This document shows, in pieces, positions 1 to 64,000 of a stretch of DNA of 64,000 nt. Within the stretch, counting starts at the first letter, position 1. Every line of letters begins with the position of its first letter. Both the position numbers and the translations under genes were made by a program. The stretch is from an uncultured Actinomycetes bacterium (lineage in GTDB: Bacteria > Actinomycetota > Actinomycetes > S36-B12), in NCBI GenBank assembly GCA_903960135.1, contig CAJBZP010000069.1, positions 1,708 through 65,707 on the forward strand, written 5' to 3'. The notes beneath the pieces are model-generated. The model did no database searches. It was not told the DNA's origin and was given only the letters and a program-made list of their open reading frames with translations.

Positions 1-299
1 AGATGCAGGGCATGTTGAGTCGCTGGGGAGTTTCGGAAATGTCAGATCACTCAGGGCATCAAATGGACGGAATGGTTGATGCCTCGGGGATGGAAGAGTT
101 GGATGCGGCTTCGGGAGCCGAGTTCGATCGATTATTCCTAAAACTGATGATTGAACACCACTTGGGGGCAATTTCGATGGCTCAGGATCCATTAACTAAT
201 GGTGCTGACCCCGAGTTGAACAAGCTGCTTCGTGCAATCGTTGAGGCGCAGGCCACAGAGATTGAGCAAATGGAAAACATGCTTGAGCAAATGCAGTAG
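1..299 (+). CDS. DUF305-family metal-binding protein, C-terminal part (5' end outside window)
   Basis: ORF is open to the window edge. The 98 aa contain the DUF305-type helix motif FDRLFLKLMIEHHLGAISMA and a second helix LLRAIVEAQATEIEQM. Confidence 0.6.
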   Translation, partial: MQGMLSRWGVSEMSDHSGHQMDGMVDASGMEELDAASGAEFDRLFLKLMIEHHLGAISMAQDPLTNGADPELNKLLRAIVEAQATEIEQMENMLEQMQ

Positions 300-315
300 A
301 AGTAGTAGTACCGGC

Positions 316-1947
316 CTAAACCCAGGTGGGCATCCACATGCGTAGCTTCCACTGCTCATATGGGAGTACCTGCCCGGTCCAGATCGGGTACATCCACCAG
401 GCAACGAGCACTATGAGTAGCAATAATGCGCCGGCGGCAAGTGCCCCCCAGCGCCGGCGAGATTCGCTGGCGCTGGAGGGGCCGATCATCGTGCCCATTG
501 ACATGGCAAGTGCGGTGACGACAAATGGCACATAGACAATTGTGTAGAAAGTAAAGATGGTGCGATTTAGGTAGAGCAGCCACGGCAGCCACCCGGCTGC
601 GATACCGACAAGCACTGCGCCGGCCCGCCAGTCACGCCGGGCGATCCAGCGCCAGCACTGATGGATGATCGCGGCAATGGCCGCCCACCAAATAATCGGG
701 TTGCCCAATGCGAGAACTTCGGCTGCGCAGTTATCGGTTGGGCAGCCTTGACTGCCGTCCTTGATACTTTCGTAAAAGAAGGAAGTTGGCCGGGTTTGAA
801 ATGGCCACGACAGCGGGTTGCTCTTATAGGCGTGTTCGGATGTCAGCCCGACGTGGAAATTCCAAGCCTGCGCATGGTAATCCCACCATGATCTAAGGGA
901 TGCCGGGATTATCGAAGCGGGTTGGCCAGCAGCCCAATTGCGGTTATAGGCATCGGCGCTCAGGAACCAGCCGGTCCAGGAGAAGAAGTAGACGACGATC
1001 ACGATCGCCACCATCGTGATACCCGTGAGTGGCGCGTCACGTAAAACCGTTGCCGTCCACGGCTTTTTGACCCCGATGGTGCGGCGAGCTGACACGTCCC
1101 AGACGAGCGTCATCAGAACAAAAGCAACCACGAACCAAATTCCGGACCACTTAACCGAGCAGGCCAAGCCAAGGGCGATAGCGGCGGCCCAGCGCCAAGG
1201 ACGAAGGCCAAAGGCTGGCCCAAATCCTGCGGAGAAAACATCGAGCGCGGTTGACGGGTCGGCGCGGTCGGCGAATACGGCTTTGATTTTTCCGGCGAGG
1301 CGGCGTCTGGTGTGGTCTCGGTCAATAAGTAGGAGCCCGAAGGCGGCAAGGATCCAAAATGCCAGCACCATGTCGAGCAGGCCGGTGCGGCTCATCACGA
1401 TATGGATGCCATCGAGGGCAAGCAACAGGCCGGCCAGGGTGCCGATGAGGTCTGAGCGCGTTAGGCGCCGCACGATGCGGGCGAGCATGATGATGCCGAT
1501 AATGCCGAGCACGGCTACCGAGATACGCCAGCCGAACGGAGTCGCGCCGAAGGCGTATTCACCGACGGCAATCGTCCACTTGCCAAGTGGTGGGTGCACC
1601 ACAAAGGCCGGGTCATCCTTGAACAGGTTTAGGGCTTGCCAGTTGCCGTCTGACTTAAGGATTATGTCGTTGGCATTGTCAATGATCGCGCGTTCGTAGC
1701 CGTATTGGAGAAGTGACAGTGCTTCTTTGGGGTAATAAGTCTCATCGAAGGCAAAAGCATGGGGCCGGCCAAGATCCCAAAGGCGCAAGATGGCTCCGAT
1801 CAGGCCGACAGCCAGTGGCCCGATCCAACCGCGCAGACCCGATGACGGCATCGGCCTAGTCAGGCGGTCCGGTAGCGAGGTGATGTCGCGCTCGGGCGCG
1901 GTGGTGGCGCTGATCGAGTTAGGTAGTGCCGCGGCCATGGGCGTCAT
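316..1947 (-). CDS. pmt: dolichyl/polyprenyl-phosphate-mannose protein O-mannosyltransferase (GT-C, Pmt)
   Basis: Polytopic membrane ORF with the N-terminal loop motif FAFDETYYPKEA (DE motif of the PMT family). It is divergent from rsmI, as remembered for Rv1002c/Rv1003. Start set at ATG 1947 (MTPMAAAL...). The 76 upstream codons in the track ORF are Pro/Arg-rich and overlap rsmI. Confidence 0.8.
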   Translation of the reverse strand: MTPMAAALPNSISATTAPERDITSLPDRLTRPMPSSGLRGWIGPLAVGLIGAILRLWDLGRPHAFAFDETYYPKEALSLLQYGYERAIIDNANDIILKSDGNWQALNLFKDDPAFVVHPPLGKWTIAVGEYAFGATPFGWRISVAVLGIIGIIMLARIVRRLTRSDLIGTLAGLLLALDGIHIVMSRTGLLDMVLAFWILAAFGLLLIDRDHTRRRLAGKIKAVFADRADPSTALDVFSAGFGPAFGLRPWRWAAAIALGLACSVKWSGIWFVVAFVLMTLVWDVSARRTIGVKKPWTATVLRDAPLTGITMVAIVIVVYFFSWTGWFLSADAYNRNWAAGQPASIIPASLRSWWDYHAQAWNFHVGLTSEHAYKSNPLSWPFQTRPTSFFYESIKDGSQGCPTDNCAAEVLALGNPIIWWAAIAAIIHQCWRWIARRDWRAGAVLVGIAAGWLPWLLYLNRTIFTFYTIVYVPFVVTALAMSMGTMIGPSSASESRRRWGALAAGALLLLIVLVAWWMYPIWTGQVLPYEQWKLRMWMPTWV

Positions 1948-1982
1948 CGTATGCGTCGATACCTGTTTGGGAGGATGTGCAG

Positions 1983-2897
1983 GTGGCCACGGGGAATGCA
2001 GGACCAGATCTGGATCCGAGCACCGGGGCCACGCCCAAGTTCGGTCAGATAGTGCTGGCTGCCACCCCACTTGGTAATGACCTTGATGCCTCACCTCGCT
2101 TATGCGCTCTGCTGGCGGCCGCGGATGTAGTAGCCGCTGAGGACACCCGCCGCTTACGCCGCTTGGTGGCGGCACTGGGGGTGGAAATTTCCGGTCGCGT
2201 GGTTTCGTATCACGATGCCAATGAGCGCGAGCGAGCGGTTGAACTCGTCGAAATCGCCGCAGCGGGTGGCACAGTCATTGTGGTGACCGATGCGGGGATG
2301 CCGGTGGTAAGTGATCCAGGATTTCGTGTTGTCAGCGAAGCGGTGGCCCGCGGGGTGCATGTCACAGCGCTGCCGGGGCCGTCAGCAGTATTAACCGCGC
2401 TGGCGCTTTCAGGACTGGCCGTTGATCGATTTTGTTTCGAAGGGTTCTTACCGCGAAAAGCTGGTGAGCGCTCTACCCGGTTGCAAGAGTTGATTGACGA
2501 GCCGCGCACCATGGTGTTCTTCGAAGCCCCGCATCGGCTCGAGGTGATGCTGCGGGCCCTTGCCGAAAGCCTAGGTGGTGGGCGACAGGCGGCGGTATGC
2601 CGTGAACTCACCAAAACTTACGAGGAAGTCAAGCGCGGCGCATTGGCGGAACTCGTCCAGTGGGCCGAGCTTGGGGTTCGCGGTGAGATAACCGTGGTCG
2701 TGGCTGGTGCCTCGGCGCAGGAGCGGCGGGTAGCGGCGGGCCTCGAGACGCAATCGGCTCAGGTCGAGGAGGTGCGGGCCCGCGAAGCGCATGGGGTTGA
2801 CCGGCGCACCGCTATCGCCGAGGTAGCCAAGGCAGCGGGTGTCCCGCGGCGCGTGGTCTACGACGCGGTCGTCAAGCACAAGGACGTCGAACCGTAG
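1983..2897 (+). CDS. rsmI: 16S rRNA (cytidine1402-2'-O)-methyltransferase RsmI
   Basis: Motifs LAATPLGNxLDASPRL, AEDTRR, VVTDAGMPVVSDPG and EAPHR. Start uncertain (GTG 1926, 1977 or 1983); 1983 is preferred because GGAGG lies 9 nt upstream. Confidence 0.85.
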   Translation: MATGNAGPDLDPSTGATPKFGQIVLAATPLGNDLDASPRLCALLAAADVVAAEDTRRLRRLVAALGVEISGRVVSYHDANERERAVELVEIAAAGGTVIVVTDAGMPVVSDPGFRVVSEAVARGVHVTALPGPSAVLTALALSGLAVDRFCFEGFLPRKAGERSTRLQELIDEPRTMVFFEAPHRLEVMLRALAESLGGGRQAAVCRELTKTYEEVKRGALAELVQWAELGVRGEITVVVAGASAQERRVAAGLETQSAQVEEVRAREAHGVDRRTAIAEVAKAAGVPRRVVYDAVVKHKDVEP

Positions 2898-2906
2898 GAT
2901 CGCACC

Positions 2907-4538
2907 ATGTCGCCGCCGGTCACCTCAGCAACTGGGGCTGATAAAGCTTTTTATCTGACGACACCTATCTATTACGTAAATGACGCGCCACATATCGGGC
3001 ATGCCTATACGACCACCGCCGGTGATGTGCTGACCCGTTGGCACCGCCAGCGCGGGGAACAGGTTTGGTTCCTCACCGGCGTTGATGAGCACGGCACCAA
3101 AGTGCAGCGGGCCGCCGACGCTGGGGGCGTGACCCCGCAGCAGTGGGTCGATAATTTGGTCGAGAAGGAGTGGCTGCCGGTACTCGAGACTGTCGACGCC
3201 GCTAATGACGACTTCATCCGCACCACTGAGCCGCGCCACGCGGAACGGGCGCAGCGGTTCTGGGAGCAGGTGCGCGAGCACGGGTTCGTCTACTCGGCAC
3301 CTTATGAGGGCCCCTACTGCGTTGGTTGCGAGGAGTTCAAGTTTGCGGCCGACCTAGTGCCCGGGACCGGTGAGTATGAAGGCCAACTGATTTGTCCGGT
3401 GCACGGGCGCCCCTGTGAGCAATTACAAGAAGAGAACTGGTTCTTTCAGTTGTCGGCATTCACCGAGCGGCTCATCGAGCACTACGAAGCTAATCCAGAT
3501 GCAATCCAACCGCGCAGTGCCTACAACGAGGTGATGTCTTTCATTCGAGGTGGATTAGTAGATATTTCAATGTCTCGCTCGAGTGTTTCGTGGGGTATCC
3601 CGGTGCCGTGGGAGACCGGCCAAGTCATCTACGTCTGGTTCGATGCACTGTTGAATTACGCGACCGCTGTGGGCTACGGCACTGACCCTTCATCACCTGA
3701 AGGTGAGCTGTACGCCAATACTTGGCCCGCTGACGTGCACCTAGTTGGTAAAGACATCCTGCGCTTCCACGCCGTCTATTGGCCGGCGATGTTGATGGCC
3801 GCTGGCGAGCCGCTACCGCGCAAGGTCTTTGCGCATGGCTGGCTGCTAGTTGGCGGCGAGAAGATGTCCAAGAGCAAGTTAACCGGGATTGCACCAAGTG
3901 AGATCATCGACCACTTCGGTTCCGATGCCTTTCGGTACTACTTCCTGCGCGCCATCGCCTTTGGCCAAGACGGCTCGTTTTCCTGGGAAGATATGTCGGC
4001 TCGGTACACCGCCGAGCTGGCAAATGGTCTGGGCAACCTAGCCGCACGCGCTACGGCCATGGTGGTGCGTTACTGCGAGGGTATCTTGCCGGCCGCCACG
4101 GCTGATGGTGCCGCCGAGGAGGGCCTGCAGGCGCTGCTGGTGTCGACGGCGGCTAACGCCGATGCCGCGATGGTGGCACTGGACTTCTCGACCGGCATCA
4201 CGGCGGTCAAGGATTTCATCGAGGCGGTCAACGGGTATGTCACCGAGCAGGAGCCTTGGGTATTGGCTAAGGATCCTGCTAATCGCGAGCGCCTTGAGAC
4301 CGTTCTCTACACCATTTGCGAATCGCTGCGCGCTATCGCGGTGCTCTACAACCCCTTGATGCCAAAGACCATGCAGGATTTGTGGGGACAACTAGGCGCC
4401 AATGGGTCAGGAGCAACTGGGCTCGGGCCATTGGCAGCGCAGCGAATTGCTGGTGTTGCCGTTTGGGGGCAACTACCAGTGGGCTCGAGCGTGACTAAGG
4501 GCGATTCACTCTTTCCGCGTCTGGAAGAAACCACCTGA
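2907..4538 (+). CDS. metG: methionine--tRNA ligase
   Basis: Class I aaRS signatures: PHIGHAYT (HIGH) and KMSKSKL (KMSKS). Length is 543 aa. Confidence 0.95.
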   Translation: MSPPVTSATGADKAFYLTTPIYYVNDAPHIGHAYTTTAGDVLTRWHRQRGEQVWFLTGVDEHGTKVQRAADAGGVTPQQWVDNLVEKEWLPVLETVDAANDDFIRTTEPRHAERAQRFWEQVREHGFVYSAPYEGPYCVGCEEFKFAADLVPGTGEYEGQLICPVHGRPCEQLQEENWFFQLSAFTERLIEHYEANPDAIQPRSAYNEVMSFIRGGLVDISMSRSSVSWGIPVPWETGQVIYVWFDALLNYATAVGYGTDPSSPEGELYANTWPADVHLVGKDILRFHAVYWPAMLMAAGEPLPRKVFAHGWLLVGGEKMSKSKLTGIAPSEIIDHFGSDAFRYYFLRAIAFGQDGSFSWEDMSARYTAELANGLGNLAARATAMVVRYCEGILPAATADGAAEEGLQALLVSTAANADAAMVALDFSTGITAVKDFIEAVNGYVTEQEPWVLAKDPANRERLETVLYTICESLRAIAVLYNPLMPKTMQDLWGQLGANGSGATGLGPLAAQRIAGVAVWGQLPVGSSVTKGDSLFPRLEETT

Positions 4539-4552
4539 GCACGGGATTTGCT

Positions 4553-5395
4553 TTGCCCGAGGTGGCACCGGAGCCGTTGCTGGCACCGGTGATCGACTCC
4601 CATTGCCACCTTGATGTGCGCGATCGGGCGCTGCACGGTGAAACCAGGCCCGATCCAGGCGAGATGCTGAAGCTCGCGGCTGCTGTCGGAGTCACCAAGG
4701 TCGTGCAAATCGGCTGCGATGTCGAATCGGCGAGGTGGTCGGTCGAGATGGCAGCACACCACCCGGAAGTCATCGTCGGAGTTGCCTTGCACCCGAATGA
4801 AGCGCCACGTATTTTTGCGGACCATGGCCAAGGCGGCCTTGACGATGCATATGCGGCGATTGCGGAGTTGGCCACGCATGACATTGTTCGTGCGGTAGGG
4901 GAGACCGGCCTGGACTATTACCGCACCGAGGGGGAATTGCGATCGGTGCAGCAGGAGTCTTTCCGGTGGCACATTAATTTGGCCAAAGAGTTGAACAAGG
5001 CCTTGGTTATCCACGATCGTGATTCACATGAGGATGTTATTGCGGTACTCGAGTCCGAAGGTGCGCCGACGAAAGTAGTTTTCCACTGCTTTAGCGGCGA
5101 TTCGAAAATGGCGGGCTACTGTGCTGAACGTGGCTGGTTTATGTCCTTTGCCGGTGTGATTACATTCAAGAACGCAGACAGTTTGCGAGCAGCACTGCAG
5201 GTGGTGCCCGATGACTTGGTCCTGGTCGAGACGGATTCGCCTTATCTGACTCCCGTGCCTTACCGAGGAAAAGCGAATGGGTCATACCTGATGCCCTTGA
5301 CCGTGCGCCGGATGGCTGAGGTCCGCGGTGTTGCCGAAGCCGAGTTGGCCACCTGTCTGTGGGACAACACTCAACGGGTCTTCGGTGCCTGGTAG
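4553..5395 (+). CDS. tatD: TatD-family metal-dependent DNase/hydrolase
   Basis: DSHCHLD metal-binding start motif, then [10 protein letters not shown] and [12 protein letters not shown] start. Confidence 0.9.
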
Positions 5396-6236
5396 CGATC
5401 TGCTCGGTGCGCGCGAGATTCGCGAACTTGCGGCGCACCTAGGGATCCGGCCAACCAAGAAACTTGGCCAGAACTTCGTCATCGATCCCAATACGGTGCA
5501 GCGAATTGTGCGGTTGGCGGGGATCACCGCTACTTCGCAGGTGCTAGAAGTTGGGCCCGGACTGGGTAGCTTGACGCTCGCGCTACTTGAGCCCGGTGCC
5601 CGGGTTGTTGCGATTGAGATCGACCCGTTGCTCGCGGAGCAATTGCCGGTTACCGTGCAAGCGCACTTGCCCGAGCGGGCTGATGCATTGACCGTGATAC
5701 ACGCAGATGCTCTAACCGTGCAGGATCTCGGTTTCGAGCCCGATGCGCTGGTCGCGAACTTGCCCTACAACGTTTCGGTGCCGGTGCTACTGCAATTACT
5801 TAGCACCCTGCCATCTTTGCGTTCGGTTCTAGTGATGGTGCAAAAGGAGGTTGCCGATCGCTTGGTCGCCGGCCCCGGTTCGCGCACCTACGGGGTGCCG
5901 AGTGTCAAAGTCCGCTGGTTCGGCGACCCGCAGGCGGCGGGTAGCGTCAGTCCTAAAGTGTTTTGGCCCGAGCCCAATGTGGATTCTGGGTTAGTGCGAA
6001 TCACCTGCCATGAGCCGCCGAAGTGTGCTGCGTCCAGGGCCGAGGTGTTCGCGGTCATCGACGCTGCATTCGCGCAGCGGCGTAAATCCCTGCGTGCGGC
6101 CCTTGGTCAATTCGCCGGCTCCCCGGCGCAGGCGCAATTGGCATTGGAGGCAGCCGGGATTGATCCGGGCGCCCGAGGGGAGTCACTTGATGTGGGTGAC
6201 TTCGCGCGGCTAGCCGATGCGTTCGGGCGAGATTAG
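5385..6236 (+). CDS. rsmA: 16S rRNA (adenine1518/1519-N6)-dimethyltransferase RsmA/KsgA
   Basis: Motifs [20 protein letters not shown] (SAM binding) and NLPYNVS. GTG 5385 chosen; it overlaps the tatD stop by 11 nt. The track ORF starts at 5328. Confidence 0.9.
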
Positions 6237-6281
6237 CTTGCTGAAGGTGCCCGAACCCAGCGCAACGCCTACCCTGAGGCC

Positions 6282-7211
6282 ATGACGACGGACCGGCAGG
6301 TAGGCGCATCTGTCACGGTCAGAGTGCCCGCGAAAGTCAATCTCCAACTGGGGGTGGGCCCAAAGCGGGCGGATGGGTACCACGAGTTGGCCACTGTGTT
6401 CCACGCGGTCAGTTTGTTTGACGATGTGCGCGCCCGCCAAGCGGAGCCCGGTACCGGTATCTCATTGACAATTTCGGGCGAGGGTGCCGGTGAGCTGCCA
6501 CTTGATGACACGAATTTGGCTTGGCGTGCGGTGCTGTTGCTGGCCGACCAAGCGGGCCTGCCAGCAGATGTTGAACTGCACTTGCATAAGGGCATCCCGG
6601 TTGCGGGGGGCATGGCTGGGGGCAGTGCAGATGCGGCGGGCGCGTTGCTGGCCTGCGAATCCCTTTGGCAACTGGGTATTGCACGTGAGGAGTTGATGGT
6701 TCTCGCAGCGCGTCTTGGCTCCGATGTGCCGTTCGCGTTGCACGGTGGTAACGCGATCGGCACCGGACGCGGCGAGCGATTACTCTCGGCCCTCGCGCGC
6801 GGCGCTTTCGAGTGGGTATTCGCCCTAGCGGAAAACGGCCTTTCCACTCCGGAGGTTTATGCAGAGTGTGATCGACTGCGGGGTGAAAGGCAGGCGCCAG
6901 CGCCGGTCGTATCACCGGAGATCATGCAGGCACTCCGAGCTGGGGATCCGTTGGCGTTAGGTGCGGCGTTGAGCAATGATCTGCAGCCAGCAGCCATCTC
7001 GCTGCGGCCGGTGCTCGCCCAGGTGCTTGAGGTCGGCGAGGGGTATGGCGCCCTCGGCGCCATTGTTTCTGGCAGTGGCCCGACATGTGCCTTCTTAGCG
7101 GTCGATGACGAACAGGCCCTCGACATTGCTGTTGGCCTGACGTCGGCTGGTGTGTGTCGAACGGTAAAGCGGGCCACCGGCGCTGTGCCAGGTGCGCGCA
7201 TAATTGCTTGA
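6282..7211 (+). CDS. ispE: 4-diphosphocytidyl-2-C-methyl-D-erythritol kinase
   Basis: GHMP kinase motifs: PAKVNLQLGVG, KGIPVAGGMAGGSADAAGAL and SGSGPTCF-like SGSGPTCAFL. Confidence 0.9.
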   Translation: MTTDRQVGASVTVRVPAKVNLQLGVGPKRADGYHELATVFHAVSLFDDVRARQAEPGTGISLTISGEGAGELPLDDTNLAWRAVLLLADQAGLPADVELHLHKGIPVAGGMAGGSADAAGALLACESLWQLGIAREELMVLAARLGSDVPFALHGGNAIGTGRGERLLSALARGAFEWVFALAENGLSTPEVYAECDRLRGERQAPAPVVSPEIMQALRAGDPLALGAALSNDLQPAAISLRPVLAQVLEVGEGYGALGAIVSGSGPTCAFLAVDDEQALDIAVGLTSAGVCRTVKRATGAVPGARIIA

Positions 7212-7246
7212 ACAACAACTCACCACTCAACGAAGGCGGTTGGGTG

Positions 7247-7747
7247 CTACGAGTCAAACTCATAGGACAGTGAGCGCAGCAGATTCGCCAGTTGCTGTTG
7301 TTCAGTTGGCGTCAGGCCCACGAGCAACTCACGTTCGCGGTCGAGTAGATCGGTTAAGGCCCCGTCCACGGCTTCTTGGCCGGCGGTCGTCAGCACTACC
7401 CGCACCCCGCGCCGATCACTTGGTTCGCGCTCGCGCCGGACGAAGCCGCGCGATTCCAGGCGGTCAACGCGATTGGTTACGGTGCCACTTGTGACCATGG
7501 CTTGGGCCCCGAGTTGGCCGGGCGAAAGTTCATAAGGGTCACCGGCTCGGCGCAAGGCGGCCAGCACATCGAACTCCCAGGGCTCTAGTTGGTGTTCTGT
7601 GAAGGCGGCCTTGCGGGCCAAGTCAAGGTGTCGGGCCAACCTAGAGACCCGCGATAAGACTGCCAAGGGCGAAATATCAAGGTCGGGGCGCTCCCGGTGC
7701 CAAGCGCTGACGAGGCGGTCGACTTCGTCGCTGCGCGGCCCCGGCAT
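7247..7747 (-). CDS. MarR-family transcriptional regulator
   Basis: Winged-HTH pattern (FDVLAALRRAG..., TSGTVTNRVDRLESRGFVRRE, DRRGVRVVLT). Last gene of the desaturase-TetR-MarR same-strand string. Confidence 0.85.
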   Translation of the reverse strand: MPGPRSDEVDRLVSAWHRERPDLDISPLAVLSRVSRLARHLDLARKAAFTEHQLEPWEFDVLAALRRAGDPYELSPGQLGAQAMVTSGTVTNRVDRLESRGFVRREREPSDRRGVRVVLTTAGQEAVDGALTDLLDRERELLVGLTPTEQQQLANLLRSLSYEFDS

Positions 7748-7786
7748 GGGCCAGAGCCTACGTCAAGAGTCTTGACGTCGAGATTC

Positions 7787-8488
7787 TTAGCGGTCGCGCT
7801 TGGTGAGCAGTCGGGGTTTGGCATCCAGGTTCTCCAGGCCACCCCAGGCCAGATTCACCAGGTGGGCGACGACTTCGTCCTTCCTCGGCTTGCGGACATC
7901 GAGCCACCATTGGCCGGTCAGTGCCACCATGCCCACCAGCATCTGGGAGTACATGGGGGCCAATTTGGTGTTGATGCGATGGGCGGCGAACTCGGCAGCA
8001 AGTAGATGTTCAACCTGGGCAGCGACATCGATGATCAAACTGGCAAATGAGCCGGTCTGTTGGGATACCGGTGAGTCGCGGACGAGAATCCGAAAGCCGT
8101 CCGGGTATTCATCGATGTAATCGAACAGCGCTAAGGCGGCTTGCTCCACGAGCACCCGCGCATTACCACCGGTCAAGGTGTCGGAGATCGTGGAAAGCAG
8201 GTGGTTCATCTCGCGATCCACGACCACCGCATATAGGCCTTCCTTGCCGCCGAAGTGCTCGTAGACAACCGGCTTGGAAACATCGGCTTTGGCGGCGATC
8301 TCCTCAACGGTGACCGCATCGAATCCCTTTTCGGCAAATAGCTTGCGTCCAACATCAAGTAGTTGCTCGCGGCGCTCTTGGCCGCTCATCCTTACTTTGT
8401 CGCGGGTACGCGGTGGCCGACGAACTTCACGTCGCGCGGCGACCGGGAGCGGGGTGACGTTATCGGCTTCGTTCATTATCGGCACCAT
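7787..8488 (-). CDS. TetR-family transcriptional regulator
   Basis: N-terminal TetR HTH (LLDVGRKLFAEKGFDAVTVEEIAAKADVSKPVVYEHFGGKEGLY). Its ATG lies 3 nt after the desaturase stop. Confidence 0.85.
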   Translation of the reverse strand: MVPIMNEADNVTPLPVAARREVRRPPRTRDKVRMSGQERREQLLDVGRKLFAEKGFDAVTVEEIAAKADVSKPVVYEHFGGKEGLYAVVVDREMNHLLSTISDTLTGGNARVLVEQAALALFDYIDEYPDGFRILVRDSPVSQQTGSFASLIIDVAAQVEHLLAAEFAAHRINTKLAPMYSQMLVGMVALTGQWWLDVRKPRKDEVVAHLVNLAWGGLENLDAKPRLLTKRDR

Positions 8489-8491
8489 TAG

Positions 8492-9514
8492 TCAGATGTT
8501 AGTCGCAGGTGCTACATAGCCGCGCACCCTGCGGCGCATTGCTGGGTCCTTTAGCTTGTTGGCAATGCGCTGCGGCTTAGGCCAGCGCACATCGGTGACC
8601 AGTTTCATTGACTCCATCATGCGAATCACCCGAGCACTCATATCGAGTTGGCCCTTAAGGACCCCGTGACGAGCCAAGGTGGGGTCGGCGTGGTGGAGGC
8701 TGTGCCAAGACTCACCAAATGACACGATGGCCAACCACGCGACATTCGATGAAAGATCCCGGTTGTTAAATGGTCGTGTACCGAACACGTGACAAATTGA
8801 GTTAATCGACCAAGTGACGTGATGCACGAGTGCGATGCGGATGAGCCCGCCCCAGAACAAGCCGGCGAGTGCGCCCATCCACGACCAAGTGATGAGTCCG
8901 CCAAGGAGGGCCGGCAGCAAGATTGAGGCTGTGAGGATTGCCGGGAAGAACTGCGAGATGCGGCGCAGATCCTTGTCCGCTGCAATATCGGGTGCGTACT
9001 GCTCGATGGGGGTTTGGGCTTCGTCAAATAGCCAACCGACGTGCGCGTAATAGAGGCCTTTTGCAACAGCGCGCTTTGAGGTGCCATAACGCCATGGGGA
9101 ATGCGGGTCGCCAACCTCGTCCGAGAACTGGTGGTGCTTGCGGTGGTCGGCAACCCATTGGTCAAGTGAGCCTTGGATCGCCATCGAACCGGCAATCGCC
9201 AACCCGATTTTTACCGCGCGTGGGGCCTTGAAGGCACCGTGGGTGAAATAACGGTGGTAGCCCAACGTGATGCCACCGGCGGTGATCGCCCAGAACAAAA
9301 GGATCAGGCCGGCATCTACCCAGGTGAAAAACCCGGCCCAGAAAATCGCCAGTGGGATCGCCGCGACCACCGCGAGCAATGGCAAGATGACAAAAACCGC
9401 GATGGTGATTTTCATGCCGTTATTGAGTAAGCCTTCGTCGGTTTGGCCGCGAACACCACTGTTGGTAAAAGTTGGCTTGACTGTGCTTAGCTCGAGTTCG
9501 GGCGTAATCGGCAC
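8492..9514 (-). CDS. membrane acyl-CoA (delta-9 type) fatty-acid desaturase
   Basis: Three His boxes (HRYFTH, HRKHHQFSD, HSLHHADP) and 4 TM segments. Start uncertain. GTG 9514 is preferred (GGGAG 4 nt upstream) and gives about 341 aa; ATG 9415 is the alternative. The track ORF start at 9688 overlaps the tRNA gene and is rejected. Confidence 0.8.
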   Translation of the reverse strand: MPITPELELSTVKPTFTNSGVRGQTDEGLLNNGMKITIAVFVILPLLAVVAAIPLAIFWAGFFTWVDAGLILLFWAITAGGITLGYHRYFTHGAFKAPRAVKIGLAIAGSMAIQGSLDQWVADHRKHHQFSDEVGDPHSPWRYGTSKRAVAKGLYYAHVGWLFDEAQTPIEQYAPDIAADKDLRRISQFFPAILTASILLPALLGGLITWSWMGALAGLFWGGLIRIALVHHVTWSINSICHVFGTRPFNNRDLSSNVAWLAIVSFGESWHSLHHADPTLARHGVLKGQLDMSARVIRMMESMKLVTDVRWPKPQRIANKLKDPAMRRRVRGYVAPATNI

Positions 9515-9547
9515 CGGGCTCCCTAGGGGCTGTTGGGCACCTTCGGC

Positions 9548-9580
9548 ACCGTAACTTACGCTACCGTAACCAAGGTAAGT
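9548..9580. promoter_or_regulatory. candidate operator in the desaturase-TetR-MarR promoter region
   Basis: Direct repeat ACCGTAAC at 9548-9555 and 9563-9570 (15-bp spacing). It is interleaved with the inverted repeat ACTTAC (9554-9559) / GTAAGT (9575-9580), 34-66 bp upstream of the preferred start codon. Confidence 0.3.
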
Positions 9581-9643
9581 GCGCCATTGGAAAACGGTGC
9601 ATTTAAGGTGATGCCCCCCAAGTGTTTTTGGGCATGTCATTGA

Positions 9644-9714
9644 TCCCGGGTCGTCTAGCGGCAGGACAGCGGACTTTGAATCCGTCAACGGTGGTTCGAT
9701 CCCACCCCCGGGAG
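9644..9714 (+). tRNA. tRNA-Gln (anticodon UUG)
   Basis: Hand-folded cloverleaf. Acceptor TCCCGGG/CCCGGGA. D stem GTCT/GGAC. Anticodon stem GCGGA/TCCGT with loop CTTTGAA (anticodon TTG). Variable loop of 4 nt. T arm GGTGG-TTCGATC-CCACC. Discriminator G. CCA is not encoded. Confidence 0.9.
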
Positions 9715-9845
9715 CTTTTCAATCTCCGGGGCCCCCGCACTTGGCCCACCCCCGGGAGCTTTTCAATCTCCGGGGCCCCCGCACTTGGCCCACCCCCGGG
9801 AGCTTTTCAATCTCCGGGGCCCCCGCACTTGGCCCACCCCCGGGA
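9701..9845. repeat. perfect 44-bp tandem repeat, 3 full copies plus a 13-bp partial copy, starting inside the tRNA-Gln 3' end
   Basis: Unit CCCACCCCCGGGAGCTTTTCAATCTCCGGGGCCCCCGCACTTGG at 9701, 9745 and 9789, all identical. A partial copy CCCACCCCCGGGA is at 9833-9845. The first 14 nt of the unit are the tRNA T-stem/acceptor 3' strand plus discriminator. Confidence 0.95.
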
Positions 9846-9872
9846 ACTTGCAGTTAGCAGTACGGTCAAGGC

Positions 9873-11375
9873 GTGGCCAACTGGGTAACTAAGCGGACGA
9901 GGTGGGCTTTTGTTCCAATGGCCCTGCTGTTCGCGCTGGCCACGGCAATTCCCGCATTTGCTTGGGCACCCGAACGCCCAGTCCCGACGGTGGCGGACAC
10001 CGCTTACCTGATTGGGGCGCCGAAGTTTCGCACCATCTGGGTCGATCCCAAGGCCGGTAAAGATTCCCGAAGCGGTGCAACACGGGGGCAGGCACTGCGC
10101 ACCTTGGATGCGGCTTGGCGCAAAATTCCTCAGGGCAGGAAAATCACCGGCAAAGGTTTCCGCATCCTCATCACGCCTGGCGCGCTCAGGCCAAGTGAAG
10201 TTCCAAACTACTTCGAGTCGCGTTATGGCACAGCACAGGCACCGATCTTGATCCAGCCGGCTAGCGGTACAGGCACGGTCACCCTGCCCGCGGTGAATAT
10301 TTTTGACACTAGTTATCTGTATTTCATCGGACTTAAGTTTTCATCGGAACTCGGCGATGCTGTGCACTGCGAGAAGTGTGATCATTTTCTCTTGCGCGAC
10401 AGTGTTGTTCGTGGAGCGCCGCGAGATAGTGGCAAGGTCGGTGATCTCGTTAAGTTCAACCAATCCCAATATGTGTATCTGGAGAATAACGATATCTCGG
10501 GTGCATCCGACAATGTCGTAGATTTCGTGGCGGTTCAGTACGCCACATTGCTCAATAACAGGATTCACGACGGAAGCGATTGGTGCGCCTACGTAAAGGG
10601 GGGTTCGGCCAACATTCGCGTCAGCGGCAATGAGTTCTTTGACTGCGGGACGGGGGGCTTCACCGCTGGCCAAGGCACGGGATTTCAGTTCATGACGGCC
10701 CCTTGGATCAAATATGAAGCCTACGACATTGACGTGATCGACAACGTGGTGCATGACGTCGAAGGCGCCGGCCTCGGGGTGAACGGTGGATACAACGTCC
10801 TGATGGCCGGAAACATTCTTTATCGGGTAGGCGAGCGCGATCACCTGCTGGAGTTTGTAGCCGGCCATCGGTCATGCGATGGCATGGCGAGCGATGATGG
10901 GCGTGGCAAATGTGGTGCCTTTTTGGCCCAAGGCGGTTGGGGCACCACGAGGGTAGATGATGGTGAGAATTACGTTCGAATACCGAATCGGCATGTTTAT
11001 GTGTTCAACAATGTGATCGTAAATCCACCAGGAACGCAGAGTTCTGGTGCACAAATTACCGTCGCAGCGCCATACTCCGGGCAATGGCAGGCGGGCTCAA
11101 ATGTCGCCGTCCCGACTGTGTTTGATGATGACCTGCAGATCCGTGGGAACCTGATTTGGGATGGGGATGCTGATCACGGCAGCGGCCTTGGCGGTGAGGA
11201 TTCGGGCTGCCGGAATGACAATGCCACCTGCAATATTAGGCAGTATTTGGCCGATAATGCGGTTAACCGGTTCTACCCGGAGCTGGTTGCTCCGGCTGCC
11301 GGCAATTACGCCCTGACCCCAGCAACCGCCGCGGCCTTGGCGGCGCAGCGCGTTGCTATCCCGGCCTTCAACTGA
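9873..11375 (+). CDS. secreted right-handed parallel beta-helix repeat protein (pectate-lyase-fold; polysaccharide lyase/hydrolase-like)
   Basis: Signal peptide (KRTR n-region, hydrophobic core, AFA-WA). Repeated beta-helix turns with N/D-rich ladders (ENNDISGASDNVVDF, LLNNRIHDG, VIDNVVHDVEGAGLGV, LMAGNILY, FNNVIVN). GC is lower than in the neighbouring genes. Confidence 0.75.
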   Translation: MANWVTKRTRWAFVPMALLFALATAIPAFAWAPERPVPTVADTAYLIGAPKFRTIWVDPKAGKDSRSGATRGQALRTLDAAWRKIPQGRKITGKGFRILITPGALRPSEVPNYFESRYGTAQAPILIQPASGTGTVTLPAVNIFDTSYLYFIGLKFSSELGDAVHCEKCDHFLLRDSVVRGAPRDSGKVGDLVKFNQSQYVYLENNDISGASDNVVDFVAVQYATLLNNRIHDGSDWCAYVKGGSANIRVSGNEFFDCGTGGFTAGQGTGFQFMTAPWIKYEAYDIDVIDNVVHDVEGAGLGVNGGYNVLMAGNILYRVGERDHLLEFVAGHRSCDGMASDDGRGKCGAFLAQGGWGTTRVDDGENYVRIPNRHVYVFNNVIVNPPGTQSSGAQITVAAPYSGQWQAGSNVAVPTVFDDDLQIRGNLIWDGDADHGSGLGGEDSGCRNDNATCNIRQYLADNAVNRFYPELVAPAAGNYALTPATAAALAAQRVAIPAFN

Positions 11376-11490
11376 GCGGCACCTGACTCGGTAGAGTTAG
11401 GGACCTTCCCCGGTCCGTCTTAGGCGCAGTGCAGTGCTTGACCCCAAGCACGTCCCGCATGGGCGCCCGCAGGTGAGCGAAGGTGGTGTT

Positions 11491-12957
11491 ATGGCGATGA
11501 ACCGCCCCAGCGCCGTCATCATCCTTGCCGCTGGCGAGGGCACCCGGATGCGGTCTGCGACCCCAAAGGTTCTGCACAGCATCGCCGGGCGGTCACTTCT
11601 CGGCCACGTCATCGAGGCGGCTGCCACTTTGGAGCCCGAGCACCTGGTCGTCGTAGTTGGTCACGGCCGCGAGCAAGTCATCGAGCACATTGCCGAGATC
11701 GCCCCCTGGGCGTTGATCGTGGTCCAAGCCGAGCAGCATGGCACCGGTCATGCGGTTCGGGTAGCCCTTGAAGATCTTGATGCACGGGGGGCGGTGTTCA
11801 GTGATGCGCCGCTAGTGGTGCTAACAGGTGATACCCCGCTACTCTCCGGCCGCACCTTGGTGCAGTTGGTGGTGGCGCACGGGCAGGCTAGCGCCGCTGC
11901 GACCGTACTTACCACGAACCTTGATGACCCATTTGGCTACGGCCGTGTCATCCGAGATGCGGGCGGTGGCGTCCAGCGCATTGTCGAACAAAAAGATGCA
12001 TCTCCAGACGAACTTGCGATTGCGGAGATCAATTCCGGTATGTACGCCTTCGACCTAGTGAAATTACGTGGTGTATTGGGCCGCCTGACCGCCGACAATG
12101 CGCAAGGCGAGCAGTATCTCCCCGACGTCATCGGCCTGTTGCGCAGCGAGTCTGATGCGGTCGCAGCATCAATGTGTCTGGATTCATCGGAGGTCATGGG
12201 AGTTAATGACCGCGTGCAGCTAGCGGCGGCTGCAGCCATCATGCGTGATCGCATAAATACCCAGTGGATGCGTGATGGTGTGGCTATCGCTGATCCCGCT
12301 ACCACCTGGCTCGATGTCGACGTCGACATCGCACCCGATGTCACGATCTTGCCAAACACCACCTTGCGCGGCCCGACTTCGATAGCTTCGGGAGCGCAGA
12401 TCGGCCCGGGCACCACGCTGGTGTCGTGCGAAGTCGCCGAGAACGCCACTGTCATCCACACCTGGGCTGAACTTGCGGTGATCGGCGCAGGTAGCCAAGT
12501 CGGCCCATTTACCTACCTGCGCCCAGGCACGGTGATGGGTGCCGATACCAAAGCTGGGGCATTCGTCGAAATCAAGAACTCGGCCATTGGGGATTCATCC
12601 AAGGTGCCGCACCTGTCTTATGTTGGCGATGCGCAGATCGGGACAGGCAGCAATATCGGCGCGGCCACCGTGTTCGTCAACTATGACGGAGTGGAGAAGC
12701 ACCGAACTGTCATTGGTGATCATGTTCGAGTCGGCAGCGACACCATGCTCGTGGCGCCGGTGACAATTGGCGACGGTGCCTACACGGCCGCGGGCTCGGT
12801 AATTACCGAAGACGTGCCGCCGGGGGCAATGGGGGTTGGGCGAGCACGTCAACGCAATATCCTCGACTGGGTGCTTAGGCGTAGGCCAGGTACTGAATCA
12901 GCTAGGGCCGCAGGTCAATCAATCAAACCGGTAACTCAGGCGCAGGAGGATAAGTGA
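11491..12957 (+). CDS. glmU: bifunctional UDP-N-acetylglucosamine pyrophosphorylase / GlcN-1-P N-acetyltransferase
   Basis: LAAGEGTRMRS nucleotidyltransferase motif and C-terminal left-handed beta-helix hexapeptide repeats. ATG 11491 chosen (GAAGGTGG upstream); the track ORF starts at 11434. Confidence 0.95.
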   Translation: MAMNRPSAVIILAAGEGTRMRSATPKVLHSIAGRSLLGHVIEAAATLEPEHLVVVVGHGREQVIEHIAEIAPWALIVVQAEQHGTGHAVRVALEDLDARGAVFSDAPLVVLTGDTPLLSGRTLVQLVVAHGQASAAATVLTTNLDDPFGYGRVIRDAGGGVQRIVEQKDASPDELAIAEINSGMYAFDLVKLRGVLGRLTADNAQGEQYLPDVIGLLRSESDAVAASMCLDSSEVMGVNDRVQLAAAAAIMRDRINTQWMRDGVAIADPATTWLDVDVDIAPDVTILPNTTLRGPTSIASGAQIGPGTTLVSCEVAENATVIHTWAELAVIGAGSQVGPFTYLRPGTVMGADTKAGAFVEIKNSAIGDSSKVPHLSYVGDAQIGTGSNIGAATVFVNYDGVEKHRTVIGDHVRVGSDTMLVAPVTIGDGAYTAAGSVITEDVPPGAMGVGRARQRNILDWVLRRRPGTESARAAGQSIKPVTQAQEDK

Positions 12958-13955
12958 CCGAACTCGTGGTGGCCAACAAGAAGCGCCTAGTGCTACTTGC
13001 CGGCCGTTCGCATCCGCAATTGGCGGATCAAGTTGCCGCTCACCTAGGAATACCGTTATCCAAGACCACCGCATTTGATTTTGCCAATGGCGAGATCTTC
13101 GTCCGATTCCAAGAATCCGTGCGCGGTTGCGATGCCTTCGTGCTCCAGAGTCATACGACGCCAATCAACCAATGGATCATGGAGCAACTGATCATGGTCG
13201 ATGCGTTAAAGCGCGCATCGGCCAAGCGCATCACCGTCGTTATGCCGTTCTACGGATACGCCCGTCAAGATAAGAAGCATCGCGGTCGCGAACCAATCTC
13301 GGCTCGGTTGATGGCGGATCTATTCAAGGCTGCTGGCGCCGACCGCCTGATGACAGTTGATCTGCATACCTCGCAGATTCAAGGTTTCTTCGACGGGCCA
13401 GTTGATCACCTGTTCGCGCTGCCGTTGCTGGCCGCACATGTCTCAAGCAAGGTGGATCGCTCCATGATCACTGTCATCTCACCTGATGCTGGTCGGGTGC
13501 GGGTGGCTGAGCGCTGGACAGATGTGCTCGGTGCGCCACTGGCGATAATCCATAAGCGCCGCGATCCGGATGTGCCCAATCAAGTCCGGGTGCTCGAAGT
13601 CGTAGGTGATGTTGAAGGTCGGGTCTGCGTCGTTGTTGACGACATGATCGATACCGGTGGCACCATCGTGAAGGCAGCCGAGACGCTATTTGACAATGGT
13701 GCGGCCGATGTCATCGTGGCCGCAACCCACGGCATCTTGAGCGATCCAGCGGCTGAGCGACTCCAAAACTCTCGGATCTCCGAGGTGATCATCACTGACA
13801 CCTTGCCGATTATCGATAGCCATATGTTCCCCAAACTGACCGTGTTGTCCATCGCACCGATTTTGGCCACCGCGGTGAACGAAGTGTTCACCGATGGCTC
13901 GGTTACCAGCATGTTCGAGGATCCCGATACCTCAGCCGTCAATTCCTCGCACTAG
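12954..13955 (+). CDS. prs: ribose-phosphate pyrophosphokinase
   Basis: Motifs YARQDKK, the DLH...IQGFF flexible loop and the VVVDDMIDTGGT PRPP-binding site. The GTG start overlaps the glmU stop (GTGA). Confidence 0.95.
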   Translation: MTELVVANKKRLVLLAGRSHPQLADQVAAHLGIPLSKTTAFDFANGEIFVRFQESVRGCDAFVLQSHTTPINQWIMEQLIMVDALKRASAKRITVVMPFYGYARQDKKHRGREPISARLMADLFKAAGADRLMTVDLHTSQIQGFFDGPVDHLFALPLLAAHVSSKVDRSMITVISPDAGRVRVAERWTDVLGAPLAIIHKRRDPDVPNQVRVLEVVGDVEGRVCVVVDDMIDTGGTIVKAAETLFDNGAADVIVAATHGILSDPAAERLQNSRISEVIITDTLPIIDSHMFPKLTVLSIAPILATAVNEVFTDGSVTSMFEDPDTSAVNSSH

Positions 13956-14112
13956 CCCAGCCGGCCACCAGAGGGGTGCCCTTGGCCAGAATCTGGCCCG
14001 GGTTAGACTTCGGCTACTCCTCGGCGAGGGTGGCCACTTGCTGGTCACCGTGATCGACGCGGTCGGCGCCCAACGCGCTTCACCGAGGTGACTTTCGCTA
14101 AGGAGAAGTACG

Positions 14113-14697
14113 TTGTCCCAAGTAGCCATCACCGCTCAAGCCCGCTCCGAATTCGGCAAGGGCGCGGCCCGCAAACTGCGCCGCGAAGGCCGGATCCCCG
14201 CCGTCATTTACGGCAGTGGCACTGAATTGGTGCACATCACTTTGCCTGAGCACGAACTCAACTTGGCCCTTCGCAAGCCTCGGGTGGTGCTCGCGGTCAC
14301 CTTCGACGGCTCTACCGTCATCACCAAGCCGCGCGATGTGCAGCGTGATCCGGTCAAGCGCGTAATTGAGCACCTTGACCTAGTCATCATCTCCAAGCTC
14401 GAGGCGGCAACGCGTGGCGATATGGCCGATGCCATGAAGGTTGCTGAGGCAGCGGCCGTTGAAGCCGGTATCGACCCGGGCACGGTGGCGGCTGCGATGC
14501 AGGAGGCAATTGCGCGTGGCGAGGATCCGATGACAGCGGCATTGCACGCGGTTGCTGACGTCCGGGCGCAGGCTGAGGCATATTCCGAGGCCAACACTGC
14601 GCAGGCCGAAGTTGATGACGCAGCCGCAGCCGCTGGAGCAGCAGCAGCCGCTGCGGCAGCTCCGCCGAGTGCACCAGCCGAACCGGCTGGCGAGTAA
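14113..14697 (+). CDS. rplY: 50S ribosomal protein L25/general stress protein Ctc
   Basis: N-terminal L25 domain (RSEFGKGAARKLRREGRIPAVIYG, RDVQRDPV...HLDL) with the Ala/Pro-rich C-terminal tail typical of actinobacterial L25. TTG start after AAGGAG. Confidence 0.9.
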   Translation: MSQVAITAQARSEFGKGAARKLRREGRIPAVIYGSGTELVHITLPEHELNLALRKPRVVLAVTFDGSTVITKPRDVQRDPVKRVIEHLDLVIISKLEAATRGDMADAMKVAEAAAVEAGIDPGTVAAAMQEAIARGEDPMTAALHAVADVRAQAEAYSEANTAQAEVDDAAAAAGAAAAAAAAPPSAPAEPAGE

Positions 14698-14721
14698 CTA
14701 GCCTTCGAAAACGCAAATCCC

Positions 14722-15315
14722 ATGACCTGGCTCATTGTGGGCCTGGGCAATCCTGGTCCGGACTACGCCGCGACCCGGCACAACGTCGGGTACCAGGCGG
14801 TCGCCGATCTGGCGACTCGGATGGGTGGGCGGTTGGCAAAGCACAAGCGTGCTAACGCCCTTGTGCTGGAAGGTCGCCTCGGCAGCCCTGGTACTTCGGT
14901 TACTGCGGTGCTGGCCCAGCCCCTTTCGTTTATGAACGAATCAGGTGGGCCGGTCAAAGCATTGATGCAGTTTTACGACGTGACCGAGGAGAACTTGATC
15001 GTGCTGCACGATGAACTTGATATCTCATTCGGCAGTATTCGGGCGAAGTTCGGTGGCGGCGATAATGGCCACAATGGTTTGAAGAGCATTCGCAAAGTGC
15101 TCGGCACGGGTGAGTATTTTCGGGTACGACTTGGGATCGGTCGCCCAATGGGGGCTGCGGATCCAGCAGAATTCGTCCTCAAGCCATTCGTGGCTGCGCA
15201 GCGAGCCGACGCCGAGGTAATGGTGGCACGTGGCGCGGATGCAGCGCAGTCATTAGTTTTCGACGGGCTTGAGCGCACGCAGAATATTTACAACGGCGAC
15301 GGGGAGGTGGGGTAG
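14722..15315 (+). CDS. pth: peptidyl-tRNA hydrolase
   Basis: Motifs LIVGLGNPGPDYAATRHNVG, MNESG and GGDNGHNGLKS. Confidence 0.95.
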   Translation: MTWLIVGLGNPGPDYAATRHNVGYQAVADLATRMGGRLAKHKRANALVLEGRLGSPGTSVTAVLAQPLSFMNESGGPVKALMQFYDVTEENLIVLHDELDISFGSIRAKFGGGDNGHNGLKSIRKVLGTGEYFRVRLGIGRPMGAADPAEFVLKPFVAAQRADAEVMVARGADAAQSLVFDGLERTQNIYNGDGEVG

Positions 15316-16134
15316 GTGCAGATGCTTCAGGACGCTGAACTATCACGGGCCATTGCGGCCGAGGCGGGGCAGGTGTTGCTTAGTCTGCGCTCCACCTTCG
15401 GTGACCTAGACCCGGCGGATAAAGATCGCGCGAATGAACTGCGGAAATCTGGTGACCGCACCGCGCACGAGTTGATAGCCGCCTTCTTGGCTGAGCACCG
15501 ACCACATGATGCGTTGTTGAGTGAGGAAGGCGCCGACGATGATCGGCGGTTATCGGCCGACCGGGTCTGGATCGTCGATCCACTTGATGGCACTTGGGAG
15601 TACGGCCAAGGCCGGGCGGACTTCGCCGTACATGTTGCACTTTGGCTCTCAGCCACGAGCAGCCTTGCCGCCTGCACCGTAGACCTGCCTGCGCAGGGAA
15701 TGTCGCGTTCGGTACTCGATGAGGTCAGTGCACCTGCCGCGCTGCCAACTAATCGGCCCATCCGAATCGTGGCATCGCGCACCCGACCACCGGCGACCTT
15801 GCCGATGGCAGTTGAGTTACTAGCAGAGAAATTAGCGAAGGCCGGGATAGGTGAGCAAGGGGTTGAGATTGTTGATGTTGGTTCGGTGGGCGCCAAGGTC
15901 AATGAACTCCTATGTGGGCGCGCCGAGGCTTATGTCCATGACACCGGCTTTTATGAGTGGGATGTAGCAGCGCCTTATGGGGTCGCCGCACACTACGGCT
16001 ACCTTGCCAGTCATGTCGACGGGAAACCTGTCACTTTCAATCACATGCCGCCCAAAGTCTCCGACCTGATAGTGGCCCACCCGCAGCTAGCGCAACTTCT
16101 GCGTGAGTGCCTCGCGGAGGCGGCTCGCCAGTGA
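15316..16134 (+). CDS. inositol monophosphatase-family phosphatase (CysQ-like 3'(2'),5'-bisphosphate nucleotidase)
   Basis: Metal-binding motifs LSEEG and WIVDPLDGTWEY, plus a C-terminal EWD motif. Start is GTG 15316 or ATG 15322. Confidence 0.8.
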   Translation: MQMLQDAELSRAIAAEAGQVLLSLRSTFGDLDPADKDRANELRKSGDRTAHELIAAFLAEHRPHDALLSEEGADDDRRLSADRVWIVDPLDGTWEYGQGRADFAVHVALWLSATSSLAACTVDLPAQGMSRSVLDEVSAPAALPTNRPIRIVASRTRPPATLPMAVELLAEKLAKAGIGEQGVEIVDVGSVGAKVNELLCGRAEAYVHDTGFYEWDVAAPYGVAAHYGYLASHVDGKPVTFNHMPPKVSDLIVAHPQLAQLLRECLAEAARQ

Positions 16135-19100
16135 GCCTTACCGGTCTGATCAAGGCCGTTTCCAGTGCGCCGGACTTCAAGCGGCTGAGCGAATCCACGG
16201 TGGCGACCGCGGTCGCACCCAAGTCGTTGGCGCCGATGCTATTGGCCCAACTTGCTGCCCCGGCGCCACTTGGCGGTGGCCGGCGGCTCGTAGTTGTCAC
16301 GGCAACCGGTCGCGAGGCCGATGATCTCGCCGAGACCCTGCGCACTTTGGTGCCGACGCGAAATATCGCGGTATTCCCATCCTGGGAGACCTTGCCCCAT
16401 GAGCGCCTGTCGCCTTCCCTTGACACTGTTGGACGTCGGGTTGCCATCTTGCGTCGCTTGGCACATGCAGATGCCGCGGACCCACTCGTTCAACCCATCG
16501 AAATCCTGATTTGCTCGGTGCGCGCGGTGTTGCAGCCGATGGCCGCGGGCCTTGGTGATGTTGAACCGATAAGACTTCGCCTAGGGGTGACCGCAGACCT
16601 CTCCACCCTGGTAGAGCGCTTGGTTGAACTCGGTTATGAGCGTAATGACTTAGTGGAACGGCGCGGGCAGTTCGCGGTCCGGGGCGGCATCCTTGATGTG
16701 TTCCCACCACCAGATGAGCACCCCCTGCGAGTTGAGTTCTGGGGTGATGTCGTCGAAGAAATCCGAACGTTTTCAGTTGCTGACCAGCGATCCCTCGAAC
16801 TGGCGTCCGATGGGCTATTTGCGCCACCTGTTCGTGAGCTGCTTTTGACTTCGATGGTTCGGGAGCGAGCCCGGATGATTGCGGCCGCAGCGCCGGAACT
16901 AACTGACATGGCCGGTCGAATTGCCGCGGGCCTACATGTTGAAGGCATGGAGACGCTGATCCCGGTCTTGGTCGAAAAGATGGTCACCCTGCCGGAGTTA
17001 GTGGACCCGTCATCGACTTTGGTTCTCATCGAACCTGAGCGGATCCGAACACGGGCCCATGATCTTGAGCGCACCGCCGCCGAGTTCTTGGCGGCGTCTT
17101 GGCATAACGCGGCGGTTGGCAACAAAACCCCGATTGACCTAGCCGGGGCATCGTATGTGTCAGTGGCGCAGATTTTGGCGACCGCAGATGGTAGAACCAT
17201 GCGCCGGCTCTCGGTAACTCCACTCGCAACTGATCTTGAACTCTTGGATGCGCAAGATGATGAAGTGTTTGACTTTGGTGCCGGGGCGGCCCACGAGTAT
17301 CGCGGTGACGCTGGGTTGGCTTTTGCCGACATCGCCAAGTGGGCGCAGGCCGGGTGGCGGGTGGTCTTAGTCAGTGAGGGGCACGGCTCCGCTGAACGTT
17401 TCGTCGAGACCTTAAGCGGTGAAGACATCCCAGCTCGCCTGGTGGAGTCATTAGACGATGAGCCGCAGCCTGGGGTAGTCAGCGTGACAATGGCGAGCAT
17501 GGCCCACGGTTTTGTCCTTGCGGGGAGCGAATTAGTGGTACTCACCGAGACCGACATTGTCGGTCAGCGCTCATCAACTAAAGATATGCGGCGGCTGCCC
17601 TCGAGCAGGCGCCGCACCATTGACCCGTTGACGCTGGCTAACGGCGACTTCGTGGTTCATGAGCAGCACGGGGTTGGTCGCTACGTTGAGATGGCAAAAC
17701 GGGAAGTCGGCGGGGCGGCCCGGGAGTATCTGGTCGTTGAGTACGCGCCGAGTAAGCGGGGGCAGCCGGCCGATCGACTTTATGTGCCAACAGATCAACT
17801 TGATTTGGTCACGCGCTATATAGGCGGTGAGTCACCGAGTGTGCACCGACTGGGCGGGGCGGATTGGGAGAAGTCAAAGGGTCGGGCCCGCAAGGCGGTT
17901 AAGCAAATAGCGGGTGAGCTGATCCGCCTCTACGCTGCCCGCCAGGCGACCAAGGGCTACGCCTTCGGGGCCGACACTCCTTGGCAGCGCGAGCTCGAAG
18001 ATGCATTCGCTTATGTCGAAACCCCCGATCAACTCTCGTGCATTGATGAAGTGAAAGTTGATATGCAGCGCGAAGTCCCGATGGATCGGCTGATCTGCGG
18101 CGATGTGGGTTACGGAAAAACCGAGATTGCCGTTCGGGCGGCTTTTAAGGCGGTGCAAGACGGTAAGCAGGTTGCGGTGCTGGTGCCAACGACTTTGCTG
18201 GTGCAACAGCACCTTTCAACTTTCGCCGAGCGGTATGCCCCATTCCCCCTGAAGGTGGCGGGTCTCTCCAGGTTTAACACCGAGAAGGAGGCCCGTGAAG
18301 TGGTAGCGGGTTTGGGTGATGGCACCGTCGACGTGGTGATTGGCACCCACCGCATGCTGACGGCGAATGTGCGCTTCAAGGACCTTGGGTTGGTGATTCT
18401 TGACGAAGAGCAGCGGTTTGGCGTCGAGCACAAGGAGCATCTCAAGGCGCTAAGAACCAATGTGGATGTACTCGCGATGTCGGCGACCCCGATTCCGCGC
18501 ACCCTTGAGATGGCGGTTACGGGGATCAGAGAAATGTCCGTAATCCAGACCCCGCCCGAGGAGCGGCTCCCGGTGCTCACTTTCGTCGGCCCGTATGACG
18601 ACAAGCAAATATCGGCGGCCATCCGCCGGGAATTACTCCGCGAAGGTCAGATCTTCTTCGTGCATAACCGGGTTGAGTCCATCGAGAAAGTTGCCGCCCG
18701 TCTTCGTGAGTTGGTTCCCGAGGCAAGGTTTGCTACCGCCCACGGCCAGATGAATGAGTCCACGCTTGAGCAGGTCATCGTCGATTTCTGGGACGGACAA
18801 ATTGATGTGCTCGTCTGCACCACCATCGTGGAGTCAGGTATTGATATCGCCAACGCGAACACTTTGATAGTTGACCGCGCCGATACCTTCGGGCTCTCGC
18901 AATTACATCAATTGCGCGGGCGAGTAGGGCGCGGTCGCGAGCGCGCATACGCATACTTCCTCTACAACGCTGACAAGCCAATGACAGAGACTGCACATGA
19001 GCGCTTGGTCACGATTGCCCAGAACACTGACCTAGGCTCGGGGATGCGCATCGCGATGAAGGATCTGGAGATCCGCGGTGCGGGCAACCTACTTGGTGGG

Positions 19101-19667
19101 GAACAAAGTGGGCACATCGCTGATGTGGGCTTTGACCTTTATGTGCGCCTGGTGGGGGAGGCCTTGGCCGAGCACCGGGGGCAGACCGAGCAGGATTTCG
19201 TTGAAGTCCGAGTCGAACTACCGATCAATGCGCACATTCCCCATGAGTACGTGCCGCAGGAACGGTTGCGGCTCGCCGCGTACAAGCACTTGGCCGACGC
19301 GACCACCGAGGCGGCGGTGGACGAAGTCGCTATTGAGTTAACCGACCGGTTCGGCCCGCTGCCAGACCCAGTGACCGCATTGCTCGCGGTGGCCCGGTTT
19401 CGGGCGCTTGCCCGCGCCGCGGGGTTGACTGAGGTGGTGGCCCAGGGGCCAAAAGTTCGCTTCCACCCGGTGGAGTTACCGGAGTCGGCCCAATTGAGAT
19501 TAGAACGGCTGTACCCAGGAACACAGGTTCGGGGGGCGGTCCGTACGATCGTGGTGCCGCGGCCGATGACCGCCCCGATGGGTGGGCAACCGGTCCGCGA
19601 CATCGCGCTAATCGACTGGGCGGCAGAATTAGTAAATACGGTGCTGCCAAGGCCTGTGCTCGGTTAG
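16131..19667 (+). CDS. mfd: transcription-repair coupling factor
   Basis: About 1180 aa. Contains a UvrB-homology N-terminus, the CarD-like RNAP-interaction motif GDFVVHEQHGVGRY, SF2 helicase motifs (GDVGYGKTE, DEEQRFG, SATPIPRT) and a TRG motif region. GTG 16131 overlaps the upstream stop (GTGA). Confidence 0.95.
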   Translation: MSLTGLIKAVSSAPDFKRLSESTVATAVAPKSLAPMLLAQLAAPAPLGGGRRLVVVTATGREADDLAETLRTLVPTRNIAVFPSWETLPHERLSPSLDTVGRRVAILRRLAHADAADPLVQPIEILICSVRAVLQPMAAGLGDVEPIRLRLGVTADLSTLVERLVELGYERNDLVERRGQFAVRGGILDVFPPPDEHPLRVEFWGDVVEEIRTFSVADQRSLELASDGLFAPPVRELLLTSMVRERARMIAAAAPELTDMAGRIAAGLHVEGMETLIPVLVEKMVTLPELVDPSSTLVLIEPERIRTRAHDLERTAAEFLAASWHNAAVGNKTPIDLAGASYVSVAQILATADGRTMRRLSVTPLATDLELLDAQDDEVFDFGAGAAHEYRGDAGLAFADIAKWAQAGWRVVLVSEGHGSAERFVETLSGEDIPARLVESLDDEPQPGVVSVTMASMAHGFVLAGSELVVLTETDIVGQRSSTKDMRRLPSSRRRTIDPLTLANGDFVVHEQHGVGRYVEMAKREVGGAAREYLVVEYAPSKRGQPADRLYVPTDQLDLVTRYIGGESPSVHRLGGADWEKSKGRARKAVKQIAGELIRLYAARQATKGYAFGADTPWQRELEDAFAYVETPDQLSCIDEVKVDMQREVPMDRLICGDVGYGKTEIAVRAAFKAVQDGKQVAVLVPTTLLVQQHLSTFAERYAPFPLKVAGLSRFNTEKEAREVVAGLGDGTVDVVIGTHRMLTANVRFKDLGLVILDEEQRFGVEHKEHLKALRTNVDVLAMSATPIPRTLEMAVTGIREMSVIQTPPEERLPVLTFVGPYDDKQISAAIRRELLREGQIFFVHNRVESIEKVAARLRELVPEARFATAHGQMNESTLEQVIVDFWDGQIDVLVCTTIVESGIDIANANTLIVDRADTFGLSQLHQLRGRVGRGRERAYAYFLYNADKPMTETAHERLVTIAQNTDLGSGMRIAMKDLEIRGAGNLLGGEQSGHIADVGFDLYVRLVGEALAEHRGQTEQDFVEVRVELPINAHIPHEYVPQERLRLAAYKHLADATTEAAVDEVAIELTDRFGPLPDPVTALLAVARFRALARAAGLTEVVAQGPKVRFHPVELPESAQLRLERLYPGTQVRGAVRTIVVPRPMTAPMGGQPVRDIALIDWAAELVNTVLPRPVLG

Positions 19668-19702
19668 ACCAAAGCCCGCCCGTCCTAGATTTCGGAGATA
19701 AA

Positions 19703-20317
19703 GTGAGAAGCGTTCGGATCCAACGCGTTATTGCCACTGCTGTTATCGCGGGCACGGTCGTTGCCTCGATGACTTTGACCGGATGCGGTGCCTCCACCTC
19801 GGGGGCGGCCGCTGTTGTTGGTGATACGCGGATTTCTGAGCAGACCTTGACGAGCACCGTGCAGGAGGTGCTAGTTGCGCAGCAGAAATCGCCAAATACT
19901 TCAGATGCGGCGCTCACGAGCGCGGTTCTCGGTCGGCTGGTGACCAGCGAGCTCGTCGACCAATTAGCGGCCGAGGCCGGAGTTACCGTCACCCAAGGGG
20001 CAATCGACAGCACCTTGCAGGGCTATGTGCAGCAGGCGGGAGGCGAGGCTGCGGTCCAGGATATTTTGCTGCAACGTAATGTGGCGCCATCGCAGATTGA
20101 GGCATTTGTCCGGACCAATGTGTTGGCTCAGTTACTCGGGCAGGCCCTAGCTCCGCAGGCCGGTATCGAAGGCCAAAGTGATGCGGTCGTCGCTGCGATT
20201 ATTGAAACCAGTTTGGTTGTTGGCACCGAGGTGAGCCCGAGGTTTGGAACCTGGGAGCCAACCAAGTTGACGATCGGGCCGGTACCAAATGATCTTTCCG
20301 TGCTGCCTGCTCTGTAA
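19703..20317 (+). CDS. lipoprotein, SurA-N-terminal-like chaperone domain (tentative)
   Basis: Signal peptide with lipobox LTGC. The remainder is helical and Ala/Gln-rich. It occupies the mfd-mazG interval. Confidence 0.55.
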   Translation: MRSVRIQRVIATAVIAGTVVASMTLTGCGASTSGAAAVVGDTRISEQTLTSTVQEVLVAQQKSPNTSDAALTSAVLGRLVTSELVDQLAAEAGVTVTQGAIDSTLQGYVQQAGGEAAVQDILLQRNVAPSQIEAFVRTNVLAQLLGQALAPQAGIEGQSDAVVAAIIETSLVVGTEVSPRFGTWEPTKLTIGPVPNDLSVLPAL

Positions 20318-20332
20318 CTTAAATACCAGACG

Positions 20333-21022
20333 ATGACAGGTGCCAGGGGTGAACGCTTCCTTGACCTAGTAGCGGTTATGGATCAACTCCGGTCACCAGG
20401 TGGGTGCCCCTGGGATGCCCGGCAGACCCATGCCTCCTTACTCGAGTATTTGGTTGAAGAAACCTATGAATTGGTCGAGGCAATCGAGATTGATGACGAT
20501 GCCGGGGTCCGGGAAGAACTCGGGGACCTGTTACTCCAGGTGGTGTTTCACGCGCGGTTAGCCCAGGAAAATGATGATGCGCCATGGGATATCGATGCGG
20601 TCTGCGATGGCATTATCAACAAACTCGTCGCCAGGCATCCGCATGTATTTGCCGATGCCGACGCGGCCACGGCTGATGCTGTTGAAGTGAATTGGCATGC
20701 ACTGAAGGCTAAGGAAAAGGGCAGAAACTCGGTTACCGATGGCATCCCGGGGCAGTTGCCGGCGTTAGTTCTAGCTGGCAAGGTAATTGCTCGTAGCGCA
20801 TCGCTCGCGGAGCAGCTGCCCGCGCTGGAAACCCAACAAGATATTGCAATGGTCGAAAGCTTCCGCGATGAGCAGCAGCTCGGCGAACACCTATTGGCCT
20901 TGGTGTCACTGGCTCGAGCACGGGGTTGGGATGCCGAAGGTGCATTGCGCGCGGCCGTTCGCCATCGGGTGAGCGCCATCGGTGCACTTGAGAATTCAGT
21001 TGGAGGTCGGTCAAGTGAGTGA
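20333..21022 (+). CDS. mazG: nucleoside triphosphate pyrophosphohydrolase MazG
   Basis: MazG motifs: GCPWDxxQTHxSL, EExYElxEAIE, EELGDLLLQVVFH and RHPHVF. Confidence 0.9.
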   Translation: MTGARGERFLDLVAVMDQLRSPGGCPWDARQTHASLLEYLVEETYELVEAIEIDDDAGVREELGDLLLQVVFHARLAQENDDAPWDIDAVCDGIINKLVARHPHVFADADAATADAVEVNWHALKAKEKGRNSVTDGIPGQLPALVLAGKVIARSASLAEQLPALETQQDIAMVESFRDEQQLGEHLLALVSLARARGWDAEGALRAAVRHRVSAIGALENSVGGRSSE

Positions 21023-22658
21023 ACCCAATGCAGCAACTCAGCAGTTCAAAACGATTGCGACCAAGGCGATTGATGATCTGCTGTCATTCGACCCGGTGTT
21101 TGCCACCTATCTAGGGGATCACCGCTTTGATGACCGACTCCCAGATCAGACGACGAAGGCGCGCACTGAGCAAGCCCAAATGATCGCCGATCACTTAACA
21201 CTTTTGGATGCTGTCGATGATCTTGAACTTTCAATACCGGATCAAATTGACCTTGAAATACTGCGCTCAAGATTGACTAAGGCCCAGTTCGAGATAAGCG
21301 AGTTGCGCGCCGCTACTTGGAACCCGATGGTCTGGAACCCGGGCACGGCCTTGCACCTGCTTATTTCACGTGATTTCGCCCCGCGTTCAGAGCGAGCGCA
21401 AAGCGTCAAGGGGCGCTTAATCGCGATCCCCGAGTTCTTGGAGGCTGCGCGCGCAGAACTCGGTGCGTTGACCCAGATTCACACCGAGACTGCGATAGCC
21501 CAATTGGCCGGCACTGCCCGGCTGATTGAAACCGAGGCCGCGGAGCTGGTCAATGATGATGAATTGGTGCGGAGCGCCCGCGATGCGGTGCTGGAATTTA
21601 GCGGTTGGCTGACCGAGCGGCTGCCGGAAGCCCAACGTAGCCCGAGGCTGGGTGAGCGTCTTTATGCTGCCACTTTGTGGCACGGTCTCGATGATGGCAC
21701 CTCACCGACCATGCTCTTAGAGGCTGCCGAAGCACACCTTGACAAGGTGAACCTGGCGATGAAGGGCTATGCGGCGCAGTATCTCGGTGAGAAGTCGACG
21801 GCGCCGGGGTTGGTGCAGCGCGCCTTCGCTCGTATCGCTGCCGAGGCGCCCGTAACCAATGAGACGGTGCTAGAAATTGTCGAGCAAGCGCTGGTGCGAA
21901 CGACAGAGTTTGTGCGCGCGAATGATCTGATCTCGGTTCCTGACCTTGATGTCCGGGTGATCGAGATGCCGGAGATTCATCGCGGCGTCGCTGTTGCCTA
22001 TTGTGATGCTCCCGGGCCACTGGAAAAAGCCCAGGTCGCCACTTTTGTCGCGGTATCACCAACGCCAAGTGACTGGACCGTCGAACGGGTTGACTCCTTC
22101 TACCGGGAATACAACGCGGTGCAGTTGCACGGGCTGACCATCCACGAGGCGATGCCAGGTCACGTGCTGCAACTAGCCCAGTCGCACCATTTCGAGGCAA
22201 CCACGCCGGTGCGCGCATTCGCCCGCAGCGGCGTCTTCATCGAAGGCTGGGCCGTTTACTCAGAAGAGTTATTGGTGAGTCGAGGTTACGCACCATTTGA
22301 TGACAAGGGCTCGGCACTTGCACTGCGCCTTCAGCAACTAAAGATGCAGGCGCGCCTGACGATCAACGCGATCTTGGATGTGCGAGTTCACACCGCCGAC
22401 ATGACTGAACAAGAAGGCCTAGACCTCATGATGAACCGCGGCTTCCAAGAGGAAGGGGAGGCAGCCGGTAAATGGCGTCGTGCGCTGCTAACCGCCGGGC
22501 AACTGCCCACCTACTTCGTCGGGTACCGGGCAGTAAGTGAAATCGTGGCTGATCTGCGGGTCCTGCATCCGGATTGGAGTGACCGGCAGATCCATGACCT
22601 GGTGTTGGCCTACGGGGCGCCGGCGCCGCGCTACCTGCGCGAATTCCTTGGCATTTAA
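21015..22658 (+). CDS. DUF885-family protein (putative metallopeptidase-like)
   Basis: About 547 aa with a C-terminal HExxPGH-type motif (IHEAMPGHVLQ) and an EGWAVYSE motif typical of DUF885. GTG 21015 has GGAGG 8 nt upstream. Confidence 0.8.
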   Translation: MSEPNAATQQFKTIATKAIDDLLSFDPVFATYLGDHRFDDRLPDQTTKARTEQAQMIADHLTLLDAVDDLELSIPDQIDLEILRSRLTKAQFEISELRAATWNPMVWNPGTALHLLISRDFAPRSERAQSVKGRLIAIPEFLEAARAELGALTQIHTETAIAQLAGTARLIETEAAELVNDDELVRSARDAVLEFSGWLTERLPEAQRSPRLGERLYAATLWHGLDDGTSPTMLLEAAEAHLDKVNLAMKGYAAQYLGEKSTAPGLVQRAFARIAAEAPVTNETVLEIVEQALVRTTEFVRANDLISVPDLDVRVIEMPEIHRGVAVAYCDAPGPLEKAQVATFVAVSPTPSDWTVERVDSFYREYNAVQLHGLTIHEAMPGHVLQLAQSHHFEATTPVRAFARSGVFIEGWAVYSEELLVSRGYAPFDDKGSALALRLQQLKMQARLTINAILDVRVHTADMTEQEGLDLMMNRGFQEEGEAAGKWRRALLTAGQLPTYFVGYRAVSEIVADLRVLHPDWSDRQIHDLVLAYGAPAPRYLREFLGI

Positions 22659-22876
22659 AAGTCACTCAGGCCATCAGGGGGTAAAAGCCTCTCGCTGCTT
22701 TGACACATGAATTCCGTACTGAACGAATTGAGAATTCCCAAACTGAAACACTATTTCAACAAAGTGGGGCCTGATCCACGAAACGGGGGTTATCCCCACG
22801 GGACCTTCGGCTTCCTTTGACGGCGCGGTCCTTTCACGGCTGGACAGACGCCGAAGAAAGCGCCACAATTGTGTCC

Positions 22877-23143
22877 ATGACGACTCAGTCCTTGCGGGAT
22901 GTCCGAGACCACCTGTCCGAGGTCATCGATCGGGTCGAGCACCAGCATGAACGCGTCGTGGTTACCCGCAACGGAAAGCCTGCGGCGGTCATTCTCAGTC
23001 CGGAGGATCTCGCCCAAATGCAGGAGACGATCGACGTCCTGAGCGATCCCCAGGCTCTGGCCGACATCCGGGAGGCCGATGCCGCCTACGCGCGTGGCGA
23101 CGTCGTCCGCGGCACTGATGCCGTGCGCCACTTGCGCTCGTGA
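22877..23143 (+). CDS. type II antitoxin, Phd/YefM family
   Basis: Motifs LRDVRDHLSEVIDRVEHQHERVVVTRNGKPAAVILSPEDL and ETIDVLSDP. ATG 22877 chosen; the track ORF starts at 22817. Confidence 0.85.
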   Translation: MTTQSLRDVRDHLSEVIDRVEHQHERVVVTRNGKPAAVILSPEDLAQMQETIDVLSDPQALADIREADAAYARGDVVRGTDAVRHLRS

Positions 23144-23424
23144 CGGAGCAGCCCTACGAGATCGTCCTAACCCCGCCAGCCCGGCGCGCCATCACCGAGG
23201 ACCTGCCGGAGGCGGTGGCAGCCGCGGTCATCGACTTCGTGACCACGGCGCTTCTGGAGAACCCGCACCGCGTCGGGAAGCCACTGCGTAATGACCTCGA
23301 CGGCATCTGGTCCGCGCGCCGTGGCACGTATCGAGTGCTGTACCGGATCCGTGAGAACCCGCGTGAAGTCGTCGTCCTTCGCATCGATCACCGCCGCGCC
23401 GCCTACCGACCGCTGGGTCGATAG
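23140..23424 (+). CDS. type II toxin, RelE/ParE family
   Basis: 94 aa. GTGA overlap with the antitoxin. RelE/ParE-like C-terminus (RRGTYRVLYRIRENPREVVVLRIDHRRAAY). Confidence 0.85.
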   Translation: MTEQPYEIVLTPPARRAITEDLPEAVAAAVIDFVTTALLENPHRVGKPLRNDLDGIWSARRGTYRVLYRIRENPREVVVLRIDHRRAAYRPLGR

Positions 23425-23431
23425 GCCTGCA

Positions 23432-23803
23432 CTACTTGCGCACGATGTTGATTAAATAACTCAGCCCAAATCCAAAACCAATGGCGGCATAGAGATAGGC
23501 AAACCAGGTTCGCTGCGCTGGGATCAGCAGAGTCAATGCCCCGAGTGCACTTGCACTCACGCACATCACCCATGCCACCTGCCCGACACCCGAATCAGAA
23601 CTACTCCTCGAGTTATTCCACATATTCCCAGCAAGGGTGATCAGAGTTATGCCAATCATGCGCATAGACCACACCATGGCATCGTTTACTTCGAGGCCGA
23701 GCAGGCCTAGAAATGCTGCGGGAAGAATGAGGAGGAAGAGGGCTGAGGCACCAAAGACAATTAATCCAGCTTTGAGAGTTGTTCGCAGTGATTTGTAGTT
23801 CAT
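23432..23803 (-). CDS. hypothetical 4-TM membrane protein
   Basis: 123 aa with four hydrophobic segments. Low GC. No recognisable motif. Confidence 0.55.
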   Translation of the reverse strand: MNYKSLRTTLKAGLIVFGASALFLLILPAAFLGLLGLEVNDAMVWSMRMIGITLITLAGNMWNNSRSSSDSGVGQVAWVMCVSASALGALTLLIPAQRTWFAYLYAAIGFGFGLSYLINIVRK

Positions 23804-23850
23804 GGAAAAGAGCCTGTAACTTCGCCGTGACGACCACTAATCTGTAGCTC

Positions 23851-24261
23851 ATGGAGTTACTTCGCAAAGTATTTCAAATCATTCTTGGCGCAGTACTTGC
23901 CTACGCCGGGTTCACACACTTAACAACGAATCGCATTGAGTTTCAAGCACAAGTCCCCACCATCTTGCAGAGTCAAGCTGACTTTGTAGTGATCGCATCC
24001 GGTGTAGTTGAGATAATTCTTGGTATCTCACTAATTGTTTTATTCAAATACCGCACCTACGTTGGTTGGATCGTGGCCGCATTCTTTATTGCGGTCTTCC
24101 CCGGAAACATCTCCCAGTACATCAACGGCACGGATGCATTTGGATTAGACACTGATCAAGCACGAGCCATCCGCCTACTCTTTCAACCCTTACTAGTTAT
24201 CTGGGCACTATGGAGCACAGGTGCGTGGGCTAGCTACCGCGCCAGAAAAAACACACCATGA
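23851..24261 (+). CDS. DoxX-like family membrane protein
   Basis: 136 aa with 4 TM segments and the FPGNISQY motif, as in DoxX-like proteins. Low GC (35-48% in sampled 60-mers). Confidence 0.6.
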
Positions 24262-24392
24262 GAGCTAAGACCAAAAATGGTTTCGAACCGAAAATCTGCC
24301 AACGATGCAATCTGCCATTTGAGTGGCGGAAGAAATGGGCTCGCGATTGGGAGACCGTGAAGTACTGCTCAAAGAGATGTAAAGCGGGGTAG
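24258..24392 (+). CDS. DUF2256 small zinc-ribbon protein (44 aa)
   Basis: Not in the ORF track (below 60 aa). Translation: [44 protein letters not shown]. It has two CxxC-type pairs (CQRC ... CSKRC) and the conserved WRKKW/DW core of DUF2256. Its ATG overlaps the upstream stop (ATGA). Confidence 0.75.
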
Positions 24393-24436
24393 GGCCCTGG
24401 CGGTGCCTCGAGTTGATTGGACATCGGTAACCAGAC

Positions 24437-26926
24437 TTATCTACCCGTTACTTTTTCATTGGCTGGGTCATACAAAGGCCGAAGTGAAGTAGTGGCTGGC
24501 ACTTTGACCCCGGCTACCTCGACCTCCCAATTGCCACCGGTTAAGTAATCGGCGGTTATCGGCTCGCTTGCATCCACCATCGCCAGCCCAACAGCGCCGC
24601 CGAGGGTGTGACCGTAGCTACCAGCGCGCACATAGCCAGCTACCTCGCCATCGCGAATGAGGATCTCGCCGTGGTAGAGCAACGGCAGTGGGTCTAGGAG
24701 CTTGACCTGCACGAGGCGTCGGTGCAGTGGGCCTGAGGCCTTTTTCTTTTGAGCTGCCTCACGCCCAATGAAATCACTGGCCTTATCCCAAGCCACCGCG
24801 AAGCCAAGGCCGGCTTCCAGTACTGAATCGGTGTTGTCGATGTCATGGCCATAGTCGCGATAGCCCTTCTCCATTCGCAAACTGGCCAATGACTTGAGCC
24901 CGCAATGGACGAGTTGAACTTGTTCGCCGACCTCGCACAGGCGTTCATACGCGTGCACGGCTTGCTCTGTTGGGACATAAAGCTCGTATCCGAGCTCGCC
25001 CACATAGGTGATGCGCACACATAGGGCCCGGGCGAAGCCAAGGTCAATCTCGCGGGCGGTGCGATAGGGGAATGCACTGTTTGACATATCGGTTGTGGTC
25101 GCAGCCTGCAGGAGATCGCGGGCAAGGGGGCCGTGAATATTGAATTGGGCGTAGCCAGAGGTCACATCGGTCACGGTGGCGGCAAAGTCTTTGCCGTAGC
25201 GCGTTAACCATTGAAGGACTTGGCCGTGGGCGGTATCCGATGCCACCACGAAGAACTTATTGGCGCCAAGTTTGGTAACGGTCAGGTCGGCTTCGATGGT
25301 GCCGGACTCGTTGAGCCACTGGGTGTAGGTGATGACACCATCGGCGCCATTTACCGCGTTCGCTGATACGTAGTCCAAGAGCGCCCCGGCCTGCTCGCCT
25401 TGGACCAAGAATTTCGACATGAAACTCATGTCCATGAACCCGACGCCCTCGCGGATGGCGCGGTGCTCGTTTGCCCAAGACTCAAACCAGTGCGGGCGAC
25501 CCCAGGTGAGTTCACCCGTCTCCGGAATTTCGCCGGGTGGGGCATACCAATCGGCGCCCTCCCAGCCGCTGACATCGCGGAAATAAGCCCCGCGCTCTTT
25601 TAGCAGGTGATGTATTGGTGAGCGCTTGACACCGCGGGCGGTCGTGACAGTGCGGCCGGGGTAATGAGTTTGATAAACCAGGCCGAGAGTCTCAACGGTG
25701 CGCTCAGCACGGTACTGCGGGTTTCGCTGGTGGGGGAGTGCGCGATTGATATTGAAACCGGTGACATCAACATCGGGCTTGCCGTTAATGATCCAGTGCG
25801 CAACAACGCGGCCGACGCCTCCACCGGTGAGGATGCCGACCGAGTTCATGCCGGCGGCAACAAAATAGTTGCGGATGCCTGGTGCCTCGCCGATGAACGG
25901 CTGCAAGTCCGGGGTGAAGGATTCAGGGCCGCAGAAGAACTTTCGGATCCCAGCTTCAAGGGAGATTGGCACGCGTTGCATGGCCCGTTCTAGGTATGGG
26001 CCCATGCGATCCCAGTCCGGCGGGATTTCACCAAAGGAAAAGTCCTGCGGAATTGAATCTACATTCCACGGTGCGCAAACGGGTTCGAAGAGGCCGATCA
26101 TCAAGCCGCCACCCTCCTCGCGGTAGTAGGCGTGCGCGGATGGGTCCTCGAATACTGGAAGTGTCGAGTCGATACCTGCGATGGTGTCGGTGATCAAGTA
26201 GTAATGCTCGGCCGCCTGAAGTGGAATATTTACTCCGTGCCCTTGGCCGAATTGACGCGCCCACATCCCCGTGCAGTTGACCACATAGTCGCATTCAATG
26301 TCACCGAGTGCAGTTGTTACTGATTGCACTCGCTCGTCGGTCACCTTCACCCCCGTTGCGGTGACTTCTTCAAAAATTTGCACCCCATTCGCGCGGGCCC
26401 CTTTGGCCAACGCCATCGTGACGTCAACCGGGTTTACCCGCCCGTCATCTGGTACATAGAAGCCGGCTTCTAGCCCGGTGATGTCGGCGATCGGAAATCG
26501 CTCGGCAATCTCGCGCGGGCTAATTTCATGGACTTCGAGCCCGCAGAGCCGATTGAATGCGGCCACCCGTCGGTATTCCTCGAGGCGGTCCTTGTCGGCC
26601 GCAGCTTCGATGAAGCCGGCGGGGTTGAATCCGGTGGCTTGGCCGGTCTTGGCTTCCAGGTCGCGATAAAGCTGGCGGGTATAAAGGCGCATCTGCATTG
26701 AAGTCTCCGAGAAGGAGCCAAAACAGGTCATCAGCCCAGCGGCATGCCACGTGGTGCCGGAGGTCAGTTTGTCGCGCTCGAGCAAAACTACGTCGGTCCA
26801 GCCGGCCTCGGCCAGGTGGTAGGCCACCGAGCAGCCGATGACCCCGCCGCCGATGATCACTACTCGGGCGCGGCTGGGCAGCGTGGTTTTGGACGGGACG
26901 GACATGGGCATAGCGCAGGATTGCAC
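24437..26926 (-). CDS. FAD-dependent dimethylglycine/sarcosine dehydrogenase-family oxidoreductase with C-terminal GcvT (aminomethyltransferase) fold
   Basis: N-terminal dinucleotide fold VVIIGGGVIGCSVAYHLA. Length about 820 aa. C-terminal folate-binding GcvT-like region (ITYVGELGYELYVP). Start ambiguous (26926, 26911 or 26905). Confidence 0.85.
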   Translation of the reverse strand: MQSCAMPMSVPSKTTLPSRARVVIIGGGVIGCSVAYHLAEAGWTDVVLLERDKLTSGTTWHAAGLMTCFGSFSETSMQMRLYTRQLYRDLEAKTGQATGFNPAGFIEAAADKDRLEEYRRVAAFNRLCGLEVHEISPREIAERFPIADITGLEAGFYVPDDGRVNPVDVTMALAKGARANGVQIFEEVTATGVKVTDERVQSVTTALGDIECDYVVNCTGMWARQFGQGHGVNIPLQAAEHYYLITDTIAGIDSTLPVFEDPSAHAYYREEGGGLMIGLFEPVCAPWNVDSIPQDFSFGEIPPDWDRMGPYLERAMQRVPISLEAGIRKFFCGPESFTPDLQPFIGEAPGIRNYFVAAGMNSVGILTGGGVGRVVAHWIINGKPDVDVTGFNINRALPHQRNPQYRAERTVETLGLVYQTHYPGRTVTTARGVKRSPIHHLLKERGAYFRDVSGWEGADWYAPPGEIPETGELTWGRPHWFESWANEHRAIREGVGFMDMSFMSKFLVQGEQAGALLDYVSANAVNGADGVITYTQWLNESGTIEADLTVTKLGANKFFVVASDTAHGQVLQWLTRYGKDFAATVTDVTSGYAQFNIHGPLARDLLQAATTTDMSNSAFPYRTAREIDLGFARALCVRITYVGELGYELYVPTEQAVHAYERLCEVGEQVQLVHCGLKSLASLRMEKGYRDYGHDIDNTDSVLEAGLGFAVAWDKASDFIGREAAQKKKASGPLHRRLVQVKLLDPLPLLYHGEILIRDGEVAGYVRAGSYGHTLGGAVGLAMVDASEPITADYLTGGNWEVEVAGVKVPATTSLRPLYDPANEKVTGR

Positions 26927-26989
26927 AGGTGCCCCGGTAGGCGCATCCGGGTACGGATATCTTCGCGGTGGTCGCGAAGTTAGAGTTAG

Positions 26990-28270
<1,281 letters not shown>

Positions 28271-28300
28271 TTCTCCTGTGATTCGTGGGACTATCGAGGC

Positions 28301-28720
28301 GTGAGTTCCGGAAGTCAACTACTGGCACCAAAGCAGCGTGGGTCCCTGACCGGACGGGCGGCGGTTTTGGTGCTGGTCTTCGCACTCCTAGTTCTGACTT
28401 TGGCGGTGCCGGTGCGCTCGTGGTTCGCCCAACGCGCTGAGATTTCTGGCCTCCAAGCCAATGTGGCCGCAGCACGTGAGCGGGTAGCCGAAATGCAAGT
28501 ACTGCAGGAGCGCTGGACCGACCCGGCATTTGTGGTGGCCGAGGCTCGGCGCCGGCTGCATTTTGTGCTGCCCGGTGAAGTGGGATACACCACTATCGGC
28601 TCGAGCGCCCAGCCAGGTGCGGTGCCGGAGCAGGCGGTGAGCCCAGGCTCTTGGTACGACAAGCTTTGGACCGCGCTGGATCAAGCCGATCAATTGGCGC
28701 CCACCACCAGCACCCGATAG
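28301..28720 (+). CDS. septum formation initiator family protein (FtsB/DivIC)
   Basis: Single N-terminal TM followed by a coiled coil (ISGLQANVAAARERVAEMQVLQERW). Position immediately after eno, as for the Rv1024 orthologues. Confidence 0.8.
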   Translation: MSSGSQLLAPKQRGSLTGRAAVLVLVFALLVLTLAVPVRSWFAQRAEISGLQANVAAARERVAEMQVLQERWTDPAFVVAEARRRLHFVLPGEVGYTTIGSSAQPGAVPEQAVSPGSWYDKLWTALDQADQLAPTTSTR

Positions 28721-28771
28721 CGGAATTCCCCAATACCGAATTCCCCGATTAAAGGGCCCCCGGTCGGTGAT

Positions 28772-28785
28772 GTTCGCGCTTGGCG
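28772..28785. promoter_or_regulatory. candidate ClgR operator upstream of clpC
   Basis: GTTCGC-gcttg-GCG matches the remembered Streptomyces ClgR consensus GTTCGC-N5-GCG. It lies about 135 bp upstream of the clpC ATG. Confidence 0.45.
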
Positions 28786-28917
28786 TACGCAAAACCGGAA
28801 GGATCCGCACGAAAGTGGGTTGTACTGGACATGATGGGTTGGGGATCTGCGGTTACGATGGGCTCCTGATCAACTAGTTGCTGGCTGATGAACTTTTAAA
28901 CAGACGGAGTGTGAGCG

Positions 28918-31422
28918 ATGTTCGAGAGGTTTACCGACCGGGCGCGACGGGTTGTCGTGCTTGCTCAAGAAGAAGCCCGGATGTTGAACCACAACTACAT
29001 CGGCACCGAGCACATCCTGCTCGGCCTGATCCACGAGGGCGAGGGCGTGGCCGCCAAAGCACTCGAAAGCCTGGGTATCTCCCTGGAGGCGGTCCGCCAA
29101 CAGGTTGAAGAAATCATCGGCCAAGGGCAGCAGGCACCAAGTGGGCATATTCCTTTTACCCCCCGCGCCAAGAAGGTGCTAGAACTTTCACTTCGCGAGG
29201 CCCTTCAACTAGGGCACAACTACATCGGTACTGAGCACATCCTCCTGGGCTTGATCCGTGAAGGCGAAGGTGTCGCAGCGCAGGTACTCGTTAAGTTGGG
29301 CGCCGATCTCAACCGGGTGCGCCAGCAGGTGATCCAGCTGCTTAGTGGCTACCAGGGCAAGGAGCCCGCCACCGCGGGGGGCCCCGCCGAAGGCACGCCG
29401 TCCACATCACTTGTCCTTGACCAGTTCGGCCGCAACCTCACCGCCGCTGCGCGCGAGGGCAAACTCGATCCCGTGATCGGGCGCGATAAAGAGATCGAGC
29501 GGGTGATGCAGGTGCTATCACGTCGCACCAAGAACAATCCCGTTCTGATCGGTGAGCCCGGCGTGGGCAAGACGGCGATTGTCGAAGGCCTGGCCCAGAA
29601 CATCATCAAGGGCGAAGTCCCGGAGACTTTGACCGACAAGCAGATCTACACCCTAGATCTGGGTGCCCTGGTAGCCGGGTCGCGATACCGCGGTGATTTC
29701 GAGGAGCGCCTGAAGAAGGTACTTAAGGAGATCCGCACCAGAGGCGACATCATTTTGTTCATCGATGAAATGCACACCCTTGTTGGCGCCGGAGCGGCTG
29801 AAGGCGCCATTGATGCGGCGAGCATCTTGAAGCCGATGCTCGCGCGTGGTGAGTTGCAGACAATTGGCGCAACCACCTTGGATGAGTATCGCAAGCACGT
29901 TGAGAAGGACGCCGCCCTTGAGCGACGCTTCGCACCAATTCAGGTCGAAGCACCTGATGTGGCGCACACCGTTGAGATCCTGCGCGGCCTGCGTGATCGC
30001 TATGAGTCACATCATCGGGTATCTATTACCGATGGCGCACTAGAGGCGGCAGCCCGGCTGTCGGACCGCTACATCTCTGACCGCCAACTGCCGGACAAGG
30101 CAATTGACCTGATCGACGAGGCCGGTTCGCGGTTGCGCATCCGCCGGATGACCGCGCCACCGGATCTGCGCGCTTTCGATGATCGCATTGCCGATGTGCG
30201 CAAGGAGAAGGAGTCCGCGATCGACGGCCAAGACTTCGAGAAGGCTGCTGCGCTTCGCGACGATGAGAAGAATTTGCTAGCCGAGAAGGCCACGCGTGAA
30301 CGCGAGTGGAAATCAGGTGACCTAGACGTCGTCGCTGAAGTTGATGAGCGCCTGATCGGCGAAGTGCTGGCCCTGATGACCGGAATCCCGGTTACCGACC
30401 TCACCGAAGATGACATCGCACGGTTGCTCCGGATGGAGGAGGAGCTCCATAAGCGCATCGTGGGTCAGGAGCAGGCAGTTATTGCCCTTTCCAAGGCAAT
30501 TCGCCGCACGCGTGCGGGCTTGAAGGACCCGAAGCGACCATCTGGCTCATTTATCTTCGCTGGCCCATCCGGTGTTGGCAAAACTGAATTGAGTAAGACG
30601 CTCGCGGAGTTCTTGTTTGGTGATGCCGACGCACTAATTGCCCTTGACATGAGCGAGTACTCAGAGCGTCATACGGCCTCGCGGCTATTTGGCTCACCGC
30701 CGGGATATGTCGGATATGACGAGGGTGGTCAACTTACCGAGAAGGTGCGACGCAAGCCATTCTCGGTCGTGTTGTTCGATGAGATTGAAAAGGCCCATCC
30801 GGATATCTTCAACACCTTGCTGCAGGTTCTTGAAGAAGGCCGGCTGACCGATGCCCAAGGCCGGATGATCGACTTCAAGAACACCGTCATCATCATGACC
30901 ACCAACCTGGGAAGTCGCGATGTCTCCAAGGGCGTGCTACTTGGCTTCGCCCCGGAAAATGACGAAGAGAATGCCTACGAGCGGATGAAGGCGAAGGTGC
31001 AGCAAGAACTCAAGCAGCACTTCCGGCCGGAGTTCTTGAACCGAATCGACGACACCATTGTGTTCCACCAGCTGACCGAGGCCGAGATCGTCAAGATCGT
31101 TGACCTGATGGTGGCGGCGTTGGATCTGCGCATGCAGGACATGAACATGGGTATCGAGTTGACATTGGCCGCCAAGGCGTTGCTGGCCGAGCGCGGCTAC
31201 GACCCGGTAATGGGCGCGCGTCCGCTTCGACGCACCATCCAGCGTGACCTCGAGGACCCACTGAGCGAGAAGATGCTGTTCGGTGAGATGCCGCAGGGGT
31301 CCATCGTGCTAGTTGACGTCACGGGTGAGGGTGCTGATCGAGAGTTCGTCTTTACCGCGACACCGAAGACCGAACTCCCAGATGCCCCACCGATTGAAGC
31401 CGCTGGGACCGCCGCGGAATAA
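28918..31422 (+). CDS. clpC: ATP-dependent Clp protease ATP-binding subunit ClpC
   Basis: Duplicated Clp_N repeats ([12 protein letters not shown]..., GTEHILLGL twice). Two AAA+ modules ([18 protein letters not shown]). UVR-like linker. 834 aa. Confidence 0.97.
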
Positions 31423-31462
31423 TAGGGAGCCAACCAAGTAGCCATCGGGAGGGGCCACCCAA

Positions 31463-31939
31463 ATGAGCGGCCCCTTGATCCCAGGAATGCGGGAGTTTGA
31501 TAGGCCCCGCAAGAAGAACCCGGTATTCATCTGGGTTCTTCTTGGGCTGGTGATACTGGCCGGGATAGTCATCGTGGGGCTGGGGGTTTTTGCCGCCGCC
31601 GGCCCGTTTCGTCAACTTGGCCTCGTGACTGAAAAACTTGAACCACTTGCTTTTCGGCCCACCGTTGTTCCGTCCGTGGTGCAGGTATCGGTTGCGCTGC
31701 CCGCCGGTGGCCTTTGCGCTGATGATGTTGTTGATATTTCACTCGTGCAGGACGCTACCGCGGTCTACGTGGGTGCATCGGTCACCACCCCTCGCAATAT
31801 CAGTTGCACCGCAGTTGGGCTAAGCGCCGATCAAGTTTGGGTTGATGTGCAATTACTTGATTCGTTGGGGGAACGCGAAGTAGTGCGAGCAGCTGATGGC
31901 CAGGTGCTGTCGCGGGAGAGTTCGACCGGCCTTGGCTAA
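31463..31939 (+). CDS. hypothetical single-pass membrane protein
   Basis: Basic N-terminus and one TM (VFIWVLLGLVILAGIVIVGLGVF), followed by a roughly 100-aa extracytoplasmic domain with two Cys. No motif recognised. Confidence 0.55.
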   Translation: MSGPLIPGMREFDRPRKKNPVFIWVLLGLVILAGIVIVGLGVFAAAGPFRQLGLVTEKLEPLAFRPTVVPSVVQVSVALPAGGLCADDVVDISLVQDATAVYVGASVTTPRNISCTAVGLSADQVWVDVQLLDSLGEREVVRAADGQVLSRESSTGLG

Positions 31940-32011
31940 CCAGGTCGTGCCAATTCAACGGAGTTTTTACTTCTCTTCATGACCCGCAAAACAAGGTAGT
32001 CGCCGCCGATC

Positions 32012-32034
32012 CGGCCCGCGCCGGGCCGATTTTG
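32012..32034 (+). terminator. possible intrinsic terminator
   Basis: CGGCCC-gcgcc-GGGCCG (6-bp GC stem, 5-nt loop) followed by ATTTTG, about 75 nt after the stop of the 31463-31939 ORF. Confidence 0.35.
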
Positions 32035-32091
32035 GGCCCAGGACCCCGGATGGTTTTACCTCGGGGCACCCTGACCGATACCGTGGGGTAG

Positions 32092-32715
32092 GTGAGCGGA
32101 GTTGCGCACCCGATGGGGCCGGAGCCCCCTTGGGTCTACTGGCTGCGGCGGGGCATCATCGTTTTAGCGGTGCTGGCGTTGATCATCGGCGCCTACTGGC
32201 TTATCAGCGGGCGTGGGTCCTCGAGCACGTCGTCGTCATCGGTCACCGTGACTCCAACTGCGGAGCCCTCGGCCGCGCCTGCGGCTTCTTCGTCAGCAAC
32301 GGCTGAGCCAGCTACGCCAACTGACTGCGTCGATAGCGCCATCGTGGTCGAAGCAAGCACCGATTCCTCCAAATATGTAGTCGGTGATTCCCCTCAGTTG
32401 ACGTTGACAATCGGCAATATTGGCGATGTCTCCTGCTTGCGCGATGTGGGCCCGAAAGCCAATGAGTTGGAGATCACCTCGGGTGGGTACCACGTGTGGT
32501 CGAGTGATGATTGCAATGCGAGCAACAAGAGCAAGATCGCAGTCCTCAAGCCGGGCGAGAAAGTTGCTTCGAGTATTACCTGGGATGGTAAAACCACCCA
32601 AAAGGGCTGCCCGGATGACGGAAAAGTTGCAAAGCAAGGCCGCTATGACCTCATCGCCCGAAACGGTGATGTGAAGAGTGATAAGGCCAAGTTCGCACTA
32701 ACCAAGAAGTCATGA
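32092..32715 (+). CDS. membrane-anchored extracytoplasmic protein with Ser/Thr/Ala/Pro linker and 4-Cys beta-rich domain (Rv3587c-like)
   Basis: One TM (IIVLAVLALIIGAYWLI), a low-complexity linker, and a globular domain with Cys at CVDS, SCLRD, DDCNAS and GCPDD. Located in the radA neighbourhood, as in mycobacteria. Confidence 0.65.
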   Translation: MSGVAHPMGPEPPWVYWLRRGIIVLAVLALIIGAYWLISGRGSSSTSSSSVTVTPTAEPSAAPAASSSATAEPATPTDCVDSAIVVEASTDSSKYVVGDSPQLTLTIGNIGDVSCLRDVGPKANELEITSGGYHVWSSDDCNASNKSKIAVLKPGEKVASSITWDGKTTQKGCPDDGKVAKQGRYDLIARNGDVKSDKAKFALTKKS

Positions 32716-32937
32716 CCTTGGATTGGCGGTAATTATGAACGGTGGGTTATCGAAACTGTCGTACCGATCGACGGACTCGATACTGTCGGTGTACTCGAAG
32801 AACTCGGCCCTAAGTGTTGGGTCGATTGGTTCGGTATTGTCGATCGGCTCAATCGGGTCGGCCGCCTCGTTGCTGTCGGTTGGGTCTTTCGCAAGTATTG
32901 CGTCAGTGCTTTCGGGGGCGTCAAAGTTCGCGATCAT
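32710..32937 (-). CDS. hypothetical hyper-acidic small protein (75 aa), tentative
   Basis: ORF begins 15 nt downstream of the radA stop on the same strand. It has 18 Asp/Glu against 4 Lys/Arg and a PIEPIDNTEPIDP repeat. The fully antisense + strand ORF shares its third codon position. GC1>GC2 (56% vs 40%) favours this strand. No clear SD. Confidence 0.35.
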   Translation of the reverse strand: MIANFDAPESTDAILAKDPTDSNEAADPIEPIDNTEPIDPTLRAEFFEYTDSIESVDRYDSFDNPPFIITANPRS

Positions 32938-32952
32938 GAAGTGGCGCTCAGG

Positions 32953-34335
32953 CTAATTACGCAGCGCATTCGCTAGGGTGCGGGCCACCGCTAGTGCCTC
33001 ATTAAGTGAGGTGACTTCGTGGACCTGGATGTCATTGGAAATCGAATCACCCTTGGCGCCGCGCGGGATGATGGCATCGGTGAATCCAAGTCGCGCAGCC
33101 TCAGCCAGGCGGCGGGTGAGGGCAGTAACCTTTCGAACATCGCCGGAGAGTCCAACCTCACCGATGGCAATTAGTCCACCCGGCAGCGCCATGTCATTGA
33201 CACTGCTCGCTATTGCTAGGGCGATGGCCAAGTCCGTTGCAGGTTCGACGAGGCGTACCCCACCCACCGTCGCCACGAAGCAGTCCGAAGTGGCGAGCTT
33301 TAGTCCAGCTCGGCGCTCTAGTACCCCGAGCATCATGGCGATGCGGGAAGAGTCCAAGCCACTGGTTACGCGGCGCGGCTGCGGTGCACTCGAAGGGGCG
33401 ATCAGTGCTTGGACTTCGGTGACGAGCGGGCGCCGGCCTTCGACGGTGACGCTCACGCAAGTGCCAGGGGCTGGCTCATGGCGATCACCTAGAAATAGCC
33501 CACTTGGATCGGCCAGCCCGATGATCCCGTCATCGACCAGCTCAAAGCAGCCGATCTCGTCGGCGGGCCCGAAGCGATTCTTGACCGCGCGCACCAAGCG
33601 CAAGGTGCTATGGCGGTCGCCCTCGAAGTAAAGAACCACGTCCACTAGGTGTTCAAGGGCGCGGGGGCCGGCCACACTGCCGTCCTTAGTCACATGCCCG
33701 ACGATGATCGCGGTCATGCCGCGCGATTTGGCACTAGCGATCACCGAGGCGGCGACCTCGCGCACCTGGGTTACCCCGCCCGCGGCACCGTCAATCTCAG
33801 CGCTGGCGACGGTTTGCACCGAGTCCAAGATCAACAGGCTGGGTTCGAGTGCCTCGACGTGTCCGAGCACGGCCCCTAGATCGGTCTCAGCGGCTAGATA
33901 GAGGCCTTCGGCGAGGGCACCAATGCGTTCGGCACGCATCCGCACCTGAGCGGTGGACTCTTCGCCGGTGACATACAAGGTCAGTTGTCCGGCATCGGCC
34001 CAGCGGGCTGCCACATCAAGGAGCAGGGTGGATTTACCGACCCCGGGCTCACCGGCTAGCAAGATCACGGCACCTGGCACTAGACCGCCGCCGAGCACTC
34101 GGTCAAATTCGCTGATACCCGTTGCCGTGGCCGCAGCCGCGGTTAGATCGACTGAGCCAATGGGCAGTGCGGGAGTGCCGGCTTTTGCCGCGGTGGTCCC
34201 GCGGGTTCGGGTGGCCCCGATTTCATCGACGGTGCCCCAGGCTTGGCACTCCCCGCAGCGGCCAACCCATTTAACGCTAGTCCAGCCGCAGTCACTGCAG
34301 CGGTAAGCCGGGGTTTTTGGGGCGGTGCGGGCCAT
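32953..34335 (-). CDS. radA: DNA repair protein RadA (Sms)
   Basis: N-terminal zinc ribbon CSDCGW...CGECQAWG, Walker A GEPGVGKST, the KNRFG motif and a Lon-protease-like C-terminal domain. Confidence 0.95.
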   Translation of the reverse strand: MARTAPKTPAYRCSDCGWTSVKWVGRCGECQAWGTVDEIGATRTRGTTAAKAGTPALPIGSVDLTAAAATATGISEFDRVLGGGLVPGAVILLAGEPGVGKSTLLLDVAARWADAGQLTLYVTGEESTAQVRMRAERIGALAEGLYLAAETDLGAVLGHVEALEPSLLILDSVQTVASAEIDGAAGGVTQVREVAASVIASAKSRGMTAIIVGHVTKDGSVAGPRALEHLVDVVLYFEGDRHSTLRLVRAVKNRFGPADEIGCFELVDDGIIGLADPSGLFLGDRHEPAPGTCVSVTVEGRRPLVTEVQALIAPSSAPQPRRVTSGLDSSRIAMMLGVLERRAGLKLATSDCFVATVGGVRLVEPATDLAIALAIASSVNDMALPGGLIAIGEVGLSGDVRKVTALTRRLAEAARLGFTDAIIPRGAKGDSISNDIQVHEVTSLNEALAVARTLANALRN

Positions 34336-34356
34336 CTAGGTAATCGAAGAGTCGGT

Positions 34357-35133
34357 CTAGGAGGTAATGGGTGGGTCGGCCGGGTGGGGGGTCAAGCCGG
34401 TGGTATCGGTCACGGTCAGCAGCAGCTTTTCCCGGGCCGCGCAAAGGCGCGCCAACTCCTCGTAGGCGGGTAAGCCGATTAGGGCAACGATCTCATTGCG
34501 CGATGAGAGATAAACCGGCTCGGTGCCGATATGTGCCTCGGTATTACTGCTGCAATACCAATCCAGATCATGGCCGCCAGCGCCCCATGCGCGGCGGTCA
34601 TATTCACCTAGAACCACCACCAAGCGCTCAACTTCGTCCTCGTACTTCTTGTTCTCATAGGTCCGGCGAAGGGGCAGCTGCCAGCACACCTCGGGTTTGG
34701 TCTCGACAAATGAGATGCCCTCGCGGTCGGCCAGGTGGTGCAGGGCGCAGCCGTAGCCACCGGCGAAATCCTTTTGATTGTGGAAGATGCAGGCCCCGTT
34801 GTGCACGGCGGTCTTGCGGGCGCCGTCCTCCTTTTCGATCCAGCCCTTCTTCTGGCCGATCTTGATGTTCTGCCACATGTCACCATCAAGTTTTTCGACC
34901 CAGCGGGCGACCCGCTTTTCGTCCTTCTTCTCGGAGAAGTGCGCGCCCAGCGTGCAGCAGCCGGCGTCCGGGGCATCGGCGTAGATGCCCTTGCAGCCCC
35001 GGCCGAAAATACAGGTCCAACGCGAGGTCAGCCACGTCAAGTCAGCGCGAATCAACTGGTCTTCGTCCGCGGGATCGATGAACTCGACCCACTGGCGTGG
35101 AAAATCTAAGGCGACCTCAGGCATGTAGCACAC
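34357..35133 (-). CDS. conserved actinobacterial Cys-rich protein (Rv0495c-like, possibly DUF3027)
   Basis: About 255 aa with a Cys cluster ([11 protein letters not shown] ... DAGCC ... GACIF ... YGCALHH ... EVCWQLP). It is divergent from ppx, as remembered for Rv0495c/Rv0496. Start is GTG 35133 or ATG 35124. Confidence 0.7.
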
Positions 35134-35210
35134 TCTATTGGGGCACTATTAACCAAGACGCGCCCGCGTCCAAGTGGGCGCCGGGAGGTGGTTGCGGGTA
35201 CCTTCTGACT

Positions 35211-36140
35211 ATGCGGCTAGGGGTCCTTGACATCGGGTCAAATACGGTGCACCTGTTGCTCGTGGACGCGCACTACGGAGCCGCTCCGATCCCGGCCTCG
35301 AAATTGAAGATGCCACTTCGGCTGGCCGAGCATTTGACTCCCGATGGGCGAATTGATGCGGCGGCGGTTGACGAGCTGATCGGATTCATCAGGCAAGGCC
35401 AGCAGCTTTCGGAAGACAAGGGCGCGACCGAGGTGATGGTATTTGCCACCTCTGCCATTCGTGAGGCCGGTAACGGTGAGGAAGTATTAAGTCGAGTGCA
35501 CGATGAGACCGGCGTCATGATTGATGTGCTAACGGGTGAGGCCGAAGCCCGCATGACATTTCTTGCGGTCCGTCGGTGGTTCGGTTGGTCGACCGGTCGG
35601 TTATTGGTTGTCGATATCGGGGGTGGCTCCCTAGAACTCGCATCCGGGGTTGATGAGGAACCAGACGTTGCCGTCTCATTGCCCCTGGGGGCCGGTCGCA
35701 TGACTAGATCGCATCTGGTCGGTGACCCCCCGACCCCTGATTCCCTTCGCGAGTTACGGCGATTTGTGCGAGCTGAAATCGCAGCGGTAACCGGGCGCAT
35801 CCTGCGCGTAGGTGAGCCGAGTATGGCTGCTGCTACCTCTAAGACATTTCGTCAGCTGGCGCGGATCGCGGGGGCAGCGCCGTCAACCGAGGGCATGTTT
35901 GTTAGGCGTTCGATGAGTATTACCGATCTGACTTCTCTGGTAAATAAATTGGCCGGCATGACGGCGGCTGAACGCACTAGTTTGCCGGGTGTTTCATCGG
36001 CCCGGGCTGGTCAGTTGCTGGCCGGAGCGGTAGTTGCCGAATCCGTCATGGATCTACTTGATATCAAGGAGTTCGTGATCTGCCCGTGGGCCTTACGTGA
36101 GGGGATGATCCTTCATCGCATGGATCGCCTGACTGAGTGA
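35211..36140 (+). CDS. ppx: exopolyphosphatase / guanosine pentaphosphate phosphohydrolase family (Ppx/GppA)
   Basis: ASKHA-fold motifs [14 protein letters not shown] and [14 protein letters not shown] 35211 chosen; the track ORF starts at 35097 and overlaps the divergent gene. Confidence 0.9.
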
Positions 36141-38455
36141 TGGATGTAGTTCATGGCTTGACCGCGGCCGAGGTGGCTGAGCGGGTAGCTGCGGGTCAAG
36201 TAAACGATGCACCCAACGTAAACAGTCGGAGCATCAGCGACATCATCAAGGCCAACACTCTAACGTGGTTCAACGGCCTGATCGGCGCCATGTGGATCGT
36301 TATGCTCGTGATAGCTCCGATTCAGGACTCACTTTTTGGTTTCGTCATCGTGGCTAACACCGCAATCGGCATCATTCAGGAGTATCGCGCGGCAAGGGCC
36401 CTTGCAAAGCTCGCCGTTATCGGCGAAGCCAAGCCGGTGGTGCGGCGCGACGGTATCGATGTTTGCGTCAGTGCACACGATGTCGTCCTCGGCGACGTAA
36501 TCGTGCTGACCACGGGTGATCAACTGGTGGTTGACGGTGAGATGCTGTTCGCTGACGGTCTGGAAATCGACGAGAGTCTGCTGACCGGAGAAGCTGACCC
36601 CGTTGACATGAAACCTGCCGATCAGGTGATGTCGGGCTCATTCGTGGTCGCGGGTTCTGGGCTGTATCGAGCAACTCGCGTCGGTCGTGATTCATTCGCC
36701 GCCGGGTTAACCGAGCAGGCGAAGAAATTCCACCAGACCAACTCCGAACTTCGCGACTCGATTAACAAGTTCATCAGACTCCTTTCATATCTGTTGCTCC
36801 CTGTTGGCCTTTTGCTGTTCCTCTCGCAATGGCTTCGGGCAGATCTGCCGATCAAGGAAGTGCTACGGGGCACGATCGCCGGCATGGTAACCATGGTCCC
36901 CGAAGGCCTGGTGCTATTAACAAGCATCGCAATGGCCGTGGCAGTAATTCGACTAGCCGCCAAGAAGGTGTTAGTTCAAGACCTGCCCGCGGTTGAAGTT
37001 CTGGCACGTGTTGACACCATCTGCGTGGATAAGACGGGCACCCTAACCGAGCCCGGCATGCAGGTGCGCGATGTGGTGAGTTTGGTGGATAGCCAAATGA
37101 CTTCGGCGGCCCTGGGTGCGCTGGCGGCGGTTGAGTCCAGCCCGAATCCCACCTTGCAGGCGGTCGGTGCTCGATACCCGAACCCGGCGTGGACGGTGCA
37201 GCAAAGCGTGCCCTTCTCCAGCGCCCGTAAGTGGTCGGCGGCAACTTTTGCCGACCACGGGACTTGGGTCATCGGTGCCCCGGAGATGCTGCTTGGCGAT
37301 GGTGACCCGGTCCGGGCCCGGGCCGACACCATTGCAGCTGACGGCGCCCGAGTATTGCTCCTTGCGACTGGTGCGGATACCCCCAGCGCCGAAACTGGCC
37401 CCGGCGAAGTCCGGCCGGTGGCGCTAGTGGTGATTGACCAAACCCTGCGCCCTGATGCTGCCGAAACCGTTGCCTATTTCCTCGAGCAAGACGTGCGAGT
37501 CAAAGTTATTTCAGGGGATAACGCGGCAACCGTGGGGGCGATTGCGGCGAGGGCTGGTGTGCCAGGTGCTGAGAACCCGGTGGATGCCCGAACCTTGCCA
37601 TCGGACACCGTCGAAATTGCCGAGGTGCTTGCGACGGCTTCGGTATTCGGCCGGGTGACCCCGGCGCAAAAGCAATCAATGGTTGATGCGCTGCATCTCC
37701 AAGGCTGCACTGTTGCGATGACCGGCGATGGAGTCAACGATGTGCTCGCGCTTAAGAGTGCTGATCTTGGCATCGCAATGGGTTCCGGTTCGGGGGCTAC
37801 CCGCGCCGTCGCTCAACTGGTGCTGCTTGACGATAAGTGGTCGGTGATGCCGAGCGTGGTTGCCGAGGGTCGGCGAGTTCTCGGAAATATCGAGCGCGTT
37901 GCCGATGTATTCCTAACAAAGTCTTTTTATGCGATTTTCATTTCCATTGCGACCGGAGTTTTCGCGGTAGCCTTCCCGTTCCTGCCCCGTCACCTTTCAC
38001 TTATCGGGGCGCTGACGATTGGGATTCCCGGATTCTTCCTGGCACTGATGCCAAATACTGAGCGCTTTCGACCCGGTTTCTTTAAACGGGTAATAGTTTT
38101 CACTGCACCAGCGGGGGCTGTCGCTGCTTTGGCTGCCTTCACCAGCTACGGCACGGCATTAAATATTGGCGAGTCTTTGGGCGATGCCCAATCGGCAGCA
38201 ACCGTAACCTTGTTCATTGTCACCACTGCAGTATTGATACAAAGTGCCCGACCACTCAGCCTGCTTAGATTGGGCATCGTTGCTCTGATGATTGTGCTGT
38301 TCCTCGGGGTGCTGTTTATCCCGTTCTTCTCCAACTTTTTTGCGCTATCCCTCGGCCCTGAGCGATACAGTTTCGTGGCCATCGCGGTGGGCTTGATAGG
38401 GGCCGGCGGTATCTGGGCTATTACAGCCTTTACTGATCGATGGCGGCGGGCGTGA
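36137..38455 (+). CDS. cation-transporting P-type ATPase (HAD-IC, CtpE/CtpI-like)
   Basis: Motifs LTGEADP (actuator TGE), CVDKTGTLT (phospho-Asp) and [25 protein letters not shown] (hinge). About 10 TM segments. The GTG start overlaps the ppx stop (GTGA). Confidence 0.9.
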
Positions 38456-39231
38456 GCCCACTCATTGGCTTATCAAGCTCATCTGTCTACCCGGAGAACA
38501 CTGCTGCGGCCTTTGAGATAGCCGCGGCCCTTGGCTACGACGGCGTAGAAGTGATGGTTGGTACTGATTCGGTGAGTCAGGATCTTGATGCCCTTGCGGC
38601 CTTGGTCGACCACTATCAAGTGCCGGTTATCTCGATCCACGCTCCATGCCTACTCGTTACCCAGCGGGTGTGGGGCACTGACTCATGGGTGAAACTGCGC
38701 AAGGCACAGGAAGTCGCTGAGATTCTTGGTGCGTCCACAGTGGTTGTGCACCCGCCCTTTAGATGGCAGCGTGACTACGCACGTACCTTCGTTAGCGGCC
38801 TGGAGGCCATGCGCAATGAAACTAATGTGCAATTTGCCGTAGAGAACATGTTCCCGTGGCGTGCGGTCACGCAACGCTTACCTGCTTATTCACCTGGTTG
38901 GGATATCCGAGACGAGGATTACCCGCACACAACTTTGGATCTTTCCCATACCGCGGTCTCCGGTAGTGATGCCCTGCAGTTCGCGATGGATCTTGGGGAA
39001 CGCCTCACCCACCTGCACTTAGCCGACGGCAGCGGTTCAGCGCTCGATGAGCACCTATTGCCCGGGCGAGGCACTCAGCCGGTTGGCGCAGTCCTAGAGT
39101 TTTTAGTCGGTGCCGGCTTCGGGGGCGCGGTAATTGTCGAGGTAAGCACTAGGGGTGCTGGGTCGCGTGAGCAGCGGGTGGCAGATCTAGCCGAGGCCCT
39201 CGCTTTCGCACGCCGGCACCTGTCACTTTGA
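38452..39231 (+). CDS. sugar phosphate isomerase/epimerase (xylose-isomerase-like TIM barrel)
   Basis: Motifs GYDGVEV, VVVHPP, FAVENM and LDLSHTAV. Start is GTG 38452 (GTGA overlap with the ATPase stop) or ATG 38440. Confidence 0.8.
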
Positions 39232-39261
39232 GTTAATCCCATCGCCACGCAATAAATACCC

Positions 39262-39885
39262 GTGCCCGGTACGGTGCAGGGTGTGGCCGAACCCGATCTG
39301 ACTTCCTCGATCTTGGGCGCGGCGCGCTTAGTGCTCGGCGCCCGCGGTTATGCAAACACCACGATTAAAACAGTGGCGGCGGCGGCCGGTGTGGCCCCTG
39401 GTGTCGTCCGATCCCTCTACTCCAACAAGGAGCAATTACTCGCCGCCGCGCTACGGGTGCCATTTGACCCGGCTGGCAGTATTCCGAAGTTAATCGCGCC
39501 CGGCTTGGACGGCATGGGTGAGCGGTTGGTGCGGCTGACCTTGCAACTCAGTAGCGATGAGCAGGTGCGTAAGGATGCCACCAATTTGATGCAGTCGGCC
39601 CGCACATCTACGAGCATTGATCAATTACGCGGCCTGACCGAATTCCTGCAGGCCACTTTGCTCGATCGGTTAGTGGAGGCCATGGGCGTGCCCGATGCCC
39701 GGATGCGCGGCGCCTTGATCACCGCGTACTTAGCCGGGGTGGCCGCAACCCGTTCAATGTTGAATATTGAACCACTGGCCTCCGCGACCGACGAGGTGAT
39801 CGTGGCGCTGGTGGCACCGACCATTCAGCGACTCCTTGACCCAACACAGCCACTGCCTACCAAGGATGCACCCGGGAAGTCATAA
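39262..39885 (+). CDS. TetR-family transcriptional regulator
   Basis: N-terminal HTH (ARGYANTTIKTVAAAAGVAPGVVRSLYSNKEQLL). Confidence 0.8.
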   Translation: MPGTVQGVAEPDLTSSILGAARLVLGARGYANTTIKTVAAAAGVAPGVVRSLYSNKEQLLAAALRVPFDPAGSIPKLIAPGLDGMGERLVRLTLQLSSDEQVRKDATNLMQSARTSTSIDQLRGLTEFLQATLLDRLVEAMGVPDARMRGALITAYLAGVAATRSMLNIEPLASATDEVIVALVAPTIQRLLDPTQPLPTKDAPGKS

Positions 39886-39894
39886 GGTCATCTG

Positions 39895-40821
39895 GTGCCA
39901 TTAGTTCGTAATATCTTCGAGCAGATCGCCAAGAACGAGGCCATCGGCTCCTTCATCGCCGGTACGCCAATCGGGCGCGAGTTCGTGCACCGGGTTGCGG
40001 GGGGTGAACAGGTTGAAGATGTGATCGAAGCAGCACAACTTCTGGCCGATGCGGGGCGGCTAATCAGCCTTGAGCGTGCGGTGAGCGGCGAACTCGCCGA
40101 GGCCGAAAGTGCCTTGGTGTTCGCTGATTACGCGATGGCCGTGAGTGCCCTGGCTTCGGCATCACTGGCCCGCATCTCCGAGGTGGCGCTCCTGCCGGAG
40201 TTCCTCCTAGGTGGGCGCCCTCGAATCGGGCCCTTAAAGGACTTGTGCGCGCAGGCGCAGATCAGTCAAGTAAGTGTCATGATCGGCATGGGGCCTGACG
40301 ATTTGGTCGATGCCACGCTCGAACTGGTAACCGGCCTACGCGCCGAAGGTTTCGAGGTAGGGATTACCTTGCAAGCTGTTCTCCGGCGAACCGAGGGCGA
40401 TTGCGAAACCATCGGAGGTCGGGTGCGTCTGGTCAAGGGGGCGCCCAATTATCGAGGACCGGGTGGCGATGAATCACTCGAGCGCTTTGGCCAAGCTATC
40501 GAGGTGGACAAGTCCTATATCCGTTGCGCGAAAGCTTTACTGCGGACGACCGCTGAGCCAGGTTTTGCCACCCACGACCCCCGCCTGATTGAGATAATCC
40601 AGACGCTCACCGCCCGGCTGCACCGCGAAAAGGGCAGCTACGAGTTCGCCATGTACTACGGCCGAAGCACCGGGTTGCAGCAGCGCTTGACCGATGCCGG
40701 TGAGGCGGTTCGGGTTTATATCCCGTTTGGGCCGGGGTGGTTTGGCCGGCTCGTGGGAGGCTTGGCCGAAAGACCGACCGGCCTCGTGCCGGCGATCAGG
40801 TCGCTGCTCCCAGGTGCCTGA
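39895..40821 (+). CDS. proline dehydrogenase-family protein, divergent (PRODH-like)
   Basis: PRODH beta8-alpha8 barrel hallmarks are present: VRLVKGA, FATHDPRLIE and the YIPFGPGWFGRLVGGLAERP C-terminus. The conserved RR pair reads GG, KGAY reads KGAP, and EFQxLxGM reads EFAMYYGR. Confidence 0.7.
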   Translation: MPLVRNIFEQIAKNEAIGSFIAGTPIGREFVHRVAGGEQVEDVIEAAQLLADAGRLISLERAVSGELAEAESALVFADYAMAVSALASASLARISEVALLPEFLLGGRPRIGPLKDLCAQAQISQVSVMIGMGPDDLVDATLELVTGLRAEGFEVGITLQAVLRRTEGDCETIGGRVRLVKGAPNYRGPGGDESLERFGQAIEVDKSYIRCAKALLRTTAEPGFATHDPRLIEIIQTLTARLHREKGSYEFAMYYGRSTGLQQRLTDAGEAVRVYIPFGPGWFGRLVGGLAERPTGLVPAIRSLLPGA

Positions 40822-40846
40822 TCTCGGACTAGTGAAGGGAATAGGC

Positions 40847-41644
40847 GTGACACGCATCGCGGTGGTAGGCGGCGGAGTGATGGGCGAGGCGCTGATCGTC
40901 GGCTTGCAGCGGCGGTTGACTCCGGTCCCCTCGATAGTGGTTGCGGAGAAGCGGGAGGATCGAGGTGCCGATCTTGCGATGCGATTTGGTGTTCAAATCG
41001 CGGCTCCGGCGGCAGCCGTTGCGGGCGCGGATGTCGTGATCATCGTGGTAAAGCCGCAGGATTTTAGATCGGTGGTTGACCAGATCGCAGCGGATGTGCC
41101 TGACGGAGCATTGGTCATTTCAATTGCTGCCGGCATCACAACCTCGTCAATAGAAGAAGCCATTCCGCATGCCAATGTGGTTCGTGCGATGCCAAATACT
41201 CCTGCGCGGCTAGAGCTCGGGGTAACGGGCGTCAGCGCCGGCGCAAATTGTGATAGAGCAGCATTCGCTCGCGCTGAGCAACTGTTGGCATCGGTGGGCA
41301 CGGTGATTTCGGTGCCAGAGTCACTGCAGGATGCAATAACGGCGGTCTCTGGAAGCGGACCTGCTTATGTCTTCTTTCTCGCGGAGGCGATGATGGCTGG
41401 TGCCATGGCCGTTGGGCTCAGTACGGCCGATGCGCGTAACGCGGTGGTAAATACCTTGTTGGGTGCCGCCCACCTGCTGGACGTCAGTGGTGAAGAACCG
41501 GCCGCTCTACGTGCCATGGTGACTTCCCCTGGCGGCACCACGGCTGCCGCCATCGCGGTCTTGGAGAAAAATGAAACCCTTGATTCATTCGTTGCCGCAA
41601 TCGTTGCTGCACGGGATCGCAGCCGGGAGCTATCTGCATCGTGA
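40847..41644 (+). CDS. proC: pyrroline-5-carboxylate reductase
   Basis: Motifs IAVVGGGVMGEAL (Rossmann), VRAMPNTPA, SGSGPAYVFF and VTSPGGTTAAA. GTG 40847 after GAAGGGA; the track ORF starts at 40694. Confidence 0.9.
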   Translation: MTRIAVVGGGVMGEALIVGLQRRLTPVPSIVVAEKREDRGADLAMRFGVQIAAPAAAVAGADVVIIVVKPQDFRSVVDQIAADVPDGALVISIAAGITTSSIEEAIPHANVVRAMPNTPARLELGVTGVSAGANCDRAAFARAEQLLASVGTVISVPESLQDAITAVSGSGPAYVFFLAEAMMAGAMAVGLSTADARNAVVNTLLGAAHLLDVSGEEPAALRAMVTSPGGTTAAAIAVLEKNETLDSFVAAIVAARDRSRELSAS

Positions 41645-42846
41645 GTAAACGGGTCGGTGTGGTTTGGGATGAGCGGTTGGCAGAGTATGACTTCGGCCCC
41701 GGCCACCCGCTGACCCCGATTCGAGTGCAATTGGCGATGCGGCTAGCGGCGGATTTCGACCTATTAGTGCAGCCGAACGTGCAGTTGCTGAGCCCGGTCG
41801 ATCCGATTTCAATGGACGACTTATTACGGGTGCACGATGGGCAATACGTAGCCGCGGTAGTGCGGGCTTCTGAGACTGGCTTCGAGATCGGGGTCGGCGA
41901 TCGAGCCTGGGGTTTTGGTACCGCAGATGTTCCGGTATTCCCGGGCATGCACCAGGCCAGTGCTCGGGTGGCGGGCGCCACCTTGGCTGCAACGCAGGCG
42001 GTGCACGCCGGTTCGGTAGAGCATGCGGTCAACCTGGCGGGTGGCTTGCACCACGCCATGCCGGCCGCCGCATCAGGCTTTTGTGTCTACAACGATGTCG
42101 CAGCGTCGATCACCTGGTTACTGGACCAAGGGGTTGAGCGCATCGCATATGTGGATCTGGACGTCCATCACGGCGATGGGGTGCAGGCGATGTTCTGGGA
42201 TGACCCCAGAGTGCTAACCATGTCAATCCATGAGAGTCCGGCGAGCTTGTTTCCGGGCACCGGATGGCCAAGTGAAATCGGTGGCGCAGCTGCCCTTGGC
42301 ACCGCGGTCAATATTGCGCTCCCGGCGGGCACGGGTGACCAAGGCTGGCTGCGGGCCTTCCATGCGGTGGTGCCGCAGTTGCTCGAGGCCTTTGACCCAC
42401 AGGTAGTGATCAGCCAGCACGGAGTTGATGCACACGCTGATGACCCACTTGCGAATCTGAACCTGTCAATTGATGGCCAGCGCATGAGCTACGAGGCGAT
42501 GCACCGATGGGCCCATCGCTATGCGGCTGGCCGGTGGGTTGCGGTCGGTGGCGGGGGATACGAGTGGCTTGATGTCGTGCCGCGGGCCTGGACGCACCTC
42601 ATTGCCGAGCTCGGTGGCCACCCGATCGACCCAGGGGCCGAACTCCCGGAGGCATTTCGAGCGTATGTCGAAGCGACGCACGGGCGGTCGGCGCCGGTGC
42701 GGATGACCGATGGGCGCACCCCGTGGCCAAAGTCCTTCGAGGAGGGTTTTAACCCAAATGACGAGGTGGACCAAGCGATAAGCCTTACCAGGGAACTGAT
42801 TTTCCCGATCTGGGGGCTGGCGCTGGAGTCTGATAACTGGCTGTGA
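41641..42846 (+). CDS. histone-deacetylase-family protein (acetoin utilisation AcuC-like / protein or polyamine deacetylase)
   Basis: Class I/II HDAC motifs: HPLTPIR, GGLHHA, DLDVHHGDG, SIHE and GGGGY. The GTG start overlaps the proC stop (GTGA). Confidence 0.88.
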   Translation: MSKRVGVVWDERLAEYDFGPGHPLTPIRVQLAMRLAADFDLLVQPNVQLLSPVDPISMDDLLRVHDGQYVAAVVRASETGFEIGVGDRAWGFGTADVPVFPGMHQASARVAGATLAATQAVHAGSVEHAVNLAGGLHHAMPAAASGFCVYNDVAASITWLLDQGVERIAYVDLDVHHGDGVQAMFWDDPRVLTMSIHESPASLFPGTGWPSEIGGAAALGTAVNIALPAGTGDQGWLRAFHAVVPQLLEAFDPQVVISQHGVDAHADDPLANLNLSIDGQRMSYEAMHRWAHRYAAGRWVAVGGGGYEWLDVVPRAWTHLIAELGGHPIDPGAELPEAFRAYVEATHGRSAPVRMTDGRTPWPKSFEEGFNPNDEVDQAISLTRELIFPIWGLALESDNWL

Positions 42847-43006
42847 CCTCGGCTTTGACCGATAGGGATCGGCAGCCCGGTGTGATTTTTTAGGCAATAT
42901 TGCCAACCAACTTTCCCATCGGCCCCGGGTGCCACTAGTGTTCGGTTCCTGATCACGCATCGGCAGGGGAGCCGAAGCGGACTGCCTGCAGAAAGTTCGG
43001 TGCCAT

Positions 43007-43213
43007 ATGACCAACAGCCTTGAGCGCGGCTTTGCCGAGGTTCGCTTCCTAACCGTCGCCGAGGTTGCCTCGGTGATGCGGGTTTCCAAGATGACCGTTT
43101 ATCGATTGGTTCATGGTGGTGAGCTCCCCGCGGTCCGCGTTGGTCGCTCCTTCAGGGTCCCAGAGCAGGCAGTACATGACTACCTTCGGGACTCCTTCGT
43201 CGAGACCGCCTGA
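43007..43213 (+). CDS. excisionase-family helix-turn-helix DNA-binding protein (Rv0500A-like)
   Basis: 68 aa with LTVAEVASVMRVSKMTVYRLVHGGELPAVRVGRSFRV. Conserved position after proC and before bS22 in actinobacteria. Confidence 0.85.
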   Translation: MTNSLERGFAEVRFLTVAEVASVMRVSKMTVYRLVHGGELPAVRVGRSFRVPEQAVHDYLRDSFVETA

Positions 43214-43298
43214 GCCGGCAGATAGGCTGATCTTTACTATTTAGCGTTCGTGGGTTTCCTGAACGCATCTTTAGAACGACTAACGCGAGGATTTTTTC

Positions 43299-43397
43299 AT
43301 GGGCTCAGTGGTAAAGAAGCGCCGCAAGCGGATGGCAAAGAAGAAGCACCGCAAGCTGTTGCGTCGTACCCGAGTTCAGCGCCGCAATAAGGGCTAG
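43299..43397 (+). CDS. 30S ribosomal protein bS22 (32 aa)
   Basis: Not in the ORF track. Translation: [32 protein letters not shown]. It is near-identical in pattern to the mycobacterial bS22 peptide (Rv0500B-type). GAGGA lies 8 nt upstream of the ATG. Confidence 0.85.
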
Positions 43398-43447
43398 GTA
43401 GACCTGCGTGCTTACGTAAGTGGGATGAGCGGGCGAGGGGGTCCGTA

Positions 43448-44422
43448 ATGGGTGACCTAGGTGTTGGGCGCGTGGTCCTGGTCACTGGCGTCTCGCGATA
43501 TCTAGGTGGGCAACTGGCCCGGATCCTTTCTGAAGACCCGGCAATCGATCAAGTCATCGGCGTTGACGTAGTGCCCCCGAAACTGAAATTGCCAGGAATG
43601 CAGTTCGTTCGCGCAGACATCCGCAACCCGGTTATTGCCAAGGTCCTGGGTGAGGCCGGAGTCGAGACCGTGGTGCACATGGGGGTGATTGCTACCCCGC
43701 GGCAAGCCGGTGGGCGCGCCACTATGAAAGAGATCAACGTCATCGGCACCATGCAGTTACTGGCTGCCTGCCAGCGCACCCCGAGTGTCAAGGCCTTGGT
43801 GGTTAAGTCAACCGCTTCGGTGTATGGCAGTGGGCCAAAGGACCCGGCAATGTTCACTGAGGAGATGCAGCCGCGGCACGCGCCTAGATCTGGTTGGGCA
43901 AAGGACTCAAGTGAGGTCGAGGGGTATGTGCGTGGTTTTGCACGTCGACGCCCAGATGTGGCTGTGACGACCTTGCGGTTCGCGAACTTTATCGGCCCTG
44001 GCATTGACACGGCGATGACTACTTATTTCTCTTTGCCGGTGATACCGACCGTGCTGGGGTTTGATGCCCGACTGCAATTCATCCACGAAGATGACGGTCT
44101 TGAGTTCGTAAAGCGTGCGGTGTTGAAGAGTTACCCGGGCACCTTCAATGTTGCCGGAAGCGGCGTCTTGATGCTGTCGCAGGCGATCCGTCGGACGGGC
44201 CACCAGCGCATCGCGTTACCTGAGTTCCTCTTCACGCCATTTGGCCGCAGCATTAGCCAAGCCGGATTAATCGATTTCACGGCCGAGCAAGTCCGTTACT
44301 TGACCTATGGCCGGGTGCTCGACACCGCACTTGCCACTAGTACTTTCGGGCATCAGCCGATGTATTCCACTCCGCAGGCATTCGCAAGTTTTCTCGCACG
44401 CCGCGAGGTGTCGGTTGCCTAA
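43448..44422 (+). CDS. NAD-dependent epimerase/dehydratase family protein (Rv0501/GalE2-like)
   Basis: N-terminal Rossmann motif VLVTGVSRYLGGQLA. Extended SDR pattern. Syntenic position. Confidence 0.85.
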   Translation: MGDLGVGRVVLVTGVSRYLGGQLARILSEDPAIDQVIGVDVVPPKLKLPGMQFVRADIRNPVIAKVLGEAGVETVVHMGVIATPRQAGGRATMKEINVIGTMQLLAACQRTPSVKALVVKSTASVYGSGPKDPAMFTEEMQPRHAPRSGWAKDSSEVEGYVRGFARRRPDVAVTTLRFANFIGPGIDTAMTTYFSLPVIPTVLGFDARLQFIHEDDGLEFVKRAVLKSYPGTFNVAGSGVLMLSQAIRRTGHQRIALPEFLFTPFGRSISQAGLIDFTAEQVRYLTYGRVLDTALATSTFGHQPMYSTPQAFASFLARREVSVA

Positions 44423-45326
44423 TGCCAAGATAATCCCGATTCGTGGTGAGGAGCCAATTAGGCCGCGCCTCGTTGACGATCTTGAACCTGACCTGCTCGC
44501 CCGGCTCATGGAGTTCTGGGCATTCGTGCAGCGGCGTTTAGCTGGCGACTATTGCGTTGACGACCTCGGTTTTGATCCGGAGTTCAACGACAAAGTCTTG
44601 ATGGCCATGATGCGCCCGCTTTATAAGTCATGGTTTCGAGTTGAGGCATCCGGCTTAGAGAATATCCCCGATACAACAGGCGCTTTAGTGGTGGCGAATC
44701 ATTCTGGAGTTATCGCCTTAGATGCCGTGATGACCCAAGTTGCATTATTGGATGACCATCCATCACATCGCCATTTACGGATGCTCGGATCCGACCTGGT
44801 GTTTCAGAGTCCATTCCTTGGTGAGATTGCCCGAAAGGCGGGGCACACTTTGGCCTGCCATCCCGATGCTGAACGGCTATTACGCGACGGAGAAATCGTC
44901 GGGGTGTGGCCAGAGGGCTATAAAGGCATCGGCAAGCCGTTCGCCGAACGATACAAATTGCAGCGATTCGGCCGAGGTGGTTTTGTCGCGGCGGCGTTAC
45001 GCACAAGGACCCCAATCGTCCCGACGGCAATCGTGGGGGCCGAAGAAACCTACCCGATGATTGCCAATGCGACCGTGGTCTCTCGCCTCCTTGGTTTGCC
45101 GTACTTTCCGATTACCCCGACCTTCCCATTACTCGGCCCCCTCGGTTTGATCCCACTTCCGAGCAAGTGGTTCATTCACTTCGGTGAGCCGATTCCCACC
45201 GATCAGTATCCAAAGAATGCCGCTGATGATCCGATGCTCGTTTTCAACCTGACCGATCAGGTTCGCGAGCAGATCCAGCAGACCCTTTACCGGTTGCTGA
45301 TGCAACGGCAGTCGGTATTTGGTTAG
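44415..45326 (+). CDS. 1-acyl-sn-glycerol-3-phosphate acyltransferase-family (PlsC-like, Rv0502-like)
   Basis: HX4D motif VVANHSGVIALD, VWPEGYKG (xEGxR/K-like) and IVPTAIVGAEE. Start uncertain: TTG 44415 is preferred. ATG 44307 would overlap the upstream gene by 116 nt. The ATG at 44422 is out of frame. Confidence 0.8.
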   Translation: MPNAKIIPIRGEEPIRPRLVDDLEPDLLARLMEFWAFVQRRLAGDYCVDDLGFDPEFNDKVLMAMMRPLYKSWFRVEASGLENIPDTTGALVVANHSGVIALDAVMTQVALLDDHPSHRHLRMLGSDLVFQSPFLGEIARKAGHTLACHPDAERLLRDGEIVGVWPEGYKGIGKPFAERYKLQRFGRGGFVAAALRTRTPIVPTAIVGAEETYPMIANATVVSRLLGLPYFPITPTFPLLGPLGLIPLPSKWFIHFGEPIPTDQYPKNAADDPMLVFNLTDQVREQIQQTLYRLLMQRQSVFG

Positions 45327-45337
45327 TTGTAAGGCAC

Positions 45338-46234
45338 TTAGCGTCGGCGCCGGCCGACCGCGTAACCGATAGTCAATCCCAAAGCGATGCCACCGAATGC
45401 TGAAAGGCCGGGCGCCGAATACTCCTTGATCTGGGCGCGGCGGCGGAAATCTCGGATTACCCAACTGTTGTCACGGGCATGGGCTCGAAGGGTCGAATCA
45501 GGGTTTACCGCGACCGGGTTTCCGACGGTGGAGAGCATGGGGATGTCGTTGGATGAATCGGAGTAGGCCGAGCAGGCACTTAGGTCGAGGCCTTCCCGGA
45601 TGGCGAGGGCTCGGATTGCCTCAGCTTTTGCGAGACCGTGCAGGGGTGGACCGGTTAGGCGGCCGGTGTAGACACCGTCCTTGATCTCCGAAACCGTACC
45701 TAGGGCGCCGGTTAGTCCTAAACGTCTGGCGACCATGGTTGCTAACTCAACCGGGGTTGCGGTAACCAACCAAACCTGCTGCCCGGCGTCTAGGTGGGCT
45801 TGTGCGAGTGCGAGGGAGCCTGGGATGAGTTTGTTAACCATGCTCTCGTCGAAAATAGCTTCACCGAAGGCATTTAACTCGTTGACACTTCGCCCCTGCA
45901 CGAATGAAAGCGCGGCTTCGGTAACCGACGCGATGTCCTCTAGGTCCTCAGAGCCGCTGACGACGAATTTCACTTGTTTGACGGCGAATCCGGCAATTTC
46001 TGGCATCGTGAAGTACTTGCGCTTAGCCAGACCGACGGCGAAGTGATAGACGCTGGCCCCCCGGATGATCGTGTTATCGAGATCAAAAAATGCGGCACTG
46101 TTCGCCTGCTCGTGCGGGCTGGCTGACTCGTTGCCCGCCTTCGCGGAGGCCTGACCGGCTTGGCGATATGCCGAAAGGACGTCGAGGTTGCCGCCTGCGG
46201 TCGTGGGTGCTGCAGGCTGATTCGATGCCGTCAT
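45338..46234 (-). CDS. HAD-IB family hydrolase (SerB-like, Rv0505c-like) with C-terminal TM anchor
   Basis: Motifs FFDLDNTIIRG (DxDxT), LVTATP and YSDSSNDIPML. C-terminal hydrophobic helix plus RRRR. ATG 46234 chosen. Confidence 0.8.
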   Translation of the reverse strand: MTASNQPAAPTTAGGNLDVLSAYRQAGQASAKAGNESASPHEQANSAAFFDLDNTIIRGASVYHFAVGLAKRKYFTMPEIAGFAVKQVKFVVSGSEDLEDIASVTEAALSFVQGRSVNELNAFGEAIFDESMVNKLIPGSLALAQAHLDAGQQVWLVTATPVELATMVARRLGLTGALGTVSEIKDGVYTGRLTGPPLHGLAKAEAIRALAIREGLDLSACSAYSDSSNDIPMLSTVGNPVAVNPDSTLRAHARDNSWVIRDFRRRAQIKEYSAPGLSAFGGIALGLTIGYAVGRRRR

Positions 46235-46290
46235 AGGCTGAGCGTACCTAGGAGCATGGCTCCGGCACAGGCCCGCAGGAAGGAGTAGCG

Positions 46291-47832
46291 ATGACCCAGA
46301 ACGCCAATATCGCTGAATTTGTCCGAAACTCGGCCCGTAATTACCCAACCCAGACCGCGATTATCGACACTGATCGCGTATTGACATGGGCCGAACTCGA
46401 TGCCCAGATCGATGCTTTCGCCTGCGGGTTGTTACAACGTGGGCTCCATGCTGGTGAGCGGGTAGCTGGACTTCTGGGTAACTCTGCCGATTTCGTCATC
46501 GCCTATTTTGGAATTCTGCGTGCTGGGTTAGTGGCCGTGCCACTTAATCCTGCCTACACAGCCCCGGAGATCGCGTTACTAATTGCCGATTCAGGTGCCC
46601 GACTTTTATTCGTTGATGAAGCGGCGGCGGCGACCGCAAATGCGGCAACGGCGTCACTCGCCGCATGTGAAGTTGTTGTGCTCGGCAGCAAACCCTGGGT
46701 TGAGATTTTCAGTACCGGCGCGCAGCGGGTGTTGGCCGAGCAAGCCACCTCTGCAGATGCGCTCGCATTGTTGCTATTTACTTCGGGCACCAGTGGGCGC
46801 CCGAAAGGGGCAATGCTCACTCACGGTGCGCTACGGGCAAATGTCGAGATGATCAAGTCACTGCAGTCCCCGCCCGCGGTGCAGCACAGTGACGTAGTGC
46901 TGCTGGTGCTGCCCATGTTCCATGTCTACGGGCTCAACGCGGCACTAGGTCTAGCGGCGTCTGCCGGTGCAACATGCGTTGTCCTTGATCGATTTGACCC
47001 CGCTGGCAGCCTTGAGGTCATCACCAAGCATGGGGTAACCACGGTTGCTGGGGCACCGGGGATGTATCAGGCTTGGTGCCAGGTTCCCGGGGCTCGGTCC
47101 GCCCTTATCGGTGTGCGGCTCTTCACCAGTGGGGGGTCGCCGCTGCCGCTGCGGGTTTTCGAAGACTTTGCTGCGGCGACGGGCAAGGAGATTTTTGAGG
47201 GCTACGGCATGACCGAGACGGCGCCGGTGGTTGCCACAACCTTGGTTTCAGGCGCTCCGAAACCAGGGTCGGTGGGCCGGCCATTGCCGGGGGTACAGGT
47301 GCGGTTGGTTTCTGATGAAGTTACCGACTTCGGGCTGGGTGCTGAAACTGGGCCCGATGCCGAAGAAGGCGACCCGGGTGAGATGTGGGTTAGAGGTGCA
47401 TCTGTCTTCAGTGGGTACTGGCCCGATGGTGCCGGCGGACCCGACGAGAATGGGTGGTTCCGGTCGGGTGATATCGCCTTTTTTGATGCTGACGGGGATC
47501 TGCATATTGTCGACCGACGCCGGGAGGTGATTTTGGTAAACGGGTTCAACGTTTATCCACGCGAAATTGAGGTTGCAATCGAGACAATGGACGAAATTGC
47601 TGAAGTCGCCGTCATCGGGGTGCCAGATGATGTCACCGGGGAGTCCGTGACCGCACTCGTAGTAGCGGTGCCGGGGCGGGCCATCTCGGCTGCCGATGTT
47701 GCTGCCCATTGCGCCGAGCGGCTGGCACGCTTTAAGTGCCCGTCAGTGATCAGGGTCGTCGATGCACTCCCGCACTCAGCAACCGGCAAGGTAGCCAAGG
47801 GCCGGCTTCGTGAGGTTTATGGTGATGAGTGA
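46291..47832 (+). CDS. AMP-dependent acyl-CoA synthetase/ligase (FadD-like)
   Basis: Motifs LLFTSGTSGRPKGAML (A3), EGYGMTET (A5), SGDIAFFDADG (A8) and LPHSATGKVAKGRL (A10 Lys). Confidence 0.9.
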   Translation: MTQNANIAEFVRNSARNYPTQTAIIDTDRVLTWAELDAQIDAFACGLLQRGLHAGERVAGLLGNSADFVIAYFGILRAGLVAVPLNPAYTAPEIALLIADSGARLLFVDEAAAATANAATASLAACEVVVLGSKPWVEIFSTGAQRVLAEQATSADALALLLFTSGTSGRPKGAMLTHGALRANVEMIKSLQSPPAVQHSDVVLLVLPMFHVYGLNAALGLAASAGATCVVLDRFDPAGSLEVITKHGVTTVAGAPGMYQAWCQVPGARSALIGVRLFTSGGSPLPLRVFEDFAAATGKEIFEGYGMTETAPVVATTLVSGAPKPGSVGRPLPGVQVRLVSDEVTDFGLGAETGPDAEEGDPGEMWVRGASVFSGYWPDGAGGPDENGWFRSGDIAFFDADGDLHIVDRRREVILVNGFNVYPREIEVAIETMDEIAEVAVIGVPDDVTGESVTALVVAVPGRAISAADVAAHCAERLARFKCPSVIRVVDALPHSATGKVAKGRLREVYGDE

Positions 47833-47856
47833 GAAACGACCGGCGGCACGTAGCTG

Positions 47857-48087
47857 ATGCTCACCCTCGTCGGAAAGCCGGGCTGCCACCTTTGTGATGA
47901 GGCCCGGGTGATCGTGGCCCAGGTCTGCGCGGAGACGGCCACCGACTGGGAGGAAGTCTCGGTCCTTGATGAGCTCGCCCTTTTTGACCTTTATTGGGAA
48001 AAAATCCCGGTGGTCCTCATTGCGGGAGTCGTTCATGACTACTGGCGGGTGGATCCGGACCGACTGCGTGCGGCCTTATCCCGATAA
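47857..48087 (+). CDS. glutaredoxin-like small protein (Rv0508-like)
   Basis: 76 aa with a CxxC motif (GKPGCHLCDEA). Conserved position upstream of the rex/hem locus. Confidence 0.75.
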   Translation: MLTLVGKPGCHLCDEARVIVAQVCAETATDWEEVSVLDELALFDLYWEKIPVVLIAGVVHDYWRVDPDRLRAALSR

Positions 48088-48111
48088 TCGGACGTCAATG
48101 TCCGCTCAACT

Positions 48112-48129
48112 TTGTGAACTTGGGCACGA
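48112..48129. promoter_or_regulatory. candidate Rex operator (ROP), one perfect half-site
   Basis: TTGTGAA-cttg-GGCACGA against the consensus TTGTGAA-N4-TTCACAA. The left half is 7/7 and the right half 4/7. It lies 57 bp upstream of the rex ATG. Confidence 0.4.
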
Positions 48130-48185
48130 GTGCCTACCCTTAGGGCACCTCGCCGAAGCCGGTGGGGGCACCCAGCAGGAGCAAC

Positions 48186-48896
48186 ATGTCAATTCCCCTC
48201 GGCAAAGGCCGGCCCCGCGAGGCCGGACGTGGTATCCCCGATGCCACGGTAGCCCGGCTGCCGGTGTATCACCGGGTGTTGGTTTCCCTGAGCGCGGCCG
48301 GGGTGCAGACGGTCTCGTCCGAAGCCCTAGCCGCAAAATGTGGAGTGAGCTCCGCTAAATTTCGCAAGGATCTTTCCTATCTAGGCTCGTACGGGACCCG
48401 TGGTGTTGGCTATGACGTTTCCTACCTGACATATCACATCAGCCGGGAGTTGGGTTCCTCGCAACCTTGGGGTGTAGTAATCGTCGGCGTTGGAAACTTG
48501 GGCCGAGCGTTGATTTCTTATCGGGGCTTCACTTCACGCGGTTTCGCGATAGTCGGCCTTGTCGATAATCACCCCGATGTGGTGGGTGAGAGTCTGTCCG
48601 CGAGTGAACTTGCCTCGGCGGCGGACCTGACAATCCGGCCTCTGGTTGATCTCGAAGCCATCGTCGGCGACACGAAAGCCCAGATCGGCGTAATTGCCAC
48701 GCCGGCGGATTGCGCACAAGGGGTATGCGACCGACTAGTGGCCGCCGGGATTCGCAGTATCTTGAATTTCGCGCCGGTGGTACTTGAAGTACCCGACGGG
48801 GTTGAGGTCCGCAAAGTAGATCTTGCTGTTGAGCTGCAGATCTTGGCATTCCACGAGCAACGCCGTGGCTATGAGCAGGAGGCGATCAACGCATGA
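48186..48896 (+). CDS. rex: redox-sensing transcriptional repressor Rex
   Basis: Winged helix ATVARLPVYHRVL and Rossmann fold VVIVGVGNLGRAL...NFAP. ATG 48186 has AGGAG 5 nt upstream. Confidence 0.9.
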   Translation: MSIPLGKGRPREAGRGIPDATVARLPVYHRVLVSLSAAGVQTVSSEALAAKCGVSSAKFRKDLSYLGSYGTRGVGYDVSYLTYHISRELGSSQPWGVVIVGVGNLGRALISYRGFTSRGFAIVGLVDNHPDVVGESLSASELASAADLTIRPLVDLEAIVGDTKAQIGVIATPADCAQGVCDRLVAAGIRSILNFAPVVLEVPDGVEVRKVDLAVELQILAFHEQRRGYEQEAINA

Positions 48897-50566
48897 CCAA
48901 GCCGAAGAGTCCGGTAATACCAAATGAGCCAATTAGCACCAGCCCAGGAGAAACCGTGAATGCCACGACCAAGCCCCGCAAGAAGGTGAACTTGGGCTCG
49001 GTCGCGCTGGTTGCGGCAGGTCCGGGTGATCCCGAGTTGCTGACACTTCGCTCTGCGGCACTACTGCGTGATGCCGAAGTCGTCATTGTTGACGCGGACG
49101 CGATTGAGATTGCCAATGCCCACGTAAATCCAGGCGCCGAAATCACCATCGCACTGGACTCCGAAGGTGTCGCACTGGACCAAGCCGAACGGGCAAAGTT
49201 GATTATCAACGCCGCCCGCGAGGGCAAGCGCACCGTGCGGTTGATAGCTGGCGACCCGGTGGTTGATGGCACGTTGCTAAATGAGGCGGCGGCGCTGCGC
49301 AAAGCGAAGGTGCCTTTTGAGGTAGCCCCCGGTGTTAGTGAAGTCACCGGGATTCCGGCCTATGCCGGATTTGGATTAACCGGTGGCCGCACTCGGCAAA
49401 TCCGAGTCGTCGATGCCAATGATGCGGACCTTGACTGGGCCGACCTTGTTAATCCCCGCATTACGCTGGTCGTGCTTAACGGAGCCGACAAAGTTGCCGA
49501 AATTGCGGCCATGCTGCTCCAGGCGGGCGCAGACCCGCAGACTCATATTGCAGTCACTCGGCGTGGCACCACCGTTGATCAACGCACCATCGCGGGTACT
49601 TTGGCTGAGATCGGGAATATCTCAAAGCTGATGAAACTATCCGGGGTAGGCATGGTGGTCGTTGGTGATGTGGTGGCACAGCGCGAGAAAATGGACTGGT
49701 TCGAGGTCAAGTCACTCTTTGGGTGGCGGGTATTGATCCCACGAACCCAAGACACCACGGGTTCGATCATGTCGATGCTGCGCGGGCATGGCGCGGTGCC
49801 GATGGAGGTACCAACCATTTCGGTCGAACCTCCGCGCACCCCGCAGCAAATTGACCGGGCAATTCACGGCTTGGTTTCGGGTCGCTACGAGTGGATTGGA
49901 TTCACTTCGGTCAACGCGGTTCGGGCCATTCGCGAAAAGCTCGACGAGTACGGCCTAGATGCTCGGTCCTTCGCCGGCCTCAAGGTGGCCGCGGTTGGCG
50001 ACAGCACCGTGGCCTCACTGATTGAATTTGGCGTCCGACCGGATCTAGTTCCGGTAGGCGATCAGTCGACCAGCGCCCTGCTGGAGGACTGGCCGATCTA
50101 CGACTCATTGACCGACCCAATAAATCGGGTGTTCTTGCCACGCGCCGACATTGCAACCGACACTTTGGCGGCCGGTCTGGCTGAATTGGGCTGGGAGGTC
50201 GAAGACATCACCGCCTACCGCACGGTTCGGGCGGCCCCGCCGCCCGCCGAGGTGCGGGAGGCGATCAAGACAGGTGGATTCGACGCAGTGTTGTTCACCT
50301 CGAGCAGCACGGTGCGAAACCTGGTTGGCATCGCGGGCAAGCCCCACCACACCACCATCGTGGCGTGCATTGGCCCGCAGACCGCAAAGACGGCCCAGGA
50401 GCATGGCTTACGCGTTGACGTGCTTGCGGGCACCAGCACCTTGTACGGGTTGGTAGAGGCGGTCGCGGCCCACGGTGAAATTCTTCGTGAGGCAGCTCTT
50501 GAAGCTGGTGAGGGTAGTTGGCGCCCGAGCCGTCGTCGCACCGCCGCGCGCCGCAAGGTCACGTAA
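48893..50566 (+). CDS. hemD: bifunctional uroporphyrin-III C-methyltransferase-like / uroporphyrinogen-III synthase (CobA-HemD fusion, Rv0511-like)
   Basis: The N-terminal half is a tetrapyrrole methylase (VAAGPGDPELLTLR, GDPVVDG, VAPGVSEVTGIPAYAG). The C-terminal half is HemD (RVLIPRT..., WIGFTSVNAV, LFTSSSTV). Its ATG overlaps the rex stop (ATGA). Confidence 0.9.
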   Translation: MTKPKSPVIPNEPISTSPGETVNATTKPRKKVNLGSVALVAAGPGDPELLTLRSAALLRDAEVVIVDADAIEIANAHVNPGAEITIALDSEGVALDQAERAKLIINAAREGKRTVRLIAGDPVVDGTLLNEAAALRKAKVPFEVAPGVSEVTGIPAYAGFGLTGGRTRQIRVVDANDADLDWADLVNPRITLVVLNGADKVAEIAAMLLQAGADPQTHIAVTRRGTTVDQRTIAGTLAEIGNISKLMKLSGVGMVVVGDVVAQREKMDWFEVKSLFGWRVLIPRTQDTTGSIMSMLRGHGAVPMEVPTISVEPPRTPQQIDRAIHGLVSGRYEWIGFTSVNAVRAIREKLDEYGLDARSFAGLKVAAVGDSTVASLIEFGVRPDLVPVGDQSTSALLEDWPIYDSLTDPINRVFLPRADIATDTLAAGLAELGWEVEDITAYRTVRAAPPPAEVREAIKTGGFDAVLFTSSSTVRNLVGIAGKPHHTTIVACIGPQTAKTAQEHGLRVDVLAGTSTLYGLVEAVAAHGEILREAALEAGEGSWRPSRRRTAARRKVT

Positions 50567-50572
50567 CTTAGA

Positions 50573-51229
50573 GTGGCTCGCATGGGTGGCGATGATCGAA
50601 CCGTTGTGCACCTGCTCCGCCATGGTGAGGTCTACAACCCAGAAGGCGTGTTGTACGGGCGACTCCCGGGCTATTTCCTCTCTGACCTAGGTCAAGTGAT
50701 GGCAGAGCGCGCGGCAACGGCCTTGGCAAATCATGACGTCACCGCCGTTATCTCATCGCCAATGGAGCGGGCGCAGCAAACTGCGCAGCCAATTGCCGAA
50801 AAACATGGTCTGGTGACCCAGACCGACCCGCTGCTAATTGAGGCCGACAATATTTTCGAGGGGCAGCGGGTTAGCGTCGGCGATGGGGTGCTGAAGCAGC
50901 CCAAGACATGGCGCCATCTTTGGAATCCTTTTCGCCCGTCTTGGGGTGAGCCCTATGACGAGGTTGCTGCGCGCATGACCGCGGCGGTGCACGCGGCCCG
51001 TGATCAAGCCCGCGGCCACGAGGCCGTCTTGGTCAGCCACCAACTACCTATTTGGGTTGCGCGGTTGCGCGCCGAAGACCGCCGACTTTGGCACGATCCG
51101 CGCAGTCGACAGTGCTCACTCGCCTCACTTACCTCCTTGGCCTACGAAGGTGACGATCTAGTTGCGATTACCTATACCGAGCCATCGCGGGACCTTCTGG
51201 CCAAGGCCAGCAAGATCGCCGGCGCATAA
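50573..51229 (+). CDS. histidine phosphatase family protein (Rv0525-like)
   Basis: RHG catalytic motif (HLLRHGEVYNP) and a downstream LVSHQLPI His motif. Confidence 0.85.
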   Translation: MARMGGDDRTVVHLLRHGEVYNPEGVLYGRLPGYFLSDLGQVMAERAATALANHDVTAVISSPMERAQQTAQPIAEKHGLVTQTDPLLIEADNIFEGQRVSVGDGVLKQPKTWRHLWNPFRPSWGEPYDEVAARMTAAVHAARDQARGHEAVLVSHQLPIWVARLRAEDRRLWHDPRSRQCSLASLTSLAYEGDDLVAITYTEPSRDLLAKASKIAGA

Positions 51230-51237
51230 GCACCACG

Positions 51238-51828
51238 ATGCACCGTTCCGCTCGCCGATTAACCCCGGTGCTCCTCGCTAGTGCCGCAGTGTTTTCGCTT
51301 GCAGCCTGCGGTGGCAGTGATTCGGCTGCACCGGCGGGAGTCGATGCCGGTTATGTGGCCGGTGACGGCTCGATCGTGGTGCTCCCTGATGACGAGCGGG
51401 CACCGGCACCTTTCCTTGTCGGCACCACCCTCACGGGTGACAGCTTTGATCTAGCGCAGGCTCAAGGTGATGTTGTGGTAATCAATGTGTGGGCCTCTTG
51501 GTGCGCACCTTGTCGGGCTGAGGCCCCAGATCTCGAAGCCGCGTGGGCTAGGTTCGCCGGTGCTGATGTGCAGTTCGTTGGGCTCAACACGCGAGATTCA
51601 CCTAGTTCGGCAGCGGGCTTCGTCAATCGCTTCAAAATCACTTATCCGAGCATCGTCGACACCGATGGACAATTGCAGTTGCTCTTCCGCGACACGCTGC
51701 CCCCCCAAGCCATCCCGTCCACTCTGATCGTGGACAGGAAGGGCCGAGTGGCTGCGCGCGCGCTGGGCACGGTCAGCGAGTCATCCTTGCGGGCGATAAT
51801 TGAGCCACTGTTAGCCGAGCAACCATGA
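51238..51828 (+). CDS. thiol-disulfide oxidoreductase lipoprotein (TlpA/ResA family)
   Basis: Lipobox LAAC and thioredoxin motif WASWCAPCRAE. First gene of the System II cytochrome c maturation string. Confidence 0.85.
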   Translation: MHRSARRLTPVLLASAAVFSLAACGGSDSAAPAGVDAGYVAGDGSIVVLPDDERAPAPFLVGTTLTGDSFDLAQAQGDVVVINVWASWCAPCRAEAPDLEAAWARFAGADVQFVGLNTRDSPSSAAGFVNRFKITYPSIVDTDGQLQLLFRDTLPPQAIPSTLIVDRKGRVAARALGTVSESSLRAIIEPLLAEQP

Positions 51829-52562
51829 TCGGTGATTTAGTAACAAGCGGATCACTGCTTCTCGCCTTCCCGGTGGCCTTCGCTGCTGGACTTATTGCCT
51901 TTCTGAGCCCATGTGTACTTCCGTTAGCTCCCGGATATGTGTCATATATGACGGGCCTGACGGGGGCGGAACTCGGCTCTGGGCGCAAAAGTCGAATGTT
52001 GCTGGGCAGCGTGCTCTTCGTGCTCGGTTTCAGTGTGGTTTTCGTCTCCTTCGGGGCTTTCTTCGGTGGTGTTGGTGCGGTCCTGCTGCAATATCAAGAT
52101 GTCATCACTAGGGGGCTGGGGGTTCTAGTGATCATCATGGGGCTGGCGTTTATGGGCTTGATCCCAGGAATGCAGCGCGAATGGCGGATTCACCGCCTGC
52201 CGACCTGGGGTGTTGCGGGAGCGCCGCTCCTGGGCGTGCTGTTCGGCTTGGGTTGGACACCTTGTATCGGGCCAACCTTGGCGGCCGTGCAAACCCTCGC
52301 CTTCACCGAGGCCAGTGCCCTGCGCGGCGCACTGCTGTCCTTTGTCTATTGCCTAGGTCTTGGACTGCCATTTGTCTTACTTGCGGTGTTGTTCAGTCGT
52401 ACCGCGCGGGCGCTGACATTTGTTAAATCGCACTACCTGTTGGTCATGCGCATTGGCGGGGCGATGTTGGTAATTGTCGGGGTGCTGTTAGTCACCGGCA
52501 TCTGGACCGATGTCACAATCTGGATGCGCACATCAATTCCAGCATTTGAGACGGCTCTCTAA
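51825..52562 (+). CDS. ccdA: cytochrome c biogenesis thiol-reductant transporter CcdA
   Basis: DsbD-family membrane protein with the two conserved Cys motifs LSPCVLPLAPGY and WTPCIGP. ATGA overlap with the upstream gene. Confidence 0.9.
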   Translation: MIGDLVTSGSLLLAFPVAFAAGLIAFLSPCVLPLAPGYVSYMTGLTGAELGSGRKSRMLLGSVLFVLGFSVVFVSFGAFFGGVGAVLLQYQDVITRGLGVLVIIMGLAFMGLIPGMQREWRIHRLPTWGVAGAPLLGVLFGLGWTPCIGPTLAAVQTLAFTEASALRGALLSFVYCLGLGLPFVLLAVLFSRTARALTFVKSHYLLVMRIGGAMLVIVGVLLVTGIWTDVTIWMRTSIPAFETAL

Positions 52563-54110
52563 ATGATTAATGAGGCACCGATTCTGCCGCCGATGGGTAC
52601 CCTGGGGTTCCTGAGATTCGCTTGGCGGCAATTGACGAGCATGAAGACCGCCTTGATTCTGCTTTTCCTGCTAGCCGTCGCCAGTGTTCCGGGGTCGATA
52701 TTTCCACAGCGCGGCAATAATCCGCTGCGGGTAAATGAGTGGATTGCCGAGAGCCCAACTTTTGGGCCGATTTTCGATACCCTCGGTTTCTTTGACGTCT
52801 ATTCCTCGCCCTGGTTCGCCGCGGTGTACCTACTTCTTTTTCTCTCGTTGATCGGGTGCGTGGTGCCACGGACGCAGGTGCACTGGCGGGCGATGTTGGC
52901 TCCGCCTCCGCCGGTACCTCGTAACCTCTTGCGCCTGCCGCAGTCATTGGAGTTTGAAGTCGGTGCGCCAGCCAATGTGGTGCTGGAGCGGGCAAATACA
53001 TATTTCACAAGTCGACGCTGGCGATTGGTGCTTACTGAGACGTCAATTGCGGCAGAAAAGGGCTTCCTGCGCGAGACTGGAAACCTGCTCTTTCACTTCT
53101 CCCTCATCTTGATCCTGGTTGGTGTTGCCGTTGGCGGGTTATTCGGCTGGAAAGGCAATGTCATTGTTCGGGAGGGGCAGGGGTTCGCCAACACCCTGAC
53201 CCAGTACGACGCCTGGGGTGGCGGGCGATTCACCGGGGCAGCGCGGTTGTCGCCGTTCTCTTTCACCCTCGATGAATTCAACGTTGACTTCGAGCGCGGC
53301 GTCGCGCAGCGAGGGTCGCCAAGTCTCTTCGAAGCCGATGTCACCTACCGGAGGTCACCGGGCGCTGTTGCCGAAACGACCCGGGTCGAAGTCAATTCAC
53401 CACTTGCGATTGACGGTGCCAAAGTGTTTCTGGTTGGTCATGGTTACGCACCTCACATTGTGGTGCGTGACGCCAATGGGGTGGTCAGCTTTGACGACTC
53501 GGTGGTGTTCTTGCCGCAGGACGGAAACTTCACCTCTACCGGGGTGGTGAAGATTCCAGACTCGGACCCGCAATTGGGGTTCCAAGGAATTTTCGTACCA
53601 ACCGCACCAGCGAATAACTTACGGGGGCCGGTTTCGACTTTTCCGGGTCCAGATGATCCGACTGTCTTCCTTTCGGCCTGGCGTGGCGACATGGGCCTAG
53701 ATGCTGGCGCACCGCAGAGTGTGTACCGACTCGAGACCGCGGCCATGGAGCAGATCGGCATCGCTGCCCTGCGCCCGGGGCAGACCTGGGCGCTCCCGGA
53801 TGGTTCAGGCTCAATTGAACTAACCGGTTTTGAGCGGTGGGCGTCATTTCAGATTGCCTTCGATCCGGGTAAGGAGATTGCACTGGCCGGAGCAATTCTT
53901 GCGATGACCGGATTGATGTTGTCGTTGTTCATTCGCAGGCGTCGGGTCTGGCTAAGTGTTGCGTCAATTTCCCAAGGGGTTACGGTGGTGCAATTAGCGG
54001 GGTTGGCACGCATTGAATCAGCGGACCTGCCTGGTGAACTACAGTTAATTCGCGCTGCCGTTAGTGATTTACCGGACATCGTGTCGGAAAAAACAGCAAC
54101 CGATGTGTAA
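52563..54110 (+). CDS. resB: cytochrome c biogenesis protein ResB (CcsB/Ccs1)
   Basis: ResB topology (N-terminal TMs, large extracytoplasmic domain, C-terminal TM). It lies between ccdA and the CcsA-type gene. 515 aa. Confidence 0.88.
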   Translation: MINEAPILPPMGTLGFLRFAWRQLTSMKTALILLFLLAVASVPGSIFPQRGNNPLRVNEWIAESPTFGPIFDTLGFFDVYSSPWFAAVYLLLFLSLIGCVVPRTQVHWRAMLAPPPPVPRNLLRLPQSLEFEVGAPANVVLERANTYFTSRRWRLVLTETSIAAEKGFLRETGNLLFHFSLILILVGVAVGGLFGWKGNVIVREGQGFANTLTQYDAWGGGRFTGAARLSPFSFTLDEFNVDFERGVAQRGSPSLFEADVTYRRSPGAVAETTRVEVNSPLAIDGAKVFLVGHGYAPHIVVRDANGVVSFDDSVVFLPQDGNFTSTGVVKIPDSDPQLGFQGIFVPTAPANNLRGPVSTFPGPDDPTVFLSAWRGDMGLDAGAPQSVYRLETAAMEQIGIAALRPGQTWALPDGSGSIELTGFERWASFQIAFDPGKEIALAGAILAMTGLMLSLFIRRRRVWLSVASISQGVTVVQLAGLARIESADLPGELQLIRAAVSDLPDIVSEKTATDV

Positions 54111-54119
54111 GGAGCAGAT

Positions 54120-55070
54120 GTGAGCGCGACGGCGTTGGCGGGTGCCAGCAACGCGGCGGTTTACGCCTCAATGTTGACTCTAACCCTGGCAATGGTTGCG
54201 TTCGCGATCTCATTTGCCTCCGGTCGGCGCCGATCCGGGCTGACCCAATCGCAGGTACCCGTAGTAGCCGCTGTCGGAAGTACCGCGGTGTTGACTAAGC
54301 CGACGCTCGATGCTCCGACCGAGGACGACGCCGGTCGAAAATCTGCCAATATCGGGATGTCCTTCACCTGGCTGGGATTTGTCTTACTACTGGTTGGGGT
54401 GGTGCTCCGCGGCGTCTGGGCGGGCCGAGTGCCGTGGGGCAATATGTACGAGTTCTCAATAAGTGCTGCCGTAGGCATACTCGGCGCCTTCTTGATCGTC
54501 TCCCTGCGCCGCGACGTGCGCTGGCTCGGGCTCTTCATTGTGATCCCGACTTTGCTGACCCTTGGCTTAGCGGTGACCGTGCTCTACACCGAGGCTGCGC
54601 AGTTGGTGCCCGCGCTTAAGTCTTATTGGCTGGTGATACACGTTGCCGCCGCCATCATCTGCGCCGGCGCCTTCACGCTGGCTGCCGCGACGGCCAGCTT
54701 GTCCTTGGTGCAAGCCCGCGCCGAGCGCCGCGGCAAGGTCGGAGTAGTGAAGGTGCCGTCGGCCGAGAAACTTCGAACCTTGACGTACCGAATACTTGCT
54801 TTCGCATTCCCGTTGTGGACTTTCGCGGTCGTCGCGGGGGCAATTTGGGCCGAAAACGCCTGGGGCCGCTACTGGGGCTGGGACCCGAAGGAGACCTGGG
54901 CTTTTATCACTTGGGTTATCTTTGCCGCATACCTGCACGCACGTTCAACAGTTGGCTGGCGCGGGGATCGAGCCTCGTGGGTTGCCATTGCGGGCTGGGC
55001 AGCCTTCATAATCAATTACTTCGGGGTAAACATCTTTGTCAACAGCCTGCATTCATATTCCGGGGTTTAG
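54120..55070 (+). CDS. ccsB: cytochrome c-type biogenesis protein CcsA/ResC
   Basis: Trp-rich heme-handling motif WGRYWGWDPKETWAFITW with flanking conserved His residues. GTG start after AAGGAG. Confidence 0.9.
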   Translation: MSATALAGASNAAVYASMLTLTLAMVAFAISFASGRRRSGLTQSQVPVVAAVGSTAVLTKPTLDAPTEDDAGRKSANIGMSFTWLGFVLLLVGVVLRGVWAGRVPWGNMYEFSISAAVGILGAFLIVSLRRDVRWLGLFIVIPTLLTLGLAVTVLYTEAAQLVPALKSYWLVIHVAAAIICAGAFTLAAATASLSLVQARAERRGKVGVVKVPSAEKLRTLTYRILAFAFPLWTFAVVAGAIWAENAWGRYWGWDPKETWAFITWVIFAAYLHARSTVGWRGDRASWVAIAGWAAFIINYFGVNIFVNSLHSYSGV

Positions 55071-55085
55071 CCGCCCCGGCACCAC

Positions 55086-55388
55086 TTAGACCTCGCCGCG
55101 GCGCTCTCGCATGCGCCGGCGCCACGCCTCTTCGTCCAAGCCTTTTAGGAACTTGGGGTCATCATCGGGAGCCATGGGCCCCCGACGTCTAAAAACCCCG
55201 CCATTTGTGGGGCGCGGTCGACCTAGGAAAAACCAGAGGAGCCCGCCGATGATCGGGATGATGACGACCAGCGCCAGCCAGAGCAACTTTGGCAGCGTGC
55301 GGGCCTCTTGGCGGGGGGTGCGTAAGACGTCGATGATGAATGAGATGTACAGCGCGACGAGAACCAGGACCCCCAGGACTCGCAGCAT
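55086..55388 (-). CDS. PLD-nuclease N-terminal domain (PLDc_N) small membrane protein
   Basis: Two TMs with the LLWLALVVIIPIIGGLLWFFLGR motif and a basic C-terminus. ATG 55388 chosen; the track ORF starts at 55493. Confidence 0.7.
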   Translation of the reverse strand: MLRVLGVLVLVALYISFIIDVLRTPRQEARTLPKLLWLALVVIIPIIGGLLWFFLGRPRPTNGGVFRRRGPMAPDDDPKFLKGLDEEAWRRRMRERRGEV

Positions 55389-55511
55389 GTGAACACCTCC
55401 GTAATCGAGAAAATCAAGCCAGTTGCTTTGTGGTGCCGACACAATAACGCGTACCGCCCCCGCCAGCGAACCGCGGCTTCGCGTTAGCTGCACCGGGGGC
55501 CGTACGCTGGG

Positions 55512-55838
55512 GTGGTGAAATCCTCCGGGTGGGCAATTATTCGCTTCACCGTGCTGCGTGTGCTGCTGTTTGGCGGTATTTGGCTGCTACTTCAATTGAC
55601 AACCCCGCTCCGTGGCCTAATTGCGGCTGTTGTTGCGCTCTTGGTCTCTGGGGTAATCAGCACCGTGGTGCTGAATCGGCAGCGGGCCGCGATGGGGGTT
55701 TCCCTAGCTGGTTTCTTCGGGCGGATAAATGCTCGAATTGATGCATCTTCTCGCGCCGAGGACGAGGCTGACGATCTGGAGCGCTCAGGAAAGGGCGAGC
55801 AAGAAGCCCAAGCCGAGTCCGTAGATAAGAACGAGTAG
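55512..55838 (+). CDS. DUF4229-like two-TM small membrane protein
   Basis: 108 aa with two hydrophobic helices and an acidic tail. The 3' end overlaps the menA 3' end by 54 nt (convergent). Confidence 0.6.
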   Translation: MVKSSGWAIIRFTVLRVLLFGGIWLLLQLTTPLRGLIAAVVALLVSGVISTVVLNRQRAAMGVSLAGFFGRINARIDASSRAEDEADDLERSGKGEQEAQAESVDKNE

Positions 55839-56654
55839 ACCCGTTTGCTTTAGTGCTGGGATGAGTTCAGGGCCGGTCGCCCCGCCAAGGATGAGGCGAA
55901 TCGGGGCAATTATGAGAAGGACCAGGGCGAACAGAACCAGCCACGAAACGATCGCAGCAACGATGATCGTGGTGAGCGCTGCCGCGATGATGCAGGCGAC
56001 ATAGAGCCAGCGGGTGCGCATATCGCCAAGGCGAACCGCGAGCGTGTACTTGCCAACTAGTTGATCGCTGGGTAGATCGCGCAAGTTATTAGTCACAAGC
56101 ACCGCACAGGCGAGTGCACCAACCCCGACGGAGGCAATCACGGCGGCGAGGGTAACGGTGTCAGATTGCACGTAAAACGTGCCTACAACGGGCACGATCC
56201 CAAAGAAGATGAGTACGAAGATTTCACCGAGTCCGTGGTACCCGTATGGATGCGGGCCGCCGGTGTACAGCCACGCTGCGGCTACGCAGGCCACGCCAAC
56301 AAGAAGCAACCACCAAGCTTGGGTGGCAACCACCAGTGCGAGACCGGCTATGCAGGCAACACCAAAAGCGCTGAAAGCGGCTAGGCGAACAACAGGTGGG
56401 CGCGCTAGTTCCTGGCCGACAAGTCGCACCGGCCCGATGCGCTTATTGTCAGTGCCGCGAATACCGTCGCTGTAGTCGTTCGCGAAGTTGACTCCGACCT
56501 GCAGCGCTAAAGCGACAACGAGCGCAAGGACGGCCCGGCCAGTTTGCAAGGAGTCAGCATTTATCGCCAGACCGGTGCCGACGGCAACCGGTGCCACGGC
56601 CGCCGGCAAGGTGCGCGGACGTGATCCCGCAACCCATTGACTTAAAGTTGCCAT
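55785..56654 (-). CDS. menA: 1,4-dihydroxy-2-naphthoate polyprenyltransferase
   Basis: UbiA-family motifs (NFANDYSDGIRGTD; a second Asp-rich region NNLRDLPSD). About 9 TM segments. Confidence 0.9.
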   Translation of the reverse strand: MATLSQWVAGSRPRTLPAAVAPVAVGTGLAINADSLQTGRAVLALVVALALQVGVNFANDYSDGIRGTDNKRIGPVRLVGQELARPPVVRLAAFSAFGVACIAGLALVVATQAWWLLLVGVACVAAAWLYTGGPHPYGYHGLGEIFVLIFFGIVPVVGTFYVQSDTVTLAAVIASVGVGALACAVLVTNNLRDLPSDQLVGKYTLAVRLGDMRTRWLYVACIIAAALTTIIVAAIVSWLVLFALVLLIIAPIRLILGGATGPELIPALKQTGLLVLIYGLGLGFLLALS

Positions 56655-57850
56655 GGCAGCCTTCCGGATTGGCTAGCGATTTCGCTAAGTGTTGCGCGAT
56701 CGACTTTGCCATTGGGTAGCAGTGGCAACTCAGGTAGGTCAAGAACGTGACAAGGTACCGCTGCGCTCCCAAGTTGTTGTCGCACGGACGCCTTGATGAC
56801 AGTTTCGAGGGTTGGGCCAATGGCGCTCTCGACCGCGGCCACCAGTGCCGACTGGCTATCGGGTCCGATGACCGTGATTACCGAAACAGCCTCCACTTCG
56901 GGGATTTCGCCTATCACCTGCTCCACGGCAAGCACTGAGACATTAACCCCATTGATTATCGTCACGTCGTCAGCGCGACCGAGGATCGTGACGAAACCGG
57001 CGCCATCGACACTGCCCAGATCACTTGTGATAAATCCGGCCGAGGTGAAGGCGGTACGTGATAGTTCCGGGGCGAGCCGGTAACCCGCGGCCAGCATTGG
57101 TCCATTAATTATCAAGGTGCCGGCGGGGTCAGTCGGCCCGTGCACTTGCACCCCGGGCAGGGGCAGGCCGTCGAAGACGCAGCCACCTGAGGTCTCGGTC
57201 ATGCCATATGAGGCGACGACTTTCACACCTTGTTCTTCGGCGAGCACCCTGGTCCGGTTGGCAAGTGGCCCAGCCCCGACTAAAACCAGGGCGCAGGCTT
57301 GCAATGCGGCAACGCCGATGTCGTCGGCAAGGAGGCGGCGAAGTTGGGAGGCGACAAGGGAAACATGAATCGGGGCACCACTGGCACGTTCGACGGCATC
57401 GGCAAAAACCGTCGAGGTGAACGGACTAGCACCGCCAAGGCTTGCCACCGCGATCGGCTCGCGCCCGCTGGCGATGGCGCGCACTGCGACATTGAAGCCG
57501 CCCATTGAATGCAGCGGTAACGCCGCGATCCACTGGGCGTTTGCGCCATTAACCACTTGATCAAGTGCGGTGAGACCGGCCGCGGTTAGTAGCACCCCTT
57601 TTGGCTGCCCCATCGAACCGGATGTTGCGAGCACCGCTGCGACATCCTCGGCTTCCAAGGGTTTGCCGGCGTCATCTGGGCAGGTGGCGGCGCGTAGCCG
57701 CTCCAGGTATGCCGCTGAGATCGTCGGACCGGTAACGGGCAGTGGCACGATCGCTGGGCCGGCACCGGTAATTGCTTGGCGCAGTGGGCCCAGTAGTGCC
57801 ATCAGACCTTCGGGGCCAGGTGGCACGGGAACCGAAATTAGTGGACGCAT
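56642..57850 (-). CDS. menE: o-succinylbenzoate--CoA ligase
   Basis: ANL-family motifs [23 protein letters not shown] and [11 protein letters not shown] (A10 Lys). Its 3' end overlaps the menA start by 13 nt. ATG 57850 is preferred over GTG 57901. Confidence 0.85.
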
Positions 57851-57944
57851 CGATCCGAGCGTAGGACGTCGCGATAGCGTTCCCGACATGGATACCCGCA
57901 CCCGATACGTTTTGCCGCCGGTGGTGCCCGAGGGTTCACCGGCT

Positions 57945-58820
57945 ATGACAGACCCGGCTTATTCGTCGATCACCCCAAGTGGCCAATGGGAGCAGGTAGG
58001 GGAGTACCGCGACATTCGCCTCGAGGTGTCAACCGGCGCTGACGTAGGGATCGCCAAGATCACGATCAATAGACCCGAGAAGCGCAATGCATTTCGTCCT
58101 CCCACCCTATTTGAGCTAAGTGACGCACTGAATTATGCGCGCGATGACGACGCTATCGGCGTCATCATCTTGACCGGGCAAGGTGACTGGGCATTTTGCT
58201 CCGGTGGTGACCAAGTCATTCGCGGCAATGACGGTTACCTCGGTGACGATGAAGTCGCGAAACGTGGGGTTGGCCGACTAAATGTTCTTGATCTCCAGGT
58301 CCAGATTCGCCGCACTCCGAAACCGGTTATTGCGATGGTGGCGGGTTACGCCATCGGTGGTGGGCACGTACTGCATGTCGTATGTGATTTGACCATCGCC
58401 GCGGACAATGCGCGATTTGGCCAGACCGGTCCCAAGGTTGGGTCCTTTGATGGCGGCTACGGCTCCGGGCTGCTCGCAGCCACCATCGGGCAAAAGCGCT
58501 CGCGCGAAGTCTGGTACACCTGCCGCCAATACGGCGCGGAGCAGGCGTATGACTGGGGGCTTGTCAACTCGGTGGTACCTATTGCCGACCTCGAGATTGA
58601 GACGGTGGCGTGGTCCCGGCAGATGCTCGATATGTCTCCGCTCGCCCTGCGGATGCTGAAGGCATCGCATAACGCCGCCGATGATGGCCTTGCCGGGGTT
58701 CAGCAACTTGCCGGCGATGCGACCTTGTTGTTCTACATGACAGCGGAGGCCCAAGAGGGGCGCGATGCCTATAAGGAAAAGCGCGCGCCGGACTTTCGTC
58801 AGTTCCCTAAGCGCCCTTGA
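57945..58820 (+). CDS. menB: 1,4-dihydroxy-2-naphthoyl-CoA synthase
   Basis: Crotonase fold with [22 protein letters not shown] and [17 protein letters not shown] 57945 (alternative 57888). The track ORF start at 57570 is antisense to menE. Confidence 0.92.
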
Positions 58821-58826
58821 TTTCAC

Positions 58827-59849
58827 ATGCCCGATAAGCAATTGCAGGCGTTGCTTGAAACGGCGGTGGTATTCGGGTTGCCCATGAACCGTGCCTTTCG
58901 CGGCATCACGATGCGCGAAGGTATTTTGATCAAGGGACCATCGGGGTGGGGTGAATTCGCGCCATTTGATGATTACCCCGACGTCGCGGCCGCGCGCTGG
59001 TTGGATTGCGCGATCGAATCGGCATTCGGTTCCTGGCCGGCGGCGAAGTGCGACACGGTCGCGGTCAACGCGATCATCCCAGCCGTGAGTTCACCTGAGG
59101 CTGCTGCATTGACGCGATCAGCGGTGCTAGATAACGGCTGCCAGTGCATCAAGGTCAAGGTTGGGGGCACGCTGGCAGATGACGAAGCTCGAGTTGCCGC
59201 CGTGCGCGATGTCCTGGATACCGCATTGGGTCGTGGAGTCGGATCGATACGCATTGATGCCAATGCCAAGTGGTCGGTAAGTGAAGCCGTCAAGGCACTG
59301 CGCCGCCTCGGTGAATACGGGCTCGAATATGTCGAGCAGCCGTGTGCGGGACTTGACGACATTCGCCAACTTCGCGGTCAAGTCGGCGTGCCGATTGCGA
59401 TTGATGAAGCCATCAGGGGCGCCGCTAATCCCGAAGACCTCGACCTGCGTGGGGTTGCAGATTTCGCCATCATCAAAGTTGCGCCACTAGGTGGGGTGGC
59501 GACCTGTCTTCGGTTAGTAGAGAAACTCGATATGCCGGTTGTCATCAGCGGATCATTGGATTCATCCGTTGGCCTTGGGCCTTCGACCGCCTTGGCCGGA
59601 GCACTTGGAACAACATCGGCTTGTGGCCTTGGCACCGGGACCTTGCTTGCCGGTGATGTCGTGGAGAACTCGACCGTCCCGGTCGGCGGCGTGATCAAAG
59701 TTGAGCGGCTGGCCCCCGAGCTTGGTGCACTGATGCAGGCCAGTGATCGGGTTTCCATGGAGCGGGGTATTTGGTGGCGGGCCCGGTTAGCTGCGGCCTG
59801 GCATGCCGGTGCCGGCAAGCGCTCAGGGTCCCTGATCGGCAGTTCTTGA
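58827..59849 (+). CDS. menC: o-succinylbenzoate synthase
   Basis: Enolase-superfamily pattern: FRGITMREG, GWGEFAPF, KVKVG, IRIDANAKW, VEQP and IAIDE. Confidence 0.88.
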   Translation: MPDKQLQALLETAVVFGLPMNRAFRGITMREGILIKGPSGWGEFAPFDDYPDVAAARWLDCAIESAFGSWPAAKCDTVAVNAIIPAVSSPEAAALTRSAVLDNGCQCIKVKVGGTLADDEARVAAVRDVLDTALGRGVGSIRIDANAKWSVSEAVKALRRLGEYGLEYVEQPCAGLDDIRQLRGQVGVPIAIDEAIRGAANPEDLDLRGVADFAIIKVAPLGGVATCLRLVEKLDMPVVISGSLDSSVGLGPSTALAGALGTTSACGLGTGTLLAGDVVENSTVPVGGVIKVERLAPELGALMQASDRVSMERGIWWRARLAAAWHAGAGKRSGSLIGSS

Positions 59850-59891
59850 CCGGTGCCCGGCTCATGGCACTTGGCATGAAAGGCTGGGCCC

Positions 59892-61670
59892 GTGAATGCA
59901 TCGACGGTACAAGCGCGAGTACTTGTCGATGAGTTGACCAGATGTGGCATCACTGATTTTGTACTTGCACCCGGCTCGCGCTCCGCGCCGCTCGCGTTGG
60001 CGCTGGCAGCCGCCGAGCAACGCGGTGAGATTGTCTTGCATGTACGCCTTGATGAGCGCAGCGCGGGCTATCTAGCCCTCGGCCTGGGAAAGGTTTCGGG
60101 GGTGCCGGCGGCAGTCGTTACTACGTCAGGTACAGCGGCGGTGAACCTGCACCCGGCAATTGTCGAGGCGGACGAGTCCAATATCCCCCTGATCGTCTTG
60201 ACGGCCGACCGGCCGCCGGCCCTGCGCGGAGTAGGCGCCAATCAAAGTATTGAGCAGACTCAAATCTTCGGTAGTGCGGTACGGCTGGCGGTGGATCTGG
60301 CGGTTGCATCAGAATCGGCGCCCGATATTCGCTACTGGCGGTCGACGGTTTCGCGAGTGGTAGCCGCTGCAACTGATGCTTGGCGGCCGGGTCCGGTGCA
60401 CGTGAATATCCCATTCGCCGACCCCCTAGTGCCCGATGCCTTAGACGATGACGCACCGGCGACGGCATTAGGTGGGCGAAATGATGGCCGTCCAGATGGT
60501 CGGCCTTGGACGGCTGATGCCAGGTATGTAGCCGGCTTGAGCACACCCATTGACGATGTCCTGGGTGTCATCTTGGAAAGCAATCAGGTACCTGCGCGCG
60601 GAATCATCTTTGTTGGTGATCACTCCGATCCTGAAACCATGAGTTTGGTGGACGACCTAGGCGATGCACTTGGCTGGCCGATAATTGGGGAGCCAAGCGG
60701 CAACGTTTCGGACTGCGACACATCACTTACCCACGGTGCCTTGATCGTGGCAGACGCGGACTTCGCGGCGGCGCATGCACCTGACATGGTCGTAACTGTT
60801 GGTCGAGTCGGCTTAAGCCGTGCGGTTCTACGGATGATTGCTAGTGCGCCGTTGCACATCGCAGTTGATGCGCAGTCGCAGTGGAGCGACCCAACTCGAT
60901 CCGCGGACATCGTTATTGCAGGTGTGCCGTTACCACCGGAGGAAGCAGAGATCGACCCGAAGTGGTTGGAAGCTTGGCAGGGGGCCGATGTCCTTGCGGC
61001 CGCAGCTGTCGAAACTGTTTTGGCTGCCTCCGGGGATCAGTTGACCGGTATGCAGGTGGCCCGCATGACATGTAGTGCCGTGCCGGCGGGGGGCATGTTA
61101 TTCCTTGGGGCCTCGTCGCAGGTGCGTCATGTTTTCAACCTGGCGTCCACCTTCGTTAGTGAAGCGATAGTCATGGGTAATCGCGGTACTTCAGGTATCG
61201 ATGGGGCTATCTCGACAGCCTGGGGCGCGGCATTAGCTATGCAGCGCGGTGATGAAGTAGCTGATCCAACCTGGGCAATAGCCTTGGTCGGAGATCAGAC
61301 TTTCTTATACGACAGTAACGCCTTGCTGGTACCCGCGACTGAGTCACGACCGAACTTGGTGATTGTGGTGGCGGACAACGACGGTGGTGGAATCTTCTCG
61401 CAGCTGGAACAAGGTGAACCACGCTTCGCAGACTCATTTGATCGAGTATTCGCGGTGCCGTTAGGGGCAGATGTCGGAGCCATCGCATCGGCCCTGCAGG
61501 TGCCAACCCAGGTAGTGCGCACCGCTGCGGACCTTGATGGAGCCTTGGCCAGTGCGATCGCGGCCGGGGGAGTGCAGGTGGTCGTTGCTCGTACCTGCTC
61601 GCGAATCGATGAGGCCGGTACGTGGCAAGCGCTGCGCGATGCAGTGCATGCGGCTTTGGGTTCTGCGTAG
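59892..61670 (+). CDS. menD: 2-succinyl-5-enolpyruvyl-6-hydroxy-3-cyclohexene-1-carboxylate synthase
   Basis: ThDP-dependent enzyme: GSRSAPLALA, TSGTAAVNL, GNRGTSGIDG and VADNDGGGIF. Confidence 0.92.
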   Translation: MNASTVQARVLVDELTRCGITDFVLAPGSRSAPLALALAAAEQRGEIVLHVRLDERSAGYLALGLGKVSGVPAAVVTTSGTAAVNLHPAIVEADESNIPLIVLTADRPPALRGVGANQSIEQTQIFGSAVRLAVDLAVASESAPDIRYWRSTVSRVVAAATDAWRPGPVHVNIPFADPLVPDALDDDAPATALGGRNDGRPDGRPWTADARYVAGLSTPIDDVLGVILESNQVPARGIIFVGDHSDPETMSLVDDLGDALGWPIIGEPSGNVSDCDTSLTHGALIVADADFAAAHAPDMVVTVGRVGLSRAVLRMIASAPLHIAVDAQSQWSDPTRSADIVIAGVPLPPEEAEIDPKWLEAWQGADVLAAAAVETVLAASGDQLTGMQVARMTCSAVPAGGMLFLGASSQVRHVFNLASTFVSEAIVMGNRGTSGIDGAISTAWGAALAMQRGDEVADPTWAIALVGDQTFLYDSNALLVPATESRPNLVIVVADNDGGGIFSQLEQGEPRFADSFDRVFAVPLGADVGAIASALQVPTQVVRTAADLDGALASAIAAGGVQVVVARTCSRIDEAGTWQALRDAVHAALGSA

Positions 61671-61672
61671 TC

Positions 61673-63205
61673 ATGGATAAACGCGAGCGCACGCTGACTT
61701 CGGCAGCGATAGCACTTCGCGAGGTCATTGCAACATTGCCGTTCCCGCCCGTCGCTAGAGCAATTCAAGAGCAGGCCTTAGACCCCAGCATCCCGGCCAT
61801 GCAAGCTTTGATGCAAGCTGCCCGCGAGGTGTTCGGTACCCCGGCAGCCGCTTGGGATGCAAGTGAATTGCAGGCTATTTCGTTAGCCGAATTTGATTCT
61901 CGGCTAAGTGAGGAGGTGCGCGGGCGGCTTGAGCAGCGCTGGAGTGCGGTTCGCGAGGTCGTGCGCCAACTACGTGGCGCCGGAGCCGTGGATATTGCCG
62001 TTGATGATGACGCGGCGGCGCTTCATGTTCTGGCGGTAGGACTTGGCCTAGCAATGCTTGAGCCACTGGCCCCCGCGGTTCGTGATCCGCGAAGCTGGGT
62101 GGCACTCACTGCTCGCCTGCTTGAGTCACTTGCAGCAGCGGATCCAAAGCTCGTTCTTGCGGCCGACCACTCAAGAAGTTGGCGCGCTCGCGTGGCTATT
62201 TCGCACAACCCGGCGGCTCTGGCGAAGTTACTTCGGGTGTTGTCTTTGTTGCAGGTGCGGGTGGTAAGCATCAGTACCGCGCCGCTGGCAGGAGAGGGTC
62301 AGCTGGTCGACCTAATTTTGCACGCCCCTACAGCGCTCGATGGGCCAACTATCGAACAGGCGATGACGGCTGTCGGCTCTTCGGTGATTGTGGCTCGTGG
62401 GCTGCCGGACGACTCTGGCGATATTGCAACTCGGGTTCTGCAGATGAGCGCGGACCTGGCCCAGCATCCAGGTGCGGCGCCACAGGCGGCGGCCGACCTC
62501 GTACTGGCTGACTCTTGGGAGGTCTCGAAGGCTGTTGAAGGTTCGGATACTTCAGCCCATGTACTTCGCTTGCAGTGGACCCTTGAGCACCATGTCATCT
62601 TGCGCCGTGCGCGTGCGCCATTTACGCATACCGAGCACAACCGCGCCTCGGCCTTACTTGCCCTGGTGGCGGCATTGGCTGAAGTCACTAACGAGGGTTA
62701 TGGCTGGTTTGAAAGTTTGCCAAATGGTGCCGACATCTCTATTAGGTTGGGGCGCCCCGAGGACGTAGATGAAGTCGCTGCGATGCACGCGCGTTGCTCG
62801 CAGGAGTCTATTTACCAAAGGTACTTCACGCCGATGAATCACTGGCGCGAAGAAAACCTGCGGCGAATCTCCGGGGGCCACCGTGGTGCAACTTTAGTTG
62901 CCACATCGGATTCGGGTTCTGTTATCGCACTCGGGAATGTGTTCCCGATTGGCCCTGACAGCACTAGCAAAGCCGAATTGGCAGTAATCGTCGATGATGG
63001 TTGGCATCACTTGGGTATTGGGCACTTGATGATTGACCACCTGATGGAGATTGCTCGCACCTTGTCCTTTGAAGAGGTGACTGCATTCGTCTTGGCAGAC
63101 AACAAGGTGATGTTGAAGTTACTCGCAGGTACAAAACTCACCTGGGTGAAGTCGCCAGCCGCTGAACTAGGTGCGGCTGTCGTTTCAATGTCGGTGCGAA
63201 TCTAA
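61673..63205 (+). CDS. multidomain ACT-like + GNAT (Pat-type) acetyltransferase with an unassigned roughly 170-aa N-terminal region
   Basis: The C-terminal roughly 160 aa form a GNAT fold (IRLGRPEDVDEV..., SIYQRYF as in Pat-type lysine acetyltransferases, acetyl-CoA loop HHLGIGHLM). The central segment ARVAISHNPAALAKLLRVLSLLQVRVVSIST...LVDLILHAP has a beta-alpha-beta-beta ACT pattern. ATG 61673 lies 3 nt after the menD stop. Confidence 0.65.
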   Translation: MDKRERTLTSAAIALREVIATLPFPPVARAIQEQALDPSIPAMQALMQAAREVFGTPAAAWDASELQAISLAEFDSRLSEEVRGRLEQRWSAVREVVRQLRGAGAVDIAVDDDAAALHVLAVGLGLAMLEPLAPAVRDPRSWVALTARLLESLAAADPKLVLAADHSRSWRARVAISHNPAALAKLLRVLSLLQVRVVSISTAPLAGEGQLVDLILHAPTALDGPTIEQAMTAVGSSVIVARGLPDDSGDIATRVLQMSADLAQHPGAAPQAAADLVLADSWEVSKAVEGSDTSAHVLRLQWTLEHHVILRRARAPFTHTEHNRASALLALVAALAEVTNEGYGWFESLPNGADISIRLGRPEDVDEVAAMHARCSQESIYQRYFTPMNHWREENLRRISGGHRGATLVATSDSGSVIALGNVFPIGPDSTSKAELAVIVDDGWHHLGIGHLMIDHLMEIARTLSFEEVTAFVLADNKVMLKLLAGTKLTWVKSPAAELGAAVVSMSVRI

Positions 63206-63208
63206 CCT

Positions 63209-64000
63209 TCAGAAAGTTTCCAGGGCATCCCGGATCGGCACCAATTTCGCGGCGGCTTCGGCAAGCTCAGTCTCTGGATGTGAGCCGGCGACAATTCCGC
63301 AGCCGGCGAAGGCTCGCACGGTATTAGTCTCGGAGTCGACTTCAGCGCAGCGCAAGGCGATACCGAACTCACCGTCACCTTGGGCATCAAACCACCCAAC
63401 CGGTCCGGCGTATCGGCCCCGATCCATGCCTTCTAGTTCGCGGATGACTCCCATTGCGCGCTCAGTCGGGGTTCCGCAGACTGCCGCTGTTGGATGCAGT
63501 GACGCAGCGAGTGCCAGCACCGATGCGGCATCTGCTAGTCGGCCGGTGATGTCGGTTGCCAAGTGCTGCACATTTGCGAGAGCCAGTACATGTGGGCGCT
63601 CGGGCACGGTTAGGTCTGTGCAGTGGGCGGCAAGGGCACGCGCAACCGAATGCACGGCGTATTCATGCTCTTCCAGGTCCTTGCCGCTGCCGAGGAGCGC
63701 GGAGGCAAGGCCAGCGTCGGCAGCAGCGTCACCTTGGCGACGTACGGTGCCGGCAAGGACTCGACTGGTCACTAGGTCGCCGGTTCGACGCACTAGTAGC
63801 TCTGGAGTGGCACCGATTAGCCCGGCGACACTAAAAGTCCAACAGGACGGGTATTTCTCCGCGAGGTTGAGGAGCAGGTGCCGTGGGTCAAGTGCTCCAT
63901 CGACGTGCGCGACGACGTCACGCGCGAGGACAACTTTGTCGAGTTCGCCGGATTTAATGCGGCCGATGGCCTCGGCCACCGCACCTTGCCAATCCGGTGC
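63209..64000 (-). CDS. menF: isochorismate synthase, C-terminal part (5' end beyond window)
   Basis: Chorismate-binding motifs: TPELLVRR, LHPTAAVCGTP, GRYAGPVGW, GIALRCA and AGCGIVAGSHPETELAE. The ORF stays open to the window edge. Confidence 0.85.
   Translation of the reverse strand, partial: APDWQGAVAEAIGRIKSGELDKVVLARDVVAHVDGALDPRHLLLNLAEKYPSCWTFSVAGLIGATPELLVRRTGDLVTSRVLAGTVRRQGDAAADAGLASALLGSGKDLEEHEYAVHSVARALAAHCTDLTVPERPHVLALANVQHLATDITGRLADAASVLALAASLHPTAAVCGTPTERAMGVIRELEGMDRGRYAGPVGWFDAQGDGEFGIALRCAEVDSETNTVRAFAGCGIVAGSHPETELAEAAAKLVPIRDALETF

Follow-up and report, generated by a model that had tools for sequence, protein, structure and literature searches.

The short tandem array that opens inside the tRNA-Gln(UUG) gene in our 64-kb stretch of DNA (64,000 nucleotides, hereafter the window) is best explained as a single-locus, non-coding minisatellite (VNTR) of the slippage type, anchored in the 3′ end of the tRNA gene, a reading to which we give a probability of roughly 75%. 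The array is non-coding and, in the window and in the metagenome records searched, occupies a single locus. Its 44-bp units, within the ~10–100 bp range of VNTR units, lie head to tail; their number differs between strains of one species, and they are homogenised within each genome and diverge between lineages (L009, L016). Together, the strict periodicity, the whole-unit differences between strains, the identity of units within a genome combined with species-specific variants, and the restriction to one locus constitute the signature of a minisatellite. The relevant features of the window are the following.

8492..9514, minus strand: fatty-acid desaturase gene, divergent from the tRNA gene (Pfam PF00487, translation)
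9644..9714, plus strand: tRNA-Gln(UUG) (Rfam RF00005, ARAGORN); its last 14 nt, 9701–9714, open repeat unit 1
9701..9744, plus strand: repeat unit 1, the 14 nt of the tRNA 3′ end and the 30-nt trailer CTTTTCAATCTCCGGGGCCCCCGCACTTGG (Tandem Repeats Finder, exact-pattern searches)
9715..9736, plus strand: native tRNA trailer CTTTTCAATCTCCGGGGCCCC, where the invariant columns of the alignment lie (sequence comparison)
9745..9788, plus strand: repeat unit 2, same sequence as unit 1 (Tandem Repeats Finder, exact-pattern searches)
9789..9832, plus strand: repeat unit 3, same sequence as unit 1 (Tandem Repeats Finder, exact-pattern searches)
9833..9849, plus strand: partial unit of 17 nt that closes the array, CCCACCCCCGGGAACTT; G is replaced by A at 9846
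9918..11375, plus strand: gene for a right-handed beta-helix protein of 485 aa (Pfam PF13229; P0001 is 100% identical)
11434..12957, plus strand: glmU (Pfam), used to fetch 80 related loci

The tRNA-Gln(UUG) gene spans 9644–9714 according to Rfam (RF00005, 58.9 bits) and 9644–9715 according to ARAGORN. It carries a U1-A72 pair and a G73 discriminator, does not encode CCA, and is identical in sequence in the window's relatives L004, L009, L012 and L016. Tandem Repeats Finder delimits the array at 9701–9849 (period 44, 3.4 copies, 99% matches, score 291), the sole strong tandem array in the 64-kb window, and its makeup is three perfect 44-bp units followed by a 17-nt partial unit with one mismatch. 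Each unit comprises the final 14 nt of the tRNA and the adjoining 30 nt. Perfect copies of the 14-mer CCCACCCCCGGGAG start at 9701, 9745 and 9789, a copy with one mismatch starts at 9833, and a pattern search of the 64 kb places the 30-nt non-tRNA part at exactly three sites (9715, 9759 and 9803), with no further copy at up to three mismatches, where shuffled sequences lead one to expect 0. These searches bear out the preliminary description in its central point, namely that the tRNA 3′ end seeds a non-coding 44-bp array with three mismatch-free copies. Two of its details need correction. The truncated fourth copy, given there as 13 nt (9833–9845), is 17 nt long and reaches 9849 across a single mismatch at 9846, a position that is A in the window and G in the same-species contigs L005, L089 and L090. 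The 14 nt are indeed the tRNA 3′ end, but they do not begin with the T-stem: position 9701 is the last T-loop base, and the T-stem 3′ strand, the acceptor 3′ strand and the discriminator follow it. The features of a CRISPR array are absent, as the entire 44-bp unit is identical between copies and no unique spacers separate them. The dispersed REP-type family against which the preliminary description had set its tRNA link was likewise not found, and the repeat is confined to the single locus.

Several observations concern the tRNA gene and its surroundings more broadly. The tRNA and the array together make a long open frame on the plus strand of the window (9622–9888, 88 aa). A 106-aa public gene call over the tRNA and the repeat in a relative (L004, 1180–1500) was dismissed as a spurious ORF with no Pfam match. 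The region upstream of tRNA-Gln (window 9600–9643; L010 9795–9835) is highly conserved (GCATTTAAGGTGATG...AAGTGTTTTTGGG...) and contains a short inverted repeat, TGCC...GGCA, that reads TGTC...GACA in L010, an apparently compensatory change; it may form a leader hairpin or serve as an operator beside a TAAGGT −10-like box. The gene order of the neighbourhood is ksgA, ispE, a MarR-type and a TetR-type regulator, the desaturase gene (minus strand), tRNA-Gln, the beta-helix gene, glmU and prs, and the annotation of the identical contig L001 adds L25 and pth after prs.

The array is old and restricted to one clade, in which it arose before the two subclades separated. A GlmU scan with one genome per GTDB species returned 80 loci, and in most of them tRNA-Gln lies upstream of glmU, a linkage conserved across Actinomycetota. 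The closest GlmU proteins (87–93% aa) belong to freshwater MAGs labelled Actinomycetota, 'acSTL', Candidatus Nanopelagicales, Baikal or ELA, which identifies the host as an uncultured freshwater actinobacterium. In a sister species (L009, glmU 91% nt), three perfect units stand directly before glmU with no beta-helix gene. All of them share two private substitutions (CAAG and CAGTTGG, for CAAT and CACTTGG in the window), and this sharing is concerted evolution. The other subclade, whose glmU is ~79% identical to that of the window at the nucleotide level, includes a genome with two units that are only 89% alike and a partial unit (L016), so that the duplication must be old, as well as two genomes with one unit and a partial (L004 and L012). 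In L010 and in L011, to which L002 and L003 belong, the tRNA leads directly into the first ~22 nt of the trailer (CTTTTCAACCTCCGGGGCCCC or CTAATCAACCCCGGGGCCCC), and a second copy is lacking. These ~22 nt are thus kept in all close relatives, the repeat-free ones included. Because repeat-bearing genomes fall in both subclades of the glmU neighbour-joining tree, the simplest history is one origin before the split and two losses. Among the 77 tRNA-Gln loci searched, those outside the clade all lack a repetition of their own tRNA 3′ 14-mer within 3 kb, and the duplication is absent from ~65 more distant actinobacterial tRNA-Gln/glmU loci. Of 241 million metagenome records, a single contig contains the exact spacer, and there it lies at this locus alone. 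Between the subclades the 30-nt spacer is 80–93% conserved compared with ~79% for glmU, and the DNA beyond the array is unalignable. This conservation leaves room for some constraint on the trailer.

Three further observations on the related loci deserve mention. Two independent Logan contigs of the L011 species, L002 and L003, start at the same base (GGTTTAAACACC...), which corresponds to L011 position 7922, ~200 nt downstream of tRNA-Gln; the shared start suggests a further assembly-breaking repeat or a strain variant in the tRNA-Gln flank of that species. A 62-aa ORF in the variable region of L003 has no Pfam match. The contig L013 (CAMDKJ010000160.1) is titled 'MAG: Bifidobacterium breve', and its GlmU is 90% identical to that of the window at the amino-acid level and groups with freshwater actinobacterial MAGs, so the taxonomic label of the contig or of the MAG is, by this grouping, probably wrong.

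Copy number varies within the species of the window. The alleles compared share 99.5–100% nucleotide identity in glmU, and an exact-protein look-up with the desaturase encoded at 8492..9514 served to retrieve same-species alleles. Two independent MEGAHIT k141 contigs of 220 kb, each from a different ENA sample (L089 and L090), have one unit and a partial, the window has three units, and the JGI metagenome contig Ga0247837_1002131 (L005) has four perfect units with a 17-nt partial. The comparison between strains that the preliminary description had proposed thus yields 1, 3 and 4 units in one species, although these numbers derive from short-read metagenome assemblies, which collapse perfect arrays. 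How far each number can be trusted was assessed by a de Bruijn graph simulation with true copy numbers from 1 to 10. At k = 119–141, any array of three or more units gives a shortest walk of exactly three units, and at k ≤ 55 every copy number gives one. The three units of the window and of L009 are therefore lower bounds if the assemblies are short-read. The single unit of the k141 contigs is reliable, since every 141-mer across the tRNA, the unit, the partial and the flank must exist. What is firm within the species is the polymorphism between one unit and at least three; the larger exact numbers are not firm. Two further contigs break at the array: L001, whose glmU is 100% identical, begins exactly at a unit boundary, as is expected where an assembler meets a repeat, and L014, which belongs to the other subclade, likewise begins inside the array.

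The number of units would change through slipped-strand mispairing at replication or through unequal exchange from one unit to another. The register of the repeat opens inside the gene, so that the first unit always remains joined to the tRNA body. Each expansion or contraction then leaves an intact tRNA gene, which makes changes in copy number neutral for the tRNA and keeps the 14-mer invariant in all copies. The preliminary description had attributed the identity of the copies to very recent slippage expansion, gene conversion or selection; the pattern that the units are identical within each genome and differ between the window and L009 supports recent slippage or homogenisation. We infer that slippage is the mechanism and that the array has no dedicated function. 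It would probably do no more than lengthen the GC-rich spacer that separates the tRNA from the downstream gene and supply short direct repeats for deletion or insertion in the neighbourhood.

Besides the collapse of perfect arrays in short-read assemblies and the conservation of the spacer, two points run counter to this explanation. The terminal partial unit cannot arise from slippage alone; it would require either a pre-existing direct repeat or a former full unit truncated by later indels. The partial unit is 16–25 nt long depending on the species, and it ends in CTT in the window and L016, in CcTTTC in L009 and in CTCATTTCA in L004, L012 and L014. Because slippage conserves the length of the partial and this length nonetheless varies by lineage, truncation through downstream indels is easier to reconcile with the data than a fixed att core, and we favour a truncation origin. 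The other point is that tRNA-derived core copies also occur in relatives at the boundaries of the beta-helix gene, which hints at recombination other than simple slippage. As an alternative source of the unit, a degenerate second tRNA-Gln gene was considered and set aside, as a comparison of the spacer with the tRNA body revealed no convincing similarity by eye.

The alternatives to a slippage minisatellite differ in what they would make of the extra tRNA 3′ ends. An assembly artefact, in which an assembly-graph loop was traversed arbitrarily, is a natural suspicion because a de Bruijn graph closes into a cycle on perfect 44-bp repeats, three is exactly the shortest valid walk at k = 119–141 for any true number of three or more, and two public contigs (L001 and L014) break at the array. 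However, the shortest-walk argument makes three a lower bound and not an overestimate, and multi-copy arrays appear in independent assemblies of different projects (ENA, JGI and GTDB MAGs; L005, L009 and L016). A graph loop could not yield the diverged units of L016, and a contig break at a unit boundary should need two predecessors, that is, more than one unit in some reads. An artefact is thus extremely unlikely. Site-specific recombination would instead make the copies its products or substrates, either as scars of successive integrations or as a row of pseudo-attB sites for an integrase elsewhere that moves cargo such as the beta-helix gene. Tyrosine integrases that target tRNA genes classically leave duplicated tRNA 3′ ends, and the locus shows such direct repetition in the four copies of the 14-mer (one of them with a mismatch). 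The gene beside the array also behaves suggestively. The window, L005, L011, L016, L004, L013 and L015 have the beta-helix gene between tRNA-Gln and glmU, whereas L009, L010, L012 and L014 lack it, and its G+C content in the window (0.50–0.57) is below that of the adjoining genes (~0.60–0.65). In L016 it is bounded by a core-derived 9-nt direct repeat, ACCCCCGGG (2921–2938 and 4469–4486), of which the gene-free L012 (803–830) and L014 have a single copy at that very junction. In L004, the gene stands between direct repeats at least 62 nt long (98% identical; 1309–1370 and 3005–3066), which start with the acceptor-derived CCCGGGAGCT. These latter points concern the neighbouring gene and not the array. 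Against recombination, the preliminary description had noted that the window holds no integrase, and we found neither an integrase nor an excisionase within ~5 kb on either side, where the genes are ksgA, ispE, the TetR-type regulator, the desaturase, the beta-helix gene, glmU, prs, L25 and pth, nor in the interval from tRNA-Gln to glmU in those close relatives that were inspected. A BLAST search of 9644–9880 against 50,697 phage and 72,556 plasmid records, the check for an attP match that had been advised, hit the tRNA body only, and the 22-mer of the tRNA 3′ end and the 21-mer of the spacer are each absent from 2.9 million viral contigs, collections in which elements from the host's uncultured lineage may be incompletely covered. 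A lone 17-mer match in a viral contig lies inside an ORF of an AT-rich contig and was put down to chance. The DNA past the first copy is the native trailer, found also in the repeat-free L010 and L011, and not element DNA; the arrangement left by integration, with element DNA between the repeats and the native trailer displaced to the distal copy, is therefore not what this comparison shows. The strict 44-bp periodicity, the strain-level changes in copy number and the species-specific homogenised units are also unlike integration scars. Thus, the attL/attR interpretation raised in the preliminary description is not supported for the array. As for the beta-helix gene, its protein diverges roughly in parallel with GlmU (88% and 83% aa compared with 91% and ~88–90% aa), so that vertical descent with repeat-mediated deletions is sufficient; its homologues led to syntenic loci for the closest four only, and P0006 and P0007 are not syntenic. 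On balance, site-specific recombination is an improbable source of the array. In a narrower form, the tandem core copies would be secondary attachment sites, and a recombinase encoded elsewhere or by a phage would use CCCACCCCCGGGAGCT to insert or excise a non-autonomous beta-helix cassette; we regard this as quite improbable. If it were true, the array would serve as a landing pad anchored in the tRNA gene, as opposed to passive slippage DNA.

A functional role in cis is the remaining alternative, with the array as a tunable leader or attenuator, or as a module for tRNA 3′ processing or termination, and its copy number as a contingency switch. Its attraction lies in position and conservation. 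The start codon of the beta-helix gene is just 68 nt past the end of the array, and no sigma-70-type promoter consensus occurs in 9300–10100, which makes read-through from the tRNA promoter plausible. Among the trailer nucleotides kept in all close relatives is the complement of the acceptor 3′ strand, the conservation of the spacer is close to that of coding DNA, and an 8-bp GC hairpin can form in each unit (8 pairs, one bulge, 9-nt loop, −13 kcal/mol as RNA). The inverted repeat of the preliminary description is therefore present, but it confers no stability beyond that of dinucleotide shuffles: on the plus strand the z scores are +0.17 for the unit, +1.0 for the array and +1.24 for the tRNA with the array. 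When both strands were folded as RNA and as DNA, only the minus strand as DNA was marginal (z = −2.1). The suggestion that the trailer competes with the acceptor stem is not supported by the minimum-energy fold of 9644–9880, which keeps the cloverleaf. The suggested row of three processing or terminator hairpins fares no better, since fold energies are at or above the shuffle means, the hairpin is followed by CCCCCGCAC and not by the U-tract of an intrinsic terminator, neither a U-tract nor a terminator-like site occurs on either strand of 9300–10100, and Rfam, at both gathering and E-value thresholds, finds the tRNA only. In addition, changes in the distal arm from CTC to CGC, CCC or TTC stand opposite an invariant GAG, and they break pairs instead of compensating. 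The coupling to a downstream gene is also inconstant, as L009 has the array before glmU without the beta-helix gene, and L010 and L011 have no repeats at all. A functional cis element is accordingly an unlikely explanation. A tRNA-like minihelix formed from the spacer and the next core was also considered and rejected, since inspection shows no T-stem pairing.

Two other elements were noticed between tRNA-Gln and glmU. In one subclade, a palindromic element of ~73 nt (GCTGAATGCGCACGTTTTTGTCGTGAAA...TTTCACGACCAAAACGTGCGCATTCAGC) follows the last core copy, with arms of 27–28 nt that are 96% complementary and a 17-nt loop (L004 1326–1398, L016 4488–4558, L012 ~822–895, L014 ~55–128). Its outer flanks reach CCCGGGA...TCCCGGG, the two strands of the acceptor stem. 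Rfam gave no match for the element, and the window lacks it; candidate identities include a small mobile palindrome and a terminator for the upstream gene, among others. Directly upstream of and across the annotated glmU start, a block at window positions 11390–11440 (GATAGAGTTARGSMACCTTCCCCGG...GGCGCAGTGCAGTGCTTG) is conserved in all close relatives (L009–L016), with or without the beta-helix gene. Its conservation and position indicate that it is probably the promoter, the leader or the true start region of glmU.

As a minisatellite, the array offers a natural means to tell strains apart by copy number (1, 3 or more, 4) in an abundant uncultured freshwater actinobacterial lineage, and it accounts for the several public contigs of this lineage that stop at tRNA-Gln. 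It also serves as a warning that k caps the copy number recovered in short-read assemblies. Current understanding of tRNA biology and of mobile elements is unchanged by it. Its value lies in being a clean bacterial case of a minisatellite whose register opens inside an essential tRNA gene, where the gene survives the changes and the tRNA-derived part cannot drift. Additionally, core copies mark the ends of the variable gene between tRNA-Gln and glmU, and the repeat may thereby contribute to local gene gain and loss.

The mechanism and the class of the array are already well known, and in the literature searched we came across no account of a bacterium with a minisatellite anchored at the 3′ end of a tRNA. 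The attL and attR sites of tyrosine-integrase elements (prophages, ICEs and integrative elements of actinomycetes such as pSAM2 or SLP1) resemble the array in their downstream repeats of a tRNA 3′ end and in the variable gene that adjoins them. In contrast, the copies of the array are only 30 bp apart and strictly periodic, vary by whole units and are accompanied by no integrase, attP or foreign DNA. REP/BIME elements and intrinsic terminators share with the array a GC-rich imperfect hairpin in an intergenic position downstream of a gene, whereas the array is not dispersed, has no U-tract, and its hairpin is no more stable than its composition leads one to expect. Tandem repeats in the control region of animal mitochondrial DNA can include part of a flanking tRNA gene and are attributed to slipped-strand mispairing. 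They are like the array in a register that opens inside a tRNA gene, in variable copy number and in near-identical units, although they are organellar and subject to another mode of replication, whereas the tRNA-Gln array is chromosomal, bacterial and retained across species. Together with these mitochondrial repeats, the closest analogues of the array are the bacterial intergenic VNTR loci on which MLVA typing relies. The MIRU-VNTR loci of Mycobacterium tuberculosis, an example of them, are likewise intergenic head-to-tail repeats of tens of base pairs in an actinobacterium, with a copy number that varies between strains, units homogenised within the genome, and slippage or unequal exchange as the accepted mechanism. 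MIRUs are dispersed over ~40 loci, often in operons with small overlapping ORFs, whereas the tRNA-Gln array has one locus and its first unit is part of a functional tRNA gene.

Follow-up and report, generated by a model that had tools for sequence, protein, structure and literature searches.

Proline dehydrogenases (PRODHs) are usually regarded as a one-reaction family, whose conserved substrate site extends from bacterial to human enzymes. The described enzymes closest to the protein analysed here are the monofunctional PRODHs of T. thermophilus (2g37, 2ekg) and D. radiodurans (4h6q, 4h6r), which have a similar length, the same barrel and an N-terminal helical arm; they give its best sequence match (97.5 bits) and its best fold match (TM 0.74–0.76), at about 30% identity. 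The PRODH domain of PutA (E. coli, S. meliloti, G. sulfurreducens) and PruB of M. tuberculosis (Rv1188) share the same fold and flavin-binding motifs, and we took our residue-function assignments from these proteins. Proline, THFA and P5C are bound by an Arg pair, a Lys, a box Leu, a ring-packing Tyr and a gate Glu, all highly conserved from bacteria to eukaryotes (PMC12398946; PMC10651016). The gate is formed by an Arg-Glu ion pair (PMC12398946), and Lys110 of M. tuberculosis PruB is reported to be catalytic (PMC10537722). On the cofactor side (T. thermophilus numbering), T226 and H227 contact the FMN phosphate and K187 together with D228 the AMP phosphate, H227 and K187 being strictly conserved across the family (PMC5335563).

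We analysed a gene of this family located directly upstream of proC in a 64-kb stretch of DNA (hereafter, the window) from an uncultured Actinomycetes bacterium. Its product has the RLVKG, ATHD and xxAERP motifs and the residue Y275 in common with the T. thermophilus and D. radiodurans enzymes. PutA is fused to P5C dehydrogenase and pruB adjoins pruA, whereas no P5C dehydrogenase gene was found in the window, and the substrate residues of the product are gone.

Results

The PRODH-like ORF (39895..40821, + strand) has a GTG start, encodes 308 aa and matches Pfam Pro_dh. A gene for a TetR-family regulator (39262..39885, +; Pfam TetR_N and TetR_C_16 matches) ends 9 nt before it, and the GTG of proC (40847..41644, +), encoding pyrroline-5-carboxylate reductase, lies 25 nt after its stop codon. 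This neighbour is a bona fide proC: its product scored 248.2 bits against TIGR00112 (cut-off 196.75) and matched both F420_oxidored (PF03807, the NADP-binding N-domain) and P5CR_dimer (PF14748, P5CR dimerisation). The stop of proC in turn shares a GTGA with the start of an HDAC-family deacetylase gene (41641..42846, +; GTG start; Pfam Hist_deacetyl, 275.9 bits). An earlier note on this DNA had described the TetR gene just upstream, the 25-nt spacing to proC and the GTGA coupling, all of which we found in the ORF layout; the span 39895-41644 that it had given does contain the PRODH-like ORF, but takes in two genes, proC being the second. No aldehyde-dehydrogenase-family ORF that could encode a P5C dehydrogenase was detected among the window ORFs scanned (at least 398 aa), in line with the note, and no second PRODH was found within the window. 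A search of Rfam at gathering thresholds between 34 and 47 kb returned nothing; promoter and terminator scans gave no more matches than shuffled controls did, none of them within the operon, and no terminator-like site was seen between the TetR gene and the end of the HDAC-family gene. The TetR, PRODH-like, proC and HDAC-family genes likely form one predicted transcription unit, with the TetR gene first.

The ORF protein has the PRODH fold. It scored 66.6 bits against Pfam Pro_dh (cut-off 27), and its AF2 model (pLDDT 83.3, pTM 0.82) retrieved as top Foldseek matches PRODH or PutA structures exclusively, the best being T. thermophilus PRODH 2ekg (E = 2e-18, TM 0.76). The (beta-alpha)8 PRODH barrel that had been recognised from motifs is thus confirmed by profile and by predicted structure, and the motifs quoted at the time, RVRLVKGAP, FATHDPR, YEFAMYYGR and YIPFGPGWFGRLVGGLAERP, are all present. 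Against the curated NCBIfam model NF045947 (ProDh_Thermus), the protein scored 116.6 bits, that is, below a quarter of the 500-bit equivalog cut-off.

We established that this protein belongs to a distinct clade, the question for which a phylogeny had been proposed. In our tree, all 129 sequences devoid of the Arg-Arg pair are monophyletic (129/129), on a long stem of 0.48 and with no intermediates; the signature they have in common is therefore not a product of chance. This group, the GG clade, is characterised by E60-R61, G131-x-G133, A252-x-[YF]254, R257, R285-L-V-G-G-L-A-E292 and a C-terminal LLPG, and by a gene site between a TetR or xylose-isomerase-like gene and proC. The ORF protein has every one of these elements, falls inside the clade and shows its gene order. 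The sister group is made of canonical actinobacterial PRODHs encoded 5' of proC (L030, L032-L033, L035-L080), which are 33–38% identical to the ORF protein and carry the full signature D-x-E-K-D-E-Q-Y-Q-L-Y-Y-R-R-E. The idea of a conserved but unstudied family holds in that the clade is distinct, conserved and uncharacterised, but it is a small clade and not a broad family: its signature occurs in about 16 of the 150 best representatives at 50% identity, and we saw it solely in Nanopelagicales-type metagenome genomes. The bacterium that the window comes from is itself a freshwater actinobacterium of Nanopelagicales type and not a mycobacterium.

The helix-8 Arg pair, which clamps the substrate carboxylate (E. 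coli R555/R556), had been reported to read GG in this ORF, with a shifted pair named as the observation that would reveal a wrong register. In HMMER pairwise alignments to the PRODHs of T. thermophilus (R288/R289) and D. radiodurans, G288-G289 stand opposite the Arg pair; the pairwise alignments to 2ekg, 5m42 and 4h6q agree, as does a MAFFT alignment of 195 sequences. Since the surrounding W282, L286, L290 and E292 are in register with the characterised PRODHs in three independent pairwise alignments, an alignment error is ruled out and the pair is truly replaced. The segment R285-L-V-G288-G289 (40747..40761, +) also bears an invariant Arg at the place of a box Tyr. At position 285, the GG clade has Arg (100%) and canonical enzymes Tyr (95%); at positions 288 and 289, Gly (93% and 100%) stands against Arg (95% at each). 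In the AF2 model, helix 8 runs over residues 282–288 and continues as low-confidence coil, whereas it covers 283–293 in a canonical control model; it is thus predicted to break at the Gly-Gly and to be shorter than in monofunctional PRODH.

The change in the substrate site goes beyond the three positions noted earlier. Compared with T. thermophilus PRODH, whose numbering we use for residue equivalents, the ORF protein replaces K99, D133, E135, E65, Y190, Q252, L254, Y285, R288 and R289; the substitutions of K99 by Leu, D133 and E135 by Gly, E65 by Ser and Y285 by Arg come in addition to those initially noticed. The conservation values below compare the GG clade with the canonical sequences in the MAFFT alignment. 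Firstly, L100 (40192..40194, +) occupies the place of the catalytic/carboxylate Lys (T. thermophilus K99, E. coli K329), which is Lys in 95% of canonical sequences and Phe (42%), Leu (25%) or Pro (12%) in the clade; we take K110 of M. tuberculosis PruB to be the equivalent of this residue. Secondly, G131-M-G133 (40285..40293, +) replaces the canonical D-M-E, so that both acids (T. thermophilus D133 and E135, each 95% conserved in canonical enzymes) have become Gly; in the clade, the first position is Gly or Ala (Gly 80%) and the second Gly (83%). The gate Glu (E65, 95% in canonical enzymes) is S64 in the ORF protein and Pro, Ser or Gly in the clade, and both partners of the Arg-Glu gate (S. 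meliloti R488-E225; T. thermophilus R288-E65) are gone. Thirdly, A252-M-Y254-Y-G-R257 (40648..40665, +) replaces the Q, L and V of the canonical EFQxLxG[IV]: Ala (89%) for Gln (95%) at position 252, Tyr or Phe (98%) for Leu (95%) at 254 and Arg (97%) for Ile or Val (95%) at 257. The reading of EFQxLxGM as EFAMYYGR was therefore correct, the motif being present in the ORF protein and these positions conserved in the clade. The KGAP reported in place of KGAY is also there, but its Pro is peculiar to the ORF protein and not a clade feature, His or Arg being found in the clade at this position (Y190, Tyr in 95% of canonical sequences); a 6-residue insertion (residues 187–192) is likewise private to this protein. 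Finally, in the hydrophobic box (E. coli L513, Y540, Y552), L513 corresponds to Y254 and Y552 to R285; solely the equivalent of the ring-stacking Y540, Y275, is kept, in the ORF protein and in 83% of the clade. In all, five large residues of the pocket have turned into Gly or Ala, and as judged from the alignments nearly every residue that grips proline is replaced.

The clade has also gained two nearly or fully invariant arginines, R285 (100%), one helical turn before the lost Arg pair, and R257 (97%), just after strand 7 in the model. The protein could still be an L-proline or hydroxyproline dehydrogenase if its carboxylate clamp had moved to R285 and R257, in which case a proline/P5C cycle with ProC would be possible. 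R285 precedes the lost pair by 3 to 4 residues and thus shares its face of the helix, which fits such a displacement, as do the retention of Y275, the preserved flavin residues and the fact that proC is still adjacent. Yet the replacements also take in the proposed base Lys, an Asp, the Glu of the gate, a box Leu and the KGAY Tyr, helix 8 is shortened in the model, and the score against the NCBIfam equivalog remains under a quarter of its cut-off. Moreover, because R285 sits at the position of the ring-packing Tyr, proline could not adopt the pose seen in known structures. We consider continued oxidation of proline quite unlikely, and since the loss of the Arg pair is accompanied by that of the catalytic Lys, of the gate Glu and of the Leu/Tyr box, the proline/P5C redox cycle put forward in the earlier note is unlikely for the ORF protein; it fits the canonical relatives better. 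The residues that bind and position proline being replaced, the protein is most likely not a proline:quinone oxidoreductase.

The flavin site is preserved. R178-L-V-K181 (40426..40437, +), the equivalent of T. thermophilus R184 and K187, and the flavin phosphate-binding motif T226-H227-D228 (40570..40578, +) are retained in the ORF protein. In the GG clade, R178 is conserved at 98%, K181 at 100%, T226 at 100%, H227 at 98%, D228 at 100% and E292 at 94%. The Arg of RLVKG (T. thermophilus R184, E. coli PutA R431, R178 here) presumably contacts the flavin N5. Since the residues that hold the flavin are kept, the ORF protein has very probably retained the binding of FAD or FMN. The position of Q163, an invariant Gln in canonical enzymes, is Pro (41%), Gln (38%) or Ala (18%) in the clade, implying that the surroundings of the isoalloxazine are conserved in part only, and some outlying members lack K181 or H227 (P0193, P0159). 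These losses, together with that of nearly all proline-binding and catalytic residues, the proposed catalytic Lys included, are what would be expected of a pseudoenzyme: having given up catalysis, the protein would bind flavin or sense a ligand in partnership with another protein, for instance by regulating or scaffolding ProC or by assisting the neighbouring TetR regulator as a co-factor. Against this, the flavin-phosphate residues and the RLVKG Arg, conserved at 98–100%, would be needless for a cofactor-free scaffold, and the invariant R285 in helix 8 and R257 after predicted strand 7 lie on pocket-forming elements and point to a specific ligand.

The GG clade is under purifying selection. 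For close pairs, dN/dS is 0.06–0.15, similar to the values for proC and the HDAC gene, with one pair at 0.33 (L016/L018). Every GG locus has an undisrupted reading frame of full length, apart from those cut by contig ends or with a shortened, degenerate C-terminus (L029, L034); dN/dS and intact frames together rule out a pseudogene. A slower decay could be envisaged, with streamlined genomes keeping a remnant of proline catabolism solely because of its place in an operon: the stem branch is long, the root-to-tip distance is 1.67 in the clade versus 1.05 in canonical PRODHs, the window is without a P5C dehydrogenase (ORFs of at least 398 aa scanned), and the hosts are small-genome freshwater lineages. 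But the dN/dS values are those of adjacent housekeeping genes, the frames are maintained, clade-specific invariant residues are present and the clade reaches divergences where identity between ProC sequences falls to 50–60%. In addition, the ratio of PRODH-like to ProC distances, 1.1–1.5 in the GG clade, compares with 0.9–1.55 for canonical PRODH. The distance ratios and dN/dS largely refute a decaying relic, which we hold to be very improbable. At deep divergence, rates measured against ProC are somewhat higher in the GG clade than in canonical PRODH; this, the pair with a dN/dS of 0.33 and the K181 and H227 losses hint at weaker constraint.

We surveyed gene order in 15-kb loci, of which 31 GG loci served for proC spacing and 25 for TetR spacing. 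The median gap between the PRODH-like gene and proC is 25 nt in the 31 loci, and 24 of them have an HDAC gene no more than 200 nt beyond proC. Relative to the start of the PRODH-like gene, the TetR stop falls between -4 and +32 nt in 24/25 loci (one estimate, -57), many of them showing an overlap of 4 nt; by contrast, at least 707 nt separate TetR from PRODH in canonical loci. The array reads ppx / P-type ATPase / xylose-isomerase-like / TetR / PRODH(-like) / proC / HDAC / HTH / bS22 / epimerase. In Nocardioides, Marmoricola, Geodermatophilaceae and Longivirga, a canonical Arg-Arg PRODH lies directly 5' of proC in this same array, with a similarly short gap to proC. The PRODH-like ORF is thus the positional orthologue of canonical Arg-Arg PRODH and, since canonical PRODHs occupy the same slot, the linkage to proC is ancestral and inherited, not specific to the variant. 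A distinct proC-linked clade had been considered: the clade is indeed distinct, but the linkage does not set it apart. This bears on a pseudoenzyme partnering ProC or TetR, for which the tight and conserved proximity of proC and the 4-nt TetR overlap would otherwise speak; inheritance of the proC linkage from canonical enzymes means that it is no sign of a new partnership, and we regard a purely non-catalytic role as unlikely.

In canonical loci, an ABC-2 transporter or another gene stands between TetR and PRODH, whereas TetR abuts the PRODH-like ORF. We considered that this interval (0.7–2 kb) might encode a P5C dehydrogenase lost in the variant; its ORF content rules this out, ABC-2 transporter genes being found in the Nocardioides-type loci scanned and a small basic protein without a Pfam match in Longivirga-type loci. 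In the survey, a canonical PRODH directly 5' of proC with no adjacent P5C dehydrogenase was widespread in Actinomycetes. The wider neighbourhood comprises ppx, xylose-isomerase-like, proC, HTH_17, a 32-aa bS22-like ORF, epimerase, acyltransferase and HAD genes, and in L081 an Rv0495c-family gene; this order resembles what we take to be the M. tuberculosis order from Rv0495c to Rv0505c. A full-text literature search found no mention of Rv0499, the M. tuberculosis gene to which the earlier note had likened the PRODH-like ORF by position, and the literature on proline metabolism in acI and freshwater actinobacteria contained nothing bearing on the PRODH-like gene.

Discussion

With the carboxylate clamp gone and the PRODH fold kept, a changed substrate or a non-catalytic role, as proposed in the earlier note, was the right pair of readings. 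We favour the first, with a probability of about 0.5: the ORF would encode a flavoprotein neofunctionalised from a monofunctional PRODH, which has lost proline oxidation and acquired a new, probably anionic and bulkier ligand. In this scheme, the (beta-alpha)8 barrel and the flavin-holding residues would have been retained from the monofunctional ancestor while the proline pocket was rebuilt, with the strand-2 Lys (T. thermophilus K99), the helix-8 Arg-Arg, the gate Glu, the box Leu and one Tyr gone. The proline:quinone oxidoreductase function would most likely have been lost in the process, and a different ligand, probably anionic and bulkier, would be bound and perhaps oxidised. The gene is predicted to be co-transcribed with TetR, proC and, usually, the gene for the HDAC-type amidohydrolase, at a site presumably inherited from the canonical PRODH ancestor. 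More tentatively, and at rather less than even odds, the protein may be a flavin-dependent dehydrogenase that has switched to a larger, probably anionic amine through R285/R257 and an enlarged pocket, in a TetR-controlled module with ProC and often the HDAC-type amidohydrolase, within actinobacteria that abound in fresh water. If so, it would perform a reaction as yet undescribed in the PRODH superfamily.

The GG clade shows, as a natural example, an active site turned over while its cofactor scaffold stayed fixed, under purifying selection and in an ancestral slot. Identification of a new ligand would add a reaction to the PRODH family and would correct the automatic 'proline dehydrogenase' annotation in metabolic models of freshwater Nanopelagicales-type lineages.

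Many further non-canonical PRODH signatures came to light in the survey. Among the 50%-identity representatives, other Pfam Pro_dh-like lineages, with replacements of the Arg pair, the Lys or the Leu, carry signatures that differ from the one described here and are not part of the GG clade. Some of these signatures end in Y-W-W-L-E, in part within fusion proteins of 775–793 aa, and others combine Arg for the Lys with either A-R or G-R at the site of the Arg pair.

Residues of the substrate and cofactor sites

The window encodes, from a GTG start, a 308-residue protein of the proline dehydrogenase (PRODH) type (39895-40821, plus strand) that matches Pfam Pro_dh at 66.6 bits (cut-off 27) and reaches only 116.6 bits with the NCBIfam PRODH equivalog model, whose cut-off is 500. 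Firstly, we checked the register of helix 8 by HMMER pairwise alignments with the structures of T. thermophilus PRODH (2ekg, 5m42) and D. radiodurans PRODH (4h6q). Their Arg pair aligned with G288-G289, with W282, L286, L290 and E292 in register, which rules out a shifted register and bears out the Arg-Arg to Gly-Gly replacement proposed in an earlier note from the sequence alone. Secondly, we tabulated every column of an alignment of 195 non-redundant relatives and the 2ekg sequence; T. thermophilus native numbering is chain index minus 20, which reproduces the K99, D133, Y275, R288 and R289 of the literature. We compared proteins with the helix-8 Gly-Gly (the GG clade) with canonical (RR) enzymes, which keep the Arg pair and conserve the second-named residue of each of the following equivalences at 95%: S64 = E65 (Pro, Ser or Gly in the clade), L100 = K99 (Phe 42%, Leu 25%, Pro 12%), G131 = D133 (Gly 80%), G133 = E135 (Gly 83%), P184 = Y190 (His 41%, Arg 22%), A252 = Q252 (Ala 89%), Y254 = L254 (Tyr or Phe 98%), R257 = V257 (Ile or Val in canonical enzymes; Arg 97%), R285 = Y285 (Arg 100%), G288 = R288 (Gly 93%) and G289 = R289 (Gly 100%). 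Five of the changes are large-to-small (Asp, Glu, Gln and both members of the Arg pair to Gly or Ala), and Q163, an invariant Gln in canonical enzymes, becomes Pro, Gln or Ala. The clade keeps R178 (= R184, 98%), K181 (= K187, 100%), T226/H227/D228 (98-100%), Y275 (83%) and E292 (94%).

In known enzymes, the Arg pair and the Lys contact the carboxylate group in proline, THFA and P5C, and the proline ring is packed by a Leu and two Tyr (PMC12398946; PMC10651016); the first Arg of the pair and a Glu form an ion-pair gate (PMC12398946), and in M. tuberculosis PruB, Lys110 has been linked to catalysis (PMC10537722). The FMN phosphate is bound by T226 and H227 and the AMP phosphate by K187, which D228 holds; H227 and K187 are strictly conserved across the PRODH family (PMC5335563). 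The retained flavin residues, together with the replaced proline-binding residues, clearly point to a GG clade that has kept the cofactor site and replaced the substrate site. The two new invariant arginines of the clade sit on pocket-forming elements: R285 occupies the ring-packing Tyr position, one turn before the lost Arg pair, and R257 lies just past predicted strand 7 (residues 250-254). To us it seems improbable that the protein is still a dehydrogenase of proline or hydroxyproline whose clamp has migrated, a reading that would permit the proline/P5C cycle envisaged in the earlier note.

Not every peculiarity of the window protein is shared by the clade. The KGAP motif singled out earlier is present but private to this protein, most of the clade having His or Arg at that position. 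A six-residue insertion after the KGA motif (RGPGGD, residues 187-192, window 40453-40470) occurs only in this protein and in copies 100% identical to it; relatives 80-89% identical have 302 residues and lack it, and it falls in a low-confidence stretch of the structural model (about 181-200).

This model, built with AlphaFold2 on the GG-clade alignment (pLDDT 83.3, pTM 0.82), has eight strand-helix units, and all 50 Foldseek matches listed were PRODH or PutA, the top one being 2ekg (E = 2e-18, TM 0.76). No solved structure closer than canonical PRODHs was found by HMMER against the solved PRODHs or among the Foldseek matches listed. Helix 8 is predicted to run from residue 282 to 288 and then to give way to coil, whose pLDDT drops below 50 at 292-297; in the canonical relative P0102, modelled as a control (pLDDT 89.3), it extends over 283-293, taking in the Arg pair and reaching the Glu. 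These predicted lengths agree with a putative breaking of the substrate-clamp helix by the Gly-Gly. By fold and cofactor motif, the window protein is thus a member of the Pro_dh superfamily; unlike proline dehydrogenases, it lacks the Arg pair, the Lys, the Leu/Tyr box, the gate and the equivalog score. Since these defining features are missing, it should not be filed under EC 1.5.5.2. Databases label GG-clade members 'proline dehydrogenase', and a literature search found no published description of such a PRODH variant.

A distinct clade in uncultured Nanopelagicales-type lineages

A motif scan split the 120 listed matches into two groups, one with WFxRLVGGLAE, KG[AG][HR] and EFA[MF][YF][LM]G, the other canonical (YLMRRLAE, KGAY, EFQMLYG) and 34-39% identical to the window protein. 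In a simple neighbour-joining tree, whose topology long-branch effects could affect, 129 of 129 non-RR sequences fell in one clade containing no RR sequence, which answers affirmatively the earlier question of whether the window protein belongs to a distinct clade. The stem is long (0.48), the sister group consists of canonical actinobacterial sequences, and no signature intermediate between GG and RR was seen among the tree sequences.

The clade is small: an HMMER scan of 1.84 billion representatives gave 5085 PRODH-like clusters (E <= 1e-3), and only about 16 of the best 150 carry the GG-type signature. All GG-carrying loci come from uncultured Nanopelagicales-type, 'acI' or 'acSTL' MAGs. 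The nearest named relatives of the window protein are from lake MAGs of 'Candidatus Nanopelagicales', and an identical representative (P0001) is present on 42 metagenomic contigs. The window, with a G+C content of about 59%, is not mycobacterial. Several MAGs entered under the names 'Bifidobacterium breve' or 'uncultured Bifidobacteriaceae' (L010, L012, L013, L027, also L028 and L031) hold the Nanopelagicales-type gene array, and their neighbour genes share 65-79% identity with the window's; their deposited taxonomy is evidently wrong.

Outside the GG clade, many PRODH-family representatives (P0154-P0290) also lack the canonical substrate residues. The GG clade is a real feature, one among many non-canonical signatures and hence less singular, which suggests that the functions of the family range more widely than has been supposed. 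Some of these other variants have W-W, W-L or W-G for the box Tyr and Arg pair and include fusion proteins of 775-793 residues (e.g. P0173, P0177, P0221); others (e.g. P0164, P0168, P0174) have Arg in place of the Lys, along with A-R or G-R where the Arg pair would be.

Gene order at Gly-Gly and canonical loci

The span 39895-41644 given in the earlier note holds two genes, the PRODH-like ORF and proC (40847-41644, GTG start; TIGR00112 248 bits, cut-off 196.75). The 25-nt spacing that the note gave between them is correct, and a GAAGGG-type ribosome-binding site precedes the proC GTG. Its account of the neighbours also stands: a TetR gene (39262-39885) stops 9 nt short of the PRODH-like ORF, an HDAC-family gene (41641-42846) overlaps the proC stop through its GTG start as GTGA, and no P5C dehydrogenase is adjacent or present in the 64-kb window (ORFs of 398 aa or more scanned). 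From TetR through the HDAC gene there is no terminator-like site, and nothing matched Rfam at 34-47 kb. The roughly 600-nt "gap" between the HDAC and epimerase genes encodes, on the plus strand, a 68-residue HTH_17 (excisionase-type) protein (43007-43213), which we take to be Rv0500A/BldC-like, and a highly basic 32-residue ORF (43299-43397) with a match to Pfam COX24_C, the bS22-type ribosomal protein; both were also called in a further clade-carrying locus, L081. The rest of the window carries housekeeping genes, among them metG, glmU-like, enolase, clpC-type, radA-type, hemD/cobA and resB. Another flavoenzyme of secondary/tertiary amine oxidation (829 residues, 24437-26926, minus strand) is encoded about 13 kb away from the PRODH-like gene; it is a DAO-type FAD oxidoreductase fused to GCV_T folate-binding domains, resembling dimethylglycine/sarcosine dehydrogenases in domain make-up. 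Upstream of ppx, a 258-residue ORF (34357-35133, minus strand) matched nothing in Pfam at E <= 1e-4; the gene that occupies the corresponding position in L081 is listed under PF11307 (Rv0495c family).

A search of genome contigs gave 80 loci (L001-L080), onto which we mapped the window proteins. Nearly all share one array: ppx, (P-type ATPase), xylose-isomerase-like TIM barrel, TetR, PRODH(-like), proC, (HDAC), epimerase, acyltransferase and, on the minus strand, HAD. The PRODH slot holds a GG-type gene in L001-L029, L031 and L034, and a fully canonical RR PRODH in L030, L032-L033 and L035-L080, which include the cultured Nocardioides potassii, N. baculatus, N. pocheonensis, N. pini and Longivirga aurantiaca. 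The gap to proC is similarly short in both (median 25 nt over 31 GG loci and 16 nt over 48 RR loci). The proC pairing is thus an ancestral trait, with the GG gene as positional orthologue of canonical PRODH. Neither type has a P5C dehydrogenase adjacent to PRODH(-like)/proC. Canonical PRODH directly precedes proC in Nocardioides, Marmoricola, Geodermatophilaceae and Longivirga (e.g. L050, 7001-7924 and 8068-8847), pairing the first catabolic enzyme with the last biosynthetic enzyme that reverses it, and it is at these canonical loci that a proline/P5C cycle would merit testing.

The two types differ upstream. TetR abuts the PRODH-like gene at -4 to +32 nt in 24 of 25 GG loci (one estimate, -57), frequently with a 4-nt overlap, whereas at least 707 nt separate TetR and PRODH in RR loci; the interval codes for an ABC-2 transporter at those Nocardioides-type loci that were scanned, and Longivirga-type loci have a small basic protein there. 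The RR loci nearest the window by neighbour-gene identity (L042, L058 and L080, the sole RR loci with the P-type ATPase) are no closer to it in PRODH (35-36% identity) than Nocardioides (35%), which points to a putative burst of change on the GG-clade stem. In one 2.0-Mb single-contig MAG (L009), tblastn matches in the P-type ATPase, xylose-isomerase-like gene and proC are split (e.g. 3325-5407, 5543-6327, 7945-8731), suggesting frameshift errors of long-read assembly and not real pseudogenes.

Proposed function and selection

We propose, with a probability of about one half, that the window protein would still hold FAD or FMN, would no longer oxidise L-proline at a useful rate, and may bind and perhaps oxidise a different ligand, probably anionic and bulkier; it would share its expression with TetR and proC and, in most cases, also with the HDAC-type amidohydrolase. 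A non-catalytic partner that binds flavin or a ligand is a less likely reading.

A decaying relic, in turn, is very unlikely. By the Nei-Gojobori method, with dS near saturation in some pairs, dN/dS was 0.06-0.15 in nine of ten GG-clade pairs, and proC, the HDAC gene and TetR in those same pairs, as well as canonical PRODH pairs, gave values in this range. The PRODH/ProC protein-distance ratio was 1.1-1.5 within the GG clade and 0.9-1.55 among canonical loci. The GG gene is therefore under purifying selection, and these two measures largely exclude the relic. In the exceptional pair (L016/L018), dN/dS of the PRODH-like gene was 0.33; two outlying representatives (P0159 and P0193) lack H227 or K181, and L029 and L034 have a degenerate C-terminal motif, G-N-Q instead of G-G-E, suggesting uneven constraint within the clade and secondary decay in some sublineages.

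Follow-up and report, generated by a model that had tools for sequence, protein, structure and literature searches.

Why would a bacterium keep hemD, the uroporphyrinogen-III synthase gene, next to its cytochrome c maturation genes when the other heme-synthesis genes of the same cluster are missing, and does such an organism still make heme? The question is raised by a locus in the 64-kb stretch of DNA analysed here (the window), whose source organism, an actinobacterium abundant in fresh water, belongs to the acSTL lineage of the order Nanopelagicales (GTDB family S36-B12).

Gene content and promoter region of the locus

Pfam matches and the genes called on public contigs of identical sequence gave the order Glrx-like gene, rex, TP_methylase+HEM4 fusion, histidine phosphatase, tlpA, ccdA, resB and ccsB (Table 1), which establishes as real the frame from an Rv0508-like gene to ccsB described in a first-pass annotation of this DNA. 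The seven genes from rex to ccsA are tightly packed, spaced by -4 to 15 nt. The ATGA overlap of the rex stop and fusion start (48893-48896) was borne out on checking the sequence, and AGGAGG lies 10 nt 5′ of the fusion ATG. The 6-nt spacing given for hemD and the phosphatase gene applies if the latter starts at GTG 50573; with ATG 50582, which the gene callers picked, the gap is 15 nt. All four components of system II cytochrome c maturation (CcdA, ResA/TlpA, ResB and CcsA/ResC) were identified by Pfam, and the CcsA/ResC-type protein carries WGRYWGWDPKETW, the WWD heme-handling motif, together with three His residues.

Table 1. Features of the locus, with positions in the window.
Feature	Position	Strand	Evidence and remarks
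Glutaredoxin-like DUF836 gene (Rv0508-like)	47857-48087	+	PF05768, 60.6 bits
Candidate rex promoter	48112-48140	+	18-mer TTGTGAACTTGGGCACGA (48112-48129) overlaps -35-like TTGTGA; -10-like TACCCT at 48135-48140, 17-nt spacer
rex, redox-sensing NADH/NAD+ repressor, 236 aa	48186-48896	+	PF06971, PF02629, NF003992
TP_methylase+HEM4 fusion, 557 aa	48893-50566	+	Pfam and gene calls
Fusion, N-terminal half (aa 1-265), SUMT-fold, degenerate catalytic motifs	48893-49687	+	PF00590, 130 bits
Fusion, C-terminal half (aa 266-557), uroporphyrinogen-III synthase (HemD) domain	49688-50566	+	PF02602, 199 bits
His_Phos_1 histidine phosphatase (Rv0525-like)	50582-51229	+	PF00300, 122 bits
TlpA/ResA-like thiol-disulfide oxidoreductase	51238-51828	+	Redoxin and AhpC-TSA domains; CxxC thioredoxin motif CAPC
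CcdA, thiol electron transporter	51825-52562	+	PF02683; 4-nt overlap with tlpA
ResB/CcsB-type component of system II cytochrome c synthase	52563-54110	+	PF05140, 467 bits
CcsA/ResC-type heme-handling subunit ('ccsB' in the first-pass annotation)	54120-55070	+	PF01578, 160 bits; WWD motif

Domain scans and tblastn searches of the 64 kb confirmed that hemA, hemC, hemB and hemL are absent from the slots in which they were expected. No GlutR, Porphobil_deam, ALAD, Aminotran_3, URO-D, ferrochelatase or Chlor_dismutase domain was found by Pfam in the ORFs of the window (at least ~100 aa, plus a few shorter ones), and tblastn with E. coli HemA, HemB, HemC, HemL, HemE and HemH gave no match in it. HemA, HemC, HemB and HemL from a distant actinobacterium (L096) matched neither the window nor the locus of any relative.

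The rex product comprises the N-terminal winged-helix and C-terminal Rossmann NAD(H)-binding domains of Rex (PF06971, 68 bits; PF02629, 56 bits), scores 333 bits with the NCBIfam Rex equivalog NF003992 (cutoff 226) and contains the Rossmann motif GVGNLG; its dN/dS is ~0.06. Translation most likely begins at ATG 48186, where close relatives have GTG in the same column and a conserved AGCAGGAGCAAC lies 5′ of the start, with the longest-ORF start, GTG 48162, less likely.

A Rex operator is recognised as the palindrome TTGTGAA-N4-TTCACAA in a target promoter, and one had been proposed at 48112-48129. Of the 14 positions specified in TTGTGAANNNNTTCACAA, the 18-mer TTGTGAACTTGGGCACGA matches 11; the window contains only two sites of this kind, and shuffles predict 0.68. 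In most relatives TTGTG-N8-C(A/G)C(A/G)A precedes rex by a comparable distance, and the geometry of the candidate promoter resembles that of the footprinted S. avermitilis rex promoter, in which TTGTG...CACAA overlaps the -35 element (PMC5355995). A consensus promoter scan of the 48112-48140 region found nothing. Judged from these matches and the conserved position, the operator is plausible, but conservation is uneven: close relatives all carry the same left half but differ in the right one, which is poorly conserved, and the left half might be no more than a -35 element. The related proposal that hemD is under Rex control gains from the operator-like site upstream of rex but is not universal, as several relatives have lost rex and kept the fusion.

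The seven genes rex, hemD, hisPhos, tlpA, ccdA, resB and ccsA probably constitute one operon, likely transcribed from the candidate promoter upstream of rex, which Rex itself would repress at a low NADH/NAD+ ratio. The arrangement resembles rex-hemACD(B) of Streptomyces (S. coelicolor, S. avermitilis) in that rex comes first and is co-oriented with hemD, and in that the Streptomyces HemD (P0123) is likewise fused to a degenerate SUMT half. It differs in the absence of hemA, hemC and hemB, with rex translationally coupled straight to hemD, in the degenerate right operator half-site, and in the apparent continuation of the operon into the cytochrome c maturation genes.

Relatives of the locus and the fate of heme synthesis

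The ancestral frame that the first-pass annotation predicted does exist. In L096 the order runs Glrx, hemA, hemC, fusion, hemB, small ORF, hemL, HisPhos, tlpA, ccdA, resB and ccsB, and in both L096 and L097 all four hem genes occupy exactly the predicted slots. The window is the L096 frame minus hemA, hemC, hemB and hemL, and hence departs from the actinobacterial hem-ccs supercluster, which has hemA/hemC upstream of hemD and hemB/hemL before the phosphatase. The DUF836 gene is the upstream anchor of the frame, holding the equivalent position in relatives' loci and adjoining the 5′ side of hemA in L096, where the histidine phosphatase lies 3′ of hemL. In M. tuberculosis Rv0508-Rv0529 the Glrx-like, HemD fusion, histidine phosphatase, TlpA-like, CcdA, ResB and CcsA genes follow the same order; the window differs in having rex and in lacking the four hem genes along with those between them. 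The numbering hemA Rv0509, hemC Rv0510, hemD Rv0511, hemB Rv0512 and hemL Rv0524 was confirmed, and the remaining order (Rv0508-like, Rv0525, tlpA-like, ccdA, resB, ccsA) is the one found in L096.

The missing genes are not a peculiarity of this organism. The hem-less layout was present in all of the relatives' loci from the genome scan (80/80) and in three more distant loci, persists at 56-57% identity and extends to 3.5-Mb, 70% GC genomes; in every relative examined, the 10 kb around the fusion are free of hem genes. The rex-to-fusion gap varies from -3 to 576 nt (53 of the 80 genome-scan loci, with both genes detected) and the fusion-to-HisPhos gap from 2 to 179 nt, one truncated locus excepted. 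Comparison with relatives' loci, which had been proposed for dating the deletions, places the loss from the locus as old and clade-wide. The locus would be the remnant of an ancestral hem-ccs supercluster (glrx-like, (rex), hemA, hemC, hemD, hemB, ..., hemL, hisPhos, tlpA, ccdA, resB, ccsA), from which hemA, hemC, hemB and hemL were probably dropped in an early ancestor of a Nanopelagicales-related clade. Because the absence is clade-wide and includes such large genomes, it is, taken alone, poor evidence that the genes are missing from the genome.

Published KO tables cover the wider pathway. Most S36-B12 genomes score COMMON = 0.33 (one of hemB/C/D), CPH = 0 and C5 = 0-0.5 (Kim et al. 2021, supplement); UBA4426 (94% complete) and Baikal-G3 both have COMMON = 0.33 and CPH = 0 (Kim et al. 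2021). In seven of the nine informative genomes of the family, hemB and hemC are missing together with the coproporphyrin-dependent (CPH) lower module; one of the seven is 94% and four are 83-87% complete, and two have only single PPH-module matches (Kim et al. 2021). The S36-B12 pattern, with hemD kept and COMMON = 0.33, recurs in three other Nanopelagicales families; it appears in AcAMD-5, UBA5976 and UBA12327 (Kim et al. 2021). Strains of acI (Nanopelagicaceae) have been shown experimentally to need hemin and score COMMON = 0 (Kim et al. 2021), and therefore have no hemD at all. The source organism is like acI in its order, freshwater habitat and predicted heme-pathway loss, and differs in that S36-B12, with three other families, keeps hemD; this retention is not discussed in the preprint text of Kim et al. 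2021.

Since most S36-B12 genomes score one of hemB/C/D and no lower pathway, the source organism is likely to be a heme auxotroph, the option that the first-pass annotation had thought plausible; the basis is the KO tables of relatives. Most likely it would make no heme, importing it instead and using the intact system II proteins of the downstream genes to attach it to cytochrome c. We lean towards this explanation as a whole: a hem-ccs remnant in a heme-importing, non-synthesizing organism that retains HemD in a Rex-headed operon. Several observations tell against it. Baikal-G3, the closest genome in the published table (Kim et al. 2021), with a fusion 93% identical to that of the window, is only 55% complete. 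Two S36-B12 members score more hem genes: NP52 is at 0.89 and UBA11398 at 0.56; the latter has C5 = 1 and COMMON = 0.67 with hemA and hemL present (Kim et al. 2021), yet its fusion locus (L040) is hem-less. The hem genes can therefore lie elsewhere in S36-B12, unless these MAGs are contaminated. The large-genome relatives with the hem-less locus may well be prototrophs, no heme uptake system or heme ABC transporter was seen within the 64 kb, and acI, without any hemD, still respire.

The same observations lend weight to simple relocation, by which the organism would make its own heme from hemA, hemL, hemB, hemC and lower-pathway genes situated elsewhere, where any prototrophic relative with a hem-less locus must have them, with HemD an ordinary busy enzyme. 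Relocation would account for NP52 and UBA11398 and for the hem-less locus of large-genome relatives, it is favoured by the strong constraint on the HemD half described below, and the incompleteness of Baikal-G3 leaves room for it. It sits poorly with the seven S36-B12 genomes that lack hemB, hemC and the CPH module, with the hem-poor pattern shared by three other families, and with the absence of hem genes from the window and the 10 kb around the fusion in relatives. We regard it as a genuine but lesser possibility.

Motifs of and selection on the fusion protein

The N-terminal ('CobA') half has the class III methyltransferase fold, with the GxGxGD SAM-binding loop present as AAGPGD, and falls below every NCBIfam cobA cutoff (TIGR01469, 145.4 against 185 bits; NF004790, 149.3 against 198 bits). 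Aligned to CysG, it keeps GPGD, D248, R298 and GDP. The SUMT catalytic and substrate residues tested were CysG K270, GRGGEE (R309/E312) and THR (R347), equivalent to NirE R111, E114 and R149, which are essential; here, K270 is replaced by L, GRGGEE by GTLLNE and PLTHR by GLTGG. Homologues from Streptomyces, Mycobacteriaceae, Frankiaceae and Microlunatus are equally degenerate, and the replacements of VGK, GRGGEE and P(L/V)THR vary freely among actinobacterial homologues. The full motif set occurs in no actinobacterial (class A) protein, in which single matches are scattered, whereas the canonical bifunctional CobA/HemD fusions (class B) keep all of it (VGAGPGDP, VYDRL, VGK, GDPFxFGRGGEE, GIPxTHR). 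The window protein shares with class B the domain order, TP_methylase then HEM4, and 33-40% identity; unlike class B, it lacks VGK, GRGGEE and THR, and, as in its actinobacterial class, conservation is much higher in the HemD half than in the N-terminal one. The 'CobA' half (dN/dS ~0.05-0.08) changes at 3-4 times the rate of the HemD half.

Lacking the methyltransferase catalytic motifs, the 'CobA' half is therefore probably a pseudo-methyltransferase, and by its motifs the fusion is an ordinary actinobacterial HemD with the SUMT-like domain that is degenerate in all Actinobacteria examined. Retained CobA activity, implicit in the first-pass name CobA-HemD, does not stand. That the fusion is kept for this half, turning a scavenged precursor into precorrin-2 for siroheme or cobalamin, might be read from the TP_methylase fold, the GPGD motif and the public annotation 'uroporphyrinogen III methyltransferase/synthase', but the freely varying motif replacements, the scores under the cobA cutoffs and the faster evolution of this half make it very improbable.

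The C-terminal half has the two-lobe HEM4 domain, including the conserved Tyr, and aligns to the PDB U3S chains 3re1 and 4es6. Its motifs VLIPRTQ, FTSVNAV, ITAYRTV and FTSSSTV are common to the window and to Streptomyces and Mycobacteriaceae representatives, and 123 of the 131 residues invariant across a reference of six named actinobacterial HemD fusions, from Streptomyces to Mycobacteriaceae, are kept in the window protein. A check of catalytic residues in both halves, as the first-pass annotation had advised, thus finds HemD preserved and the 'CobA' motifs replaced. The best curated hemD model, NF004593, gave 110.6 bits, below its cutoff of 275. This weighs little because no matched model looks built for the actinobacterial fused type; the best-matched hemD profile has 247 positions, and the 381-position PRK07239 was matched only partly.

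Against close relatives, dN/dS is 0.03-0.04 for the fusion (dS 0.5-1.1) and ~0.01 for its HemD half, with medians over 97 close pairs of 0.047 and 0.024, respectively; the cytochrome c maturation genes range from 0.04 to 0.17 (resB 0.07-0.10). Purifying selection on the fusion does not differ in strength between subclades, no complete copy of the gene has a broken reading frame (80 genome-scan loci and three further), and identical copies are present on 257 contigs. The few changes near-fixed in the hem-less clade (G41A, A359S and G395A) are conservative, and a small number of further positions invariant in the reference vary within it. The suggestion that hemD is a functionless remnant not yet deleted, prompted by the loss of its pathway partners from the locus and by acI relatives entirely without hemD, is refuted by this record in the slowest-evolving gene of the operon (fusion ~0.04, HemD half ~0.01-0.02), and we give it next to no credence. 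Under such strong purifying selection, the fusion therefore still does something.

Role of the retained HemD

HemD is essential in M. tuberculosis and is not known to have a second function. The loss of four hem genes with hemD under very strong selection is compatible with a heme-scavenging lifestyle. In the heme-importing organism that we favour, the likeliest reading is that HemD would serve in a way that does not need HemC-made hydroxymethylbilane, for example by binding or handling tetrapyrrole or heme for cytochrome maturation; its place beside the cytochrome c maturation genes in a rex-headed unit suggests a role in tetrapyrrole or heme handling. Against this, a normal-looking HemD so conserved is explained most simply if its substrate is still made. 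We put forward tentatively, as a doubtful proposition, that actinobacterial HemD has a second, heme-synthesis-independent function that alone sustains selection in several Nanopelagicales families without other heme-synthesis genes.

Heme auxotrophy in freshwater Nanopelagicales was already known for acI. What is new is that a single locus records the loss, with the complete ancestral frame at one end and hemD alone at the other; the published tables place acI a step beyond, with hemD gone as well. New, too, is that few of the genes examined in the region are as constrained as the remaining hemD. Also new is that the 'CobA' half is probably a pseudo-enzyme throughout the Actinobacteria examined; the siroheme step credited to these genomes by pathway tables is therefore probably wrong. 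A hemin supplement is suggested for attempts to cultivate acSTL. If these genomes truly lack HemC, actinobacterial HemD must have an unrecognised role.

Gene content of the rex-fusion locus

All genes of the locus lie on one strand and encode a Glrx-like DUF836 protein, Rex, a TP_methylase+HEM4 fusion (557 aa, an N-terminal SUMT-like 'CobA' half followed by a HemD half), a branch-1 histidine phosphatase, a TlpA/ResA-like redoxin, CcdA, ResB and a CcsA-type protein (Pfam assignments). The same gene calls are present on public contigs carrying the identical fusion protein. This conserved frame had been described in the first-pass annotation, as had the ATGA overlap of rex and hemD, and both were observed; AGGAGG lies 10 nt upstream of the overlap. 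The 6-nt gap reported between hemD and the phosphatase gene holds if the phosphatase starts at the GTG, and does not if it starts at the ATG. The other downstream junctions measure 8, -4, 0 and 9 nt, and with such tight junctions the seven genes are therefore packed as one probable operon. The most likely rex start is an ATG; in close relatives this column is GTG, preceded by conserved AGCAGGAGCAAC. Heme is therefore needed by the cell, whose cytochrome c machinery is intact and carries the WWD motif and CxxC. Downstream of the locus lie the menaquinone genes menA, menE, menB, menC and menD, where the 3' ends of menA (UbiA) and a convergent DUF4229 gene overlap by ~54 nt, as in public gene calls.

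When the called ORFs in the 64 kb (at least about 100 aa, plus a few shorter) were scanned with Pfam, neither a heme-synthesis domain nor an obvious heme transporter turned up. Used as tblastn probes, E. coli Hem proteins gave no matches in the window, not even for HemD, and actinobacterial HemA, HemC, HemB and HemL from L096, a distant actinobacterial locus with hem genes, matched neither the window nor the loci of relatives that, like it, are hem-less (hemA, hemC, hemB and hemL absent from their ancestral slots around the fusion). The absence of these four genes from the locus, as first claimed, is thus borne out by Pfam and tblastn alike. Rfam detected no riboswitch across the 64 kb, cobalamin and FMN types included.

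Upstream of rex, TTGTGAACTTGGGCACGA agrees with the Rex operator in 11 of 14 positions; two such operator-like sites were observed in the window against 0.68 expected. In most relatives the pattern TTGTG-N8-C(A/G)C(A/G)A recurs upstream of rex at a comparable distance, and in the close ones the left half-site and upstream flank are invariant while the right half varies. The promoter itself may consist of TTGTGA and TACCCT, separated by a 17-nt spacer; a consensus promoter scan found no promoter, and terminators only at background number. In the S. avermitilis rex promoter the footprinted operator covers the -35 region (PMC5355995), and the candidate site likewise overlaps the -35-like TTGTGA. 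Autoregulation by Rex through this site is plausible.

Elsewhere in the window, a bS22 ORF follows an excisionase-family HTH gene, an order that presumably corresponds to the M. tuberculosis Rv0500A/B region. A ParE-family toxin gene has no annotated antitoxin partner among its neighbouring ORFs, which carry no family matches. The DAO + GCV_T fusion, an arrangement typical of dimethylglycine or sarcosine dehydrogenase, suggests the use of methylated amines.

Coordinates of features in the window
Feature	Position	Strand	Remarks
tRNA, single	9644-9714	+	sole Rfam match in 64 kb
ParE-family toxin gene	23140-23424	+	PF05016
DAO + GCV_T fusion	24437-26926	-	829 aa
Excisionase-family HTH gene	43007-43213		
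bS22 small ribosomal protein	43299-43397	+	32 aa; NF047430, 62.6 bits (cutoff 34)
Locus, Glrx-like to CcsA-type	47857-55070	+	
Candidate Rex operator	48112-48129		
rex start, most likely	48186	+	ATG
rex stop/fusion start	48893-48896	+	ATGA
Fusion	48893-50566	+	557 aa
HemD half of fusion	49688-50566	+	
Fusion stop codon	50564-50566	+	TAA
Phosphatase start	50573 or 50582	+	GTG or ATG
DUF4229 gene	55512-55838	+	
menA (UbiA)	55785-56654	-	

Relatives and age of the hem gene loss

The exact fusion protein was found in 369 blocks of public assemblies, among them the lake MAG GCA_903933285.1, and on 257 contigs, and none of the best 120 protein homologues falls below 72% identity to the query. In the genome scan, whose matches include many Candidatus Nanopelagicales, the fusion is 99% identical to that of MAG SYJA01 and 93-94% identical to those of a Lake Biwa bin labelled acSTL, Baikal-G3 and Baikal-deep-G14. 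Baikal-G3 belongs to order Nanopelagicales, family S36-B12, genus GCA-2737125 (Kim et al., bioRxiv 10.1101/2021.01.11.426183). Judged by these identities and this placement, the window is assigned to an abundant freshwater acSTL/S36-B12 actinobacterium; its GC content is about 60%. Some lake MAGs with a Nanopelagicales-type locus (e.g. L013, L014, L016, L019 and L086) are deposited as 'Bifidobacterium breve', 'Bifidobacteriaceae' or 'Actinomyces sp.', names that are evidently mislabelled public taxonomy.

The ancestral frame is displayed by L096/L097, on a distant actinobacterial contig whose fusion is 47-48% identical to ours. Here the order is Glrx-like, hemA, hemC, fusion, hemB, a small ORF, hemL, HisPhos, TlpA, CcdA, ResB and CcsA, matching the frame predicted from M. 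tuberculosis, for which the hem gene numbers used were confirmed. The Streptomyces operon is rex-hemACD(B), whereas its hemA, hemC and hemB are without counterpart at the window locus.

All 80 best-matching relatives in the genome scan (63-99% identity, GC 0.54-0.73, 3.5-Mb chromosomes included) are hem-less, and so are two lineages further away, at 56-57% identity. Measured from tblastn coordinates, since a greedy ORF table picked up shadow ORFs in high-GC loci, the rex-to-fusion gap is -3 to 576 nt (53 loci with both genes detected) and the fusion-to-phosphatase gap 2-179 nt, one truncated locus excepted. ATGA coupling is limited to the close acSTL group, apart from one further locus (L081) whose tblastn coordinates indicate a similar overlap. 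In no fewer than eight lineages rex has been lost and the fusion kept. Relatives without rex (L016, L018, L064, L068, L077, L079, L083, L084 and L093-L095) retain Glrx, fusion and HisPhos, with 109-537 nt between Glrx and the fusion, an interval occupied in L095 by a HAD hydrolase. The first-pass annotation had proposed dating the deletions by locus comparison, and the shared layout shows that the loss is old, preceding the radiation of the whole clade. Because the deletion is clade-wide, slot absence alone cannot tell auxotrophy from relocation.

Heme pathway scores across S36-B12

Genome-wide evidence comes from Kim et al. (bioRxiv 10.1101/2021.01.11.426183), who showed that acI strains need hemin and whose supplementary table gives scores for 25 heme KOs in the GTDB representatives, with COMMON = 0 in all acI genomes listed. 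The pathway is absent from S36-B12 genomes UBA4426 (94% complete), UBA3120, UBA7422, IN43, RS404, UBA10649 and Baikal-G3 (55% complete), where COMMON = 0.33, SIRO = 0.17, CPH = 0 and C5 = 0-0.5; several genomes of the families AcAMD-5, UBA5976 and UBA12327 share the COMMON = 0.33 pattern. More of the pathway is present in NP52 (0.89), UBA11398 (0.56), NAT138, UBA10799 and palsa_747, and the preprint text describes non-acI genomes only as 'more complete'. The fusion by itself would account for both the lone COMMON hit and the SIRO hit, and these scores therefore make heme auxotrophy the likelier state of the window's lineage. Papers retrieved for naming S36-B12 or acSTL do not mention heme.

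In the main rival explanation, the remaining hem genes would be located at other sites in the genome and HemD would be an ordinary enzyme in use; this is less likely, given that most S36-B12 genomes in the table have COMMON = 0.33 and CPH = 0. In its favour, UBA11398 has a hem-less fusion locus (L040) yet scores hemA and hemL as present, so either hem genes can sit elsewhere in S36-B12 genomes or this MAG is contaminated.

Domains of the fusion and selection upon it

Solved SUMT and U3S structures that match the sequence fix both folds of the fusion. All scores to the NCBIfam cobA and hemD equivalog models fall under their cutoffs. The alignment with CysG shows the GPGD loop, D248, R298 and GDP preserved in the N-terminal half, with K270 replaced by L, GRGGEE by GTLLNE and PLTHR by GLTGG. 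In these motifs, R, E and R are taken to be NirE R111, E114 and R149, needed for catalysis. The name 'CobA-HemD' had implied a retained CobA function; with these motifs replaced, this half is probably a pseudo-enzyme.

Full-length fusions retrieved from 1.84 billion representative proteins were aligned and fall into two classes. Class B fusions (33-40% identical to the window protein) have every SUMT motif. Class A fusions (at least 40% identical) have variable sequence in their place and a HemD half with near-invariant VLVPRTK, FTSVNAV, DVTAYRTV and FTSSSTV; members include proteins of Streptomyces, Frankiaceae, Actinospica, Microlunatus and Mycobacteriaceae, which are often named by NCBI just as uroporphyrinogen-III synthase. 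The spread of class A across Actinobacteria argues that a degenerate methyltransferase domain characterizes actinobacterial HemD in general and does not signal decay in the window lineage.

Against close acSTL relatives (dS 0.5-1.1), dN/dS is 0.03-0.04 for the whole fusion, about 0.01 for its HemD half and about 0.05 for its N-terminal half, compared with 0.06 for Rex, 0.07-0.10 for ResB, 0.16 for TlpA and 0.02-0.05 for MenB; the fusion is the lowest of the seven operon genes. Medians over 97 close pairs from all subclades, including a 54% GC group that agrees in GC and habitat with the well-sampled genus UBA4592, are 0.047 (whole), 0.079 (N-terminal half) and 0.024 (HemD half). The L075 fusion (8573-10168), with dN above 2 against every other sequence, was left out and is probably a frame/extraction artefact or assembly error. 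Six actinobacterial references, five from the class A groups named here (inferred to make heme) and L096, share 131 invariant columns among 256 in the HemD half. The window keeps 123 of these 131, and the hem-less clade 93% on average. The near-fixed clade-specific changes G41A, A359S and G395A are conservative, a small number of other positions that are invariant in the references vary in the clade, and this comparison gave no sign of a changed active site. The fusion is under very strong purifying selection, and the low dN/dS and column conservation refute the suggestion that hemD is a decaying remnant.

HemD is normally a poorly conserved enzyme; the unusual invariance of this domain in actinobacterial fusions (the window's and proteins P0123-P0131) hints at extra constraints in Actinobacteria generally. 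On balance, we think it rather probable that this is a heme-scavenging acSTL bacterium. Its hem-ccs supercluster would have been reduced to rex, hemD, the phosphatase gene and the cytochrome c maturation genes, the scavenged heme would be used by the intact cytochrome c machinery, and hemD would be retained for a function without need of HemC.
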